A stretch of 64,000 bases of DNA, taken from Rickettsiales bacterium (GTDB taxonomy: Bacteria > Pseudomonadota > Alphaproteobacteria > Rickettsiales > JALZUV01). Each line of letters opens with the position of its first letter. Position 1 is the first letter of the stretch. Shown piece after piece: positions 1 through 64,000 of the stretch. The position numbers and the translations under genes were made by a program. The stretch is from contig JAQXAR010000025.1 of NCBI GenBank assembly GCA_029252805.1, forward strand, positions 90,425 through 154,424, written 5' to 3'. Below the pieces are notes generated by a model. The model did not search any database. It saw nothing but the letters and a program-made list of their open reading frames with translations, and was not told where the DNA came from.

Positions 1-3
1 ATA

Positions 4-2097
4 GTGCCTAATTCAAAGACTGATGCGAAAATAAATGTAACTGCTATTGCTTATAAACAGGGCGATGCCCCGTCAGGTGGGATGGGTGTTGTTGCGAAGG
101 CAACCGGTGCGAAGACGTTGTTTGGAGCAAACCCCACGGGTGTTGATGATGACCTTTGGAATCGCCACAGCTTGTACAATAGCCGTGGTGCTTATGTTTC
201 AAAAGAGGTTGCAGAAGGGCAAGAGTTTGAGATTATTAATTTTGATGTGCCAGAATCTGCTCGCAAAATGCATTATGATTTCTCAAATGAGATCATCTGG
301 CCGCTTATGCACTCAATGAAAATTGAGACAAGCTGTACGGTGGATGAAATAGAAGATCTATACACTGGCTATATGTATTATAATGATCTGCAAAATAAGG
401 CATTGGCCGATTACTCAACAGGAAATTTAACGGATAAGGCCGGGCAGCCTTTAACAACCAAGCGTGAACCTCTTGATCCTAAAAAAGATCAAATGTGGGT
501 GCATGATTACCAATCAATCAATGTGCCAGGCACTGCTTTTAGTTGGCATATTCCATTTCCGACACTTGAGCATTTTCAGCAAACCACGTTCGAAGGCGGA
601 AAGCGAGATGAGCAAGGGGAGTATGAGGTAGATGAAAATGGAATCAAGAAGGTTTTTGAGATTCCAATTTTAGAAACTGGATTCTTTAATGATTACATTG
701 GATCATTGGCAAATATTCCTTTGAAGAGTTTTCAGCGTCCACAAGATCAGATTAATTTGCTGATGCTAATGGCGTATATTGATCCGGAGTTTAGTAAAGA
801 GAATCCTGAATTATTGGGAGAGTTCGATATTAATGATCCAAAGCAATATGACGATATTCGTGAAAAACTTTCCGAGCATGTGAAAACAGGGTCACTTACA
901 AAAATAAAATTTAAGGGTAATAATGTTTCAATGGTATCGGTACCCGTGGGTATTGACGTTGATAAAATGCTTGAAGCGGCTGAAAGTCGGTTCTCACCAG
1001 AACAGCAATTCAAAACAGTCTTAGATAAAGACGCGGTCTTTAAAGCGGTGATTGGTAAAGATGATCAAGGCAAAAACGTACTTTATAATGGCGTAGGAGA
1101 GAATTTTACGCCGTTAGATCCCAAGGAATATAAAGATAAAGATCTCACTTTGAATGAGATTGTCGAAAGTGTTGAAGGCCGAAATTGGATGCTAGCTATT
1201 CATCGCAATGACTACACGAAAGGGTCAGAAGAAATGCTTCTGGCTGCCAAGAAGTATTTTGAAGAAGAGCCTGAACGTGCCCTAACAGATACGTTCTTCT
1301 GTGTTTTGCAGCCGACCCGCATCGGGGTGCCTGGATATGAAGACTATGCTAACGGTGTGTTAAACCTTATTACGAGCATCAAGATTGATTTAGTGAGTGC
1401 TGGTATTTCGCAAAAAGATGCCGACAAAGCGTTTGCGGTGGTTCCGCAAGGTGTTGAACGAGAAGATGTGATGCGTCTCATGAATCGTGATGAGGCAAAG
1501 GTCTATTTGGCGCCATCATTTAAAGATGGTTATGCGTTGATGCCGACAGAATTTGTGGCGGCTAATATCAATACAAAACAGGCTAAGGGTGTTATCTCAA
1601 CCAGTGGTGCGGGCAATAGTGAAGTGCTGTGGAATGGTCAAACAGATGAGAAGAGAAAAGGTGCGCATATTATCGACATGCCTAAAGCAGCGGATAAGGG
1701 GCAGTTGAATGAGCCGAAAATTGAGGAAAACATTTCTAACCAAATACTGGATTCTATAAAATTCATTCTAGACCCACAGAATGCAAAAAAAGTGAAAGAA
1801 GATTTCGATTTTATGGGATGTCAAGTTTTGGATTTTGATGCCGGGCACTTTAACGATACGATTCAAGGTCATTACCAAGAGGCCATCGAGCATGCCGGGG
1901 GTGACTTGCTCGATAAGTCACATGGTGAAGCTCAGCGTCGTGATAGGGGTGAACCTATTACGAAAGAAAATGCACCCCTTGGCACGCCATTTACTCCAGG
2001 GAAGCTGGTGCAAGCCTATGACCCTGCGCCCTATGCGGAAAAAATCGAGAAAGCTAAGATGGATCTGAAAGCCGGTACCGGGAAGCTTACCCGTTAA
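4..2097 (+). CDS. hypothetical protein, 697+ aa; reading frame is open to the 5' window edge, so probably N-terminally truncated here
   Basis: Long uninterrupted ORF. The listed start is GTG at 4, but there is no stop back to base 1. No motif, signal peptide or TM segment that I recognise. Charged, Lys/Asp/Glu-rich sequence. Confidence 0.6.
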   Translation: MPNSKTDAKINVTAIAYKQGDAPSGGMGVVAKATGAKTLFGANPTGVDDDLWNRHSLYNSRGAYVSKEVAEGQEFEIINFDVPESARKMHYDFSNEIIWPLMHSMKIETSCTVDEIEDLYTGYMYYNDLQNKALADYSTGNLTDKAGQPLTTKREPLDPKKDQMWVHDYQSINVPGTAFSWHIPFPTLEHFQQTTFEGGKRDEQGEYEVDENGIKKVFEIPILETGFFNDYIGSLANIPLKSFQRPQDQINLLMLMAYIDPEFSKENPELLGEFDINDPKQYDDIREKLSEHVKTGSLTKIKFKGNNVSMVSVPVGIDVDKMLEAAESRFSPEQQFKTVLDKDAVFKAVIGKDDQGKNVLYNGVGENFTPLDPKEYKDKDLTLNEIVESVEGRNWMLAIHRNDYTKGSEEMLLAAKKYFEEEPERALTDTFFCVLQPTRIGVPGYEDYANGVLNLITSIKIDLVSAGISQKDADKAFAVVPQGVEREDVMRLMNRDEAKVYLAPSFKDGYALMPTEFVAANINTKQAKGVISTSGAGNSEVLWNGQTDEKRKGAHIIDMPKAADKGQLNEPKIEENISNQILDSIKFILDPQNAKKVKEDFDFMGCQVLDFDAGHFNDTIQGHYQEAIEHAGGDLLDKSHGEAQRRDRGEPITKENAPLGTPFTPGKLVQAYDPAPYAEKIEKAKMDLKAGTGKLTR

Positions 2098-2181
2098 AAG
2101 CATTTGCATTTTTGAACGCATAACGTATTAGCTCATTCTCTGTAATCTTGGGCGTCTGATGCCTGTGAGGGTAATTATATT

Positions 2182-4041
2182 ATGTCGTCATTTATTGATA
2201 CGTTTGTCCAGCTTCATGTGCCGGAATTTTTGCAAGGTATTATGGTGCGTTCTGAACATGAAGAACTCATTGAAGTGGAAGCATTGCAGTTGGAGCTTAA
2301 GCCCGCGCGTGACTATATTCACGATACGTGGAAAACGCTGATTCGTACGCATATGGATTTGTATCTTGAAGCACTGTTTGACCCCAAAGTGCCACGTGAT
2401 ATGCAAGCAACACGTTTGCTCTACATTGCGCATACTGAAGATGAAGAGCAGGTGCGAGAGAATCTTAAAAATGCAAAATCTGTGCTGCTTGGCCGTATTC
2501 AATTGGGCACCTTGCCTGACGTAACGAATGAAGATTTGCCTGAGGTTGAGATTCGTCGTTTGTCGCCCTTGAGCCAACCGCTTGAACTTCAGGATCACCA
2601 ACATAGTTTGATGTACTTGCCCTATCCCTATGTGGTGCCCGGCCCCCGCTTTAACGAGATGTATAACTGGGATACAGCGTTTGTCGTACGTGGATTGTTA
2701 AAGGATAAGAAGTTTGATTTGGCGAAAGCCTTTGTCGAAAATATGTTTTACCAAATTGAGCATTACGGTACTATTCTTAATGGTAATCGCACCTATTATT
2801 ATGATTCTAAGAAAAGCCGTAGCCAACCGCCTTTACTCATGGGTAAAGTCTGCGAAATTTACAAAAACTATCACCAACTATGTCCGCCGCAGGAAGAGTC
2901 TAAGCATCAATGGTTAAAGCGAGCGCTGGTCGCAAGTGAAACTTACTATCAGCATTGGGTAACCGCTCCTCACATCCATGAACAGAGTAGTCTTTCGATG
3001 TATAATTCGGAGCTGGGCGATCCTGCATTTGAGGTCATCCATAGCGAGAAATCACATTACGATAAAGCACTCAGCCAATTACGTGCCGTGTATGAAAAGC
3101 TAAAAGGCACTGAGCAATCGGCCACTGCAGATTATCAAGATCGTAAAGACCGTTATTATCTGCATCAATATTATGTGCCGGCGCAAAATGGGCAACCAGA
3201 TTCCTTATCGGAAGCGTTTTATCGTGGCGATCGTGCGATGCGTGAGACTGGATTCGATCCTTCACGAAGGTTCGGATTCTTCAACGTAGATGTCATTAAT
3301 TATCTGCCCGTTTGTTTGAACTCGCTACGTTATAAGATGGAACATGAGATGGCCGAAATGTATCGCGAATTAGTGATGCATGAGCCTGATGGAAAGAATG
3401 CAAAAGGGCAGTTTTGGTCTGAACTCTCTTCTAAATGGGAACAAAAAGCGGTGAACACTGCCAAATTAACCAATGAGTGGTTATGGGATGAGGGGCAGCA
3501 AGACGATGCGGGGAACTGGATACGCAAACCCTGTTATCACGATTACAATGTGAATGATGCGCTTTGCAAAAAATACGATGTGCCGCAATTCCGTGAGTAT
3601 GATTTTGTGACTTCTTTCTATCCGATGTGGGTGGGGATTGCTTCTGAAGAGCAAGCCGCATTGCTGGTGGAGCATCTCTTGCCAAGATTGCAAACGGAGT
3701 GGGGCATTATGACCTCGTCTCGCCAAACAGGTGGGCAGTGGGATAAGCCCTTTATGTGGGCGCCTTTGGTGGTGATCGCGGTCGAAGCATTGGAGCGTTA
3801 TGGTTACTATCAGCAAGCGTTAGAGATTGCTTGCGGTTTTCTTAAAATGATTGCCCAAGACTTTAAGCGTACAGGTAAATTATACGAAAAATATGATGCG
3901 CTACGCGGCACCTCTGATGTGTCTAAAATGGTCGAGATGGGGTATAGTGAGAATGTTGAAGGCTTCGCTTGGACGAACTCCGCCGTACTCGAATTGACGG
4001 AAACGGTCCATCGAATCAATGCACAAATCACTCAGACATAA
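2182..4041 (+). CDS. alpha,alpha-trehalase, glycoside hydrolase family 37 (no signal peptide seen, so cytoplasmic TreF-like; 619 aa)
   Basis: Both GH37 trehalase signatures are readable: 'PGPRFNEMYNWDTAF' (cf. PGGRFxExYxWDxY) and 'GGQWDKPFMWAPL' (cf. QWDxPxGWAPL). Confidence 0.9.
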   Translation: MSSFIDTFVQLHVPEFLQGIMVRSEHEELIEVEALQLELKPARDYIHDTWKTLIRTHMDLYLEALFDPKVPRDMQATRLLYIAHTEDEEQVRENLKNAKSVLLGRIQLGTLPDVTNEDLPEVEIRRLSPLSQPLELQDHQHSLMYLPYPYVVPGPRFNEMYNWDTAFVVRGLLKDKKFDLAKAFVENMFYQIEHYGTILNGNRTYYYDSKKSRSQPPLLMGKVCEIYKNYHQLCPPQEESKHQWLKRALVASETYYQHWVTAPHIHEQSSLSMYNSELGDPAFEVIHSEKSHYDKALSQLRAVYEKLKGTEQSATADYQDRKDRYYLHQYYVPAQNGQPDSLSEAFYRGDRAMRETGFDPSRRFGFFNVDVINYLPVCLNSLRYKMEHEMAEMYRELVMHEPDGKNAKGQFWSELSSKWEQKAVNTAKLTNEWLWDEGQQDDAGNWIRKPCYHDYNVNDALCKKYDVPQFREYDFVTSFYPMWVGIASEEQAALLVEHLLPRLQTEWGIMTSSRQTGGQWDKPFMWAPLVVIAVEALERYGYYQQALEIACGFLKMIAQDFKRTGKLYEKYDALRGTSDVSKMVEMGYSENVEGFAWTNSAVLELTETVHRINAQITQT

Positions 4042-4052
4042 GCGGTTTAAAT

Positions 4053-5522
4053 ATGTCTAAAAAAAAGACAAATGGGGGTTGGGATTTTGATCATAGTTAC
4101 TCCCGACTTTCGGAAGCCTTATATACAAAGGTAAATCCAACTCCTGTGCGCGAGCCGCGTTTGGTGATTTTGAATCATGCGTTATCGGTGGAATTAGGTT
4201 TGGATTTTAAGGCAGTTTCGAATGAAGAAGCGGCAGCACTATTTTCGGGCAATGAATTACCAAATGGCGCAGAGCCTTTATCGCAAGCGTATGCGGGACA
4301 TCAGTTCGGGCACTTTACATTCTTAGGCGATGGTCGTGCGCATTTGCTGGGAGAGCATATTACGCCGGCCAATGAGCGTTTCGATATTGCATTAAAAGGG
4401 TCTGGCCGTACCCCTTACGGGCGGCGCGGTGATGGCCGCGCGGCACTTGGGCCGATGCTGCGAGAATACATTATGGGCGAGGCACTGCACGCGCTTGGCA
4501 TTGCGACCACGCGCAGTTTAGCGGTCGTGACGACAGGCGAGCCCGTCTACCGCGAGACGATGTTACAAGGGGCGGTTCTCACACGTGTGGCGGCGAGTCA
4601 TGTGCGTGTTGGTACGTTTGAATATCTCGCAGCTGAGGGCGACAAAGAGGGCTTGAAGCAGCTCGCAGATTATGTGATTGAACGTCATTACCCGCAGGCG
4701 AGGCAAGCGGCTAATCCATATCTGGAATTGTTGAAATCAGTCATGAAGGTGCAGGCAAAACTGATCAGCGAATGGATGCGTGTGGGCTTTGTTCACGGCG
4801 TCATGAATACCGATAATATGACGATTTGTGGCGAAACGATCGATTATGGACCCTGCGCGATGCTTGATAGTTATGATGTGAATAAGGTGTTTAGTTCGAT
4901 TGATCAAATGAGTCGCTATGCCTTTGGCAATCAACCGCATATTGCGCAATGGAACCTAGCACGTTTTGCCGAAACACTTTTACCGTTACTGCATGAAGAG
5001 ATGGAGCAATCTATTGCGATTGCCGAAGAGACGATTCGATCCTTCAATGAGCTATTCAAGCAAGAATGGCTGCCGATGATGCGCCGAAAGTTAGGGCTGT
5101 TTGGGGATGATGCGGCGGATGCTGAGTTGATTCAGGAGTTCTTAGAATGGATGCAAAGCAACCAAGCGGATTATACCAATAGCTTCCGCGATTTGATCTC
5201 TGAAACTCTCCCCGAAGGGAAGCTTTACGGGGAGGCTAGTTTTAAGCAATGGCACGCTAAATGGCAAAAGCGGTTAGCACTAAATGATAAGCCAATCAGC
5301 GATGCTCACGAGTTAATGCGCGCCAATAATCCCGTCTTGATCCCGCGTAACCATCGGGTTGAATCAGCGCTTAATGCCGCAGAGGAAGTATCTGATTTTT
5401 CACCCTTGCACGAGCTGCTCGCGGCCTTATCGCAGCCCTATGCAGAGCAAGCTAAATACGCCGAATTCAAGAATCCACCCGCGAATTCAGAGCGCGTGTA
5501 TCAAACGTTCTGCGGCACCTAA
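4053..5522 (+). CDS. selO: protein adenylyltransferase SelO (YdiU/UPF0061 family)
   Basis: 'SQAYAGHQFGHFTFLGDGRA' and 'HGVMNTDNMTICGETIDYGPCAM' are typical SelO/YdiU blocks. I chose the ATG at 4053 (MSKKKTNGGWDFD...), 12 nt after the trehalase stop, rather than the overlapping upstream ATG at 3969. Confidence 0.9.
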   Translation: MSKKKTNGGWDFDHSYSRLSEALYTKVNPTPVREPRLVILNHALSVELGLDFKAVSNEEAAALFSGNELPNGAEPLSQAYAGHQFGHFTFLGDGRAHLLGEHITPANERFDIALKGSGRTPYGRRGDGRAALGPMLREYIMGEALHALGIATTRSLAVVTTGEPVYRETMLQGAVLTRVAASHVRVGTFEYLAAEGDKEGLKQLADYVIERHYPQARQAANPYLELLKSVMKVQAKLISEWMRVGFVHGVMNTDNMTICGETIDYGPCAMLDSYDVNKVFSSIDQMSRYAFGNQPHIAQWNLARFAETLLPLLHEEMEQSIAIAEETIRSFNELFKQEWLPMMRRKLGLFGDDAADAELIQEFLEWMQSNQADYTNSFRDLISETLPEGKLYGEASFKQWHAKWQKRLALNDKPISDAHELMRANNPVLIPRNHRVESALNAAEEVSDFSPLHELLAALSQPYAEQAKYAEFKNPPANSERVYQTFCGT

Positions 5523-5527
5523 AGTCA

Positions 5528-8500
5528 CTAGAATGGCATTCTGATGCGCAGTGCACCGGCGAGCGTATTTTGATCATCACGCGTGGTGTAATCAAGGTTG
5601 GCTCCTACGCGGACATCCGAGTGTGAATGGAAGTCAATACCGCCACCCAAGTGAACCGCATCACGCGAAACCGAGGGGCTAGTCGTCGTGAAAGAGCTCC
5701 CACCACCGACAAAGGTTGAGGTCACCGTCTGCTCATCATCACCGCCTTCATGCAAGTAACTCCCGCGAATGTAAGGCACGAGGTTGCCTTGTTCTAGCGT
5801 GTAAGGGTAGGCGAGTTTTAGGCCGGCGCTGGTCACAATACTATCCGTATCCATCTCTTGCGTATGACGGTTAAGGCCGTTACCGGTAGTCGTATAAGCC
5901 TCTTGCGAGAGGTGTGTGTATTGGACAAAAGCATTCGGCGTAATGACAAAACCCGCTGGAGTATGGATGTCATATCCCGCACCGAGGCGTGCATTATACT
6001 GCATACCGTCATAATCCGCATTGGTTTGTGTGCTGAGGAAGCCAACAGTCTCGCTCGTTTCATATTCGTTAAAGCCGAGACCGACAATACCATCAAGATA
6101 GAAGTTCTCGTTAACCATGTAGGTTCCGTAGAGGCTTGCTTGATAGTTATCAATGTCCGCGCCATCTGAGCCATTTGAACGTAAGGTTACTTCCGTCTGG
6201 CCATATCCGAGTGAAGCACCGATGCGGGTATTCGCGCTTATCCCAATATCGGCACCCATCAAGAGGCCATAGCTATTTGCATCAAAACCAGAGACGCCCT
6301 TATGCGCGCCGCGATTCACATTACTGAGGAAGGGTTGTGCCCAAACCTGCAGGTCATCGCCAAATTTTTTGTCCTGGAAGGCGTGGAGGAAATTCCCGCC
6401 TGCTAGTTGAGTCTCGCGCATGGCACGTGCATGGCCAAGGCGCGAGGTCACAATATTATTGCCCGAAGTCGTCGTGCTAAATACCGCTGAAGTCGCTCCT
6501 GCCATTGCTGCCGCATTGGGCTTGATATTGTTAATCGCTTGTACAGTCGCTGCGCCGTCTAATTCGCCAAATTGCGAGTTGATGCGGTCAAATTCAGTTG
6601 GATCTGTGACTTGCAACTCATTCATCAAACCGGAAAATCCAGCCAAAGATTGCGTGACGTTAGTGCCTGCCGCACCTCCGCCCGCAAGTGCTTGAAGCTG
6701 GATAGGACTCGCAATTTGAGCATTGAGCAGGAGGTTGCTTTGTGCCTGTGATTGGCTCGCGACCATAGTGGTTAGAATAAGGTCATCATTCACGGTAGAG
6801 GGAATGAGCGACACAAAAGCGTTGTTTGAGGTAATGTTTAAGTCATTCGGGTTGGTCACAAGGGTGCCGGCATCGACCACGATATAAGCCTCACCATTTC
6901 CGATATTTAAGCCAGATTCGAATATCGCATCAACCGATGTACCCGTCTCCAATGTTGCGGTGCCATCTACATTTAACACGCCGTTCGAATTGCCATTCAC
7001 ATGCAGCCGCAAGCGGCCTGTCGCGCTTTGGCTATAGTCACCGCTAAGGGTGGGAGCGTTATTAGCAGTCACTTCTAAAACACCATTATTGGCAACCGCA
7101 TTGGAGCCAATTGTGCTGTGATTTGCCAGAACCGTTGCCCCATTTGCGATGCTCATATTCACATTGCCGTTAATGGCGTGGTTGAGCGTGAGTAAGCCTA
7201 CATTAACATTGATATCACCGATGTTATTGAAGATTCCACGGGTGTTGAAGCTAGTGGCTGAGAAGTTGATCGTATCGTTATTCCCTTGTCCGATAATATC
7301 ACCAACGATCTTGCCGTCCGTTACATTCAGCACGTCAGCGCCAGAACCGAAACGAATATCTCCGCGAATTTCACCGGCATTATTGAGGGTCATCGTATTG
7401 CTGTTGGCGCTGTTATCAATTGCGCTCTTGCCGGAAACAAGCGTGATAATTTTCCCTCCCGCTTCATTGGTAATCGAGCTTACACCCGAAGCGATATGGA
7501 TTGCGTCGCCTGCAAGTGAGCGGATCGTGCCGGAGTTTGTGATTGTCTGACCGCCTTCGATAGCGATACCGTTAGCGCTTGAAACTTCAATTAAGCCGTT
7601 ATTGATGATGGTTGTTCCGCTCACGTTAGAGGCCACATGAATCGCGTGTGAACCGCCAGAAGCGATCTTTCCACCGACTTCATTCGTGATCGTACTGACA
7701 CCTGTTGAAACACGAATTGCCGTCCCTGTAAGTGAGCGGATGAGGCCTGAATTTGTAACCGTTTCAACAGAATTAATCGCGGAGCCTAAGGTTGCTTCAT
7801 GGCGGATTTGACCTTGGTTGATTACCGTAGTGCCGCTCACGTTCGAAGTTACTTGAATGGTTGTAGCGTCTGTGCCTTTAGCAATAATTTTGCCACCTGC
7901 TGCGTTCGTGATGCTACTTACGTTCGTTGAAACGCGGATCGCATCGCCTGCAAGCGAGCGGATCGTGCCAGAATTGGTAATAGTCTTTGCGCCTTCAATG
8001 GCAATGCTATTAGCGCTTCTTGCTTCAACTAAGCCGGCGTTTGTAAGGGTGGCGTTGCTCATGCCGTCAGCAATATGAATCGTATGTGCGCCGCCAGAGG
8101 CGATCTTGCCGCCTACCTTATTGTCGAGCGTGCTAACGCCCGTGGCCACGTTAATCGCAGTGCCGGAAAGGGAGCGAATAAGGCCGAAATTTTCAATATT
8201 TCGGGCATTATTAAGGGCGGTCGATTGATTGCCTCTTGCTTCAATAGTCCCGTTATTAAGAATGGTGGAATTTACGTTAGAAGAAATATCGATGGTGTTT
8301 CGGTTATCACCGTTTGAAATGATTTTGCCGCTTGTTTCGTTTGTAATGAGGTTAGTGTTACTGGCTTGAGTGAGTTCAATCGTGTCGCCGGAGAGTGATT
8401 TAATCTCACCGAAGTTAGTAATATTCGTTGCCCCAACAATGGCGGAGCCGCCAATGCCGTGTGATTCAATTTTCCCGCCGACTTCATTGGTGATCGTACC

Positions 8501-9082
8501 GGTTGCCCAAGCGACGCGAATAGCATCGCCTGCAAGTGAACGGATCGTGCCGGAATTGCTAATGGTTCTGGCGCCTGCAATGGCGACTCCGCCATTGCCT
8601 TTTGCTTCAATAATGCCACGATTTGTGACGGTTGTATTGCTCGTGCCTGCCGCAACATGAATCACATGTGAGCCACCAGAGGTGATTGTGCTACCTGCTT
8701 CATTTGTAATGTTGCTAACCCCTGAAGCGACATGAATTGCCGTGCCGGAGAGTGAGCGGATAAGTCCTGTGTTCTGAATCGTTTTAACCGAATTTACCGC
8801 AATGCCATTAGAGCCATCGGCACGAACTTGGCTGCTATTAATGAGTATGCTGTTGCTTACTCCGGTGGCAACAATTGTGCTGTCGCCGCTACCGTTACCT
8901 ACGATCTTTGCGTTGTTGGTGAGTGTCCCGTTATTCTGGTCATAAAGGTAAACCGCACCCACCGCCGTGGCGACATCGGTACTGTTTATGCTGCTAGCGC
9001 CAACAAGCATTTGTGCTGAGGTGCTTGCGGAAAAAGTAGAGATAGCGGTGGCTACAAACAGTGAGTAAGCGATTTTTTTCAT
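5528..9082 (-). CDS. autotransporter (type Va) outer-membrane protein with repeat-rich passenger domain, 1184 aa
   Basis: N-terminal signal peptide (MKKIAYSLFVATAISTFSASTSAQ). About 530 aa of Gly/Ser/Asn/Ile-rich beta-helix-like repeats. C-terminal region of about 280 aa with alternating beta-strand pattern, ending in the aromatic terminus '...LRIRMPF'. Confidence 0.88.
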   Translation of the reverse strand: MKKIAYSLFVATAISTFSASTSAQMLVGASSINSTDVATAVGAVYLYDQNNGTLTNNAKIVGNGSGDSTIVATGVSNSILINSSQVRADGSNGIAVNSVKTIQNTGLIRSLSGTAIHVASGVSNITNEAGSTITSGGSHVIHVAAGTSNTTVTNRGIIEAKGNGGVAIAGARTISNSGTIRSLAGDAIRVAWATGTITNEVGGKIESHGIGGSAIVGATNITNFGEIKSLSGDTIELTQASNTNLITNETSGKIISNGDNRNTIDISSNVNSTILNNGTIEARGNQSTALNNARNIENFGLIRSLSGTAINVATGVSTLDNKVGGKIASGGAHTIHIADGMSNATLTNAGLVEARSANSIAIEGAKTITNSGTIRSLAGDAIRVSTNVSSITNAAGGKIIAKGTDATTIQVTSNVSGTTVINQGQIRHEATLGSAINSVETVTNSGLIRSLTGTAIRVSTGVSTITNEVGGKIASGGSHAIHVASNVSGTTIINNGLIEVSSANGIAIEGGQTITNSGTIRSLAGDAIHIASGVSSITNEAGGKIITLVSGKSAIDNSANSNTMTLNNAGEIRGDIRFGSGADVLNVTDGKIVGDIIGQGNNDTINFSATSFNTRGIFNNIGDINVNVGLLTLNHAINGNVNMSIANGATVLANHSTIGSNAVANNGVLEVTANNAPTLSGDYSQSATGRLRLHVNGNSNGVLNVDGTATLETGTSVDAIFESGLNIGNGEAYIVVDAGTLVTNPNDLNITSNNAFVSLIPSTVNDDLILTTMVASQSQAQSNLLLNAQIASPIQLQALAGGGAAGTNVTQSLAGFSGLMNELQVTDPTEFDRINSQFGELDGAATVQAINNIKPNAAAMAGATSAVFSTTTSGNNIVTSRLGHARAMRETQLAGGNFLHAFQDKKFGDDLQVWAQPFLSNVNRGAHKGVSGFDANSYGLLMGADIGISANTRIGASLGYGQTEVTLRSNGSDGADIDNYQASLYGTYMVNENFYLDGIVGLGFNEYETSETVGFLSTQTNADYDGMQYNARLGAGYDIHTPAGFVITPNAFVQYTHLSQEAYTTTGNGLNRHTQEMDTDSIVTSAGLKLAYPYTLEQGNLVPYIRGSYLHEGGDDEQTVTSTFVGGGSSFTTTSPSVSRDAVHLGGGIDFHSHSDVRVGANLDYTTRDDQNTLAGALRIRMPF
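7315..8905 (-). repeat. intragenic tandem repeats in the autotransporter passenger: about ten units of about 48 aa
   Basis: Unit consensus is roughly I.N.G.IRSL(S/A)G.AI.V..GVS.ITNE.GGKI.S.G. Near-identical DNA blocks 'gc(a/g)tcgcctgcaag(t/c)ga(g/a)cggatcgtgcc' start at 7503, 7941 and 8523, giving spacings of 438 and 582 nt. A second alternating unit type sits at about 7720, 8158 and 8740. Confidence 0.85.
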
Positions 9083-9222
9083 AAGTAATGCTGTGTTTCT
9101 TAAGAGTTAACTTAGTGTCTGAGTAACATTCTTATAGAAAAAAAATGAAGTAAAAATTAAGGTTTTATTAACGATTGAAGTAGGTTTTTTGAGATTTTAT
9201 GATCGACGAAAGGGGTGCGATT

Positions 9223-11214
9223 CTAGTGTGAGGATACATAAAAGCGCTTTTCGATACCTAACTGAACCGCCTTCTCTATACGTGCATTTGCTTTTGCCTG
9301 CTGGTTTGGTGATAGGAGTAACAGCACTTTGCCTGAATACCATAGGGCGGTAGGGTCTTGTGGAAATTCTTTCAAAACCGTTTCTGTTAAGAGGAGGATG
9401 CGTTCACCAAAATACTGTTCTTGCTTGGCCTCTTTGGCGTTATTTAACTGATTGAGAAAATACTGATAATAGGGGGCAGCGATATCTCCGCGTGAGGGGT
9501 TCGCTTTGATAGAGGACCATAAAACATGATGCCAATTGACCCTCGCTTTGGCGCGCAAATGATTCCAATGTGCGCCGGAGTAATACACGATCAAATCATT
9601 AATCATATGCGCGCGCAGGCTACGAAGCCGTGTATTTTTTGTGCTATTTTCGGGCAGAGCATTATCGAGTTGATATAAAATTTCACTAAACCAGGCGATG
9701 TCGGTTTTGCCCGTCGTAAAGGAAAGAGTACGAGTATCGCGCTTTTTATTCAGGTAATCAGCGAAATTTAAGGAAACCCACCATAAACGATGATGATCAT
9801 TGGGCGCGCTGATTCGTGCGTGTGGAACACCGCTTTTAATCGCATCCATATAGGTGCGGCCTTTATGCGCATCCTGATAGTGAGTGACTGCTAAGTATAA
9901 AAAGCTTGCAGCGCTTAGGGTTAGAAGCGTTTGGAGTACGTATTTGGATTTTGCAGAAGTTTGAACTTTTGTTGTTTTAGGGGGTATCGAAACCGCGAGT
10001 GCAATGGCAAAAAAGGGCAAACAAATTCCTAACATAAACCAGGCACCTAAAAGGATAGAGAGACCTATCCAGGCCGTTCCAGCCCATATAAGGGTAGGGG
10101 GTGCATTATGGCGTATGGCCAAAAAGGGAAGTGCCGCGAAACAGATCAAACCGATCAAGCCAGTTGAATAGAGTGCTTCCAGATAGTTATTATGCGAATG
10201 AAAAGCCGTGCCGCTGGTGAAAGCCCAATTAGGCGGGGTGTTGGATACATTTGCGATAAACGGATGTGCAAAAAGTGCATCCGTGAAATGCCCCCAGCCT
10301 GCGCCCGTTAGCCAATAAGATGGATTGGCAAGGAGTGCCTCCCATGTGATAGCCCCGAATAAAACGCGCGTGCCGCTGGAGCTGTTATAGAATTGCAGGT
10401 CGCTTGGCTGTGTTCCGGTTAAAATACCATAGAGGGCTTGATACCCATCTGGCATTAAGCAGGAGAGGCTGTAAATAATCGGAATTAACGTGCCGCATAA
10501 CAGTAAGCGCTTATAGCATGTCGGATCAAGTTTTTTGATCTTAATAGAGAGCAGGTAATAGGCTGTAATCGCAAATCCAATGGCACCCCATACGATCATG
10601 GCGAGCAGGCTCTCGGAGCATAAAACGATGGTGCCGCACAGGAAATAATAGGCGATGCGGTGCGTTAGTTTTTGCCAAGGGAGTAAATGGGTGAGAGTAA
10701 TGAGTAAGCATAAAGCAACGAACCCCAGATAATCCGGCCAGCTGGAGGGTAGCCAGTAAGCGTCGGTGAAGCTGTTTTGTAGTAGGGCCAGCGTCAGGGC
10801 AGCGAGTGTTAAGTTCACGGCAGTGGAAAGCTTAAGATTTTGATTTTTAAGAGTGATATGAAAAGCCGAGGCGAGCAGTGTTAAGCTGAGAAACCACAAG
10901 CCACCTTGTCCTATTTCTGGAGAACCTAATAGGGAACGTAACGGGTAATCTGCGAAAAGACTGGTGCTGATAGACCAGCAAGTTAACCCCCACAAGGCAA
11001 GGCAAAGGGGGTGTTTCCAAAAATCGAGTAACCGGTGAGCATGAATGAGCGGAGCCAAGCTCAAGCTTAATATACCGCTCATTAGTAAGAGGATAAAAGT
11101 GACCGGTTCAGATTGAAACCAAATGCCAAATTGAAAGGGTCCTAGGGCGCTGACAAAGAGCCACGGAGAAAGGAAGGTAAGTCCTGTTACAACAGAGATG
11201 CAGAGTCTGAGCAT
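9223..11214 (-). CDS. O-antigen ligase family (Wzy_C domain) polytopic membrane protein with helical/TPR-like C-terminal domain of about 220 aa
   Basis: Many hydrophobic TM segments. The block 'FHSHNNYLEALYSTGLIGL' resembles the conserved WaaL/PglL/Wzy_C loop-helix. The C-terminal third is soluble and helix-rich. Confidence 0.7.
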   Translation of the reverse strand: MLRLCISVVTGLTFLSPWLFVSALGPFQFGIWFQSEPVTFILLLMSGILSLSLAPLIHAHRLLDFWKHPLCLALWGLTCWSISTSLFADYPLRSLLGSPEIGQGGLWFLSLTLLASAFHITLKNQNLKLSTAVNLTLAALTLALLQNSFTDAYWLPSSWPDYLGFVALCLLITLTHLLPWQKLTHRIAYYFLCGTIVLCSESLLAMIVWGAIGFAITAYYLLSIKIKKLDPTCYKRLLLCGTLIPIIYSLSCLMPDGYQALYGILTGTQPSDLQFYNSSSGTRVLFGAITWEALLANPSYWLTGAGWGHFTDALFAHPFIANVSNTPPNWAFTSGTAFHSHNNYLEALYSTGLIGLICFAALPFLAIRHNAPPTLIWAGTAWIGLSILLGAWFMLGICLPFFAIALAVSIPPKTTKVQTSAKSKYVLQTLLTLSAASFLYLAVTHYQDAHKGRTYMDAIKSGVPHARISAPNDHHRLWWVSLNFADYLNKKRDTRTLSFTTGKTDIAWFSEILYQLDNALPENSTKNTRLRSLRAHMINDLIVYYSGAHWNHLRAKARVNWHHVLWSSIKANPSRGDIAAPYYQYFLNQLNNAKEAKQEQYFGERILLLTETVLKEFPQDPTALWYSGKVLLLLSPNQQAKANARIEKAVQLGIEKRFYVSSH

Positions 11215-11381
11215 ATGCCATTTGCTAACATAGTTAGCGCGGGCTTGCTACTATCGTGAGAGTATGCAGCAGTTTTTACGAATGATATCTCATCGTTAAT
11301 TGGGATTAACGGGTACAGAAAGTGAGTCTGTTTAGTCGTAAATCTGTGAATGTTACAATTTCGTTACGGCACTGATTTATA

Positions 11382-12482
11382 GTGGTTTTTTGGTTATATT
11401 TCGCGTATTATGTAGGGGTGGAAGAGTCTCAAAAGATAAAACCTGTCTCAAGCGCAGATGAGCCGGCAGCAAAGGCTGCCCCTTCACTCTATGAGAAAAA
11501 TAAGCTCCGCATTGCGGGCGTCTTAAATGGCTTTGGTGATATTGCGTTATTGAAGGATGGCTATACTGACGAGTTTGATGACAAAACGAAGCGGAAAGTG
11601 GATAAAACGCACCTGAAAGTATCCGGGTGGCTTTACACTCTTGGCGCGGCGGTGATTACCTTCTTTGGTTCGGTTAATAAAGATCAGCAAGTCAAAGACC
11701 TTTCCTATCGAACCGCAGAGTTCATGAAGCAAAAAACGGGTAGTTTAACGAATGACCTGCAATCGTCTAAAATTTTAAATCGCGAATCTGGCGTCATGGC
11801 TAAGATGGCGCGCGGGCTACGTCGTCATTCAGCACAAGCGATGTTATGGTGTTACACGCTAGGTGCGGGCGCGATGCTTGCCGGTGGTATCAAAGCGTAC
11901 CGCAAGCCGGGTGGAGATAAGCCGATTAGCGAAATTTTAGTGGGTGGGATGTCATTGCTAGTCAAAGCGGCTTCAATGCTATTGCCGGAAAAATCAACAA
12001 CGACGGATCCTGAGCAATCAAGAATCAAAGAGACGGGTATTATTGGCTGGATTAAAGAAAAGCCGATGCGCTTGTTTGGTTATGGCTCGATGCTGACGGA
12101 AGCATTTTGGGGCTACCGCGCTTATGAAAAGAAAAAAGCAGGTAAAGACTGGAAACTCGCCGCTGCAACAGGAGGGGCTTATGCGGCTTCCGATGTGGTG
12201 ATTGCGACGACAAATAAAGATGCGACCAATGCGATGGGTAGGCTTGATCAACAAGAGCAAGGCGATCTTGAAAATATGATCGCAGAAACCATTGCGCATC
12301 AAAGTGCAGAGAAGCAGGAGGCGCTTTCCCAAGAAGCGGCGACGTTCCTTGAGAAAGAAGCGGCGGTGAGTGGCAATGTAGATGAGTTGCGTCAGTCGAT
12401 TATGCAGCGTGTAGAGAAGCTCCAAGATAAAGCATGGGTAGATCGCAAGGTGGAAGAGCCTGCTATGGAGTTGCAAGTCTAA
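11382..12482 (+). CDS. hypothetical membrane protein (about 4 predicted TM segments, acidic coiled C-terminus)
   Basis: Long ORF with hydrophobic stretches (GWLYTLGAAVITFFG, MLWCYTLGAGAMLAGG, ILVGGMSLLVKAASMLL). There is no ATG near the 5' end, so candidate starts are GTG 11382 or GTG 11418 and the start is uncertain. Confidence 0.55.
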   Translation: MVFWLYFAYYVGVEESQKIKPVSSADEPAAKAAPSLYEKNKLRIAGVLNGFGDIALLKDGYTDEFDDKTKRKVDKTHLKVSGWLYTLGAAVITFFGSVNKDQQVKDLSYRTAEFMKQKTGSLTNDLQSSKILNRESGVMAKMARGLRRHSAQAMLWCYTLGAGAMLAGGIKAYRKPGGDKPISEILVGGMSLLVKAASMLLPEKSTTTDPEQSRIKETGIIGWIKEKPMRLFGYGSMLTEAFWGYRAYEKKKAGKDWKLAAATGGAYAASDVVIATTNKDATNAMGRLDQQEQGDLENMIAETIAHQSAEKQEALSQEAATFLEKEAAVSGNVDELRQSIMQRVEKLQDKAWVDRKVEEPAMELQV

Positions 12483-13837
12483 TCCGTTAAGTGTTTCATC
12501 GCTTTTGCAAAGGAAGCGCTAATTATCTCCCGTTTTTTGTGTCGACCCTGTTCGACCATTTTTGTGCCATTCACCCACACATCACGAATGCAGGATTTAT
12601 CGCCTGCGAAAATCCAGCTATTGAGCCAATTATCGTGTCGCTTCCCAATAAGCGTAGGGTGGTTCTCATCGAGTGAGGCGATATCGCAATAGTTTCCCAC
12701 CTTGATAGCGCCCATTGCCTGACCGAGCGCTTGTGCACCACCTGTAAGTGCCGCATCAAACAGTGCGCGTCCCGTCGCTTGATTATCCCCAGCGAGGCGA
12801 TTGCGGCCTAGATCGCGCAAACGTTGGCTATATTCGTAGCTGCGCAGTTCTTCGGCTAAGTCGATACGGATATGGCTGTCTGAACCGATGCCCCAGCGGC
12901 CCCCTACTTGTGCGTAATCCACTCCCTCAAAGATGCCATCACCTAAGTTAGCTTCGGTGATCGGGCATAGCCCTGCGACGGCTTTACTCTTTGCCATCAA
13001 TGCTAGTTCAGATGCATCCAAATGGGTCGCATGGACGAGGCACCAGCGCTCATCAACTGCGTGATGATCATAAAGCCATTGCACGGGGCGAGCGCCAGAC
13101 CAGCTAAGGCAATCATCCACTTCTTTGACTTGTTCGGCGATATGGATATGGACGGGGCCAGTTGGAGTAGCATTCAGCACATGATTGAGCGTTTCAGGGG
13201 TGACGGCACGTAGCGAATGCGGCGCAATGCCTACGGTATTTCGATCGTTAGGCAGAGCGTTACGGCACGTTTCGACTAATGTTAAAAATGCATCAGGATC
13301 ATTATGGAAGCGTTTCTGCGCGACTTGTGTCGGGGTGCCACCAAAGCCGCTATAGGCATAAAATACCGGCAATAAAGTTTGCGCTATGCCGGTGGTTTCG
13401 GCGGCATTCATCACTTGTTGCGCCATCTCTGTACGATTCTCATAAGCGCTGCCATCGGTTTGATGGTGCAGGTAGTGGAACTCTCCGACAGCCGTAAATC
13501 CGGCCTCCAGCATCTCGACATAAAGTTGTGCGGCGATGGCCTGTAGATCCTCGGGGCGCAGGCGCTCGACGAAGCGATACATCACTTCGCGCCATGTCCA
13601 GAAGCTATCGGTACGATCGGCGCTTGCCCATTCGCCGAGGCCTGCCATGGCGCGTTGAAACGCATGACTATGCAAATTCGCCATTCCTGCGACGCCAATA
13701 TGCCCATCAATACCGTTAGCAGGCTGGCCGCTATTGGCCGTAACGGCGGTGATTAAGCCTGTATTATCGGTTTCGATAAGGACATTTTCTGCCCAACCTT
13801 CAGGCAGTAAAAGATTTGTAAAAAACAGCTGGTTCAT
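12479..13837 (-). CDS. hutF: formimidoylglutamate deiminase
   Basis: Amidohydrolase-superfamily protein of 452 aa with 'NLHSHAFQRAMAGL' near the N-terminus and the typical HutF opening (LLLPEGW). Divergent from hutIHGU. Confidence 0.85.
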   Translation of the reverse strand: MNQLFFTNLLLPEGWAENVLIETDNTGLITAVTANSGQPANGIDGHIGVAGMANLHSHAFQRAMAGLGEWASADRTDSFWTWREVMYRFVERLRPEDLQAIAAQLYVEMLEAGFTAVGEFHYLHHQTDGSAYENRTEMAQQVMNAAETTGIAQTLLPVFYAYSGFGGTPTQVAQKRFHNDPDAFLTLVETCRNALPNDRNTVGIAPHSLRAVTPETLNHVLNATPTGPVHIHIAEQVKEVDDCLSWSGARPVQWLYDHHAVDERWCLVHATHLDASELALMAKSKAVAGLCPITEANLGDGIFEGVDYAQVGGRWGIGSDSHIRIDLAEELRSYEYSQRLRDLGRNRLAGDNQATGRALFDAALTGGAQALGQAMGAIKVGNYCDIASLDENHPTLIGKRHDNWLNSWIFAGDKSCIRDVWVNGTKMVEQGRHKKREIISASFAKAMKHLTD

Positions 13838-13846
13838 AAGGTCTAA

Positions 13847-13854
13847 CTATATAG
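13847..13854. promoter_or_regulatory. perfect 8-bp palindrome CTATATAG in the 28-bp hutF/hutI divergent intergenic region (candidate operator or shared promoter core)
   Basis: Read directly. It lies centrally between the hutF start (13837) and the hutI start (13866). Confidence 0.3.
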
Positions 13855-13865
13855 AATAATCCGAC

Positions 13866-15077
13866 ATGACAAACCCTGAATCTGTAGAAACATTATTCAC
13901 GCACGCCACCCTCGCCACGATGGCCGGTGACGCTGCCTATGGTTTGCTGCGTGATGCGGCGATTGGGGTGACGCAGGGCAAGATCGTGTGGATCGGTGAT
14001 GTGGCAGAGGCGCCCCCCGCGCAGCAAGTTGAAGACTGTGCCGGTAAGCTGATCACCCCCGCCTTGATCGATTGCCATACGCATCTGGTGCATGGCGGCA
14101 ATCGTGCCAAAGAATTTGAATTACGTTTGAACGGTGCCTCTTATGAGGAAATCGCCCGTAGTGGTGGCGGCATCCTCTCGACCGTGACGAAAACCCGCGC
14201 CGCATCGGAAGATGAGCTCGTGGCCACGGCGCTAAAACGTCTGGATCCTCTGATTGCCGAGGGGCTTGGCACGATTGAGATAAAATCTGGCTATGGTTTG
14301 GAGACTCAGAGCGAGTTGAAAATGCTTCGCGCCGCCCGTCGATTGGCAAAGGAGCGCCGAGTTCGCGTTAAAACGACTTTCCTAGGCGCACATGCGCTGC
14401 CCCCGGAATTTGCGGATAGAGCCGATGATTACATTCGTTTCGTTTGCGACGAAATGCTGCCTGCCGCCCATGCGGAAGGTTTAGTCGATGCGGTGGATGG
14501 GTTTTGCGAGAATATCGCCTTTTCGCCTGCGCAGATGGAGCGTGTTTTTGCCAAAGCGCAGGAACTTGGGCTTCCTATTAAGCTACATGCCGAGCAGCTC
14601 TCGGATTTAGGCGGTGCCGTCATGGCTGCGGGTAAAGGTGCATTATCGGTCGACCATTTGGAATATTTGAAGCCGGAAGATGCTTCGATTTTGGCTGAAA
14701 ATAATACAGTAGCCGTGTTGCTACCTGGCGCTTTTTATACCTTGCGTGAAACGAAATTACCGCCAATTGAGGCGTTGCGTAAAGCCGGTGTTTCCCTAGC
14801 GATTGCGACCGATAATAATCCCGGTTCATCGCCGATCTCATCGTTGCTTTTGACCATGAACATGGCCTGCACCTTATTTCGACTGACGCCAGAGGAAGCT
14901 TTAGCGGGTTGCACTCGTGCTGCCGCTCAAGCGCTCGGTTTGCAGGATGAGATCGGCACATTGCAAGTGGGTAAAAATGCAGAATTAGCGATTTGGGATG
15001 TGAGTGAACCAGCCGAGCTTATCTATCCGCTCGGTGGGAGCTCATTGGTAAAGCGCGTAATAGGAGAGAATCGATGA
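13866..15077 (+). CDS. hutI: imidazolonepropionase
   Basis: 403 aa. Metal-binding 'IDCHTHLV' and overall HutI-like sequence ([17 protein letters not shown]). First gene of the hut operon. Confidence 0.92.
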
Positions 15078-16606
15078 CATTAACCCTAACCCCCGGCTCC
15101 GTGAGTCTTGTACAGTTAGAGGAAATCTACCGTAGCGACAGGCTGTCCGTTTGCTTACATGAAGCCTGCATTCCGGCGATTGAAAATTCAGCGGCGATCG
15201 TTGCGAAAGCGGCGGCAGGTGACGTGCCTGTTTATGGCGTGAATACTGGATTCGGTAAATTAGCCAGCACGCGCATCGCGCCCGAAGATACGACGAAGCT
15301 GCAGCGTAATCTTATCCTCTCGCATTGCTCAGGTGTGGGGGAGCCGCTCGATGCACCGGTGGTACGGTTAATCATGGTGCTTAAACTTATCTCGCTAGGG
15401 CGTGGAGTTTCTGGTGTGCGATTGGAGATTACTCGACAAATTGAGAAAATGCTGGAGCGTGATGTCGTGCCGATGATTCCTGCTAAAGGGTCGGTCGGTG
15501 CCTCCGGCGACTTAGCGCCACTTGCGCATATGGCTGCTGTTATGATGGGCGAGGGCGAAGCGTTCTATGAAGGTCAGCGTTTATCCGGTGCGGATGCGCT
15601 GAAGGCTGCTGGTTTAGAGCCTGTAGTGCTGGGTGCAAAAGAAGGCTTGGGTCTGATTAACGGCACGCAAGTTTCGACTGCACTGGCGCTTATTGGCCTG
15701 TTCGATGCATGGCATTTGGCGCAACATTCTTTGGTGACGGGCGCGCTATCAACCGATGCGGCGATGGGTGCAGCGGCTCCCTTTAGAACCGAAATCCATG
15801 AGTTTCGTGGTCATAAAGGACAGCAAGATGCTGCCAGCTTCCTGCGTCATGTGTTGGACGGATCAGAGATTCTCACAAGTCATTTGCAGGGCGATGAGCG
15901 AGTGCAAGATCCGTATTGTATTCGTTGTCAACCGCAGGTGGTGGGAGCCTGCGTCGACCTGCTAAGGCAAGTCAGCAAAACGCTGGAAATTGAGGCGAAT
16001 GCCGCCACCGATAATCCGCTCGTTTTTGATGATGGTACGATTGTATCGGGCGGTAACTTCCATGCAGAACCAGTGGCTTTTGCTGCTGATCAAATTGCGC
16101 TAGCGATAGCGGAATTAGGCTCAATCGCGCAACGTCGAGTCGCACTTTTGGTCGACCCTACTTTGAGCTTTGGTCTACCCGCATTCCTCAGCCCTGAACC
16201 GGGAGTGAATTCCGGCTATATGATTGCGGAGGTTACGACGGCGGCATTAATGTCTGAAAATAAACAAAAAGCCTCGTCTTGTTCGGTCGATTCAACCCCG
16301 ACTTCAGCCAATCAGGAAGATCATGTTTCGATGGCGTGCCATGCAGCTTACCGGCTTATCAGTATGAATCAGAATCTCGCGCATATCATTGGTATCGAAC
16401 TGCTCACAGCGGTTCAGGGGATTGAATTTCGCGCGCCATTGCAAACCAGTCCAACATTACGCAAAATCATTGATAGATTGCGCCGCAAAATCCCAACCTT
16501 GGCGCAAGATCGTTATATGGCGAATGATTTAGAGGAAGCGGCACAGATTATTTCCAGCGGTGAATTGCTCGCTGGTTTGGACGTGCAAGGAATGTTGACG
16601 CTATGA
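15074..16606 (+). CDS. hutH: histidine ammonia-lyase
   Basis: MIO-forming '[16 protein letters not shown]' motif. 510 aa. ATGA start/stop overlap with hutI. Confidence 0.95.
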
Positions 16607-17409
16607 ATCCTGTCGAGATAAAAGAAGGCAGCTGCCCGATAATCCTTGCCATGCCGCATAGCGGAACGTGGTTGCCGCAAGAGATATTTGCAGGCTTAAA
16701 TGAGATCGGTCAAAAACTACGCGATACGGATTGGCATATTGACCGGCTTTACGATGGGCTTTTGCCTGAGGCGAGCATCGTCAAAGCGAATTTCCACCGT
16801 TACGTGATTGATGCGAATCGCGATCCTGAAGGCGTGAGCCTCTATCCCGGGCAGAATACGACCACCCTTTGCCCGACCATTGATTTCGATGGCGCACCGA
16901 TTTGGCATGCGGGTAAAGAACCTGATATGGCGCAGGTTAAGCATCGTACCGAACAGTTCCACGCACCGTATCATAAGGCGTTACGTCAAATGATCGAAGT
17001 AACAAAAGCGAAATATGGCTTTGCCATTCTCTATGATTGTCATTCCATTCGCTCCGAAGCACCGTTCTTATTTGAAGGTGTATTACCCGTGCTCAACATT
17101 GGCACGAATGACAGTAAGAGCTGTTCGTCTGAAATTGAAAAACTCGTAACGGAAGCTTGCGCCGATTCATCATTTTCTCAAGTACTCAATGGTCGCTTCA
17201 AAGGCGGGTGGACGACGCGGTATTATGGCAATCCAAGCGTCGATGTTCATGCGATTCAAATGGAATTGACTCAAGCTGCTTACATGCAAGAAACTGACCC
17301 TTGGGCGTATCTGCCTGAACGTGCGGAAACCTTACGTCAAACATTACAAACATTACTCTTAAACCTTAGGAATTTTGATTATGTCTCAAACCATGAAGCA
17401 TCTGCGTAA
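16603..17409 (+). CDS. hutG: N-formylglutamate amidohydrolase (formylglutamate deformylase)
   Basis: 268-aa FGase-family protein ([12 protein letters not shown]..., DANRDP, YDCHS). ATGA overlap with hutH. Its position matches hut operons that use the HutF/HutG route. Confidence 0.85.
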
Positions 17410-19060
17410 AAATACGCGTGATATCCGTGCGGCGCGCGGGTCTGAACTCAGCGCGAAGAGCTGGCTGACGGAAGCGCCTTTGCGCATGTTGATGAATAAC
17501 CTTGATGCGGAAGTGGCAGAGAATCCGCATGAACTCGTGGTGTATGGCGGTATTGGCCGTGCCGCGCGCACATGGAAAGATTACGACCAAATCGTCGCTA
17601 GTTTGCAGGCACTGGAAGAGAATGAAACGCTTATCGTGCAATCAGGCAAGCCGGTTGGTGTGTTCCAAACGCATAAAGATGCGCCGCGTGTGTTAATCGC
17701 CAATTCCAACCTCGTGCCAGAATGGGCGAATTGGGATCACTTTAACGAACTCGATAAAAAAGGCCTAATGATGTACGGCCAAATGACAGCGGGCTCGTGG
17801 ATTTATATCGGCACGCAAGGCATTGTACAGGGCACCTATGAGACCTTTATGGAAGCCGGGCGTCAGCATTATGATGGCGATCTAACAGGTAAATGGATTC
17901 TCACCGGCGGTCTTGGCGGCATGGGCGGCGCGCAGCCACTCGCGGCGGTGATGGCAGGCGCCTGTTGCCTCGCCGTGGAATGTAACGAAGACAGTATCGA
18001 TTTTCGTCTACGCACACGTTACGTCGATGAAAAAGCCAAAACGCTCGACGAGGCGTTGGAAATGATCAATCGTTGGACCGCAGCGGGTGAGGCGAAGTCG
18101 GTAGGCTTGCTTGGCAATGCAGCGGATGTATTCACAGAAATTGCGAAGCGCGAAATCCGTCCCGATATTGTGACCGATCAAACCTCCGCGCATGATCCAA
18201 TTAATGGTTATCTGCCGCAAGGTTGGACGATGGCGCAGTGGAAAGAAAAGCGCGAGACAGATCCAAAGGCGGTGGAAGTTGCCGCACGCGCTTCCATGAA
18301 AAACCAAGTGGCAGCGATGCTTGAATTTTGGAATCGTGATATCCCGACCCTCGATTACGGCAATAATATTCGCCAAGTCGCGCTGAATGAAGGGTTGGAG
18401 AATGCGTTCGATTTCCCTGGTTTTGTGCCGGCTTATGTCCGTCCACTTTTCTGTCAAGGTATTGGGCCATTCCGCTGGGTTGCTCTTTCAGGAGATCCAG
18501 AGGATATTTACAAAACCGATGCGAAGGTGAAAGAGCTTCTGCCCGATAATAAACATCTGCATAACTGGTTGGATATGGCACGCGAGCGTATCGACTTCCA
18601 AGGGCTTCCAGCCCGCATCTGTTGGGTGGGTTTGGGTGATCGTCACCGCCTAGGGCTTGCTTTTAACGAGATGGTAGCCTCAGGCGAATTATCCGCCCCC
18701 GTCGTAATTGGCCGTGATCATTTGGATTCCGGCTCCGTCGCCTCGCCCAATCGTGAGACAGAAGCGATGAAAGATGGTTCAGATGCGGTTTCGGACTGGC
18801 CCTTATTAAATGCGCTACTTAACTGCGCATCAGGCGCGACATGGGTATCACTGCATCATGGTGGTGGCGTGGGGATGGGTTATTCGCAGCATTCCGGTAT
18901 GGTGATTTGCGCCGATGGTTCCGAGGATGCTGCCCGCCGTATTGAGCGTGTTTTATGGAATGATCCGGCGACCGGTGTGATGCGTCACGCCGATGCTGGC
19001 TACGAGATCGCCCGTGATTGTGCGAAAGAAAAAGGCCTTAAACTGCCAGCAATTTTATAA
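17381..19060 (+). CDS. hutU: urocanate hydratase
   Basis: '[13 protein letters not shown]' NAD-binding block and highly conserved urocanase sequence throughout. ATG 17381 is preferred over the TTG at 17375. Confidence 0.95.
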
Positions 19061-19070
19061 GGAAAAGAGA

Positions 19071-20252
19071 ATGGTTTCGATTGGAACTCCGCTATCGCTC
19101 ACTGCGAAAAAAGTGCTGCTTTGCGGCTCTGGAGAGTTAGGCAAAGAAGTCGCGTTAGAACTTCAGGCGATGGGCGTAGAAGTGATCGCGCTTGATCGTT
19201 ATGAGAACGCGCCCGCGATGCAAGTGGCGCATCGAAGTCACGTGCTTTCGATGCTGGATGGTGCCGAACTTCGCCGCATCATTGAACTCGAAAACCCTGA
19301 TTTGATTGTGCCGGAAATTGAGGCGATTGCGACCGATACATTGGCTGAGTTGGAGGGTGAAGGCTATCAAGTCATCCCAACCGCGCGTGCAACGCAACTT
19401 ACCATGAACCGCGAAGGAATTCGCCGTTTGGCCGCAGAAGAACTAGGTCTCAAAACCTCACCTTATCAATTTGTGAGTAATGAGGTCGATTTTAAAGCGG
19501 CGGTGCAAGAGATTGGCATTCCTTGTGTCATCAAGCCAGTGATGAGCTCCTCTGGCAAAGGCCAGAGCGTCATCCGCGATGCAACTTCCATCCAAAAAGC
19601 ATGGGATTATGCGAGCGAAGGTGCGCGTGGTGGCGCAGGTACGGTGATTATCGAAGGCTTCGTGCCGTTCGATTACGAAATTACACTCCTCACCGTTCGC
19701 CATAAAGACGGAACGAGCTTTTGCGCCCCCATCGGTCACGCCCAAGAGGATGGCGACTATCGCGAAAGCTGGCAACCACAGGCTATGTCAGTCGAAGCAT
19801 TGGAAGAAGCAGAGCGTATCGCCGGTGCCGTCACTGCTGGTCTCGGCGGACAAGGTGTGTTTGGCGTAGAGCTGTTCGTGCAAGGCGATGATGTGTATTT
19901 TAATGAAGTGTCACCGCGCCCGCATGATACGGGGCTGGTAACGCTTATGTCGCAGAACCTCTCTGAATTCGCACTGCATGTGCGTGCGATTTTAGACCTA
20001 CCAATTCCCGAAATCCGTCAAATGGGCCCCTCCGCTTCCAGCGTGATTCTGGTGGAAGGCGAGTCGCAGCAGCTAAGCTTTAGCAGTCTTGATATAGCAC
20101 TGGCGCAGCCGGACACGATGCTGCGCCTCTTTGGCAAACCTGAAGTGAAAGGTCGTCGTCGTATGGGCGTGGCGATCGCACAAGCTGAAACCATCGAGCA
20201 AGCGCGAGCGAAAGCGAATGCTTGCGCACAAGCAGTTGGCACAGAGCTTTAA
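19071..20252 (+). CDS. purT: formate-dependent phosphoribosylglycinamide formyltransferase (GAR transformylase 2)
   Basis: ATP-grasp protein with the typical PurT N-terminus '[17 protein letters not shown]' plus '[14 protein letters not shown]'. ATG at 19071 has the purine-rich 'ggaaaagaga' just upstream, 10 nt after the hutU stop. Confidence 0.9.
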
Positions 20253-20290
20253 TTGCGATATAAATTAGCCATCAAAAAGGCAGGAACGAT

Positions 20291-21376
20291 ATGAGCAAAA
20301 AACCCGCATGGGATCAATATGGTAGCTACTTGCATGTCGATAAAATACTAGGCGCGCAGCACCCGCAAAGCACCGCTGCCGGAAATGAAGTGCATGATGA
20401 AATGCTTTTCATCCAATTTCATCAGATCTATGAGTTGTGGTTTAAGCAAATTCTTTTCGAGCTGGATGATGTTCAAGGCCGTTTCGCCGCTGAGAAAATG
20501 AATGAATCCGATATGCAGCCCATCGCGATGTATTTGGACCGTGTCGTCAAAATCTTGACACAAATGGAAAGCATGATTGATGTGTTGGAGACGATGCCAT
20601 CACAGTCTTTCACCGATTTCCGCGAATATCTCAGCACTGCCTCTGGGTTCCAGAGCCTGCAATTCCGCCTCATCGAGACTCGCTTAGGGTTGCTTCGTAA
20701 AGACCGTATTCCTGTTTTTCACGGAGAATTTGATTCGGATTTATTAAAGCAAAGCCAAGCCGCGATTGCGAAAGCGGAAAGTTCTCCAAGCCTCTATGAT
20801 CAACTTGATAGCTGGCTGAGCCGTACGCCATTTGTTGATTTGGGTGGCTATAACTTCTGGGATGATTACCGCGATGCGGTTTACACCATGCTTGATGATA
20901 AAGCCAAGCAAGCCGAACAGAATTTAGAAGGTGATGGTTTAGAGAATGAATTAAAAGCGCTCGAGCGTAGCCGTCAAAAATTTGAAGGTATTTTCGATGC
21001 AGAGAAAAATGAAAAGAGCGAATGGCGCATGTCATATAAGGCGCTCCAAGCCGCGCTTTTCGTTACGATTTACCGTGAGCAACCGGTGCTACAAGCGCCA
21101 TTCGGGCTGTTAAAACATATTATGGATGTCGATGAACTACTTGCTCGCTGGCGTTTCCGTCATGCCTTAATGGTGCAACGTATGGTCGGTATGGGCATGG
21201 GAACGGGGGGCTCATCAGGCTATGAATATTTGCTACGCACCGTGGCTGAGCATCGTATCTTTACTGATATATTTGCGCTGAATGCGTATTTAATTCCATC
21301 GAAATCACTGCCGGAGCTTCCGGCGGAAATTAGTCAACAAATGCATTACCATTATCATGCAACGGGAGCGAAATAA
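20291..21376 (+). CDS. kynA: tryptophan 2,3-dioxygenase
   Basis: 361-aa TDO-like sequence ('YLHVDKILGAQHPQS...HDEMLFIQFHQIYELWFKQ'; 'RWRFRHALMVQRMVG'). Confidence 0.88.
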   Translation: MSKKPAWDQYGSYLHVDKILGAQHPQSTAAGNEVHDEMLFIQFHQIYELWFKQILFELDDVQGRFAAEKMNESDMQPIAMYLDRVVKILTQMESMIDVLETMPSQSFTDFREYLSTASGFQSLQFRLIETRLGLLRKDRIPVFHGEFDSDLLKQSQAAIAKAESSPSLYDQLDSWLSRTPFVDLGGYNFWDDYRDAVYTMLDDKAKQAEQNLEGDGLENELKALERSRQKFEGIFDAEKNEKSEWRMSYKALQAALFVTIYREQPVLQAPFGLLKHIMDVDELLARWRFRHALMVQRMVGMGMGTGGSSGYEYLLRTVAEHRIFTDIFALNAYLIPSKSLPELPAEISQQMHYHYHATGAK

Positions 21377-22156
21377 ATGACTCAGAACTTAAGTGGAAAA
21401 CGTGCCATCGTCTGCGGTGCCAGCAAAGGCATTGGCCGCGCGACTGCCATTGAACTCGCCAGCCAAGGCGCGAGCGTCACCCTGCTTGCTCGTAACGAAG
21501 CGGCCCTTGAGGCGGTGAAAACCAGCCTCGCAGGGGGAGGCCATCATGTGCTCGTGGCGGATGCCGCTGACACGGCTGGTTTGACTGCAAAGGTCAGCGC
21601 GCATGTGGCGCAACATGGTCCTATCCATATTCTGGTCAATAATAGCGGCGGGCCTGCGGCAGGGCCAGTCAATCAAGCCACGTCTGAACAGCTTCTGGGT
21701 GCCTTCACGCAGCATTTACTGGGTAATCATGCGATGATGCAAGCGGTGCTTGAGGGCATGAAAGCAGAAGGCTATGGCCGTATTATCAATGTGATTTCAA
21801 CCTCGGTCAAAATGCCGCTTAAGGGGTTGGGTGTTTCCAACACGATCCGTGGTGCGGTGGCCAATTGGGCGAAAACGCTGGCGGGTGAAGTGGGAGGTTT
21901 CGGCATTACGGTCAATAACGTATTGCCCGGTGCAACCGATACCGATCGTCTTGCTGAGATATTTGAAGGCAAGGCCGCTAAGCTCGGCAAAACCGTTGAG
22001 CAAGTGGTCGAATCTGAAAAAGCGATTATCCCTGCCGGTCGTTTTGGCGCGCCTGAAGAATTGGCGTCTGCCGTTGCTTTCTTGGCGAGCCCTGCGGCGG
22101 CTTATATTAACGGTATTAATGTGCCAGTTGATGGCGGGCGCACGGGCTGTCTTTAA
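21377..22156 (+). CDS. atypical short-chain dehydrogenase/reductase-family protein (catalytic YxxxK replaced by SxxxR)
   Basis: Rossmann motif 'VCGASKGIGRAT'. By-eye alignment to FabG ('IINIGSVVGTMGNAGQANYAAAK') gives 'IINVISTSVKMPLKGLGVSNTIR', so Tyr->Ser and Lys->Arg. The start codon directly abuts the kynA stop (TAAATG). Confidence 0.8.
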   Translation: MTQNLSGKRAIVCGASKGIGRATAIELASQGASVTLLARNEAALEAVKTSLAGGGHHVLVADAADTAGLTAKVSAHVAQHGPIHILVNNSGGPAAGPVNQATSEQLLGAFTQHLLGNHAMMQAVLEGMKAEGYGRIINVISTSVKMPLKGLGVSNTIRGAVANWAKTLAGEVGGFGITVNNVLPGATDTDRLAEIFEGKAAKLGKTVEQVVESEKAIIPAGRFGAPEELASAVAFLASPAAAYINGINVPVDGGRTGCL

Positions 22157-22159
22157 GCG

Positions 22160-23599
22160 ATGACTCGAATCCTCAACTTCATTAATGGTGAACTGGTTGC
22201 TCCGGTAGCGGGTGAGTTTATGGAGAATGTGGAGCCTGCGACGGGGCAGATTTACGGTCAAATTTCAAACTCAAATGTGGCGGATGTTCAGGCGGCGGTC
22301 GATGCTGCTAAAGCCGCATGGCCAGGCTGGAAGCAAACAACGCCGCAGATGCGTGCTGTAATGCTCAATAGGTTAGCCGATTTGATGGAAGCTAAACAGG
22401 ATGATTTCATCCGTGCGGAATCCATTGATAATGGCAAACCCGTATCGCTAGCAGGTAGGGTCGATGTGCCGCGCGGTATTGCCAATCTACGTGCCTTTGC
22501 CGGGGCCGCATTAGAGTTTGGTGGTGAGCGGTTTGAAAAGGAAACTTCCAGCAGTTATACGCTACGCCCACCCATTGGCATTGTCTCGGTTATCTCACCG
22601 TGGAATTTGCCTCTGCTCCTCTTTACATGGAAATTAGCACCGGCTTTAGCGGCAGGAAATTGCGTGATTGCCAAGCCTTCGGAAGTCACGCCGATGACGG
22701 CCTTTATGCTTTCCCAATTGCTCAATGATGCGGGTTTTCCTAAAGGTGTCGTCAATATCCTGCATGGTCGTGGTGCAAGTGTGGGGGCGGCCATTACCGA
22801 TCATCCCGATATTCGCGCCATCTCCTTCACAGGGGGCACAGAGACGGGAACGATCATTTATTCTGGCGCGGCAAAGCAGCTTAAAAAAGTGTCATTAGAG
22901 CTGGGCGGTAAAAACCCTGCTATTATTTTTGAAGATGCGGATTGGGAGAATATGCTTGATGGTGTGCGCATGGCGGCTTTTGCCAATCAAGGGCAAGTCT
23001 GCTTATGTGGTTCCCGTATTCTGGTGCAAAAGTCGGTTTATGAGAGATTCAAAACGGATTTCCTTGCTAAGATTTCAGAGATTAAAATTGGTGATCCGTT
23101 AGAAGTCGGAACCACCCATGGCGCGACCGTTTCGCGTGATCATATGGAAAAGGTTCTGGGTTATATTGATCTTGCCAAACAAGAAGGTGGAACGGTTCTG
23201 GCCGGTGGAAAACAGCGCATTGTGGAAGGCCGTTGTGTTGACGGGTTCTTTATTGAACCGACGGTAATAGAAGGCCTGCCTGCGACTTGTCGTACTAATC
23301 AGGAAGAGATTTTCGGTCCGGTTGTCACGCTCATGCCGTTTGAAACGGAAGAAGAAGCATTGGAGATCGCCAATAGTACTGAATACGGCCTCGCCGCCTC
23401 TGTCTGGACGGGCGATGACGCGAAAGCCAGTCGTATGGCCCAGGGGATGGTTTGCGGTATTGTCTGGCTGAATTGCTGGAACTTGCGTGATTTGGATACG
23501 CCCTTCGGCGGCATGAAAAAATCCGGTATCGGCCGCGAAGGGAAATGGCGTGCACTGCAATTCTTCACCGAAGAAAAAACGGTGACACGCCCTGTATAA
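22160..23599 (+). CDS. NAD-dependent aldehyde dehydrogenase, probable 2-aminomuconate-6-semialdehyde dehydrogenase
   Basis: ALDH motifs 'SLELGGKNPAIIF' and 'FANQGQVCLCGSR' (catalytic Cys). The specific role is assigned from context (next to HAAO, ACMSD and a RidA-type deaminase). Confidence 0.8.
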   Translation: MTRILNFINGELVAPVAGEFMENVEPATGQIYGQISNSNVADVQAAVDAAKAAWPGWKQTTPQMRAVMLNRLADLMEAKQDDFIRAESIDNGKPVSLAGRVDVPRGIANLRAFAGAALEFGGERFEKETSSSYTLRPPIGIVSVISPWNLPLLLFTWKLAPALAAGNCVIAKPSEVTPMTAFMLSQLLNDAGFPKGVVNILHGRGASVGAAITDHPDIRAISFTGGTETGTIIYSGAAKQLKKVSLELGGKNPAIIFEDADWENMLDGVRMAAFANQGQVCLCGSRILVQKSVYERFKTDFLAKISEIKIGDPLEVGTTHGATVSRDHMEKVLGYIDLAKQEGGTVLAGGKQRIVEGRCVDGFFIEPTVIEGLPATCRTNQEEIFGPVVTLMPFETEEEALEIANSTEYGLAASVWTGDDAKASRMAQGMVCGIVWLNCWNLRDLDTPFGGMKKSGIGREGKWRALQFFTEEKTVTRPV

Positions 23600-23618
23600 A
23601 CGTTAAAAAGGATAAGAC

Positions 23619-24044
23619 ATGTCAAACCAAGTTGTTCATAATTCAAGCACTGCGCCGGAGCCTGTTGGCGCTTATCCGCATGCGCGTCGTGTGGGCGAAT
23701 TATTGTTTCTATCCGGTGTAGGGCCGCGCCAAAAAGGTACAAAAGTCATTCCTGGTGTCACGTTGGACGAAAGTGGAAAGATTGTCGATTATGATATTGA
23801 AGCACAATGCCGCAGCGTGTTTAATAATGTGCGCGATATTTTGGAATCCTCTGGTGCGAAGTGGGAAGATTTGGTCGATGTGACCGTGTTTCTCACCAAT
23901 ATGGATGATGATTTCAAAGCGTATAATGCGCTATGGAAAGAATATTTCGGCGAGAACCCGCCATGCCGTACGACTCTTGAGATTAACAAACTGCCAACGC
24001 CCATCGCTATTGAGCTAAAATGCGTTGCAGTGATGAAGGATTAA
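23619..24044 (+). CDS. RidA/YjgF-family protein, probable 2-aminomuconate deaminase
   Basis: 141-aa YjgF/RidA-like sequence ('PVGAYPHARRVGELLFLSGVGP', 'PCRTTLEINKLPTPIAIELKCVA'). The known AmnD/NbaF deaminases belong to this family. Confidence 0.7.
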   Translation: MSNQVVHNSSTAPEPVGAYPHARRVGELLFLSGVGPRQKGTKVIPGVTLDESGKIVDYDIEAQCRSVFNNVRDILESSGAKWEDLVDVTVFLTNMDDDFKAYNALWKEYFGENPPCRTTLEINKLPTPIAIELKCVAVMKD

Positions 24045-24047
24045 GCC

Positions 24048-24566
24048 ATGAGCTACTTGCCACCCATCAACCTTCAAGCGTGGATTGAAGAGCATCGCGA
24101 CCAGTTAAAACCGCCTGTTTGCAATAAGATGGTGTATGAGGTAGGTGATTTTATCATTATGGTTATTGGCGGTCCTAACACTCGCAAAGATTACCATGAC
24201 GATCCTGGCGAGGAGTTCTTCTATCAGTTAGAAGGCGATATGATCTTGCGCGTGATGGAAGACGGAAAGCCGAAAGATGTGACCATCAAGCAAGGTGAAA
24301 TATTCTTGCTTCCGCCGCATATTCATCACTCGCCGCAGCGCTTTGAGAATACCGTTGGCCTCGTGATCGAGCGTAAGCGTTTTGAGGGCGAACTTGATGG
24401 TTTCGCCTGGTATTGTGATGAGTGTCACAGCAAGATTCACGAAGAATTTGTGCCGCTCAAAAGCATTGTCGATGATTTACCTCCTTTGTTTGATCGTTTT
24501 TGGAATAGCGAAGAAAATCGTACTTGTGGCGAGTGTAATCACATCATGCCGCCTAAAGGATCTTGA
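24048..24566 (+). CDS. nbaC: 3-hydroxyanthranilate 3,4-dioxygenase
   Basis: Cupin core 'YHDDPGEEFFYQLEGDM...LLPPHIHHSPQR' plus a C-terminal rubredoxin-like CxxC...CxxC pair ('CDECHSK...CGECNH'), as in bacterial HAO. Confidence 0.9.
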   Translation: MSYLPPINLQAWIEEHRDQLKPPVCNKMVYEVGDFIIMVIGGPNTRKDYHDDPGEEFFYQLEGDMILRVMEDGKPKDVTIKQGEIFLLPPHIHHSPQRFENTVGLVIERKRFEGELDGFAWYCDECHSKIHEEFVPLKSIVDDLPPLFDRFWNSEENRTCGECNHIMPPKGS

Positions 24567-25789
24567 TGAATTATCCGTATCAACCGACTGAGAAATGGGA
24601 TGTGCATACGCATACGACCCTCTCGCCGGATACGTATGAGAAGCTTGCGCGCTTTACGCATTATAGCGAGTTCGTGCGTATTCAGGCGCATGCCAGCAAG
24701 CCATGCTGCGCTAGTATGATTAATAACACCGGCGATACGATGCGTGAGATTGAGGCGAATGCCTATGAAGCCGCCGTGCGCGTTGATGAATGCGATGTTT
24801 TTGGCGTCTCGGTTCAGGTGCTTTCACCGACGCCGATGATGATTCCTGATTATGTCGATAACGGGCAAGATGCGGCAGAGATTTGCAGAATCCTCAATGA
24901 TGATAATGCGGCGACGGTCGCGAAATTCCCGAAACGTTTTGTCGCACTCGGCGCGCTGCCGATGCGTGCACCAGAGCTTGCCATAAAAGAGATGCGCCGT
25001 ATTCGTGACGAGCTCGGCATGCCGGGTGTGGAAATCCTCTCCAACATTAATGGCGAGGAGCTGGACGATCCAAAATTCTTTGCCATCTTTGAGGCGGCGG
25101 CCGAGTTGGGTATGGCGATTTTCATCCACCCATGGGGTGGGTTTATGTCACCGACGGAACCGAAACTCAAAGCCCGTATGCATGCCTCGCGTAACTGGCG
25201 ACCATGGCTGATTGCGATGGGAATGGAAACCGCACTTGCGTTTGATGCGATGCGTAGTGGCGGTGTGCATGAGCGTTTGCCGCATTTACGCGTGCTCTAT
25301 GCGCATGGCGGCGGGGTGTTCCCCAGTTTGTTAGGGCGCTTGGAGCATGGTGCCTATTGCCGCCCTGATCTCTTCACGCAGGCTTCTAATCAGAACCCGT
25401 ATGATGCGGTGCGTGATTGTCAAATTTACACCGATACGCTCACCCATAATCCATGGGTGTTAGAGCTGCTTATCCATACGCTTGGTGCAAGCTGGATCGC
25501 CATGGGTTCTGACTATCCCTACCCGCTAGGCGAGGTCGAACCGTTTAATGCCGATAGCCTAAAAGATGCCAAAGGTAATAGCTGTCCCTATCCACAAGCG
25601 AAGGGCATTTATCCCGGTCATATGATCGAGCACCTCCCATCGACCGATGCAGATAGAGAAGCCGCGTGGAGTCATTTCCATTGGCTGGCCCGCGATAATG
25701 CTGATGGCATGCGTCGTTTGCCATTGTTAACGGGCGAACAAAAACAACGGATGCTGTCTGGCACGGCAAAAGAGTGGTTAGGGCTATGA
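24566..25789 (+). CDS. nbaD: 2-amino-3-carboxymuconate-6-semialdehyde decarboxylase (ACMSD), long form of about 407 aa
   Basis: Amidohydrolase_2-type 'WDVHTHT' HxH motif, 'VQVLSPTP', 'GSDYPYPLGE'. The start overlaps the HAO stop as TGATG. Relative to the roughly 335-aa ACMSDs I remember, it carries an insertion of about 45 aa near the C-terminus. Confidence 0.82.
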   Translation: MNYPYQPTEKWDVHTHTTLSPDTYEKLARFTHYSEFVRIQAHASKPCCASMINNTGDTMREIEANAYEAAVRVDECDVFGVSVQVLSPTPMMIPDYVDNGQDAAEICRILNDDNAATVAKFPKRFVALGALPMRAPELAIKEMRRIRDELGMPGVEILSNINGEELDDPKFFAIFEAAAELGMAIFIHPWGGFMSPTEPKLKARMHASRNWRPWLIAMGMETALAFDAMRSGGVHERLPHLRVLYAHGGGVFPSLLGRLEHGAYCRPDLFTQASNQNPYDAVRDCQIYTDTLTHNPWVLELLIHTLGASWIAMGSDYPYPLGEVEPFNADSLKDAKGNSCPYPQAKGIYPGHMIEHLPSTDADREAAWSHFHWLARDNADGMRRLPLLTGEQKQRMLSGTAKEWLGL

Positions 25790-26616
25790 AATTAAATCTC
25801 GAAATTGCAGGCGAAAGCTTCACCGCGAATCTGAATAATCCATTAGATATTACTATCCCCGTGAAATTCGATGGGGCAGGGCTAACCGCTTTCGGCGCGC
25901 CCGCAGCCAGCGGTGTGGCTTATGCTGCAGGTGATTATATTGGTGATGTGCGGGCGGGCGGAAGTTGTAACTGTGAGGTGCTCACCTTCGCGCCGCATTT
26001 GCATGGCACCCATACGGAATGTGTCGGTCATATTTCCAATGCGCGAATATCAGTCGCAGATGTCTTTAAAGGCGGCTTGGTGCCGGCGAGTTTGGTGACG
26101 ATTGCTCCCGTTTCTCCCAACGATACAGATGAAACTTACAGTGTAGAGCTTGCGGCCGATGATAGGTTAATTACTGCGGAGAGCTTGAAAGAAACCCTCA
26201 TTGCTGACGCTCCTCGCAATGACGGTTTCTTAAAAGCATTAATCATTCGTACCACCCCCAACGCACTCGCCAAACAAAGCGGCGATTATGCTTGCGATAT
26301 GCCGCCCTTCTTCACGCTCGAAGCAATGGGTCTCATTGTTGAACTCGGCGTGCAGCATGTCTTGATTGATACACCTTCGGTTGACCGACTGGATGATGAC
26401 GGAAAACTCACCAATCACCATATCTATTGGGGTATCCCAGAAGGCAGCCACGCGGTAGATGCCGCTAATCCTTCACCCAAAACTATCACCGAACTTATCT
26501 ATGTGGTGGATGCGATTAAAGACGGAAACTATTTGCTCGATTTGCAAGTCGCAGCCTTTATGATGGACGCGGCACCCAGCCACCCAATTCTCTATGAGGT
26601 AACTAAAAATGACTGA
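25786..26616 (+). CDS. cyclase-family protein, probable kynurenine formamidase (KynB-like, divergent metal motif)
   Basis: 'HLHGTHTECVGH' sits where the cyclase family has HxGTHxDxPxH. 'LIIRTTPN' and 'VLIDTPSVD...NHH' match later cyclase-fold blocks. ATGA overlap with ACMSD. Confidence 0.65.
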   Translation: MKLNLEIAGESFTANLNNPLDITIPVKFDGAGLTAFGAPAASGVAYAAGDYIGDVRAGGSCNCEVLTFAPHLHGTHTECVGHISNARISVADVFKGGLVPASLVTIAPVSPNDTDETYSVELAADDRLITAESLKETLIADAPRNDGFLKALIIRTTPNALAKQSGDYACDMPPFFTLEAMGLIVELGVQHVLIDTPSVDRLDDDGKLTNHHIYWGIPEGSHAVDAANPSPKTITELIYVVDAIKDGNYLLDLQVAAFMMDAAPSHPILYEVTKND

Positions 26617-27886
26617 CTATCGCACCGATAAAGCCTTTGCCGTTGAGCTGGATGCACAGGATCCACTCAAAAACTATCGTGATGAATTCTATATTGCGCA
26701 GGCGCATGGCAAGGAGTCGATTTACTTTTGCGGCAACTCGCTCGGCCTGCAACCCAAGCGTACTGAAAGTGCCATTATGCAAGAGCTGAAAGATTGGCAG
26801 AAGCTCGGCGTAGAAGGGCACATGCATGCGAAAAATCCATGGCTGCCCTACCATGAGTTTTTGGCGGAAAGCTATGCTAAGATCGTCGGGGCAAAGCCAT
26901 CCGAAGTAGTGGCGATGAACACGCTCAGTGTGAACCTGCATTTGATGATGGTGTCATTTTATCGCCCCACGGCGCAGCGTCATAAAATTGTGATTGAAAA
27001 TAACGCCTTCCCGTCCGATCAATATGCCGTACAATCTCAAATTAGCTTCCATGGTTTTGATCCAGAAACTTCGTTAATTGAAATGCAGCCACGAGATGGC
27101 CAAACAACCTTACAGACGCAAGATATTCTGGATTTAATAGAACGTGAAGGCGACAGTATCGCGCTCATTATGGTGGGTGGCGTAAATTATTATACAGGCC
27201 AACTTTTCGATATGGCGGCGATTACCAAAGCCGGTCATGCAAAAGGTGCTCAAGTCGGTTTCGATCTTGCCCATGCGGCGGGGAATGTGCCACTCAAATT
27301 GCATGAGTGGGGTGTCGATTTTGCGTGCTGGTGTAGTTATAAATATCTGAATTCTGGCCCCGGTAGTGTGTCAGGTTGTTTTGTGCATGAACGTCATGCG
27401 CAAGCCGACCTTCCACGTTTTAACGGCTGGTGGGGGCATGATAAAGAAACTCGTTTTAAGATGGGTCCGAACTTTAAAGCCATCGGTGGCGCAGAAAGCT
27501 GGCAGCTCTCGAACCCGCCGATTTTATCGCTTGCCGCAGTCAAAGCCTCACTCGAAATTTTCGATGAAGTGGGAATGGATAAATTACGCAAAAAGAGCTT
27601 AAAAATAACCGGTTATATGGAGTTCCTACTTGATAGCTTGAAGTGTGATGCTTTCGATATTCTAACCCCTCGCGATACGAATCAGCGCGGTGCACAGCTT
27701 TCCATCGTTGTGAACGAAAATGGCAAAAAGGTGTTTGAAGCGCTCGAAGCGGCCGGCGTGATTTGCGATTGGCGCGAACCGAATTGCATTCGCGTAGCAC
27801 CGATGCCGCTCTATAATAGCTACGCTGATGTGTATCGTTTTGTTGAAATATTTGCGCAGGAATTAAATATAAAGGTGGCCGCATGA
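26609..27886 (+). CDS. kynU: kynureninase
   Basis: PLP-lysine block 'CWCSYKYLNSGPGS' and an N-terminus typical of kynureninase ('DPLKNYRDEFYI'). 8-nt overlap with the upstream gene. Confidence 0.93.
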   Translation: MTDYRTDKAFAVELDAQDPLKNYRDEFYIAQAHGKESIYFCGNSLGLQPKRTESAIMQELKDWQKLGVEGHMHAKNPWLPYHEFLAESYAKIVGAKPSEVVAMNTLSVNLHLMMVSFYRPTAQRHKIVIENNAFPSDQYAVQSQISFHGFDPETSLIEMQPRDGQTTLQTQDILDLIEREGDSIALIMVGGVNYYTGQLFDMAAITKAGHAKGAQVGFDLAHAAGNVPLKLHEWGVDFACWCSYKYLNSGPGSVSGCFVHERHAQADLPRFNGWWGHDKETRFKMGPNFKAIGGAESWQLSNPPILSLAAVKASLEIFDEVGMDKLRKKSLKITGYMEFLLDSLKCDAFDILTPRDTNQRGAQLSIVVNENGKKVFEALEAAGVICDWREPNCIRVAPMPLYNSYADVYRFVEIFAQELNIKVAA

Positions 27887-29238
27887 GTCAGGAAATTCAT
27901 GTTGTAGGTGGCGGCTTGGTTGGTTCGCTTGCTGCCGTCATGTTAGGCAATGAAGGCTTTCAAGTTAAGCTCTATGAGCGCCGCCCTGATATGCGTAAGG
28001 TGGATATTGCCGCCGGTCGTTCGATCAATTTGGTGCTGACATCACGTGGGATACAAGCGTTGGAACGTGTAGGTTTAAAAGAGAAAGCGATGGAACTTGC
28101 GATTCCAGTCAGTGCGCGGATGCTGCATGATGTGGAAGGCCAGACCAATCGAGTACCTTACGGTCAGCATGAGGGCGAGGTGATTAATTCCGTCTCACGT
28201 GGCTTGCTCAATAAGCTGCTACTAGAAGCAGCAGATGCGCACGATAATGTTGAGGTGCTGTTCCATCGCACCTGTACCGATTATGATATTAAAGCGAAAA
28301 CGCTGACTTTTCATAATGATCAGACAAATGCGTCTGAAACCGTGCCGGTGGAACGAGCCATGGGCACGGACGGTGCCTTCTCGGCCATGCGCAAGGCGAT
28401 GTTGAATCAGGTAGTTAATTTTGATTATTCGCAAAATTTCCTAAGCCATGGCTATAAAGAACTCGTCATTGCTGCTAATGTGGATGGTAGCCATCCGATC
28501 GACCCTAATGCTCTGCATATCTGGCCGCGCAAAGATTTTATGTTTATGGCGCTAGCGAATCTGGATGGTAGCTTCACCTGCACTCTCTATATGGCGCATG
28601 AGGGTGAGAATAGCTTTGATAGTTTGAAGACGGAGCAAGAGGTTGAAGGTTTCTTTCAGCAATATTTCCCCGATGCTTTACGAATGATGCCGGATTTAAA
28701 GCAGGAGTATTTTGAGAATCATGCAGGCTCAATGGTGACGGTGAAGTGTTTCCCATGGAGAGTTGGCGAGCAGTCGATTTTGCTAGGAGATTCGTCTCAT
28801 GCGATCGTCCCCTTTTTCGGGCAAGGGATGAATTCAGGCTTTGAAGATTGCTTTGAGTTGGGACGCTTGTTGGATAAGCATGGCAGTCACCTTGATTGGG
28901 ATGCACTATTTGACGAGCTGCAATATATTCGAAAACCCAATACCGATGCCATTGCGGATATGGCACTTGAGAACTTTGTGGAGATGTCTGAGACAACGGC
29001 GGATCCAAAATTCCAGCTCAAAAAAGAAATTGGATTCGAGCTTGAGAAGCGTTACGAAGGCAAATTCATCCCGCGCTATTCGATGGTGGTGTTTCATCCA
29101 GAAATTTCCTATTCGGAGGCTCAGCACCGTGGTGCGATTCAGTTCGAAATTCTTGAGGAGTTGAGTGACGGTATTGAAAGCGTCGAGCAAGTCGATTGGG
29201 CTAAAGCCGCTCGATTGATAGTGAAGTTGGAAGTCTGA
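27883..29238 (+). CDS. kmo: kynurenine 3-monooxygenase (FAD-dependent)
   Basis: FAD fingerprint 'VVGGGLVGSLAAVMLGNEGFQVKLYERRPD', plus 'GDSSHAIVPFFGQGMNSGFEDC'. ATGA overlap with kynU. Confidence 0.9.
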   Translation: MSQEIHVVGGGLVGSLAAVMLGNEGFQVKLYERRPDMRKVDIAAGRSINLVLTSRGIQALERVGLKEKAMELAIPVSARMLHDVEGQTNRVPYGQHEGEVINSVSRGLLNKLLLEAADAHDNVEVLFHRTCTDYDIKAKTLTFHNDQTNASETVPVERAMGTDGAFSAMRKAMLNQVVNFDYSQNFLSHGYKELVIAANVDGSHPIDPNALHIWPRKDFMFMALANLDGSFTCTLYMAHEGENSFDSLKTEQEVEGFFQQYFPDALRMMPDLKQEYFENHAGSMVTVKCFPWRVGEQSILLGDSSHAIVPFFGQGMNSGFEDCFELGRLLDKHGSHLDWDALFDELQYIRKPNTDAIADMALENFVEMSETTADPKFQLKKEIGFELEKRYEGKFIPRYSMVVFHPEISYSEAQHRGAIQFEILEELSDGIESVEQVDWAKAARLIVKLEV

Positions 29239-29242
29239 TTCG

Positions 29243-29554
29243 ATGGTTGATTACGATTATAAATCGATTGCAAAAATGCCGGAATATCAAGCATTGCTTG
29301 CGAAGCGGCGTAGGCTGGTTTGGCCGCTGCTTTTTTTGACCGTGATCGTCTATTTTGCCTTTATTTTAACGATTGCTTTCGCGCCGGAATCACTCAGTGC
29401 CTCGGTGGGGCAGGGTGTTATCTCTTTAGGCATCTATGCGGGTTTTGGGATGATCCTACTGACCTTTATGATCACCGGTTATTATGTGTATCTTGCGAAC
29501 CAGCGCCTTGAGCCGTTGGTGGAAGAAATTCAAAAAAAGTTGAGTGAGCAATAA
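29243..29554 (+). CDS. DUF485 (YjcH-like) small inner-membrane protein
   Basis: 103 aa with two TM segments. It sits immediately upstream of an ActP-like symporter, as in yjcH-actP pairs. Confidence 0.75.
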
Positions 29555-29556
29555 TC

Positions 29557-31128
29557 ATGCATGAGTTGAACGAGACCGCCATCATCATGTTCGTACTATT
29601 TGTCGGAGCGACGTTAGGCATCACTTATTGGGCCGCGCGCCGGACTAAAACCGCCGCCTCTTTCTATACCGCTGGTGGAGGCATTACTGGCTTCCAGAAC
29701 GGCTTGGCCATTTCGGGAGACTTTATGTCTGCTGCTTCTTTTCTGGGGATTTCGGCGTTGGTATTTGCGTCGGGTTTTGATGGTTTAATCTATTCTATCG
29801 GCTTCCTGATTGGTTGGCCGATTGTGTTGCTTCTTATCGCCGAATCCTTGCGTAATTTGGGCCGCTATACGTTTGCAGATGTGGCTTCCTATCGTTTGAA
29901 ACAAGCACCTATTCGTGTGCTGTCAGCCTGTGGGTCGCTGATCACCGTATTGCTCTACCTCATCGCACAAGTAGTGGGGGCAGGGAAACTAATCGAGTTG
30001 TTATTCGGGTTACCGTACCTTTCGGCGGTGGTCATCGTCGGCACGTTGATGATCCTTTATGTCACGTTCGGCGGGATGCTGGCGACCACTTGGGTGCAGA
30101 TTATCAAGGCTGTTTTGCTGCTATTTGGTGCGTCTCTCATCGCTTTCCTCGTATTGCAGCAATTTAATTTTGATCTCCAGCTTTTCTTTGCCAAAGCGGT
30201 GGAGGTGCATCCAGATGGGTTATCTATTATGCAGCCCGGCGGGTTAGTGTCGGATCCCATCTCCGCGATCTCCTTAGGGTTAGCTTTGATGTTCGGAACA
30301 GCCGGTTTGCCGCATATCCTGATGCGTTTTTTTACGGTTAAGGATGCCACACAAGCGCGTCGTTCGGTATTTTATGCGACTGGATTTATCGGGTATTTCT
30401 ACCTTCTTACCTTCATTATCGGATTTGGCGCAATTGTGCTTGTGGGTACGGATTCTGCCTATCTTACCGCAGAAGGCGGTTTGATTGGCGGCAATAATAT
30501 GGCGGCGATCCATCTGGCCGAGGCGGTGGGGGGTAACATCCTACTGGGCTTCATCTCTGCCGTAGCTTTCGCAACGATTTTGGCCGTGGTGGCGGGGCTT
30601 ACACTCGCAGGAGCCTCGGCAATCTCGCATGATCTTTACGCTAATGTGTTCAGAAAAGGCGACGCCGATGAAGCGAAGGAGATGCGGGTTTCTAAAGTTG
30701 CGACGCTTTGTTTAGGAATGGCGGCGATTGGTTTGGGCATTTTATTTAAAGAGCAAAACATCGCCTTTATGGTGGGGCTGGCCTTTGCCATTGCGGCGAG
30801 CGCGAACTTCCCGGTTCTGTTGCTCTCCATGTATTGGAAGAAGCTGACCACACGCGGAGCGCTCATCGGAGGCGCCGCAGGTTTACTCGTTGCCATCGGG
30901 CTGGTGGTGCTTAGCCCTGTGGTGTGGGTCGCGGTATTCGGTTTTGAGGAAGCAATCTTCCCGTATAAATACCCGGCTTTATTTTCTATGAGTGCGGCCT
31001 TTGTCGGTATTTGGTTATTCTCTATTACGGATAAGTCAGCGCAAGCTACGCTTGACCGTGAGAAATTTGAGGCACAATATATCCGTGCGCAAACCGGTAT
31101 CGGTATTTCCCAAGCGGCGAAGCATTAG
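29557..31128 (+). CDS. actP: sodium:solute symporter family, cation/acetate symporter ActP-like
   Basis: 523-aa polytopic SSS protein ('[30 protein letters not shown]') paired with DUF485. Its substrate here is unknown. Confidence 0.8.
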
Positions 31129-31186
31129 GCGCTTTAGTATATTCTAGGTTGTAATGTTTTGCAGTTAGCGTAGGAATAACGCCGTA

Positions 31187-31564
31187 ATGATTCTCTCCCC
31201 TACATTTAACTCGATTGCGGCGGCCTTTGTTTATGGCGGCTGGGCGGCCTATGCGAATTCTGAGCATGCGACAGATGTTTGGCTGCGTGCAGGGCTCGTG
31301 CAAGCGGCCACCTCTTTCACAGTGACGCTCGTGATTACCCTTTTCGCACGTTGGGTCTTCTTGCGCTCTGGCGGCGGGCGGCGTGGAGTAGCTATCGGTT
31401 ATGTTTGCAGCTTTTGTTCGGTCACACTCTTTAGCTACGGCGCACATTATATTTCAGGCACGCCTGATATTTGGCAGACGATCACTCCTTCGATGATCAT
31501 TGGCAGCGCCTATCTGGTGAGTTATCTCTTGGCGCTGAAAGCCAACTTGAAGCGCGAAGTCTGA
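31187..31564 (+). CDS. hypothetical small membrane protein (about 4 TM, 125 aa)
   Basis: ORF with four hydrophobic segments. No recognisable motif. Confidence 0.5.
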   Translation: MILSPTFNSIAAAFVYGGWAAYANSEHATDVWLRAGLVQAATSFTVTLVITLFARWVFLRSGGGRRGVAIGYVCSFCSVTLFSYGAHYISGTPDIWQTITPSMIIGSAYLVSYLLALKANLKREV

Positions 31565-31721
31565 ACTCTATATTCTTGTAAGTTGAGGTTTAAGGTTGGC
31601 CAAGCTGATTCAACTTAGTTTGATTTTTCTGCGGGCCTAGTGTTACCTTATAGCAAAGAAACTCATTCCTTTGAGTGGCTTTCTCTGTAATGCTTTCTCT
31701 TTTGGGAGCGAATGAATAAGC

Positions 31722-32411
31722 ATGACGAGACAAAAATTATTGAAACTTTTAATGGTATTGCTGATCGCTGCGGCGATAGCTGCTTTCTTTGTGTTTGACC
31801 TTCAGCTGTATTTTACGTTGGACAATATTAAAGCTCAGCGTGAAGGCTGGAAGCTATTCTACGCTGAGAATAGAGCGTTCACCCTTGCGCTTTTTGGTGG
31901 AGTTTATGTCATGGTGACGGCACTTTCCTTGCCAGCTGCGACCATTCTTACGCTACTTGCGGGCGCTTTATTCGGCTTTGTGAGCGGGTTGATTATGGTC
32001 AGCTTCGCCAGCTCTATCGGTGCGACGTTAGCTTTTCTGATGGCGCGATTTCTTTTGCGAGATTCGATTCAGGCGAAATACGGCCAGCACATGACGAAGA
32101 TTAATGAGGGGTTCGAAAAAGAGGGTGCCTTTTACCTCTTTGCGCTGCGCTTGGTGCCAGTAGTGCCGTTCTTTGTGATTAACGTACTTATGGCGTTGTT
32201 GCCGATAAAGACCTCTACCTTCTATTGGGTCAGTCAATTAGGGATGCTCGCGGGGACGGTCGCCTATGTTTACGCTGGCACGGAGCTTGGTAAAGTGACG
32301 AGCCTCTCCGATATCGCCTCGCCAAGTTTAATCGCCGCTTTTGTTGCTTTGGGGTTATTCCCTTTGATTGCGAAAAAGGCACTCAATTTTTTACGAAAGA
32401 AAAAAATCTGA
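31722..32411 (+). CDS. TVP38/TMEM64 (DedA-related, SNARE-associated) family membrane protein
   Basis: 229-aa polytopic protein with the family-typical 'LRLVPVVPFFVINVLMA' re-entrant-loop block. The stop overlaps the next start (TGATG). Confidence 0.75.
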   Translation: MTRQKLLKLLMVLLIAAAIAAFFVFDLQLYFTLDNIKAQREGWKLFYAENRAFTLALFGGVYVMVTALSLPAATILTLLAGALFGFVSGLIMVSFASSIGATLAFLMARFLLRDSIQAKYGQHMTKINEGFEKEGAFYLFALRLVPVVPFFVINVLMALLPIKTSTFYWVSQLGMLAGTVAYVYAGTELGKVTSLSDIASPSLIAAFVALGLFPLIAKKALNFLRKKKI

Positions 32412-33835
32412 TGTCTAAATATGATTATAACCTCATCGCGATTGGGGGTGGTTCTGCTGGGTTAGTTTCCTCCTATATCGCCGCAGCAGTGAAGGCAAAA
32501 GTAGCATTGATTGAACGTCACAAAATGGGCGGTGATTGCCTTAATACGGGGTGTGTGCCGAGTAAAGCGCTATTGCGTTCCGCCAAGATGCTTTCTTATG
32601 CCAAACGTGCGCAGGAGTTCGGTTTTAAAAGTACAAAGGTCGAGTTTGACTTTGCCGATGTAATGCAGCGCGTACAGGATGTGGTGAAGGCGATCGAGCC
32701 GCATGATTCTATTGAGCGCTATACGAAATTAGGTGTCGATTGCTATACAGGAGAGGCGAAGATTTTTGATCCACACACGGTCGAAATTAATGGTGAGAAA
32801 ATCACTGCGCGTGCGATTATCGTGGCGACGGGTGCGCGTCCTCTCGTGCCACCAATTCCGGGCTTAAAGGATATCGACTATCTCACTAGCGACACTTTAT
32901 GGGATTTGAAAGAACTTCCCAAACGCCTCGCCGTGCTTGGCGGCGGGCCTATCGGTGCGGAGATGGCGCAAGCATTCGCACGTTTGGGCTCACAAGTCAC
33001 GATGATTGAAATGGCATCACAGATCTTGATTCGTGAGGATGAGGAGGTGATTGAACTCGCTGTCGATAAATTTGAGAAAGATGGCATTACCCTCCTCACT
33101 AGCCATAAAGCCAAGGCATTCGAAAAAGGTAAAGTCATCTGCGAGCATGAAGGTAAAGAGGTGGAGGTTAAGTTTGATCAAGTCATCATTGCGCTTGGTC
33201 GTGCCGCTAATATCTCTGATTTTGGTTTGGAAGAATTAGGCGTTAAATTGCGTGAGAATCGAACGGTGGAGGCCAACCCGTTTTTACAAACGAACATCCC
33301 GAGTATCTATGTGTGTGGCGATGTGACGGGGCCTTATCAATTCACCCATACGGCGGCGCATCAGGCGTGGTATGCGAGCGTTAATGCGCTGTTTGCACCC
33401 TTTAAAAAGTTCAAAGTTGATTATAGCGTGATCCCTTGGGCGACTTTTACCGATCCTGAAGTTGCGCGTGTGGGGCTGAACGAGAAAGATGCGAAAGCGC
33501 AAAATATTCCTTACGAAGTCACGACCTACGGTATTGACGATTTGGATCGTGCCATTGCGGATTCGGAAGCGCATGGTTTTGTCAAAGTGTTGACGAAACC
33601 GGGTAAAGATAAGATTCTCGGTGTGACGATTGTTGGTACGCATGCAGGTGATTTGATCGCTGAATATGTGATGGCAATGAAGCACGGTCTCGGTATGAAT
33701 AAGATTCTCGGCACCATCCATATTTATCCGACTTTAGCGGAGGCGAATAAGTTTGCCGCCGGTGAATGGAAGAAAGCGCATGCGCCGCAATGGGCGCTTA
33801 ACTTGGTGGGGAAATTCCATCGCTGGCGCCGATAA
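32411..33835 (+). CDS. class I pyridine nucleotide-disulfide oxidoreductase (dihydrolipoyl dehydrogenase / mercuric reductase-like)
   Basis: 'IAIGGGSAGLVSS' FAD fingerprint, redox-active 'GGDCLNTGCVPSK' and a C-terminal dimerisation block 'IHIYPTLAE'. Confidence 0.85.
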   Translation: MSKYDYNLIAIGGGSAGLVSSYIAAAVKAKVALIERHKMGGDCLNTGCVPSKALLRSAKMLSYAKRAQEFGFKSTKVEFDFADVMQRVQDVVKAIEPHDSIERYTKLGVDCYTGEAKIFDPHTVEINGEKITARAIIVATGARPLVPPIPGLKDIDYLTSDTLWDLKELPKRLAVLGGGPIGAEMAQAFARLGSQVTMIEMASQILIREDEEVIELAVDKFEKDGITLLTSHKAKAFEKGKVICEHEGKEVEVKFDQVIIALGRAANISDFGLEELGVKLRENRTVEANPFLQTNIPSIYVCGDVTGPYQFTHTAAHQAWYASVNALFAPFKKFKVDYSVIPWATFTDPEVARVGLNEKDAKAQNIPYEVTTYGIDDLDRAIADSEAHGFVKVLTKPGKDKILGVTIVGTHAGDLIAEYVMAMKHGLGMNKILGTIHIYPTLAEANKFAAGEWKKAHAPQWALNLVGKFHRWRR

Positions 33836-33877
33836 GGCATAATGTGCTATAGGCATAGGGCGAATGAAGGAGAGATC

Positions 33878-34915
33878 ATGAAAATTACCGAAAGCGTCAA
33901 AGAATATTACGGCGAAGTGCTAAAGACGAAGGAAGATTTGCTCACAAGCGCTTGCTGTCCGATTGATGCAATGCCTGCACGTTTGCGTCCCTTTATGGCT
34001 AATATTCATGAGGAAGTGCAATCGAAATTCTACGGATGTGGCTCACCCATCCCCCCTGCGATTGAAGGACTAACCGTGCTGGATTTAGGCTGCGGTACCG
34101 GACGTGATGTGTATTTACTTTCGCAGTTGGTTGGAGAATCGGGCAAAGTGATCGGCGTGGATATGACCGATAACCAACTCGAAGTGGCGCGCCGCACGCT
34201 CGGTTGGCACATGGATAAGTTTGGCTTTAAGCAGCCCAATGTCGAATTCCATAAAGGCTATATCGAAGATTTGGAAACCATTGGAATTCCCGATAATTCG
34301 GTTGATGTGGTGACTTCTAATTGCGTGATCAATCTTTCGCCAAACAAAGAACAGGTTTTCGCTGAAATCTTCCGTATCCTCAAACCGGGCGGCGAGTTGT
34401 ATTTTTCGGATGTCTTCACTGGCCGTCGTGTGCCAGAAGCGCTAACTCATGATTCTGTGCTCTTCGGTGAGTGTTTGAGTGGCGCGCTTTATGTTGAAGA
34501 TTTCCGTCGAATGTTGCGTAATGTTGGCTGTGTCGATTATCGTGTTGTCGATAGCGGGCCAATTGAGTTGCACGATCCAGAGGTCGTGCGCAAGGCTGGC
34601 ATGATCGATTTCTATTCCCTCACGATCCGCAGCTTCAAATGCGATTTTGAAGATCTTTGCGAAGATTACGGTCAAGTCGCTTACTATAACGGCACGATTG
34701 AAGGCTCGCCGCATGGCTTCACATTGGATGATCACCATTTTTTCAAAACTGGACAACCGGTTCCCGTTTGCGGCAACACTGCGCAGATGCTTTCGGAAAC
34801 CCATTACGGCCAGCATTTCCGTGTGGAGGGAGATCGTTCTACCCATTATGGTGCGTTCGATTGTTCACCGGCACTTGCAGGCACGGAACCCACGGTTAGC
34901 GGAGCTTGCTGCTAA
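33878..34915 (+). CDS. arsM: arsenite S-adenosylmethionine methyltransferase-like protein
   Basis: SAM motif I 'VLDLGCGTGRDVY' plus the ArsM-type cysteines 'TSACCPID', 'SNCVINLSP' and 'FGECLSGAL'. ATG 33878 is preceded by 'gaaggagag'. Confidence 0.8.
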   Translation: MKITESVKEYYGEVLKTKEDLLTSACCPIDAMPARLRPFMANIHEEVQSKFYGCGSPIPPAIEGLTVLDLGCGTGRDVYLLSQLVGESGKVIGVDMTDNQLEVARRTLGWHMDKFGFKQPNVEFHKGYIEDLETIGIPDNSVDVVTSNCVINLSPNKEQVFAEIFRILKPGGELYFSDVFTGRRVPEALTHDSVLFGECLSGALYVEDFRRMLRNVGCVDYRVVDSGPIELHDPEVVRKAGMIDFYSLTIRSFKCDFEDLCEDYGQVAYYNGTIEGSPHGFTLDDHHFFKTGQPVPVCGNTAQMLSETHYGQHFRVEGDRSTHYGAFDCSPALAGTEPTVSGACC

Positions 34916-35760
34916 TGCTAGCCATTATTGGTGGTACGGGCATTTACCATATTGATGCCTTTGAAGTGATGGAGCAGGTGGAAGTGAAGACGCCCTTTGG
35001 CAAGCCATCGGCACCGATTGCGAAGGTTAAGTATGGGCAGCATGAGTTGCTGTTTTTGCCTCGTCACGGCGCGCATCACGAGCTTTTGCCGCATGAGCTT
35101 AATTACCGTGCGAATATCTATGCGCTTAAAGCATTGGGTGCAAAGCAGCTACTCGGCCTATCCGCTGTGGGAAGTTTGCGCGAAGAAATTCATCCGGGTG
35201 AATTCGCCATTCCATCGCAATATTTTGATTGGGTGAAGGGTAATCGCGAACGTACTTTCTTCGGCGAAGGCGTGGCGGCGCATGTCTCCACAGCTGAACC
35301 AACCTGTGCGAATATGACAAAATGGATCGCCGGTAAAGCCACCGAACTTGGGCTAACGTTACATATGGGTAAAACGTACGCTTGTGTCGATGGTCCACGT
35401 TTAGGCACCAAAGCGGAGAGCTGCTTTTTGCGCAGTGCTGGATGCGATCTAGTCGGTATGACCAATGTGCCCGAAGTGTTCCTCGCGCGGGAAGCGCAGC
35501 TTTGTTATGCCACCATTGGTATCGCTACCGATTATGATTGTTGGATGGAAGACCCAAGCCAACATGCCAGCGTTGCCGATATTATCGCCCGTTACGGTGA
35601 AAGCCTACAGCAAGTGCAGAAGTTGCTTTTGGCTTTGTTGGATTCAGATCTTCCACCGATAAATGCAGAGTATCGCGAGAGCTTGAAAATGGCGTTATTG
35701 ACTCCAGTACATGCAATTCCAGCGGCGAAGCGGGAGCTTATGGAAGTGCTGCAAGCGTAA
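34915..35760 (+). CDS. S-methyl-5'-thioadenosine phosphorylase / purine nucleoside phosphorylase family 2 protein
   Basis: 'LAIIGGTGIY...FLPRHG..H..LPHELNYRANIYALKALG' and 'DLVGMTNVPEVFLAREA' are MTAP-family blocks. The start overlaps the arsM stop (TAATG). Confidence 0.85.
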   Translation: MLAIIGGTGIYHIDAFEVMEQVEVKTPFGKPSAPIAKVKYGQHELLFLPRHGAHHELLPHELNYRANIYALKALGAKQLLGLSAVGSLREEIHPGEFAIPSQYFDWVKGNRERTFFGEGVAAHVSTAEPTCANMTKWIAGKATELGLTLHMGKTYACVDGPRLGTKAESCFLRSAGCDLVGMTNVPEVFLAREAQLCYATIGIATDYDCWMEDPSQHASVADIIARYGESLQQVQKLLLALLDSDLPPINAEYRESLKMALLTPVHAIPAAKRELMEVLQA

Positions 35761-35763
35761 GGT

Positions 35764-36342
35764 ATGGTGAGTCTCTCTATCATCATTCCACTGGCGCCGA
35801 ATGAAACGCAGCATGAAGCTTTACTCGACTCGTTACCCAAAGATGGTGAAGTGATTCTATCGCAAGAAGGGACCCGCGCGAAAAGCCTGAATGTCGCAGC
35901 AGCAAAGGCGACGGGCGAGTATTTGTGGTTCTTGCATGCAGATTCGCAATTGCCTGATGATGCGCTTGCAAAACTCAATCAAGCTATCAAAATGTACCCT
36001 AAGCATTTACTTTATTTCGATTTAGCTTTTGCAGATGGTTCACTTCTAATGAAGCTCAATGCATGGGGGGCTAATCTGCGTTCACGCTTGTTTAGTAACC
36101 CTTTTGGCGATCAGGGTTTATGCATTAAAAGATCGTTATTTGAAGAATTGGGCGGTTATCCTGAGAATGTTGAATATGGTGAAGATAACCTGTTCGTCAT
36201 TCGTACGCATAAGGCAGGAGTGGGCGTATCGCCCGTGGGTGCGACCCTTAAAACAAGTGCTCGAAAATATGTGAAAAATGGCTGGCTTAGAACCACTATG
36301 ATGCACCAATATTTAGGGTGGAAACAGAGGTTGTCCGCATGA
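35764..36342 (+). CDS. small family-2 glycosyltransferase-like protein (resembles the family I recall as TIGR04283)
   Basis: 'LSIIIPLAPNE', 'YLWFLHADSQLP', 'PFGDQGLCIKRSLFEELGGYPE...GEDNLF'. 192 aa. Confidence 0.7.
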   Translation: MVSLSIIIPLAPNETQHEALLDSLPKDGEVILSQEGTRAKSLNVAAAKATGEYLWFLHADSQLPDDALAKLNQAIKMYPKHLLYFDLAFADGSLLMKLNAWGANLRSRLFSNPFGDQGLCIKRSLFEELGGYPENVEYGEDNLFVIRTHKAGVGVSPVGATLKTSARKYVKNGWLRTTMMHQYLGWKQRLSA

Positions 36343-36995
36343 AGTTAGGGCTCGGGATTTTCGCAAAAACGGCAGAAGTTTCACCGGTAAAGACGCGCCT
36401 CGCTGCCGGTATTGGTGTGGAAAAAGCAAAGGAGTTTTATGCTTTAAGTGTGCAGGCAGTGGAAGCGACTGTACAGGCTTTGCCAGCTTCTATTACTGCA
36501 TATTGGGCGGTGGCAGAAGAGGCTGGAATAAATCATCCGCAATGGAAGAATCTTGACTGTTTTTGGACAGGTGAGGGCGACTTAGGTCAGTGTTTGCATC
36601 AGGTTTATTGTAAGCTGAAACACGAATATGGTGCGGCGATGCTGATGGGAACGGATAGTCCGCAGCTTTCGCCACAGGTTATTGAGGGGGCTGCGGAAGC
36701 CTTATCGAATTCTGTGCAGAAATGTATTATTGGCCCGTGCGAGGATGGCGGTTTTTATCTCTTTGCCGCTGCGATCGAAATCCCTCAAGAAGTTTGGTTG
36801 GCGGTAGAATATAGCCAGGATTCAACATTAGAGCAGTTAGTGACGCAGCTTGCTAAATATGAGATTGAAGTAGAATTTTTACCTGAAGAGCAAGATGTGG
36901 ATACGGCTGAAGATTTACAAAATTTGTACGAAGACTTGCTGAAGCAATCGAATTTATCTCCCTCTCAATCTCGATTATTGGATTGGCTAAACTGA
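36339..36995 (+). CDS. DUF2064-type nucleotide-diphospho-sugar transferase-fold protein (resembles the family I recall as TIGR04282)
   Basis: N-terminus 'GLGIFAKTAEVSPVKTRLA' and 'MGTDSPQLS' are typical DUF2064 blocks. ATGA overlap with the upstream GT gene. Confidence 0.7.
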   Translation: MKLGLGIFAKTAEVSPVKTRLAAGIGVEKAKEFYALSVQAVEATVQALPASITAYWAVAEEAGINHPQWKNLDCFWTGEGDLGQCLHQVYCKLKHEYGAAMLMGTDSPQLSPQVIEGAAEALSNSVQKCIIGPCEDGGFYLFAAAIEIPQEVWLAVEYSQDSTLEQLVTQLAKYEIEVEFLPEEQDVDTAEDLQNLYEDLLKQSNLSPSQSRLLDWLN

Positions 36996-37904
36996 GCAGC
37001 TTCCGCTGCCTAGAACGCAAAATTTTGCGCAATGAGGGTGGTTGAGCTTTACGCTTCCTGCGGCTTGTTTGAGGGTATTCCCCATTTCAAATTCATCATC
37101 ATAAGGCAGCAAGGTGCAGGCCAAAACACTTGGCTTATCCGCGCCTTTACGTTTGATAACCATACGCGATGTTGCGCACATCATACTATCGGGGTTTACC
37201 TTTAGAATATCCCAGCAATCAGTGGTGATCTCGGGCACTTCGGCTTGTTCATCCATCTCCGGAAAGAGTATGAGTTTTTTGCTATCTTGTGCATCAATTT
37301 TTACGCCTAATACATTGAAGAGGTTGGAGAATCCTGCGCGTAATTCGGTCTCATCCTCACCCCAACGCGTGCGGCCTGCAATATCAATATGGAATCCTTG
37401 TGAGGAGAGCCACTGTAGGCCTTTTAGCATTGGTTCCCACGTACTAGCGCCGCGCTCTTCTTCATGCAGGGCTGGGGTGAAATGATCCACCGAAATGCGT
37501 ACGGTCATTTGATCGCCGAAGCGCGCCAGTAAACCGAGCAATGATTCGCGTTTTTGTTCCATTGGCTTCATCGCATTTGTCAGTAGGAGTAGCTTAAATC
37601 CGCGCTCTAAGATCAGTTCCATTATGGGGGTGATATCTGGATTCATGAAGGGTTCGCCGCCGGTAATACCAATCTCAACTGTGCCGAGGTTTCCCCGTTC
37701 AATCTCGTCGAGATATTCGCGCGCTTCATCAAGTTTTAAATAAACCAGGCGGTCATTCTTAGGGCTGGATTCGATATAGCAATTTTGGCATTCGATATTG
37801 CAAAGCGTACCGGTATTGAGCCATAAGGTTTCGAGCTTGGTTAGGTTTACCCAAGCGCGCTGTTCGCCTTTGGCAGTAATATCGGGGTGGGTGAATTTTT
37901 CCAT
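36987..37904 (-). CDS. arsS: radical SAM / Cys-rich C-terminus protein, ArsS-like (Cys rather than Sec form)
   Basis: 'LCNIECQNCYIESSP' CxxxCxxC cluster motif. C-terminal 'HPHCAKFCVLGSGSCSV'. 305 aa. Convergent with the DUF2064 gene, overlapping it by 9 nt. Confidence 0.75.
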   Translation of the reverse strand: MEKFTHPDITAKGEQRAWVNLTKLETLWLNTGTLCNIECQNCYIESSPKNDRLVYLKLDEAREYLDEIERGNLGTVEIGITGGEPFMNPDITPIMELILERGFKLLLLTNAMKPMEQKRESLLGLLARFGDQMTVRISVDHFTPALHEEERGASTWEPMLKGLQWLSSQGFHIDIAGRTRWGEDETELRAGFSNLFNVLGVKIDAQDSKKLILFPEMDEQAEVPEITTDCWDILKVNPDSMMCATSRMVIKRKGADKPSVLACTLLPYDDEFEMGNTLKQAAGSVKLNHPHCAKFCVLGSGSCSV

Positions 37905-37942
37905 GCTTAGTCCTTCGCGTAGATGCAGATAAATATTGCCGA

Positions 37943-39796
37943 TTATTGCGTGTTCATCTGACGTTCTTCGAGCTCTAGCCAGCGCGCTTCACTTTCGCCT
38001 AAATCTTTCTTCATCGCATCAAAATCTGCAATCAATTGTGTGAAGCCTTTAGGATCGCGCTCATAGAGGCCGGTATCATCCAGTTTAATTTGAAGGTTCT
38101 CCATCTCTTGTTGGATGGCTTCTATCGCATCAGGAGTTTTTTGAAGTTCTAACTTCTCGCCGTATGTTAGCGGTTTTTTCATAGGATCGAGTGGTTCGGG
38201 CGTAGAGGTTTTGATCGCCTTCTTCCCAGATTTCTCGCCTTTCTGCTTCGGCTTACGACCTAAAATCTCGCGCACATAGTCGCTATAGCCGCCAAACACG
38301 TTCAGTACTTCTGCATCGCCTTCAAAGGCGAGAATTTCGGTCACGGAGCGGTCGAGGAAGTCACGGTCATGGCTCACGATAATGAGCGTGCCTGGATAGT
38401 CAGCCAGCATGTCTTGCAGCATGTCGAGTGTATCCATATCCAGGTCATTGGTTGGCTCATCGAGGATGAGGAGGTTGCCGGGATTGGCTAGGATTTTAGC
38501 GAGGAGTAAGCGGTTTTGCTGTCCGCCCGAAAGTGTGCCTACCTTATCGCGTGCAATGGCAGGGTCGAACAAGAATTTCTTTAAATAACCGCAAACATGG
38601 ATGCTGGTTTGATCTGCGCCACGGCCAATAAATACGTCCTGCCCGCCATTGGGGCAGAGCGTTTCCCAGAGCGTTTTATTCACGTCGAGGTCGCTACGGT
38701 TCTGGTCAAAATAGGAAATCTCGAGCGTTTTGCTGCGGAAAATATGACCACTATCTTGCTCAAGTTCGCGTGTCAGCATTTTAAGGAAAGTCGATTTCCC
38801 CGAGCCATTTTTACCAAGGATACCCAGCCGATCACCTTTGAGGATCATGTGATTGAAATCATCAAGAATTCTGGTTTTATGACCATCACGTTCAAAGCTT
38901 TTCCCAACATCTTTAAATTCGGCGACTACCTTGGATGCGTTCGGCGTTTCCAGTGCATCCAGCGAGATTTTTTGCGAGCGTTGCCGGTACGCAGCTTTGT
39001 CGCTTCTGAGTTTGTCGCGTAATTTCCCGAGCTCGCGCAGGCGGCGGACGTTACGTTTGCGGCGGCCAGTGACGCCGCCTTGCGTCCAGCCATGTTCGGC
39101 TTGCACCTTCTTTTGTAGATTCTGTAATTCGCGTGCTTCTTGTCCGACTTGCTCTTCTAGCCAATCTTCAAATTTCGCGTAACCGAAGGGACAAACTTTC
39201 AGTTTACCCCGATCGACCCAGAAGACTTTGCGCGAAACATTGGCGAGAAATTGTCTATCGTGACTCACGATAATTAGTGCGCCGTGATAGCCGCCTAAAT
39301 AGCCCTCCAGCCATTCAATCGCTTGTAAATCGAGATGGTTGGTTGGCTCATCGAGCAGTAGAATATCTGGGTCTTGCACGAGTGCTTGCGCGAGTGCGGC
39401 GCGGCGTAACTGCCCGCCGGAAAGGGGGCGCATGAGTGAGCTAGGATCTAACCCGAGTGGTGCGATGACCATATCAGCCAGATAGGCATTTTCTTCATTT
39501 TGCTGGTCTGTGGGGAGGCCGGAGAGGACGAATTCTTTGACGGTATCATCAGGGGAGAATTTCACCTTCTGGGCGAGATATCCGATGCTGGTGCCGGGCA
39601 AGATAAAACGTCTTCCAGAATCGAGTTCTAAATCCTGAGTCATCATGCGCATGAGGGTGGTTTTGCCGACCCCATTTTTGCCGACTAAGCAAATGCGCTC
39701 ACGCTCATTTATGTGCATGGTGAGGCCGTCAAAAAGCGGTTTTCCGCCGAAGCTAAGGACAATATCTTCTAAACTCAGGAGGACGCGGCTACTCAT
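37943..39796 (-). CDS. uup: ABC-F family ATPase (Uup-like), two ABC domains, no TM domain
   Basis: Walker A 'GKNGVGKTT' and 'GKNGSGKST'. Signatures 'LSGGQLRR' and 'LSGGQQNR'. Charged C-terminal coiled-coil tail. Confidence 0.85.
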   Translation of the reverse strand: MSSRVLLSLEDIVLSFGGKPLFDGLTMHINERERICLVGKNGVGKTTLMRMMTQDLELDSGRRFILPGTSIGYLAQKVKFSPDDTVKEFVLSGLPTDQQNEENAYLADMVIAPLGLDPSSLMRPLSGGQLRRAALAQALVQDPDILLLDEPTNHLDLQAIEWLEGYLGGYHGALIIVSHDRQFLANVSRKVFWVDRGKLKVCPFGYAKFEDWLEEQVGQEARELQNLQKKVQAEHGWTQGGVTGRRKRNVRRLRELGKLRDKLRSDKAAYRQRSQKISLDALETPNASKVVAEFKDVGKSFERDGHKTRILDDFNHMILKGDRLGILGKNGSGKSTFLKMLTRELEQDSGHIFRSKTLEISYFDQNRSDLDVNKTLWETLCPNGGQDVFIGRGADQTSIHVCGYLKKFLFDPAIARDKVGTLSGGQQNRLLLAKILANPGNLLILDEPTNDLDMDTLDMLQDMLADYPGTLIIVSHDRDFLDRSVTEILAFEGDAEVLNVFGGYSDYVREILGRKPKQKGEKSGKKAIKTSTPEPLDPMKKPLTYGEKLELQKTPDAIEAIQQEMENLQIKLDDTGLYERDPKGFTQLIADFDAMKKDLGESEARWLELEERQMNTQ

Positions 39797-39837
39797 GCAG
39801 CCGTCATACTATGGAACGGTAGCAGAAAGCAACTTAG

Positions 39838-41598
39838 TTAGAGTGCAACATTCGGCATATTAAGCGCATCAATCCCTGCGAGGGCACGTTTCTCCAATGC
39901 ACAATGATTGGTGAGGATATGGGCGTAATAAAATTTTGCATCGGCTAGCTTGGTCTGGGTGAAAGGGGTGCTTTTCGCTTCGCTTGCTGCTTGTGCGCAA
40001 AGCCCGTGATAATAGCCAAGCGCCACGATTCCCATCAGTTCCAATAGCTCATCCGCACCACTGGCGAAATGATTGTAATCACCTGAAGTGAGAGCTTCGC
40101 TAACACGTTGAACTGCATGCAGAGACTCTTGTAGCTGCGTAGCGATTTCTTTGAGTGAGGTTACATCAATAAAGTGCTGAATTTTAGTGATAAAGACTGG
40201 CAGGTGTTTCATTTGACGTAGTAAGGTAACGGCTTGAATTTGGTTGGTGCCTTCATAGATTCGGGTCACGCGCACATCGCGGTAATGGCGAGCGATGCCG
40301 CTTTCCTCAACGAATCCCATACCTCCGTAAACCTGAATCGCGGCATCGGTTACTTGGCTGCCAATTTCGGTAACATGCGCTTTGACAATATTGGTCATAA
40401 GGCTTACCCAAGCGGCGGCTTCTTCGGATTCTTTGGCAAGATCCATCTGCAAGGCAGTATCAAGCTGGAACATGCGTGCGCCCGAAATTTGGCTGCGCAT
40501 TTTTAGCAGTAATTTGCGTACAGCAGGGTGGGTGATAATTAAATCGGCTTCTTTCTCCGGGCTTATAGGCTCAGGTTGGGCACGTCCCATACGGCGACCT
40601 GCTTGTGCATCACTGGCGAACCAATAGGCCTTCTGGAAAGCCGCTTCTGCACAGCCGATTGCTTGGCGAGCAACATGGTTGCGTGCTTCATTCATTACTG
40701 CGAACATGGTGGCGATACCTTTGCCACGTTCGCCGATTAACTCGCCTTTGGCGGCTTTATATTCCATGGTGCAAGTGGCCGAACCGGCCATACCCATCTT
40801 ATGTTCAATGCCGATAGGGCCGAGGCTATTGGCGGTACGATTGCCATTTTCATCCACGAGAATTTTAGAGCTGATAAACATGCTGACACGGTCATCTATC
40901 TCGCCGGTTTCAGTATCCTTTACCTTGGCGAGTACGACATGGATGATATTACCTGTGTCGCTTACGCCTGTGTAGTGATTATCCCCACCGGAAATGTAAA
41001 TTTTCTGACCTGATAGATGATAAGAGCCATCAGCCTGAGGTTCGGCAAAGGTGCGGGCATTACTCAGATCGCTGCCTGCGCTGGGCTCCGTCATCGCCAT
41101 AATACCAGAGGAAACCCCAGAGCTTAAATCCGGTAGGTATTTCTGTTTTTGTGCTTGAGTTCCATAGGTGTAAATGCCCAAATAGGCGCTATGGGTGAGG
41201 GTGGGGATGAGCGAGAAATCTCCATTAGCACTATGCAAAAGCTCGTCAATCACGGCGCCCACAATATGCGGTTGGCCGACGGCCATTTCACCATAAGCAG
41301 GATCAGCGACAATGCCTTGTAAGCCGGTTTCGATGAAGGTGTCATAGGCTTGCTTATAGCCAGGGGGCAGGGTGACTTCGCCAAAGTTAGTGCCATCAGC
41401 GATCGTGAAATTAGCCGCCAAATGTTTATCATTCGTATCATTATAAAGCGGGGTTAGTTCTTTTTCTGCGAAGCTACTGGCAGTCTCCATCATGAAGCGA
41501 GCGGTTTCTTCTTCGTAGCTCGCCAGCTTTTCCTGCACTTTAAGGACGTGGTGCAAAATAAAAGCATAATCCTCGTAAGGGGGGCGATAAGTAGACAT
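39838..41598 (-). CDS. long-form acyl-CoA dehydrogenase (about 590 aa, extra C-terminal helical domain)
   Basis: ACAD blocks 'MTEPSAGSDL', 'KIYISGGD' and 'RVTRIYEGTNQIQ'. The length and N-terminus 'YRPPYEDYAFILHHV' match the long FadE/DmdC-like class. Confidence 0.8.
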   Translation of the reverse strand: MSTYRPPYEDYAFILHHVLKVQEKLASYEEETARFMMETASSFAEKELTPLYNDTNDKHLAANFTIADGTNFGEVTLPPGYKQAYDTFIETGLQGIVADPAYGEMAVGQPHIVGAVIDELLHSANGDFSLIPTLTHSAYLGIYTYGTQAQKQKYLPDLSSGVSSGIMAMTEPSAGSDLSNARTFAEPQADGSYHLSGQKIYISGGDNHYTGVSDTGNIIHVVLAKVKDTETGEIDDRVSMFISSKILVDENGNRTANSLGPIGIEHKMGMAGSATCTMEYKAAKGELIGERGKGIATMFAVMNEARNHVARQAIGCAEAAFQKAYWFASDAQAGRRMGRAQPEPISPEKEADLIITHPAVRKLLLKMRSQISGARMFQLDTALQMDLAKESEEAAAWVSLMTNIVKAHVTEIGSQVTDAAIQVYGGMGFVEESGIARHYRDVRVTRIYEGTNQIQAVTLLRQMKHLPVFITKIQHFIDVTSLKEIATQLQESLHAVQRVSEALTSGDYNHFASGADELLELMGIVALGYYHGLCAQAASEAKSTPFTQTKLADAKFYYAHILTNHCALEKRALAGIDALNMPNVAL

Positions 41599-41661
41599 AA
41601 GGAAGCTCCTAGAGGTTTGTATTTCCTCTTATAAGTAGCAGAGATTTGGAAAGACTTAAAC

Positions 41662-42372
41662 TTAGTGTGCGTTTACAGCGCTTAGCACAACCCAGACTGT
41701 TTTAAACAGTGTTGCAATCTCTTTCTTCATAGACCAGCGATCGATATAGTCATTATCGAAATTGGTGCGTCTAGCAATTTGCTCGTGAGATTCGATGAAG
41801 CCACGGCAGTTGTTCACTTGCGCCCAACCGGTTAGACCTGGTTTTACACGAAAGCGCTTCGGATAGTTAGGAACCGAATTAAGGAAAAGTTTATCATGGT
41901 AGCGTGCATGTGGGCGAGGGCCGACTAGCGACATTTCACCTTTAGCAATATTAATTAATTGAGGTAGCTCATCCAAGCTAGCGCGGCGTAAGAAACGGCC
42001 AACACGAGTATGACGAGAGTCATTCTCTTGACTCTGGCTTGCCTCACGCTCTTGACCAGCATCTTGAGTCATTGTGCGAAATTTATAAATCTCGAACGTT
42101 TCTCCATCAAGGCCGGTACGTGTTTGTTTAAAGAAGATATCGCCCTCACTATCGAGTTTCACGGCAATGGCAATCGCGGCAAAAACAGGAATAATAAAGG
42201 GAGTGGAAGCAACGACAGCAGCTGTATCAATAAATGATTTAGTGAAGCGCATTGTCAAACTAGGGGGGCGCTTTGCTGTTTCGACTGCACGTTTTAGGTC
42301 GCTCCATGAAAAAGCGCCTAAGGCGAGTGATTCAAGGTATGAGGTTTTTTCTAATACTTGTCCGTTTGCCAT
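41662..42372 (-). CDS. undecaprenyl-phosphate sugar-phosphate transferase (bacterial sugar transferase family, small PglC/WbaP-C-like)
   Basis: 'FKQTRTG..G..F.IYKFRTM' and 'SLDELPQLINIAKGEMSLVGPRP' are the hallmark blocks. One N-terminal TM segment. Confidence 0.88.
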   Translation of the reverse strand: MANGQVLEKTSYLESLALGAFSWSDLKRAVETAKRPPSLTMRFTKSFIDTAAVVASTPFIIPVFAAIAIAVKLDSEGDIFFKQTRTGLDGETFEIYKFRTMTQDAGQEREASQSQENDSRHTRVGRFLRRASLDELPQLINIAKGEMSLVGPRPHARYHDKLFLNSVPNYPKRFRVKPGLTGWAQVNNCRGFIESHEQIARRTNFDNDYIDRWSMKKEIATLFKTVWVVLSAVNAH

Positions 42373-42531
42373 TTTCTGTCTCGAATCTAAGTTGCTCTGT
42401 TATCGTATAATCTGATTATGGAGCAGAAAGGTTAATCTTTTATGATCATTCTTTGGCATTTTAGGTAAATTGTTGGCTCTATTTGCGCATGAGAGTTTAA
42501 ATAAGGGTAACCTTAGCGCTAACCGTTAAGC

Positions 42532-43791
42532 TTATTTCTTCCAAACACCTGAGAAATCTAATAAAATCTTATCTTTCATTGCATCTTTGCTGATGTAGTC
42601 AAAGCTACGATGACTCACTAATGTCACAATAATATCTGCTTCATTGACGGCTGAAAGGGCATCGGTCAGTTTTACATTAGGGTATTTTGTTAAGGAGTCA
42701 GGTAGGGATTGAATATGCGGTTCTGAAACATAGAGCGTTTTGCTATATTCTTTGACCAAATCATGCACAATTTCAATGGCAGGGCTCTCGCGCAGATCAT
42801 CGACATTCGGTTTATAGGCAAGACCTAGGCATGCGATTTTTGCATTGGGGTGCTCTTTAAGGTGATCCAGCACAATACGAGCGGTTTGGTGCGGACGCTC
42901 ATCGTTAATGCGTCGAGCTGTTTGGATGAGGGGAGTCACATCCGGTGCACGGTCAACAATAAACCATGGATCAATCGGAATGCAATGTCCGCCGACACCA
43001 GGGCCCGGGTTGAGGATATTCACACGCGGATGCAAATTCGCAAATTGGACGACTTGATGCACATCAATATCATGATGCTGACACACATTGGAAAGTTCAT
43101 TGGCGAAGGCGATATTCACATCGCGGTAAGCATTCTCAGAAAGCTTCACCAGCTCTGCGGTATCGTGACTACCAATATGGCAGTCGCCGCGAACAAAGAC
43201 ATGATAGAATCGTTTGGCGAGTTCGGCGCATTTCGCGGTCATGCCGCCAATAATGCGATCGTTATTCATGAGTTCCGTAATGATTTGTCCGGGCAACACT
43301 CGCTCTGGACAATAAGCGATGCGGATATCACTTTCTTCGCCATGCGTGTGCGGGAAGGTGAGGTCGGAGCGTTTGGCGGCTAAAAGCTCCGCCGCATCTT
43401 GCGTTGTGCCAACAGGGGAGGTGGATTCGATAATGACGAGGTTCCCCGGTTGAAGCTGCTCGGCGATTTCCCCTAACGCAGAATCGACATAACTCATATC
43501 CGGTGATTTATCTTCCTTAATCGGAGTCGGTACGGTGATGATGAAAATATCCGCCGGCTTGGCGTTTGCGTAAGCCTTCAATTTGCCATCATTAATAACT
43601 TTTGTAACGAGCCCTTCCAGATCAGGTTCGACAATATGAATTTTGCCTTGATTGATGGTTTCGACCACATGCGGCACTTTATCAACGCCGATAACATCCA
43701 GCCCACGGCTGGCGATTAATGTTGCAGTGGGTAGGCCGATATAGCCTAAGCCCATTACACAAATAGTACTAAATGGATGCTCTGACATCAC
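42532..43791 (-). CDS. wecC: UDP-N-acetyl-D-mannosamine dehydrogenase (nucleotide-sugar dehydrogenase)
   Basis: 'ICVMGLGYIGLPTA' NAD fingerprint and catalytic-Cys region 'GPGVGGHCIPIDP'. Adjacent to wecB. Confidence 0.85.
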   Translation of the reverse strand: MMSEHPFSTICVMGLGYIGLPTATLIASRGLDVIGVDKVPHVVETINQGKIHIVEPDLEGLVTKVINDGKLKAYANAKPADIFIITVPTPIKEDKSPDMSYVDSALGEIAEQLQPGNLVIIESTSPVGTTQDAAELLAAKRSDLTFPHTHGEESDIRIAYCPERVLPGQIITELMNNDRIIGGMTAKCAELAKRFYHVFVRGDCHIGSHDTAELVKLSENAYRDVNIAFANELSNVCQHHDIDVHQVVQFANLHPRVNILNPGPGVGGHCIPIDPWFIVDRAPDVTPLIQTARRINDERPHQTARIVLDHLKEHPNAKIACLGLAYKPNVDDLRESPAIEIVHDLVKEYSKTLYVSEPHIQSLPDSLTKYPNVKLTDALSAVNEADIIVTLVSHRSFDYISKDAMKDKILLDFSGVWKK

Positions 43792-44938
43792 TCACTCCTG
43801 TAGTTGAAACGCCGTGGCGCTCTAAAATATGTTCGACAATGCGGGTGGCAGCGTGGCCATCGCCATATAGATTTTCACCTTGCTGCATCGCACGGTAAGA
43901 GGTTTCGCTATCTAATAGTTCAGTCGCCGCGTGGAGGATTTTGGTACTGTCTGTTCCGACGAGTTTGCAAGCGCCTGCGGTGACGCCTTCAGGGCGTTCC
44001 GTTAGTTCACGTAAAACCAACACAGGTTTCTTCAGTGAAGGGCCTTCTTCCTGTACGCCACCGGAATCAGAAATAATAAAATAAGCGCGGTTCATGAGGT
44101 AAATGAAATTAAGATAATCGAGTGGATCGCCTAGGTGAATAGAAGGGTGGTCCGCCAATAATTCTTGCACAGGGCCACGGATATTCGGATTCAAATGCAC
44201 AGGAAAATAGATTTCCGCATCTTCACGATTGGCAATTTCAATGAGTGAATTGCAGACGACTTCCACGCCGAGGTCAAAATTTTCACGACGATGCATGGTG
44301 GTAAGGATGAGTTTCTTACGCTTATCGAGCATAGAGAACTTCTGTTCCATCTCAGCGCGCATTGAGGCATTGGAGTCCAATAAGTTAGAGAAATAATGCA
44401 GTGCGTCGACCACGGTATTACCGGTCATGTAGATATCTTCAGGTACCACCTTCTCATCACGCAAATAGCCAGCTGATTGCTCGGTCGGGGCGAAATGCAT
44501 ATCTGCCAAAAGTGAAATGGCCTTGCGGTTAAATTCTTCTGGGTAAGGCGCGTAGATATTGTGACTGCGTAAGCCTGCTTCAATATGACCAACACGAATG
44601 CCACTATAAAAACAAGCAAGGGTCGTCGCAAAGCCGGTGGTCGTATCGCCCTGTACTAGCACACGGTCGGGTTTGTGTTTTTTCAGCGCTGGTTCGATTT
44701 CTTTCAAAACGGTGGCAGTTAGGCTGCTTAAGGTTTGATTGGGGCGCATGACGTCGAGGTTAAAGTCAGGCTTTAATTCGCAAAGATTCAGCATTTGAGT
44801 CAGCATTTCGCGATGCTGTCCGGTCACGCCGATAATAGATTCCACACCGGGGTTCGCGCGTAGTGCATTAAGCACGGGGGCAAATTTAATTACCTCAGGG
44901 CGGGTGCCAAACACAGATAAGATGCGTAAATTTGTCAT
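43769..44938 (-). CDS. wecB: UDP-N-acetylglucosamine 2-epimerase (non-hydrolysing)
   Basis: 'ILSVFGTRPEVIKFAPV', 'HIEAGLRS', 'SDSGGVQEEGPSL'. ATG at 44938 is preferred over the upstream TTG at 44959. Confidence 0.9.
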   Translation of the reverse strand: MTNLRILSVFGTRPEVIKFAPVLNALRANPGVESIIGVTGQHREMLTQMLNLCELKPDFNLDVMRPNQTLSSLTATVLKEIEPALKKHKPDRVLVQGDTTTGFATTLACFYSGIRVGHIEAGLRSHNIYAPYPEEFNRKAISLLADMHFAPTEQSAGYLRDEKVVPEDIYMTGNTVVDALHYFSNLLDSNASMRAEMEQKFSMLDKRKKLILTTMHRRENFDLGVEVVCNSLIEIANREDAEIYFPVHLNPNIRGPVQELLADHPSIHLGDPLDYLNFIYLMNRAYFIISDSGGVQEEGPSLKKPVLVLRELTERPEGVTAGACKLVGTDSTKILHAATELLDSETSYRAMQQGENLYGDGHAATRIVEHILERHGVSTTGVSDVRASI

Positions 44939-44960
44939 ATTCTCAATTAATAGCTGCAAA

Positions 44961-44988
44961 TAGTAAACAAGCTGCTAACAGTTTACTA
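44961..44988. promoter_or_regulatory. 8-bp perfect inverted repeat TAGTAAAC-N12-GTTTACTA in the wecB / GT26 divergent region
   Basis: Read directly. The 3' arm ends 2 nt before the GT26 ATG (44991). The flanking direct repeat AGCTGC occurs twice. Confidence 0.3.
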
Positions 44989-44990
44989 CC

Positions 44991-45815
44991 ATGAGTAGTC
45001 TTACCCCCTTTCTTATCCCCTCTGAGGTTAAATCTAAGCGAATTTCTTTTCTTGGGTGCTCTTTAGACCCACTTTCGATGGAAGAAACTCTCGCCCTAAT
45101 TGGTCAGGCGATTACGAAGCGGCAGTCATTGCAGCATGTAGTCGTCAATGTCGCTAAATTGGTGCATTGCCAGAAGGATGAAGCGCTTTACCACGATGTA
45201 TCCGGCAGTGACCTAATTAATATTGATGGGATGGGCGTCGTCTGGGGTGCGCGTATGGCGGGCTTTGATATTCCAGAGCGCGTCGCTGGTGTTGATCTGA
45301 TGGATAACACACTCAAATTTTGCGCTGAAAAAGGCTATCGACCCTATATTCTAGGTGCTAAGCCCGAGATACTTGAACAAGCAGTCGAAAATTTAACCGC
45401 CAAATACCCAGTACTCGAATTTGCCGGTACTCAGCATGGCTATTATGACCGTGAGAATGAACAGCAGGTGATGGAAGCGATACGTGATTCCAAGCCTGAT
45501 TGCCTCTTCATCGCCATTTCGTCTCCGCATAAAGAACGCATTATGGGGGCTTATAAGGAAATGATGGATATCCCATTCATCATGGGTGTTGGCGGTTCGG
45601 TGGATGTGTTTGCTGGTTTTGTCACGCGCGCCCCCCAGTGGATGCAAAAAAGAGGATTGGAATGGTTGTACCGCATCATCCAAGAACCGCGTCGTATGTG
45701 GAAGCGCTATGCGGTGACAAATAGCCGCTTTATATGGCTGTTGCTTAAATTACTTACAAAAATGTATCGCCCGCCAAGCTACATGAGCCAGGCGGGCGAG
45801 AGTTTAAAGCATTAG
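44991..45815 (+). CDS. WecG/TagA/CpsF family (GT26) glycosyltransferase
   Basis: 'INIDGMGVVWGAR', 'KPDCLFIAISSPHKE', 'GVGGSVDVFAG...RAPQWMQKRGLEWLYRIIQEPRR' are typical GT26 blocks. Confidence 0.85.
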   Translation: MSSLTPFLIPSEVKSKRISFLGCSLDPLSMEETLALIGQAITKRQSLQHVVVNVAKLVHCQKDEALYHDVSGSDLINIDGMGVVWGARMAGFDIPERVAGVDLMDNTLKFCAEKGYRPYILGAKPEILEQAVENLTAKYPVLEFAGTQHGYYDRENEQQVMEAIRDSKPDCLFIAISSPHKERIMGAYKEMMDIPFIMGVGGSVDVFAGFVTRAPQWMQKRGLEWLYRIIQEPRRMWKRYAVTNSRFIWLLLKLLTKMYRPPSYMSQAGESLKH

Positions 45816-45824
45816 TGTTATTTG

Positions 45825-48800
45825 TTAGAAGATAGAGATATCTAAAGCATCGAGCCCTGTGAAGTTATCGAGGGTGATGGTTCCTTCGCCCGCGATGGTG
45901 ATTATGGTATCGCTACCTACCACCGCTGCAGCACTTAGGACGTCGGCTGCGATGCTGATGCCAGATACGGTAGAGAAGGCCAGAGTGTTATTGCCGTTTG
46001 AGAAATCGATCACTGTGTCATTATCAAATCCGTTACCGAACTGGAATACATCATTGCCGGCACTGCCGGTTAGGGTGTCATCGCCACCGCCACCGATAAG
46101 CGTATCTGCGTTGCCGCCACCGGTTAGGATATCGTTATTGCCGACACCTGTCTCTAGGTGAACGAGGCCGTTGCCAAATACGCCGCCTGATACGAGAAGG
46201 TCGCCTGTACCATCGCCATCCCAATCCGCCACTTCGAGAACATCTGCTTCGCTATAACTGATACGCTCAAAAGAACCGTCAGGGTTATATTGGATGATGC
46301 CGGGAATTGCAGTGCCGTTGCTGAAGCTACCGCCACTGCTGAAGACTTCTTCCGAGCCATCGCCTGTTACATCACCATGACCGAAAATATTGAGGTCATT
46401 ATAAGTAAAGCGTGTGCCTTGGTTTGCGCCTTGGAATACGACGGGGCCAGCGGCGACTGCGCCACTTGCATAAACAGAATCTTGCATGAGGACTTCTAGG
46501 CCACCATCAAGATCAAAGTTACCCACAGTAAAGCCAGAATCACCTGAGAATGTGTGGCGTAAGTGGGTGCCATCAATTTCATAATAAGTGAGACCTTTAA
46601 TCTCGATACCATTTTGGTATGTGCCATCATTCGAGAGGAATTCAACCGCGCCATCGCCATCAATATCAGCGACTTGGAAATTTTCTCCAAGATCATTGTA
46701 AGTGATACGATTACTTGCACCAGTGGAGCCATCATACCAAAGCGCGCCTACGAGCGGCGAACCATTACCATACGTGCCTTGATTACCCACGACATCTAAG
46801 ATGCCATCATTATTCACATGCGCGACTTCAAAATCACCCACACCATTAAAGGTAATACGGTTAAACTCGCTTGGGTTTGCGCCATTATACCAGCCAGCGC
46901 CCCCGTAAAGGTCCGTGACGATATCAAGGGTGCCATCGCCGTTTACATCAGCAATTTTATGGTTGCCAAGATCGAATGAAGTGACGCGGTTCACGCTCAT
47001 ATCTGTGCCGTTTAGCCATACAAGGCCATCACCGTAAGAGCCATTCTGCGTGAGGATATCTAATGTGCCATCGCCGTTAAAATCAGCGACCTCAAAGTCA
47101 CCAAGGTTAATTGAAGTGATACGGTCTGCGACCGCAATGTCACCCACGGTACCCTCAATCACAAGACCTGAAACACTTGGGTCACTACCCGCTTGAACAC
47201 CAATAAAGTGGTCGATAGTGAAATCATTTGCGGTGGTGTTTAAGAAGGTAAGCGTTTGGCCATTACCAAAATCTAACACGGAGTGAGCACCGACTTGATT
47301 CAGGTTTAGATCTTCAAAATAAAGGCTTCCACCCCATGCGCTCAAATCCACTTGGCTTGTGCTAACGCTCGTATCAAAACCATTGATCGTATCTGCATCT
47401 GCACCATTGCTGTCGATCACAAAAGTGTCAGAGCCACTAGCACCGGTCATGGTATCGTTACCTGCACCACCGGTTAGGATATCATCACCCGCGCCGCCGT
47501 TTAGAGCATCGTTACCGTCACCACCGTTAAGGGTATCGTTACCGGTATTACCGTCCAATGTATCGTTTCCGCCTAAGCCATTGACAACATCGTTACCGCC
47601 TAGGGCATCAATCGTATCGGCTCCAGAAGTACCATCAAGCGTATCCGCATTTGGCGTTGGGCCAGCAACTGGGTTAGTTCCTGCATTCATATTGACGAAA
47701 TTAGCTGCGCTAAAGTCCACGAGATTCACATTATAGAAAGTCAGTGTCTGGCTATTCGGTAGGGTGACGACTACATGCGCGCCGACTTGACTGACGATAT
47801 CGTCAAAATACAGGTCACTAAAAGCGCTTAAGTCAACGGTATCAGGCGTGCTTGCTGGATCGAAAGATAGGATCACATCCGCATCGCCAGCATTGGCATC
47901 AATCACGAACGTATCCGTACCGTTGCCACCTAGCATCGTATCGTTACCTGCGTTACCGTTAATGGTATCATTACCGCCACCGGCATTAATGTTATCGTCG
48001 CCGGTTCCGCCCGAAATAACGTCCGTGCTACCATTTGCAATGATGATATCATTGCCTGCGCCACCATCGATCGTATCTGCGCCGCTGCCGCCAAGGATGC
48101 TATCGATGCCATCGCCACCAATGAGGCTATCATTACCTGCGCCGCCATTAAGCGTATCTGCGCCATCGCCGCCATCAAGCGTATCATTGCCGTCACCACC
48201 GATGAAGCTGTCTAATCCAGCTAGGCCGGTCACGCTATCGTTACCGCCGAGCGCGTCAATCACATCATCGTCCGTGGTGCCAACTAAGGTATCGGCAAAT
48301 TCGGTCGGGCCGGTTACACCATCAAAGATGAAATGTCCCGCATTCATGCCGGTAATGCCTTGGACAATAATTTGGAAGCTAGAGCTGTTATGCGAGATGG
48401 TGCTATCGGTACCATCATCGGTAATTGTAATTTTATCACTGCCAGCGCCAATGCCGGTGATGCCGAGTGCGGCAAGGCTAATCCCTTCGCCGCTGACGAA
48501 ATCGGTTAGCACATCCGATGCGCTGCTGGTTGAATCGGTTGTGGTCGTATAAACATAAACGTCAGTACCAGCGCCACCGGTAATTGTATCTGCACCAGCG
48601 CCACCATAAATATAGTCATTACCATTTTGACCATCAAGGATGTCATCGCCATTATCACCGTAAACGATATCAGAGCCGCCACCGCCGCGTATTGAGTCGT
48701 TTCCTTCGCCACCGTAAATAGTGTCGACACCGCCACCACCAAGGAGGGTATCATTGCCTAAGCCACCTTCAAGATAGTCATTGCCACCTTGGGCATTCAC

Positions 48801-49115
48801 TTTATCGTTACCTTCATGACCGTAGAATGTGTTAGCTGCTGTACCGAGTTTATAAGTACCGGGAGCCGTAATGTCATTAAAGGTACCTGATGCGATGGTC
48901 GTTGCGCCATCGGTGATGGTAATATCATCTAACGTATCCGTATAAAGGTGATTCAGAGCACCTGCCTTTATTAAGATAGTGCCGGTTTCGCCGCCTACCG
49001 CTGTCCAAGTATAAGTAACATCAGTACCGCCAGTATTCTCAATCTCCCAAATATACTCATTACCACTGACGCCATCGACGTTCTTTTTTCCAAATCCGGT
49101 AACTGTAATTGACAT
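45825..49115 (-). CDS. large secreted-type RTX calcium-binding-repeat protein with a seven-repeat FG-GAP/VCBS beta-propeller region (1096 aa)
   Basis: Four blocks of GGxGxDxxx nonapeptides (e.g. '[44 protein letters not shown]'). Seven 'D.(N/D)GDG..(D/E).' FG-GAP-like units between about 46160 and 47170. No N-terminal signal peptide. The acidic, hydrophobic C-terminus '...LDALDISIF' is consistent with a type I secretion substrate. Confidence 0.85.
47400..48820 (-). repeat. RTX nonapeptide repeat blocks and a duplicated module of about 165 aa (RTX block plus 'TFVID...VDLSA...QVGAH...QTLTF.N') inside the RTX gene
   Basis: Repeated GGxGxD-coding DNA at about 48560-48820, 47900-48290 and 47400-47650, with a fourth block at 46040-46150. 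Long spurious antisense ORFs arise here. Confidence 0.8.
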
Positions 49116-49188
49116 AAGTGTACAAGCCCTCTTTATTAATCTATCTTAATATTATGCAGTAAAATAGTTAACATAGGCTTATATATCT

Positions 49189-50253
49189 TTATACTCTTAG
49201 TTTAAATAGTCCTGTGCAGTAATCACTATAGTATCGAGCTAGGGTCAGAAATTCGAGGTGTTTGGTCCTTGCCAGATGCGCAGTTTTCTGCCGTTTTTCA
49301 AGGTTTTCGAGGAAGGTAATTAAGGCGTCTTTGAGGGGGGGGGCTATTTCTGACGATTCGATGATAATGGCCGTATCTTCGTTAACAATTTCCTTCACGG
49401 TTCCCACATTGGTACAAATAATGGCCAATCCATGCGCCATGGCTTCGAGGATAGTTAGGGGTTGATTTTCGATATGCGATGGCAGCACCAAAATATCTGA
49501 TTCCTGGTAGAGCTGAGTGAGAGCACTATCACCCAGCCAGCCAGCGAAAGTGACTCTATCCGTTAATCCAGTACTCTTGACCTGCTCTTGGTATCTCTCC
49601 ATTTCGCCGGAACCTGCCAAGGTTGCGCGCCAAGGGATGTCTTTTAACGCTGCCAATGCATCAATCAACTCACCCACGCCTTTGCGCGGCAATAAATGCC
49701 CGACGAAAATAATATGTGGGATGTCACCGCCGCCTTTGCTGGCTTCTCGCGGGGTGGGGACAGCATTCGGGATAAGATGAATGTTCGCCTCGCTCACGCC
49801 AATCTTTTCTGCAAAGGCTTTCCATATTTTGCCCAGTACAATAACGGATGAGGCGGTGGTGAAGAGGTGTTCGATCCGGCGCTTCGTGGCTGTTGATCCA
49901 TTCTCGTAAAAGTCAGAAAATCCGCCTCCATGCAGATGTGCGATATGCTTAATGTTAAAAAATTGTGCGAAGCGGAATAAGATCCATTTGCGATAGAAAC
50001 TGCCTTTGCTGGCAATGTTAAGATGAATCGTATCGGGCTTATCGGTGAGCGCTAACCATAGGAACCGTAACAGCGTGCCCATAAAGTAAATTGGCCATAG
50101 CTTATTGGCGCTGTGGGTGGATAGCCATGAAAAGCGCATACCATCGTCATGCTTGGCAGCTTCTCCCACCAAATACTGTGCTTGGCGAACGACTCCGCCT
50201 TTACCCGTACCTTTACCGGGCGCGGCCATTAGGATATGAATATCCTTACTCAC
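49189..50253 (-). CDS. glycosyltransferase family 4 (GT-B, GT1-like)
   Basis: C-terminal half 'ILVLPSHIENQPLTILEAMAHGLAIICTNVGTVKEIV' is the EX7E-type GT4 block. 4-nt overlap with the upstream gene. Confidence 0.85.
   Translation of the reverse strand: MSKDIHILMAAPGKGTGKGGVVRQAQYLVGEAAKHDDGMRFSWLSTHSANKLWPIYFMGTLLRFLWLALTDKPDTIHLNIASKGSFYRKWILFRFAQFFNIKHIAHLHGGGFSDFYENGSTATKRRIEHLFTTASSVIVLGKIWKAFAEKIGVSEANIHLIPNAVPTPREASKGGGDIPHIIFVGHLLPRKGVGELIDALAALKDIPWRATLAGSGEMERYQEQVKSTGLTDRVTFAGWLGDSALTQLYQESDILVLPSHIENQPLTILEAMAHGLAIICTNVGTVKEIVNEDTAIIIESSEIAPPLKDALITFLENLEKRQKTAHLARTKHLEFLTLARYYSDYCTGLFKLRV
49335..49343 (-). repeat. homopolymeric tract, C9 on the coding strand (G9 on +), inside the GT4 gene
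   Basis: Read directly as 'ttgaGGGGGGGGGctat'. On the coding strand this is gcc-ccc-ccc-ctc, encoding A-P-P-L at about codon 303 of 354. Confidence 0.95.
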
Positions 50254-51689
50254 CCGTCTTCCGCGCGTTGAATGAAAGGTTTGAGGTCGATCTTTTGATC
50301 AATGAATTTGCGTTTTCCGTTATCGGTATTGAACGGAATATCATCCACCAGCTCTAGCGTGAATTTGATGCTATCACCGACTTTCACTTGAATCTCTTCG
50401 CAAAAAGGTTGCAGCATTTCAGCGGTAATATCGGGTTTGGGGATGACCTTGATCGTCACTTCGCCTGGAACCTCCTGATGTAGCTGGAAGACATGCACTT
50501 TGCTATATTCCGTCGAGTGGATGTTAATGGCCGACATAGAGGTCAGCTCGTTATTGCTGCCGAGTGCATATTCCTCACCCCAACGTCCGCGGATATGAGT
50601 CACGCGGAAACGGTAGTTATTTTCAGCCGTACCAAGATGGCGTAAATCCGCGACATCTTCCGTATCATAGCGCAGCAATGGCATGGCCATACTGATAAAC
50701 CCCGTGCCGATGATGCGTCCAGTAAGGCCCGGTTCTAAGACGGGTTGGCCAATGCCATCGATCAATTCTGCGTGGCCGTAGAGCGGTTCAAAATCGTAGA
50801 TCTCTGCATTATCGCCGACCTGTCCGGCAATCAGAACTTTTTCACTCATCCCATAATATTTGGTAATTTGACATTGGGGGAAAGCTTGTTTGAATCGCGT
50901 AAGTTGATGTGGGAGAGTGGCCTCCGATACCGGTAGAATCCCTTTTAGTGAGGCTGGGAGTTCCGGTTTCTCACGGATAATATAATCGGCAAATACGATA
51001 ATGCTCGACGGATAACCATGCAGAAAATCGACCTTATGATCATGCATCAGTTGGATGAACATTTCCATATTCTCAGGCGTTAAATGAAAAGGCGAAAGGC
51101 GCAATTCTTTAAGCGCCGCATCATATTGCCAAGGCTTCTCATCGACATTATCGAAATGCACGCCACGTAGTACGGCGCGTTTATCGGTGCGGTAATCAAA
51201 GCCAATATTCGCCCAGAAGGAGGAGATATAGGCGAACTCCTTTGCACTACGGTTCTTGTCTAGATAGAAGGTGAGGGGGCGGCCAGAGCTTCCGCTGGTG
51301 GAGGCCACATCCGTCATGTCTTTCGGCTTGGCGAGGAAGGCCTCAGGGTCTTTACGAATCTCCGTTTTGGTGAGAATGGGCATACGCGCCAAATCCTCAA
51401 ACGTGAAGCTATCAATATCGGGCAAGCCACCATAGACCTTGGTAAATTGCGCTTGATAATAAGGCGTTTTTGCGGCGTAACTCATTAACTCGCGTAAACT
51501 TGCGAGGCGGCGTTTTTGCACGAACGCGCTACCCTGTTTGGCGCGCGCAATATCATCATGCAAGTTGGTGACGGTTTTTCCGTATTTTAGATCAGCCGGT
51601 AACAGGGCGATAATCTTGCCCAGCGAGCGCTTTACTGAAGGCGGCGAGGACGCATACCAGCCGCGTAATTGGTCAAGTGTTGTCGACAT
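50250..51689 (-). CDS. adenylate-forming enzyme, phenylacetate-CoA ligase-like (CapK family)
   Basis: 'VASTSGSSGRPLTFY' AMP-binding P-loop variant. The size (479 aa) and polysaccharide-locus context match CapK/PaaK-like proteins. Confidence 0.75.
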   Translation of the reverse strand: MSTTLDQLRGWYASSPPSVKRSLGKIIALLPADLKYGKTVTNLHDDIARAKQGSAFVQKRRLASLRELMSYAAKTPYYQAQFTKVYGGLPDIDSFTFEDLARMPILTKTEIRKDPEAFLAKPKDMTDVASTSGSSGRPLTFYLDKNRSAKEFAYISSFWANIGFDYRTDKRAVLRGVHFDNVDEKPWQYDAALKELRLSPFHLTPENMEMFIQLMHDHKVDFLHGYPSSIIVFADYIIREKPELPASLKGILPVSEATLPHQLTRFKQAFPQCQITKYYGMSEKVLIAGQVGDNAEIYDFEPLYGHAELIDGIGQPVLEPGLTGRIIGTGFISMAMPLLRYDTEDVADLRHLGTAENNYRFRVTHIRGRWGEEYALGSNNELTSMSAINIHSTEYSKVHVFQLHQEVPGEVTIKVIPKPDITAEMLQPFCEEIQVKVGDSIKFTLELVDDIPFNTDNGKRKFIDQKIDLKPFIQRAEDG

Positions 51690-53841
51690 CGTCGCCTAAA
51701 GTGAGGGTTTGATTGCTGGTTGCTGCTTCGACGGCGGCGATGGTTAGCTCTGTCGTATCATAAAGTGACTCTAGCGAAATTGGCATATTTGCACCTTTGA
51801 GTAATGCTGTGACGAAAGCATCCATTTGCTGCTTTTGGCCTTTATTATTGCCATAGCCTTTTTTGATCTTCGCCGTTTTACCTTGCTGGTAATGGGTGAG
51901 GGTTTCAAAATTATCCATGATGAAGCTTTGATGCCCGCCGGAAACTTCTAAATGCTCCTTAGGTAGTTTATCGCCGCCATGAATGACATATTGCAACGTA
52001 GCGATAGAGCCATCGGCATAAGTGATGCTCACGGCCAGATTATCCGCATCCTCAGCAAGTGCATCTTGACCACCCAAACGGCTGGCAGAAACGCGAATCG
52101 GTTTGCTACCGGTAAGGTAGGTGAACACATCAAGGAAGTGCCCTGCCTCACCAATAAAACGTCCGCCTTCTTCTTTGTCATGTGTCCAGTTGGCTTTATC
52201 AATACGCCCGGCATGCACGCGGTAATGCATCGATAGAGGGCCACTTACATGCTTCTTAATATCCTGCATGATCGGCGAGAAGCGACGGTTAAATCCGACG
52301 TGGAGGCGAATATTGCCGCTCTCACGCGCCGCTTCTTCGATTTTCTGCATGCCTTCATAATCAACGGCGAGTGGCTTTTCGACGAATACGGCTTTGCCTG
52401 CGCGTAGCCCCTCACATACAAAATGCGGATGACTGGCATGACGCGTACCGATGATAATTGCATCGACGGCATCTTCGCCAATCCATGCATTGTAATCGGT
52501 GCCAGAATGTTTGAATCCAAACTTGTCCTGCGCATTTTTTGCCGAGAGAGGCGTCGCATTTGCAACTGCTTCCATCCGTGCTTTCTTATGTGCTTTCAAA
52601 TTTGGCAATAGCATGCTGCTGGCATAAGCACCTGCGCCGATGCAGCCAATGCCGATACTCTCTTTGGCGGAGTAGGTCTGGCTGAGCGTGGGCGCGGCAT
52701 GTTTCATTTCCGCTTCTTCGCCATATTCAAACAATAAGCCCATGCCTTGCAGGCTATTATCATTTAGCTTCTCATACACATCGACAGCTTCATCAAATGC
52801 AAAGCGGTGGGTAATAAGAGGCGCGATATTTAGCTTATTCTGCTGTAGCAAATCAATAAAGGCTTCGAGGTTGCGGCCCTCTGTCCAGCGCACATAGCCG
52901 ATCGGATAATCTTGGCCTTTTTCTTCGTAATTTGGGTCATACCGCCCTGGGCCGTAAGAGCGAGAAAAGTGAAAATCAATCTCTTTGCCGAAACATTCAC
53001 CATAAGGGAGATCCATCTTTGTTTTGCCTACACAGACGACGCGACCACGGTCACGCACCATATCAAGCGCTCCTTCGAGTGGTGCGTTACTCTCGCTACC
53101 TACCGTTAGGAAAACGCAATCAGCGCCATTGCCGTTCGTGAGACGCATCAGAGTTTCTTCAAGTAATGCCTCGCCTGGTTTTCCAGCAAGGGTCGCATCA
53201 CTGATTTCCATTGCTTGCTCACAGCGTGCAGTATCAAGATCAACGCCGATAACGGAAATACCAGAGGCGCGTAAGAACTGAATCAATAATTGCCCCACAA
53301 GGCCGAGACCGACGACAACGGCGGTTTCGCCTAATCGTAAATCGCCTTGGCGGAATCCGTGGAGCGATACCGCCCCGATAGTCATAAAGGCGGCTTCATC
53401 AAGTGCCACATCGTCCGGCACAGGTGTCACAAGTGAAGAGGGGATTACATTAAATTCAGCATGATTCGCATAGCCAGCACCCGCAACAGCAACGCGTTGG
53501 CCGACTTCAAATCCTTCGACTCCGCGGCCTACCGCTTCCACAATACCGGCTGCGGAATAGCCAAGCGGGCTTAAGGAATCGAGTTTATTCATCACCTTGC
53601 GATAGGTGGAAAGTAAGCCTTGCTGGCGAACAGACGAGAGAACTTTTTTGACATGATCCGGGCGCGCTTTGGCTTTTTGCGCCAAATTCATTTTACCCTC
53701 TTTAATCTTTGTGCCCTCGGTTCCAGGCGAAATCACGCTATAATGCGAACGAACGAGAATGGTTCCTGCTTTGACGGCTGGCGGATCGACATCCTCTAAA
53801 CTTACTTTGCCGGATTTATAATTTTGTGCGATTTGTCTCAT
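51673..53841 (-). CDS. bi-domain oxidoreductase: N-terminal MDR/zinc-type alcohol dehydrogenase fused to C-terminal Gfo/Idh/MocA domain
   Basis: N-terminal half: 'GYSAAGIVEAVG', 'VVVGLGLVGQLL' (MDR Rossmann). C-terminal half: 'IGIGCIGAGAYASSMLLPNL', 'AIIIGTRHASH', 'VFVEKPLA' (Gfo/Idh/MocA). Confidence 0.8.
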   Translation of the reverse strand: MRQIAQNYKSGKVSLEDVDPPAVKAGTILVRSHYSVISPGTEGTKIKEGKMNLAQKAKARPDHVKKVLSSVRQQGLLSTYRKVMNKLDSLSPLGYSAAGIVEAVGRGVEGFEVGQRVAVAGAGYANHAEFNVIPSSLVTPVPDDVALDEAAFMTIGAVSLHGFRQGDLRLGETAVVVGLGLVGQLLIQFLRASGISVIGVDLDTARCEQAMEISDATLAGKPGEALLEETLMRLTNGNGADCVFLTVGSESNAPLEGALDMVRDRGRVVCVGKTKMDLPYGECFGKEIDFHFSRSYGPGRYDPNYEEKGQDYPIGYVRWTEGRNLEAFIDLLQQNKLNIAPLITHRFAFDEAVDVYEKLNDNSLQGMGLLFEYGEEAEMKHAAPTLSQTYSAKESIGIGCIGAGAYASSMLLPNLKAHKKARMEAVANATPLSAKNAQDKFGFKHSGTDYNAWIGEDAVDAIIIGTRHASHPHFVCEGLRAGKAVFVEKPLAVDYEGMQKIEEAARESGNIRLHVGFNRRFSPIMQDIKKHVSGPLSMHYRVHAGRIDKANWTHDKEEGGRFIGEAGHFLDVFTYLTGSKPIRVSASRLGGQDALAEDADNLAVSITYADGSIATLQYVIHGGDKLPKEHLEVSGGHQSFIMDNFETLTHYQQGKTAKIKKGYGNNKGQKQQMDAFVTALLKGANMPISLESLYDTTELTIAAVEAATSNQTLTLGDDVDNT

Positions 53842-54872
53842 GTTTTTGTTCCGATAGCTTTCGCTCGTTTACTTGCCCAACGTATCATGGGTAACTCAAT
53901 AAGGATAGCCGATGCAAGGGATAGCGCTGCTATCACTAAGCTTCCAAGTACATAAGCCATCATAGGCTGTGATGCATAAAACTCAATATGCCGCAAAGTG
54001 AGAAAAACCGGAACATGCCAAAGGTAAATGCCGTAAGAGATATCATAGCGTAAATGCAGCGCTGGAAGTTTGAAGGCCGCGATGTAAATACCGACGGTTA
54101 GCATGAAGATGTAAAGCAAGCGCCATGCGTAGTAATTCTCAAATGCGGCGGCGATCATAACCGATAAAATGGCGAGTATCGGCACGAGCAGGCGCCAATT
54201 TTGCTGAATGCGCTGGATCAGGCGAGGGCCATAGAAGTAAGCCGTGCTTCCCGCAATGAAGAAGGCCATCGACCCTGGAATTTGTCGCGCCCATTGGATG
54301 TTGATATCTTCCAAGCCGAAGCGCCAAGCAAAGGCACAGGCGAAGCTAAAGAAAAGCCAAGGGAGTCCAAAGCGTTTTAAAAACCATATATAAATGGGAA
54401 TGGCGGCATAAAACATAATCTCGACTTTAATCGTCCATAGGCTGCCATTAATGGGCTCGCTCACCATCGTGCCAAACCAGGGGCTGATGAAATTCAAGGT
54501 GGCTAAATTTGCAAAATAGTATTTGAGATTTTCACCGAGATTAAAAATATCCTGATTATAGTAATTAAGTAAAATTAGCTGAGCGGTAATCACAACAAAA
54601 TACAGAGGGTATACACGCGCTAGGCGTTTGATTGTATATTGCTTGAATTGGAAGGATCGATCGATACTCCAGCTGATTAAAAAACCGCTAATGATGAAGA
54701 AGCTATTCACGGCAATTTCGGCCTGGTGGAACATTGGATTCTCTATTTGCAATCCAAAGATGTACCTGCCATGACTCATGAGCACTAATGTTGCCATTAT
54801 GAGCCTGAGGATATCGAAATTATTGATACGATTGTGCAGGCTAGGCGATTGATGTGTGGTTTTGGTACGCAT
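53838..54872 (-). CDS. acyltransferase family 3 membrane protein (polysaccharide O-acyl/acetyltransferase)
   Basis: 'NNFDILRLIMATLVLMSHG' N-terminal block and about 10 TM segments. Confidence 0.8.
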   Translation of the reverse strand: MRTKTTHQSPSLHNRINNFDILRLIMATLVLMSHGRYIFGLQIENPMFHQAEIAVNSFFIISGFLISWSIDRSFQFKQYTIKRLARVYPLYFVVITAQLILLNYYNQDIFNLGENLKYYFANLATLNFISPWFGTMVSEPINGSLWTIKVEIMFYAAIPIYIWFLKRFGLPWLFFSFACAFAWRFGLEDINIQWARQIPGSMAFFIAGSTAYFYGPRLIQRIQQNWRLLVPILAILSVMIAAAFENYYAWRLLYIFMLTVGIYIAAFKLPALHLRYDISYGIYLWHVPVFLTLRHIEFYASQPMMAYVLGSLVIAALSLASAILIELPMIRWASKRAKAIGTKT

Positions 54873-54930
54873 TTTGCTACCTATTAGTATAAGCGATGAC
54901 TTAACTCAGATGGGAGCTTTGTGAAATAAG

Positions 54931-56043
54931 ATGAAGATACAGCATTACATCAAGAACAGCCTGTGGCTGATATGCACCCTTCTTATCGCATCTTGTGGTT
55001 TTGAAACGGTTAAGCTGCCTTCGTCAGATCAAGAGATTACTTACAATGTAGCGCCGATTGATGAAAAATTGCAGGTGACGGTGGATACTCCCTTCATGGA
55101 GGATGCGGCGCCTGCCACAAAATCTAAAAAGAACGTGCCTTACGACTATATTGTAGGTGCGGGTGATTCGTTGCTCATCAATCTTTATCTCGTTAGCTCC
55201 GATGGAAGCTCTGGCCTGACACGTATTATTCCACAAGCGCCTGCACTGCCCTCAGAGAATATGTTTTTGGTGGGAGCCGATGGAACGTTAACAGTGCCCT
55301 ATGCCGGTAAAATGAACGTAGATGGTATGCCGTTTGGGCAGGTGAAAAATAAATTACGCCAATCTTTCCGTAAATATTTTCTAGACCCACAATTAGAAAT
55401 GACAATGGCGAATTTCTCTTCTTCGCGTGTGCTTGTGAGCGGTGAACTCACTAAGCCGCAGGAAGTAACTTTATCACATAGACCTTTAACGGTGATGGAT
55501 GCAATTACCACGGCAGGAGGTGCGTTGCCAACCGCTGATCTGCGGAATGCGAAAATTACACGCGCGAATGGTAAGGCTGAAGGGATTGATGTGGCTGCAA
55601 TTATCTATGAAGGTGCTGCTGATAATAATAAAATACTCCTTGCTGGGGATACGCTTCATATTCCGCGCAATCACGCGAATCAAATTTATGTGATGGGCGA
55701 GGTGTTCGATCCGAAAACGTTGACCATGCACCCAACCGGTATGAATTTGACGGAAGCGTTGAGCGCCGTGAGAGGGTTGAATCCACGTACCGCGAAACCA
55801 TCGACTATTTACGTGATGCGCGAATATGCCGCGCGTAGCGAAGGCAAGCGCGATGTGTCAGTGTATCATCTCGATGCGAGCAATCCAAAATCTTATGTTT
55901 ATGGCTCTCAGTTTAAACTGCAGCCGCAAGATGTTGTCTATATCGGTAGCCAAACGATTACTGATTGGAGCCGCTTTATCACACAATTATTACCAGGCGG
56001 CATTGCCGGCCTGGTTCAACCCGCGCCTTATGTTCTTAACTAG
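54931..56043 (+). CDS. wza: outer-membrane polysaccharide export lipoprotein (Wza-like; Poly_export plus SLBB domains)
   Basis: Lipobox 'LLIASCG'. 'YIVGAGDSLLINLY' Poly_export block. Repeated SLBB-like 'GDTLHIP' segment. Confidence 0.82.
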   Translation: MKIQHYIKNSLWLICTLLIASCGFETVKLPSSDQEITYNVAPIDEKLQVTVDTPFMEDAAPATKSKKNVPYDYIVGAGDSLLINLYLVSSDGSSGLTRIIPQAPALPSENMFLVGADGTLTVPYAGKMNVDGMPFGQVKNKLRQSFRKYFLDPQLEMTMANFSSSRVLVSGELTKPQEVTLSHRPLTVMDAITTAGGALPTADLRNAKITRANGKAEGIDVAAIIYEGAADNNKILLAGDTLHIPRNHANQIYVMGEVFDPKTLTMHPTGMNLTEALSAVRGLNPRTAKPSTIYVMREYAARSEGKRDVSVYHLDASNPKSYVYGSQFKLQPQDVVYIGSQTITDWSRFITQLLPGGIAGLVQPAPYVLN

Positions 56044-56066
56044 CGGTATTTCAAAGGGAGAAAAGC

Positions 56067-58157
56067 GTGGCTACTGAATCAGGTATGGTGATCCCTCAGC
56101 AAGGGGTAATTGATCTTAAGGCACTAACAGAGCAAGTGATGAAGTCTTCATGGCTCGTCTTTTGTTTTGCCGTGATGTTTGGTTTTATGGCGTTCTTATT
56201 TGCTATTCGGCCTATTCCGTATGAGGTTCATGCAACGTTGAATGTTGAGCCGGTGAACATGGGAAGCATTCTTTCTGCTGGGATGAATATCGATACTGAG
56301 GTGGGGCGTATTCGCTCATGGACGACGTTAGAGCGCGTAATCAATAAAATGGGACGTTATGGTTTCGTCACGTTGAAATCCTCTTCTGATATGCCAGACC
56401 TTTCGGAGCGCCTGAAGTATTTTTTAAGTACGGGTAAAAAACATGAAGAGCGAAAACTACTCCCGATACAGGTGGACCGTTTGCAATTTCCTGAAGCTTC
56501 TAATGGAGGAGTGTTTCTACTGGAAGTAACCGGTAAGAATCGTTTTAAAGTGGAAACCTCCAGTGGAGAAAAATTGTTTGATGGACGCGTAGGCGAAGAT
56601 CAACGCAAGGGTGGGGCTTATTATTTTCATGTTAGTGAATTGAATGCGCCGATTGGTGCCATATTCACGATTTTCCCTCTTTCAACAGAGACCATGATTG
56701 AGCGTACTCTTGCTTCTTTGAAAGTTGTGAAGCGTACGGCAGATCGAAATGGAAGCTTAATTGATTTACGCTTCTTTTCAAAGGAACCTTACTTTGCGCG
56801 CCACTTGATTGAAACGATTGTGCAAGATTATGTCGAGCAAGCATATGATCGTATTTCTGCTTCGAAGCAACGTGCTATTGGCGATTTGGAAAAGGAACTG
56901 GAGCGTTCGGGCGCGAAGCTTGGCACAAGCGAAGAGTTACTCGGAAGCTACATGAAAGACATTGATGTCGCTGATGTCGATGCTGAAATGCGCGGGCAGT
57001 TGGAGATGCGTTTGTCGCTTGAGCAATCATTGCGTCAGGTGCAGTTGCAGCGTGCTCAGTTGAAGCAAATTTATACCAAGGGTCATCCGGCGATGAAAGC
57101 CGCTGAGGATAAAGAAGGGCAATTGGTTGATAAGCTTACCTTGATTCAAAATCGTTTAGCGCAATTGCCGGAGATTAAAGGAAAACTCTTCACGATGAAT
57201 CGCAAGGTGAAACAATATGCGACGCAGTATGATTCGGTATTGGAGCGCTATACGCAGCTAAAAATTGATGCAAGTGCGATGAACAACTATGTGAGTGTGG
57301 TGAATCTTGCGCGTATCGTGCGTCGTGACTTGCGTAATAAGAGTATTCAGATTGTCGTGCTTGGTGTGATGATGGGCATCATTATTGCGCTTGGGCTGAT
57401 TGTTTTAAAGAGTAACCTTCGTGCTAATATCCTCGAGCATGTGGATCAGATTGGTATATTCCCAACGCTGTCAGTTTCTGATCTTGAACCTGGTCATACC
57501 CAGCGTAGCTATAACGTTAAAAATGATGAGAACACAAAAGCCATTGACGATATTGTTGCCCAGTTCTCCTATCTTGCAAGTAAGAAGAAAAACAACATTA
57601 CGGTGGTTACGTCGAGTAAAGCGACACAGCGCAAGAGCCGTTTGACACTGAAAATGGCGAAACGTTTTGCGGCTAAAAACGGTAAAGTTTTGCTGATTGA
57701 TGCGAATGTGAAACATTCTTACTTAGCAGAGTATGTGGGTATTACCGGTGAAGAAGGCTTTGCCAATGCGATGGTGGGCAAAATGCCATCGACCGATATT
57801 ATTCATCAAATTGATGATAGTGATCTTTATTATATGTCGCCGGGTAACCCAGGTATGAGTATTCAGATTCTACGTGACTTTGAGCGGTTCGATTACTTGC
57901 TTGCAGAGTTTGGTAAATTGTTTGATCGCATCATTGTTGATCTGCCATCACAGATGGAATTACCGTTCTGGCAAACGATGGTGAGCCGTACCGGTACGAC
58001 GATTCACTTCCTCGAAAAAGGTGAGCATATCGATTACGTTCAGCAATATATGCATACCGTGAGCGAGTTGGCGAAAGCCAAGCCTGAGACATTGCATGAG
58101 GTGTTACTTTATACCCGCGAAGGTGAGCCTAAGTCAGGTCTATTTAAGCGCGCTTAG
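56067..58157 (+). CDS. polysaccharide co-polymerase (Wzc/GumC-like, PCP-2a architecture) with degenerate BY-kinase-like C-terminal domain
   Basis: GTG start with 'agggag' 7 nt upstream. Two TM segments flank a coiled-coil periplasmic region. The C-terminal P-loop-like domain has 'VVTSSKATQRKS' instead of GxxGxGK[ST], 'VLLIDANVKH' (Walker A'-like) and 'IIVDLPS' (Walker B-like). There is no Tyr-rich tail. Confidence 0.75.
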   Translation: MATESGMVIPQQGVIDLKALTEQVMKSSWLVFCFAVMFGFMAFLFAIRPIPYEVHATLNVEPVNMGSILSAGMNIDTEVGRIRSWTTLERVINKMGRYGFVTLKSSSDMPDLSERLKYFLSTGKKHEERKLLPIQVDRLQFPEASNGGVFLLEVTGKNRFKVETSSGEKLFDGRVGEDQRKGGAYYFHVSELNAPIGAIFTIFPLSTETMIERTLASLKVVKRTADRNGSLIDLRFFSKEPYFARHLIETIVQDYVEQAYDRISASKQRAIGDLEKELERSGAKLGTSEELLGSYMKDIDVADVDAEMRGQLEMRLSLEQSLRQVQLQRAQLKQIYTKGHPAMKAAEDKEGQLVDKLTLIQNRLAQLPEIKGKLFTMNRKVKQYATQYDSVLERYTQLKIDASAMNNYVSVVNLARIVRRDLRNKSIQIVVLGVMMGIIIALGLIVLKSNLRANILEHVDQIGIFPTLSVSDLEPGHTQRSYNVKNDENTKAIDDIVAQFSYLASKKKNNITVVTSSKATQRKSRLTLKMAKRFAAKNGKVLLIDANVKHSYLAEYVGITGEEGFANAMVGKMPSTDIIHQIDDSDLYYMSPGNPGMSIQILRDFERFDYLLAEFGKLFDRIIVDLPSQMELPFWQTMVSRTGTTIHFLEKGEHIDYVQQYMHTVSELAKAKPETLHEVLLYTREGEPKSGLFKRA

Positions 58158-59315
58158 GGCTAAATGCATCCACGCCTGAGTCCAACGTAAATAGCAGAGT
58201 CTATTCATGTAAGACTTCGTTTTTTGATAGTAAAAATAACCGTTTCTTGCATCCCATAGATGTGTGCAAACACAGGTACCTATCTTCTCGATCAGCGGTT
58301 GATATTTCTGCGCATCAATAAGTTTTAAGGTCAAGATTCCTTGTGCCGCTGAATGCGGATCTAGCGGGTATGGGTTGTTATGATAATAAGCGGCTTGGCC
58401 ATCCTCGTCGAAGAAGGTCTCCGTATAATAGTTGATGCCTTTGGTGATGGCAGCAGCGATGTCGTCTCGCTCTAATATTTGATTGCTGCGGAATAAGCTT
58501 TCCAGATTATAGCCAGTATGAAATCCATCGATAAATTGATGATGCGACATCGTACCATAAACCCATTCGCCTTTTTCACCTTGTGCCTTGAGGGTGGTAT
58601 CAATCACTTTATTGGCGACGTCACGATATTTCACATCACCGCTAGCCCTATAGGCTTTGGTGCAGATAAGCGCACCCCAAAGGCTCGCATTATGGACCAG
58701 CGCATCGGAGCTTGGAATATAGGCAATATAGGTGCCCTGTTCATTTTTACGTAGTAAGTGAGCTAAGACAAAATCTGCTGCTGCGAGGGTGAGTTTTTGA
58801 GCCTCTTTCGCCTCAATGGTTTTGGCTTCTGCTGCCGCTTCGACAGCGAGTAGGGCATAAGTAGTGCAGATGACATTTGGGACACCCTTGGCGACGAAAA
58901 ATGCCTTAGCTTGCCAATCAAAAGGATACCCCCATGCAGCTTCACCCCAGTGCGTTGTATCGCTGCGCAGTTCCATCATTTTATCAAAACAATGGTCTGC
59001 AGAAGCCTTGTCACCTTCCTGCAAATAAGAGCGAACAAACAGCGCGAGTGCTTTCGCATTATGGGTGCGCGGTACAAAGGTGCTGGCTCGAAAGTTAGCG
59101 GGCGCGCGTTTAAAAAATTGTAACCACGCTAAGCGCATCCACTTGGAGCGAGCGAATGGCGTTAGTTGAAATAACTTGCTGTTGAGCGCATCGAACGGAT
59201 CCCAACCTGCATAATCATGCGCGCGGCAGGTCGTATCAAGGCGCTTATAGAATTTCGCGAAATTAACCGTCTTCATGCTCTTGCCTTTGTAAGCGTTTTT
59301 GCGAATGGGTCTCAT
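58140..59315 (-). CDS. hypothetical protein of polysaccharide locus, Trp/Tyr-rich helical (possibly alpha/alpha-toroid) protein
   Basis: Intact 391-aa ORF (alternative ATG at 59276). Blocks 'YAGWDPFDALNS' and 'AAWGYPFDWQAKAFF'. I cannot assign a family without a search. Confidence 0.55.
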   Translation of the reverse strand: MRPIRKNAYKGKSMKTVNFAKFYKRLDTTCRAHDYAGWDPFDALNSKLFQLTPFARSKWMRLAWLQFFKRAPANFRASTFVPRTHNAKALALFVRSYLQEGDKASADHCFDKMMELRSDTTHWGEAAWGYPFDWQAKAFFVAKGVPNVICTTYALLAVEAAAEAKTIEAKEAQKLTLAAADFVLAHLLRKNEQGTYIAYIPSSDALVHNASLWGALICTKAYRASGDVKYRDVANKVIDTTLKAQGEKGEWVYGTMSHHQFIDGFHTGYNLESLFRSNQILERDDIAAAITKGINYYTETFFDEDGQAAYYHNNPYPLDPHSAAQGILTLKLIDAQKYQPLIEKIGTCVCTHLWDARNGYFYYQKTKSYMNRLCYLRWTQAWMHLALSALK

Positions 59316-60447
59316 ATTGCATAGCGGCGATGAGGATGAAATAGGTGATTTGATGATAGTGATGCGAGAAAGTGTTATCTGTCACCATGATGATGATATT
59401 ATACGCAAATAGATAAATACCAAAGCTAGTGCGGCTAAAGATTACAAGGAAACTCAGTAGGAATAGGCTAAAGCCCATTACGCCAAAATCATAGAAATAC
59501 AGCAGGAACGAGTTATGTACCTGAAGGGGGTAATTGATGGTAATTTCGACGAGCCTACGGGTGGCGTCACCCGCACCGTTACCAAGCAGCAAGTTCGTTA
59601 AGTTCTGATTGCCATATTGCCGAAAAAGAATTTGATATTCCTCTAAACGTCCCATGGTGAATTGGGAAACAGATTGTTCGCTTCCACCAAGCACCATTGC
59701 GACCACCTCAAAGAATTCAAAATAAAAAACATTGATGAGTGCGGCCACGGCGAGGATGAAAAACATACTGGCCCATGCAACGCGATATTCTGAAAGTTTA
59801 AAGGCTTGGCGAACCATTCTATTGATGAGCATGAGGGCTAATATGACGAGCACCGCAGCAAAGGCGATCCGCTTAAAGGCAAGGAAGAATAGGAAGAAAG
59901 TAAAGAGCGACCAGCGTTTGCTCTTTTGCAAAATAAAGTAAATAAGGATACCGCCTAAGGGGAAGGCGAGTCCGCTCTCTAGTGGGCCTTGCGAGCCTTC
60001 GAGGTCAATGGCACCGCGGGTAGTGCCACTTCCAGTTAACCAGAGTATGAGTGTCGTGATGGCAAAGATGATCACGAGTATTTTGACGGATTTGTTGGTG
60101 AAGACCATCAAAGGTATAAAAGCGGCGAGATAGAAAATCGGCCGCATCGCGTTGACCCAGGTGAGTTTATCAATGGTTTCCGCGCTCAATAAAGCACCGA
60201 CAAACACGAGTGCCGCATAAAGCATCAGGGCGATAATAAACCGTGTATTGGATAAGAAGCGGTAACTAGGAGAGCTAAGAATCCAATAGAAAAATGACAT
60301 GACTGGTAGTAAATAAATGGCAAATCGCAGACCAGAATCAGACAAGATTGTGAAGGATGGAATGAAGAGCAGTCCAAAGGTTAGCAGCAACAGCATGCCA
60401 TGATATTGTGCTCGCTTTTCATCGAGGGAGGTCAGGTTGTTACGCAT
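59263..60447 (-). CDS. wzy: O-antigen/EPS polymerase-like polytopic membrane protein (Wzy-like)
   Basis: 394 aa, about 10-11 TM segments, AT-rich and Phe/Ile/Leu-rich. Sits between wzx and other polysaccharide genes. The assignment is from context and topology only. Confidence 0.6.
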   Translation of the reverse strand: MRNNLTSLDEKRAQYHGMLLLLTFGLLFIPSFTILSDSGLRFAIYLLPVMSFFYWILSSPSYRFLSNTRFIIALMLYAALVFVGALLSAETIDKLTWVNAMRPIFYLAAFIPLMVFTNKSVKILVIIFAITTLILWLTGSGTTRGAIDLEGSQGPLESGLAFPLGGILIYFILQKSKRWSLFTFFLFFLAFKRIAFAAVLVILALMLINRMVRQAFKLSEYRVAWASMFFILAVAALINVFYFEFFEVVAMVLGGSEQSVSQFTMGRLEEYQILFRQYGNQNLTNLLLGNGAGDATRRLVEITINYPLQVHNSFLLYFYDFGVMGFSLFLLSFLVIFSRTSFGIYLFAYNIIIMVTDNTFSHHYHQITYFILIAAMQYETHSQKRLQRQEHEDG

Positions 60448-61759
60448 GTTCCCTCACGAGTTTGAATAAGTGTTTCCACCCTTTGATTGACCACACACCG
60501 CTATAGAGTTTGGTTAGTTTTTGGAGTTTCTGATTGAGCCAAAAGTTACGGAAGATAAGGCCAAGTGTCATTCCCATCGCCATACCATAAATCCCGAGCC
60601 ATTGGCTGAGTGTAACCAATAATACCATGGTGATAATAGTCTCAGAAGCGCTGATTTTAAGGGCTGTTTTCTCATGACCGAGCATCATATAGAAATGCGT
60701 GGTAGGGCCAGATGAAGTGTTAATGAGGTAACCAAAAGCGAGAATAACAAGAGGAATATAGGCGTCCATATACTCGCTTCCGGCGATAAGGTTTAAGAGG
60801 ATGTCGCCGCCAAATAAGAGAATCAGAAAGAGAATGCATGCGGGAATGAAAACCATCCAGCAGCCCATTACGAGCAGTTCTTGTAACGTGTCAGGTTCTT
60901 TCTTTGTATCGACCTTGGAGAGTTTCGGCGCAATCACAAAAGCCGCGCACCATTGGATGACGCCCAGGAGTGAGGCAAAACGTAGCGCTGCCTCTAACAA
61001 AGCAGTGCCTGCAATGCCAATGAGGAAAGGCGATAGCACGACAGGCAATCGCACATTCAAATTGTTAAAGGCGATCGTGCCAAATAAGCGTCGCGCCAGA
61101 GCAGTGAAATTAGTTTGTTGTTTGGGCGTGAGTTTGGTGATTTTTATGCCATAGCTTTTAACCGTGATAAAACGATAGATCAGCGCAATCGTAATGGCGA
61201 TAGCCACTTGTGTGAGGATAAGATGTTCGAGTGTGAGTTGCTCATAAAGGTGAAGGGTTACCATCGCCAGCATCACCGATACGGGTAAAATAATCGACTC
61301 TAGCGCATGCGCCGAAATTTGTTTTTCCATCGCCAGCATGGCAGAAGAATAAAAGCCAAAGAGTAGGTAAGCATATCCGGCGAGCAAGGCCCAAAGCACG
61401 GTCGTATAGGAGATAAACGGAATAGAATCGCGCAGTAAGTAAGCGCCGATAGCGATGAAAATATAGAATGCTGAATTGAACCAAAAGGCCTGACGAATGC
61501 CAAAGCTAAGATAACCAAGTGCTTTCGGAAATTTCTGTTTGGAAACAAGAGTGCTACCTTCGCGCATAAAGCCGGTTGCATAGCCGCAAGGCCCTAAAGC
61601 GCGTGTTAATATCCATATGCTATTGATAACGCTATAGACCCCGACCGCTTCCAGTGGGAGGAGGCGAACAAGTATCACAAACCACAGTAGTTGCAGTGCG
61701 ATGCCGCCGACACGCATAAACATGACCAAAGACATTGATTTGAAGAGCGAATGCAGCAT
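60440..61759 (-). CDS. wzx: MOP-superfamily polysaccharide flippase (Wzx-like)
   Basis: About 12-14 TM segments with a typical Wzx size. ATG at 61759 is preferred over the TTG at 61777. 8-nt overlap with the wzy-like gene. Confidence 0.7.
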   Translation of the reverse strand: MLHSLFKSMSLVMFMRVGGIALQLLWFVILVRLLPLEAVGVYSVINSIWILTRALGPCGYATGFMREGSTLVSKQKFPKALGYLSFGIRQAFWFNSAFYIFIAIGAYLLRDSIPFISYTTVLWALLAGYAYLLFGFYSSAMLAMEKQISAHALESIILPVSVMLAMVTLHLYEQLTLEHLILTQVAIAITIALIYRFITVKSYGIKITKLTPKQQTNFTALARRLFGTIAFNNLNVRLPVVLSPFLIGIAGTALLEAALRFASLLGVIQWCAAFVIAPKLSKVDTKKEPDTLQELLVMGCWMVFIPACILFLILLFGGDILLNLIAGSEYMDAYIPLVILAFGYLINTSSGPTTHFYMMLGHEKTALKISASETIITMVLLVTLSQWLGIYGMAMGMTLGLIFRNFWLNQKLQKLTKLYSGVWSIKGWKHLFKLVREHA

Positions 61760-61840
61760 AGTGACATCATGCGCCAAAACGGGTCGTAACTCACGCCGAT
61801 TTAACGCAAAACGAAAATCATAAGCGGATCATCACAAAAT

Positions 61841-62779
61841 ATGGCAACAATCCTACACACGAGCTGCGCAAAAACGCACGGCGGTAGCTTCAACGAGCGT
61901 CTAGCAATGAAGTTACTATGGTTGGCATCATGGTTGTTTGTGCCGATTGCATTTCGAGGGTTCTGGCGAGTGACTCGCCCGATTTTAACACTCTTTGGCG
62001 TCAAAAGCCGTCAGTGGGTGCAGTTAAAGTCAGGATTGCGATTAAGCGTGGATATGGCTGACCCTTATTGGAATCGTCTTATCTCGCCTTGTTTCGATTA
62101 TGAGCCTGAGCTGGATTATCTGCTCAGTAAACTTAACGATTACGATTATCACTTTATCGATTGTGGCGCTAATATGGGGTTCTGGAGTTGCATGGTGGCC
62201 TCTGCCAAATATGGTGCAAAGCCAGTGATCTCTGTGGAGCCATTGCAAGATAACTTCAAGTTACTTGCCTCGCATGTGAAAGAGAATAATCTACAAGCCG
62301 CGTTGCATCAAAATGCTGTTTCACAAAAGGCAGGCGAGGAGCTTACGCTCTACAAACCGGGCGGGCATGCGAGCGTATCGCTGGTTGTTGGTGCAGAAGT
62401 TGAAGGGGCGCATAAAGAGCAAGTGACCACGGTGACGATTGATAGCATCACCGAAGAAGCTCGCAAAAATCAAGCAAACTTTGTTCTAAAACTAGATGTT
62501 GAGGGAGTGGAGGTTGAGGCGCTCAAAGGCGCTGGCGAGTTTCTAAAAACGAACCCCATTATCTTTTATGAGGATCATGCAGAAGACTCGACGTCAAAAG
62601 TAACCGATTATATTTTGAACGATCTTGGATGCATCGTTTATCACATTACGGATGATCATAAGGTGTTGCCAGTCGAAACGGTAGAACAGGCTAATAAGCT
62701 AAAGACGGATAGTACCCGAGGCTATAACTTCATGGCCTTTAAGCTAGGCTGTAAAATGGCGGAAATTGTTTTGAAATAG
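61841..62779 (+). CDS. FkbM-family SAM-dependent methyltransferase
   Basis: 'FIDCGANMGFWS' SAM-binding block and 'LKLDVEGVEVEALKGA' are FkbM hallmarks. An alternative start at ATG 61907 is plausible. Confidence 0.8.
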   Translation: MATILHTSCAKTHGGSFNERLAMKLLWLASWLFVPIAFRGFWRVTRPILTLFGVKSRQWVQLKSGLRLSVDMADPYWNRLISPCFDYEPELDYLLSKLNDYDYHFIDCGANMGFWSCMVASAKYGAKPVISVEPLQDNFKLLASHVKENNLQAALHQNAVSQKAGEELTLYKPGGHASVSLVVGAEVEGAHKEQVTTVTIDSITEEARKNQANFVLKLDVEGVEVEALKGAGEFLKTNPIIFYEDHAEDSTSKVTDYILNDLGCIVYHITDDHKVLPVETVEQANKLKTDSTRGYNFMAFKLGCKMAEIVLK

Positions 62780-62792
62780 GTGTGGTAATGCC

Positions 62793-63836
62793 TTACTGCA
62801 TGCTTATGTGTGTTTGCGGTTGAATCATCGCAATTTGGCGATCCATCAGCACTTGTTGCGCATAATTGGCTTCTTGTCGGCGTGCATCCCATTTTTCCAT
62901 AAAATGTGAAATGGCCATGGTGGCGCCCATCGTTACGAGGCCCCGCGCACCGGCGATAATCCCATTTTTGGCATGATTTTTAGCACCAATTTTGATATTT
63001 TCGTCTTCTTTACCAATCTGGTGATAAACTTTATCGCTATAGCCATCATAAAGTTTATCAAGTTTATTAGTAACTTTGGGGTTCTGTATACTAGCACGCT
63101 TGCCCGAATTGCCTTCAATAAAGCCAACATAAAGATAATTCCCAATCCCTCCCGTACCGAGAGCTCCAGCGATTGAGGGGAGTATTCCATTATTTTTAAC
63201 AGGGCCTGGGTTGGCGTGTTTTGCGAACCTTGCAAGAGGTTCTTCGTGTTCAGAGCTCCACGTTAAGTTGTTGGAAATCTTTTTAACGCTCGCTTGTATT
63301 TTATCGAAGAAGCCTTGGCGTGTTTTTTCATCAATTCGCCCATTTGCTTTTCCATGCAAGTCTGTCATGCGCTCGGTAGCGTTTGTACCGCCTACGGTAA
63401 AGAGTTCGGCCTTTTTAGTCGCGTCGATTAGGCTGTTTCTGCTGCGGCTCTTGAAGGTAAGCACGATTGCCGTAACCCCTAGAATAGCGCCCACAATAGC
63501 TCCAATCACTGCAAAGCGACTGAATGGTTTTTTCGGAGGTACTATAGGTTGCTTCTGTGCATTTTCTTGCTGTTGCTGGTTCTGATATTCTGCTGTTTGT
63601 GTGTAATAGCGCTCAGCGCCTGCAGCTGTCGCGGCTTCTGCTGGTGGTGTCTCGGGTGTCGGAGATCCTGCTTCTGGTGCCGTAGGGGCTGTTGCTGTTT
63701 CAGCCGTCACTGCGGGTTCGGGTGTAGCGGCTGCCGAGGGAGCGGTGCCGGTTTCTACGGTAGGTGTGCCTGCTTGCTCCGAGAAGACTTTATCGGCGGT
63801 TGCGGCTGCTACGTTCTGTGCGTCAGGGTTTTCCAT
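62793..63836 (-). CDS. hypothetical single-pass membrane protein with Pro/Ala/Thr/Glu-rich low-complexity N-terminus
   Basis: 347-aa ORF. About 75 aa of PATE-rich sequence, a Gln-rich stretch, one TM segment ('FAVIGAIVGAILGVTAIVLTF'), then a C-terminal domain of about 215 aa with no motif I recognise. Confidence 0.55.
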   Translation of the reverse strand: MENPDAQNVAAATADKVFSEQAGTPTVETGTAPSAAATPEPAVTAETATAPTAPEAGSPTPETPPAEAATAAGAERYYTQTAEYQNQQQQENAQKQPIVPPKKPFSRFAVIGAIVGAILGVTAIVLTFKSRSRNSLIDATKKAELFTVGGTNATERMTDLHGKANGRIDEKTRQGFFDKIQASVKKISNNLTWSSEHEEPLARFAKHANPGPVKNNGILPSIAGALGTGGIGNYLYVGFIEGNSGKRASIQNPKVTNKLDKLYDGYSDKVYHQIGKEDENIKIGAKNHAKNGIIAGARGLVTMGATMAISHFMEKWDARRQEANYAQQVLMDRQIAMIQPQTHISMQ

Positions 63837-63915
63837 ATCTACCTTTATAGCAAAGATAAACGGCCAGTAGTGTTACGGTTTTGTGAAGATTGGTTTTCTG
63901 ATTATTCCCACTATA

Positions 63916-63950
63916 CGTAAAATGACGCCCACAGGGAGCGCCATTTTACG
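63916..63950. promoter_or_regulatory. 13-bp inverted repeat (one mismatch) CGTAAAATGACGC-N9-GCGCCATTTTACG upstream of the 62793-63836 gene
   Basis: Read directly. No flanking T-run on either strand, so an operator or RNA structure is more likely than an intrinsic terminator. Confidence 0.3.
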
Positions 63951-64000
63951 AATTTCAGGTTGTGTTGGTCTACTGACTTTCCAAAATAAATTAACCTAGT

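Follow-up and report, generated by a model that had tools for sequence, protein, structure and literature searches.

The window analyzed here, a 64,000-nucleotide stretch of a Rickettsiales contig (GenBank assembly GCA_029252805.1, contig JAQXAR010000025.1, positions 90,425 to 154,424), contains nine co-oriented genes, eight of which were assigned to tryptophan breakdown via the kynurenine pathway, whereas the ninth encodes a short-chain reductase (SDR) with an unusual active site. The genes and the features of the SDR gene are as follows.

20291..21376 (+), kynA, tryptophan 2,3-dioxygenase (TDO), the first step of the pathway (Pfam Trp_dioxygenase, 313 bits)
21364..21368 (+), Shine-Dalgarno-like GGGAG, 8 nt before the SDR ATG and inside the end of kynA
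21377..22156 (+), SDR gene, 259 aa, proposed NADPH-dependent 2-oxohex-3-enedioate (4-oxalocrotonate) reductase forming 2-oxoadipate
21416..21436 (+), cofactor motif G14-A-S-K-G-I-G20 of the SDR
21491..21493 (+), Arg39 after strand beta2, the position that selects NADP(H) in SDRs
21713..21715 (+), His113, at the position of the tetrad Asn of classical SDRs and of Lys113 of BacG
21797..21850 (+), active-site segment S141-T-S-V-K145-x-P147 ... S154-N155-T-I-R158, with Ser154 at the Tyr position and Arg158 at the Lys position (codons TCA at 21797, TCC at 21836, and CGT at 21848)
21947..22006 (+), Arg191 and a lid insertion of roughly 11 residues relative to FabG
22160..23599 (+), 2-aminomuconate-6-semialdehyde dehydrogenase (AMSDH-like ALDH; Pfam Aldedh, 549 bits; the best NCBIfam hit is 2-hydroxymuconic semialdehyde dehydrogenase, 546 bits, below its cut-off of 693)
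23619..24044 (+), RidA-family protein, candidate 2-aminomuconate deaminase (AMD; Pfam Ribonuc_L-PSP, 93 bits)
24048..24566 (+), 3-hydroxyanthranilate 3,4-dioxygenase (HAO; NCBIfam NF009763, 268 bits, above its cut-off)
24563..25789 (+), ACMS decarboxylase (ACMSD) of the animal-like type (Pfam Amidohydro_2; phmmer E-value 1e-70 against human ACMSD and 1e-34 against P. fluorescens ACMSD)
25774..26616 (+), kynurenine formamidase of the cyclase family (Pfam Cyclase, 43 bits)
26609..27886 (+), kynureninase (NCBIfam TIGR01814, 504 bits)
27883..29238 (+), kynurenine 3-monooxygenase (KMO; Pfam FAD_binding_3, and position in the conserved cluster)

The kynA stop codon TAA occupies positions 21374-21376, and the SDR ATG (21377-21379) starts on the next base; the SDR stop codon TAA (22154-22156) is separated by the spacer GCG from the ATG of the aldehyde dehydrogenase gene at 22160. 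The GGGAG inside the end of kynA suggests translational coupling. A promoter and terminator scan of the region 12-31.5 kb yielded no more sites than in shuffled sequence and thus was uninformative.

The protein belongs to the classical SDR superfamily by both sequence (PF13561, adh_short_C2, 143 bits; PF00106, 123 bits) and predicted structure (AF2 model with pLDDT 91.9 and alternating beta-alpha elements), although no NCBIfam model reaches its cut-off. Residues G14, G18, and G20 of the cofactor motif are invariant in 83 aligned sequences; N88-N89-S-G91 is also invariant. The catalytic tetrad, however, is not the classical Asn-Ser-Tyr-Lys. In a MAFFT alignment of 83 orthologues, five reference proteins, and E. 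coli FabG, residues N110, S138, Y151, and K155 of FabG correspond to His113, Ser141, Ser154, and Arg158, respectively, and this tetrad is invariant in 82 out of 82 orthologues; the remaining sequence, a canonical SDR paralogue that entered the same alignment, retains N/S/Y/K in these columns. Phmmer alignments to solved structures with the same SNxxR motif agree with this assignment. Hence, the first-pass annotation, which had placed Ser and Arg at the catalytic Tyr and Lys positions, is correct, and the substitution is not an alignment artefact.

At the same time, such a site is not a peculiarity of this gene. The Ser-Ser-Arg triad marks a known SDR subgroup of unknown function, represented by APE0912 from Aeropyrum pernix (PDB:2z1n; Yamamura et al., 2008) and three Burkholderia structural-genomics SDRs (PDB:5va8, 5idx, and 5vps). 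These are the top four distinct PDB sequences in the phmmer search (2e-47 to 5e-38, 36-38% identity), share the S...SNxxR motif, and have NADP(H) bound in the crystal structures. They have no assigned function or pathway context, and lack the His113/Asn117/His118, Trp164, and Lys166 signature that is invariant or nearly so in the kynurenine-linked clade.

The genomic context, in contrast, appears undescribed. No bacterial 2-aminomuconate, 4-oxalocrotonate, or 2-oxohex-3-enedioate reductase, and no SDR in these clusters, was found in the literature searched, although, as most subscription journals were not covered, prior description cannot be excluded. A genome scan identified at least 545 relatives. 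The best 80 loci, plus three from look-ups, span Bacteroidota, Gamma- and Alphaproteobacteria, Bdellovibrionota/Oligoflexia, Ignavibacteria, and Calditrichaceae, and the orthologues are 56-88% identical to the window protein. Of these 83 loci, 70 have at least one kynurenine-pathway gene within the flanks (HAO in 53, AMSDH in 50, ACMSD in 42, and AMD in 33), in at least five gene orders, whereas 12 to 13 orthologues sit among unrelated genes. The tightest partners are AMSDH (28 immediately downstream) and HAO (27 adjacent). All-vs-all clustering of ORFs from the 83 loci, aimed at other conserved partners such as gcdH, 2-oxoadipate dehydrogenase, or a tautomerase, yielded only lineage-specific housekeeping neighbours. 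In the reverse comparison, at least 23 out of 59 ACMSD relatives on contigs of 10 kb or more share a contig with the SDR, and independent ACMSD-anchored look-ups (loci L175-L177) show the same co-localization. However, the SDR is missing within 10 kb in some otherwise similar clusters (loci L173, L174, and L178/L179).

Bacterial 3-hydroxyanthranilate and 2-nitrobenzoate pathways of the Burkholderia, Cupriavidus, and Pseudomonas nba type share with these loci HAO, ACMSD, AMSDH, a RidA-type AMD, and the intermediate 2-oxohex-3-enedioate, but then proceed via 4-oxalocrotonate decarboxylase, hydratase, aldolase, and acetaldehyde dehydrogenase. Within the window, a tblastn search with E. coli MhpD, MhpF, and MhpE found only noise at E<=1, and Pfam scans of the cluster and of 20 other ORFs found no FAA_hydrolase or HMGL family. 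Among the 83 SDR loci, examined up to 10 kb on each side and not at the level of whole genomes, none has decarboxylase, hydratase, or aldolase homologues, whereas MhpD, MhpE, and MhpF homologues are present in 30, 21, and 18 out of 80 Pseudomonas-type ACMSD loci, respectively (0/83 against 30/80, Fisher p = 2e-11). None of those 80 loci has a Ser-Ser-Arg SDR; four SDR hits there were all canonical YxxxK enzymes located about 7 kb away. The ACMSD of those loci is also of a different subtype, that of the window being closer to human ACMSD.

In order to infer the likely chemistry, we compared the predicted structure of the SDR with known structures. The top Foldseek hits (ranks 1-11) are AerF from the Microcystis aeruginosin Choi biosynthesis (PDB:6jh7, 6jha, and 6jhb; TM 0.93 to 6jhb, solved with NADPH and 4-hydroxyphenylpyruvate), the three Burkholderia Ser-Ser-Arg SDRs with NADP(H), and BacG/YwfH from the Bacillus bacilysin biosynthesis (PDB:3u49 and 3u4c; TM 0.92 to 3u4c). 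AerF and BacG, the nearest characterized structural relatives, are NADPH-dependent reductases of a C=C bond conjugated to a 2-oxo acid, BacG likely acting by conjugate hydride addition to the olefin (Parker and Walsh, 2012; Rajavel et al., 2013), and this is the same functional-group change as that from 2-oxohex-3-enedioate to 2-oxoadipate. They share with the window protein Arg39 (invariant in 83 out of 83 sequences, Arg also in 5va8 and APE0912, but Thr in FabG), equivalents of Lys145, Pro147, and Arg191, the absence of Tyr at position 154, and the 11-residue lid insertion; Arg191 and the lid are also shared with APE0912 and the Burkholderia SDRs. The proton-transfer machinery, however, is not the same, as the Lys113-Tyr117 pair reported as catalytic in BacG and present in AerF is His113-Asn117 here, and Arg158 replaces their Asn (the BacG set being apparently Lys113-Tyr117...Ser155-Asn158). 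Moreover, overall identity to AerF and BacG is only 31-36%, the identity to AerF (36%) is no higher than to FabG (35%), and BacG scores below FabG in the phmmer search, so that function transfer by homology alone is weak. The context is also different, catabolic rather than prephenate-derived antibiotic biosynthesis, and the proposed substrate is an open-chain dicarboxylate. Pfam annotation of the operon and of 20 other ORFs of the window shows kynurenine, hut, and polysaccharide genes only, with no prephenate decarboxylase or cupin isomerase (BacA/BacB, AerD/AerE).

An additional, less certain line of evidence comes from HglS. In loci L176 and L011, a PF07063 gene lies 5-10 nt upstream of the SDR; it scores 96 bits against a cut-off of 25, and the metal His, the 2-oxoadipate-binding Arg, the second His, and Glu all align with FLO7. 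HglS-family enzymes with that Arg are reported to be specific for 2-oxoadipate. However, the HglS-SDR adjacency was seen in one lineage only (79-84% identical HglS), and it could also mean that the SDR acts after HglS. In L178/L179, HglS lies next to AMSDH without this SDR, the 522-aa adh_short gene nearby in L178 being a canonical YxxxK SDR fusion and not an orthologue, and an HglS homologue at 67% identity (locus L180) is not kynurenine-linked, so the link is confined to a narrower clade. Neither HglS nor any other 2-oxoadipate-consuming enzyme was found in the window.

Taking all this into account, we consider it more likely than not, although with only moderate confidence and in the absence of biochemical or genetic data, that the SDR is an NADPH-dependent 2-oxohex-3-enedioate (4-oxalocrotonate) reductase and the last enzyme of a nine-gene operon converting tryptophan to 2-oxoadipate. 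In the proposed route, TDO, formamidase, KMO, kynureninase, HAO, ACMSD, and AMSDH produce 2-aminomuconate, the RidA-type deaminase hydrolyses it to 2-oxohex-3-enedioate, the keto form of 4-oxalocrotonate, and the SDR adds a hydride to C4 of the C3=C4 bond conjugated to the 2-oxo group, protonation at C3 then giving 2-oxoadipate, which enters glutaryl-CoA metabolism or, in lineages with HglS, goes to 2-hydroxyglutarate. This would replace the decarboxylase, hydratase, and aldolase branch used by Burkholderia and Pseudomonas. The presence of AMD in 30 out of 34 SDR loci with the full lower module suggests that deamination probably precedes reduction. The stoichiometry is consistent with this route, as going from 2-aminomuconate to 2-oxoadipate requires one deamination and exactly one two-electron reduction, and the SDR is the only unassigned oxidoreductase in the operon. 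By inference, Ser141, Ser154, and Arg158 may polarise the 2-oxo/carboxylate end, Lys145 and Arg191 may bind carboxylates, and His113 is a possible proton donor. These observations support the first-pass annotation, which had suggested that the SDR may perform the reduction leading to 2-oxoadipate, or another redox step on 2-aminomuconate or 4-oxalocrotonate.

The link between the kynurenine pathway and 2-oxoadipate/glutaryl-CoA has been a gene-less arrow on metabolic maps for about 60 years. The first-pass annotation had regarded the gene for the animal step as not firmly assigned and its product as 2-oxoadipate; however, a June 2026 preprint (bioRxiv 10.64898/2026.06.05.730449) assigns this step to ASPDH (AMR), with 2-aminohex-3-enedioate as the product. 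Both this enzyme and, according to our proposal, the SDR carry out an NAD(P)H-dependent reduction downstream of AMSDH in place of the decarboxylase route, but ASPDH has an unrelated fold (aspartate dehydrogenase family; the only Pfam hits of the SDR are SDR and NAD-binding families), acts on 2-aminomuconate without deamination, and is reported to be mutually exclusive with the deaminase, whereas the SDR co-occurs with AMD. With a likelihood only slightly better than even, bacteria from several phyla use a third, previously undescribed solution to the step after 2-aminomuconate, a RidA-type deaminase plus a Ser-Ser-Arg SDR ene-reductase. If so, the orphan Ser-Ser-Arg subgroup would obtain its first physiological function and substrate class, a template would be available for the still-unknown step after AMD in fungi, proteins currently named “SDR family oxidoreductase” or “3-oxoacyl-ACP reductase” would be reannotated, and marine Bacteroidota and Gammaproteobacteria would no longer appear to have a dead-end tryptophan pathway. 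Carriers in culture include Kangiella, Microbulbifer, Psychroserpens, Winogradskyella, Lacinutrix, Pleionea, and Dawidia.

Among the alternatives, it is possible but unlikely that the SDR performs a different redox step on a pathway-related 2-oxo or 2-hydroxy acid, such as 2-oxoadipate to 2-hydroxyadipate, D-2-hydroxyglutarate to 2-oxoglutarate after HglS, or reduction of a reactive semialdehyde (ACMS or AMS) as a safety valve. Most SDRs are carbonyl/alcohol oxidoreductases, the HglS-SDR adjacency would also fit an enzyme acting on the HglS product, and paralogues with the same SNxxR motif sit next to DHDPS-family genes in unrelated amino-acid catabolic clusters, suggesting a broader 2-oxo-acid chemistry. 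However, most SDR-bearing clusters, including that of the window, have no HglS, and hence a post-HglS role cannot explain the conservation; the catalytic Tyr acting as acid/base in carbonyl reduction is absent in all 82 orthologues; the characterized Tyr-less relatives reduce C=C, not C=O; and without a C=C reduction there is no route from 2-aminomuconate to 2-oxoadipate in these clusters, which have no meta-cleavage genes either.

About equally doubtful is the reduction of 2-aminomuconate itself through its 2-imino-3-ene tautomer, yielding 2-iminoadipate, which would hydrolyse to 2-oxoadipate, or, alternatively, an amino acid, so that the SDR would be a true 2-aminomuconate reductase and a bacterial functional analogue of metazoan ASPDH/AMR. 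The classical activity described in liver extracts is 2-aminomuconate + NAD(P)H giving 2-oxoadipate + NH3, the most frequent immediate neighbour of the SDR is AMSDH, which makes 2-aminomuconate, many loci show the SDR with HAO or AMSDH but no AMD within the flanks, and the imine tautomer is isoelectronic with the 2-oxo-3-ene substrate. On the other hand, apart from the difference in fold from ASPDH, the deaminase present in most complete modules would compete with such an enzyme for substrate.

Finally, it is very unlikely that the SDR is a hitch-hiking gene, an NADPH-binding regulatory or scaffold protein, or an inactive relic, since, despite the loss of the canonical Tyr and Lys, the existence of non-catalytic SDR-fold redox sensors, and the 12 to 13 orthologues not adjacent to kynurenine genes, a hitch-hiker would not keep its place through at least five rearranged gene orders in several phyla, related Tyr-less proteins are active enzymes, and about 67 positions, including the whole active-site loop and the cofactor motif, are invariant or have a single exception across the 83 sequences, indicating strong purifying selection on a pocket.

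The window contains an uninterrupted ORF encoding an SDR of 259 aa, embedded in a run of closely spaced tryptophan catabolism genes. The main features referred to here are the following.

12479-20252: histidine-utilisation genes and purT, directly upstream of the kynurenine operon.
20291..21376: ORF preceding the SDR gene, tryptophan 2,3-dioxygenase (TDO), ending with TAA at 21374-21376.
21377..22156, + strand: SDR gene, with the ATG at 21377, GGGAG located 8 nt upstream, and the stop codon at 22154-22156.
22160 (start): aldehyde dehydrogenase gene, three bases after the SDR stop codon.
24563-25789: ACMS decarboxylase (ACMSD) gene of the Amidohydro_2 family.
39838-41598, - strand: acyl-CoA dehydrogenase gene, 10 kb downstream of the operon.

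The genes following the SDR gene are separated by gaps of 19 nt or less, or overlap, and encode, in addition to the aldehyde dehydrogenase, a RidA-family protein, 3-hydroxyanthranilate dioxygenase, ACMSD, a cyclase-type kynurenine formamidase, kynureninase, and an FAD monooxygenase (KMO). Taken together, the nine genes cover every step from tryptophan to 2-aminomuconate and its deamination, plus one unassigned SDR. The tryptophan 2,3-dioxygenase is long (361 aa) and is a divergent subtype, as it scores 313 bits against the general Pfam model Trp_dioxygenase, but only 173 bits against the bacterial equivalog TIGR03036 (cut-off 391). DUF485 and SSF transporter genes lie downstream. The upstream histidine-utilisation genes (hutI, hutH, an N-formylglutamate amidohydrolase-type FGase gene, and hutU) are accompanied by purT in the window and in locus L005 (1091-8875); this arrangement occurs in the window, in its 88% relative and, rearranged, in locus L175 (1-4838), and looks like an amino-acid catabolic island.

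In order to examine the active site, we aligned 83 orthologues, four solved relatives, and E. coli FabG using MAFFT. Residues N110, S138, Y151, and K155 of FabG fall opposite H113, S141, S154, and R158, respectively. These four residues are invariant in all 82 orthologues, as are T142, S143, K145, P147, N155, W164, K166, and R191, whereas one canonical SDR paralogue that entered the alignment shows N/S/Y/K in the same columns, and thus the alignment is sound. The cofactor motif (G14, G18, G20), the NNxG motif, and Arg39 after β2 are invariant as well. Hence, the observation of the first-pass annotation, that Ser and Arg occupy the positions of the catalytic Tyr and Lys, is confirmed.

However, this active site is not novel in itself. 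The best PDB matches are three SDRs from Burkholderia obtained by structural genomics (5va8, 5idx, 5vps; 2e-47 to 7e-43) and APE0912 from Aeropyrum pernix (2z1n, 5e-38), all carrying the S...SNxxR motif. No NCBIfam model reaches its cut-off, and the public names are only “SDR family oxidoreductase” or “3-oxoacyl-ACP reductase.”

The fifth PDB match, 6jh7, is AerF from Microcystis, whose closest solved homologue is YwfH/BacG of bacilysin biosynthesis. In a Foldseek search with an AlphaFold2 model of the window protein (pLDDT 91.9), the best matches are AerF with NADPH and 4-hydroxyphenylpyruvate (TM 0.93), the Burkholderia proteins with NADP(H), and YwfH (TM 0.92), all ranking ahead of any FabG. 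All of these lack Tyr at the canonical position, and share Arg39, Lys145, Pro147, Arg191, and an 11-residue lid insertion absent from FabG. BacG likely adds hydride to the far end of an olefin conjugated to a 2-oxo acid, which would be the same transformation as that of 2-oxohex-3-enedioate to 2-oxoadipate. At the same time, the identity is only 31-36%, no better than to FabG, the Lys113-Tyr117 pair of BacG and AerF is replaced by His113-Asn117, and their Asn158 is replaced by Arg. Thus, the protein resembles these enzymes in how it may work, but does not satisfy strict criteria for belonging with them.

The genomic context of the SDR is conserved. Three look-ups of 70-88% identical proteins yielded the gene order SDR-ALDH-RidA-HAO-ACMSD-formamidase-kynureninase-KMO with unrelated flanks. 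A scan of one genome per species revealed at least 545 relatives, and the best 80 (56-74% identity) come from Flavobacteriaceae, Saprospiraceae, Chitinophagaceae, Cytophagales, Kangiella, Pleionea, Microbulbifer, Permianibacter, alphaproteobacterial MAGs, Bdellovibrionota/Oligoflexia, Ignavibacteria, and Calditrichaceae. According to tblastn, 70 out of 83 loci have at least one kynurenine gene in the flanks: HAO in 53, AMSDH in 50, ACMSD in 42, AMD in 33, kynureninase in 28, and KMO in 27. At least five arrangements occur, namely, (TDO)-SDR-AMSDH-AMD-HAO-ACMSD-KFA-KYNU-KMO; KYNU-KMO-AMD-AMSDH-SDR-HAO-ACMSD in Flavobacteriaceae; ACMSD and HAO divergent from SDR(-AMSDH); SDR-AMSDH alone; and TDO-SDR. 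The SDR stays with the lower module (HAO, ACMSD, AMSDH, AMD), and AMD is present in 30 out of 34 loci with a complete lower module. Clustering of all flanking ORFs revealed no other family shared across lineages. In one locus from an Oligoflexia MAG (L035:10807-13451), the SDR orthologue is not adjacent to kynurenine genes, but is followed by ORFs that, judging by eye, look like L-aspartate oxidase (NadB) and quinolinate synthase (NadA) of the alternative NAD pathway.

The reverse search, starting from the ACMSD, shows that at least 23 out of 59 relatives on contigs of 10 kb or more share a contig with the SDR. Two are loci L016 and L026, and three come from individual look-ups (L175-L177); two of the loci looked up lack the SDR within 10 kb (L173, L174), and one is ambiguous (L172). 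In L177, a gene encoding a 1165-aa fused TPP/POR/DUF6537 protein (14926-18423, - strand), similar to indolepyruvate- or 2-oxoacid:ferredoxin oxidoreductases, converges on the end of a kynurenine operon; it is a conceivable 2-oxoadipate-consuming enzyme, although seen in one locus only.

We then considered the meta-cleavage branch, using E. coli MhpD, MhpF, and MhpE as probes for the decarboxylase/hydratase, acetaldehyde dehydrogenase, and aldolase families, respectively. These had no hits in the window, even at E<=1, and none in the 83 SDR loci. In contrast, in 80 metagenomic loci anchored on the Pseudomonas fluorescens-type ACMSD, they hit 30, 18, and 21 loci, respectively, typically in the order AMSDH-MhpD-MhpF-MhpE-MhpD-AMD-HAO-ACMSD (Fisher's exact p = 2e-11 for 0/83 against 30/80). 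No Ser-Ser-Arg SDR was present in these loci, the four SDR hits being canonical YxxxK proteins 7 kb away. The ACMSDs accompanying the SDR are of other subtypes, three in total: 55-65% identical to human ACMSD in Kangiella, Microbulbifer, and Saprospiraceae, 37-41% in the group of the window, and about 26% in Flavobacteriaceae. The window ACMSD is much closer to human ACMSD (phmmer 1e-70) than to the Pseudomonas fluorescens enzyme (1e-34), and its last roughly 80 residues (330-408) align to neither.

An indication of the product comes from a short (261-262 aa) HglS/DUF1338 gene embedded in kynurenine clusters of one lineage, at the following positions.

L176:6494-7279 (locus from an ACMSD look-up): directly upstream of the SDR, which is followed by AMSDH-AMD-ACMSD-KFA-KYNU-KMO.
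L011:9207-9995 (SDR locus): the same gene, 83% identical, forming a pair with the SDR, 5 nt apart.
L178:10001-10786 (also L179:7828-8613; loci of a related organism): upstream of AMSDH, without the SDR.

The 261-aa gene of L176 belongs to PF07063 HGLS, “2-oxoadipate dioxygenase/decarboxylase” (96 bits, cut-off 25), and matches 3lho (4e-60) and rice FLO7 hydroxyglutarate synthase (3e-28). The DHxAFR, NH, and EFA positions are conserved, and we interpret these as the metal-binding His, the 2-oxoadipate-binding Arg, the second His, and the Glu. Strict specificity of HglS for 2-oxoadipate has been reported, and the same reaction has been predicted for all family members with that Arg (Thompson et al.). 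HglS has been tied to lysine catabolism, while a link to tryptophan catabolism was not mentioned in the HglS paper, in which the word “tryptophan” does not occur. In the related organism, HAO is divergent from HglS-AMSDH, with AMD-ACMSD-KFA-KYNU 5 kb away and no Ser-Ser-Arg SDR within 10 kb, which shows the link of HglS to the pathway, and also that the SDR is not always nearby. There, a gene encoding a 522-aa protein with an N-terminal domain without Pfam hits and a canonical YxxxK SDR domain lies between HglS-AMSDH and AMD-ACMSD (L178:13340-14908; split into two genes in L172:1846-3407), and may be a non-orthologous replacement or may be unrelated. Contig-length matches suggest two or three more HglS+SDR/ACMSD contigs, whereas a 67% identical HglS is unlinked. 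Although coming from one lineage, these data independently suggest that the clusters end in 2-oxoadipate. In the window itself, the 586-aa acyl-CoA dehydrogenase with the Acyl-CoA_dh_C extension is not of glutaryl-CoA dehydrogenase size, and there is no other candidate for metabolism downstream of 2-oxoadipate.

According to the summary of Colabroy & Begley given in a recent preprint, AMD yields 2-oxohex-3-enedioate. One two-electron reduction of its C3=C4 bond gives 2-oxoadipate. The SDR is the only unassigned oxidoreductase, is built for NADPH, and belongs to the Tyr-less branch whose characterised members likely perform this type of conjugate reduction. We infer that hydride may be transferred from NADPH to C4, with the enolate stabilised by Ser141, Ser154, and Arg158, the carboxylate bound by Lys145 and/or Arg191, and C3 protonated, possibly from His113. 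With moderate confidence, we regard this as the more probable function of the SDR; the suggestion of the first-pass annotation, that the SDR performs a reduction following 2-aminomuconate, is supported by comparative evidence, but remains unproven. Another redox step, such as keto reduction or 2-hydroxyglutarate oxidation, seems unlikely, and direct reduction of 2-aminomuconate is about equally doubtful. The absence of any catalytic role in the pathway is the least probable.

The animal reductase has just been proposed to be ASPDH, which has a different fold, gives an amino-acid product, and is mutually exclusive with AMD. Fungi have AMD, and some Aspergillus 3-hydroxyanthranilate catabolic clusters are reported to be syntenic with an SDR gene (ATEG_10008) of “low homology to characterized proteins” (PMC7842363). 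In the literature searched, which was incomplete, we found no description of a bacterial reductase for this step or of an SDR in these clusters. While the enzyme scaffold and the unusual triad are known, the pathway variant and the function appear not to be.

A second, uncharacterised context of Ser-Ser-Arg SDRs also points to 2-oxo-acid chemistry. Paralogues with 40-45% identity, found on plasmids of Martelella (L170:6075-7777, NZ_CP054860.1) and Alloyangia (L171:6075-7750, NZ_CP022195.1), retain the S...SNGVR motif but lack His113. They overlap the stop codon of a DHDPS-family gene by one base, in clusters with an Asp/Glu racemase-family gene, an amidohydrolase, an amino-acid ABC transporter, and a GntR regulator, and 180 plasmid records hold such relatives.
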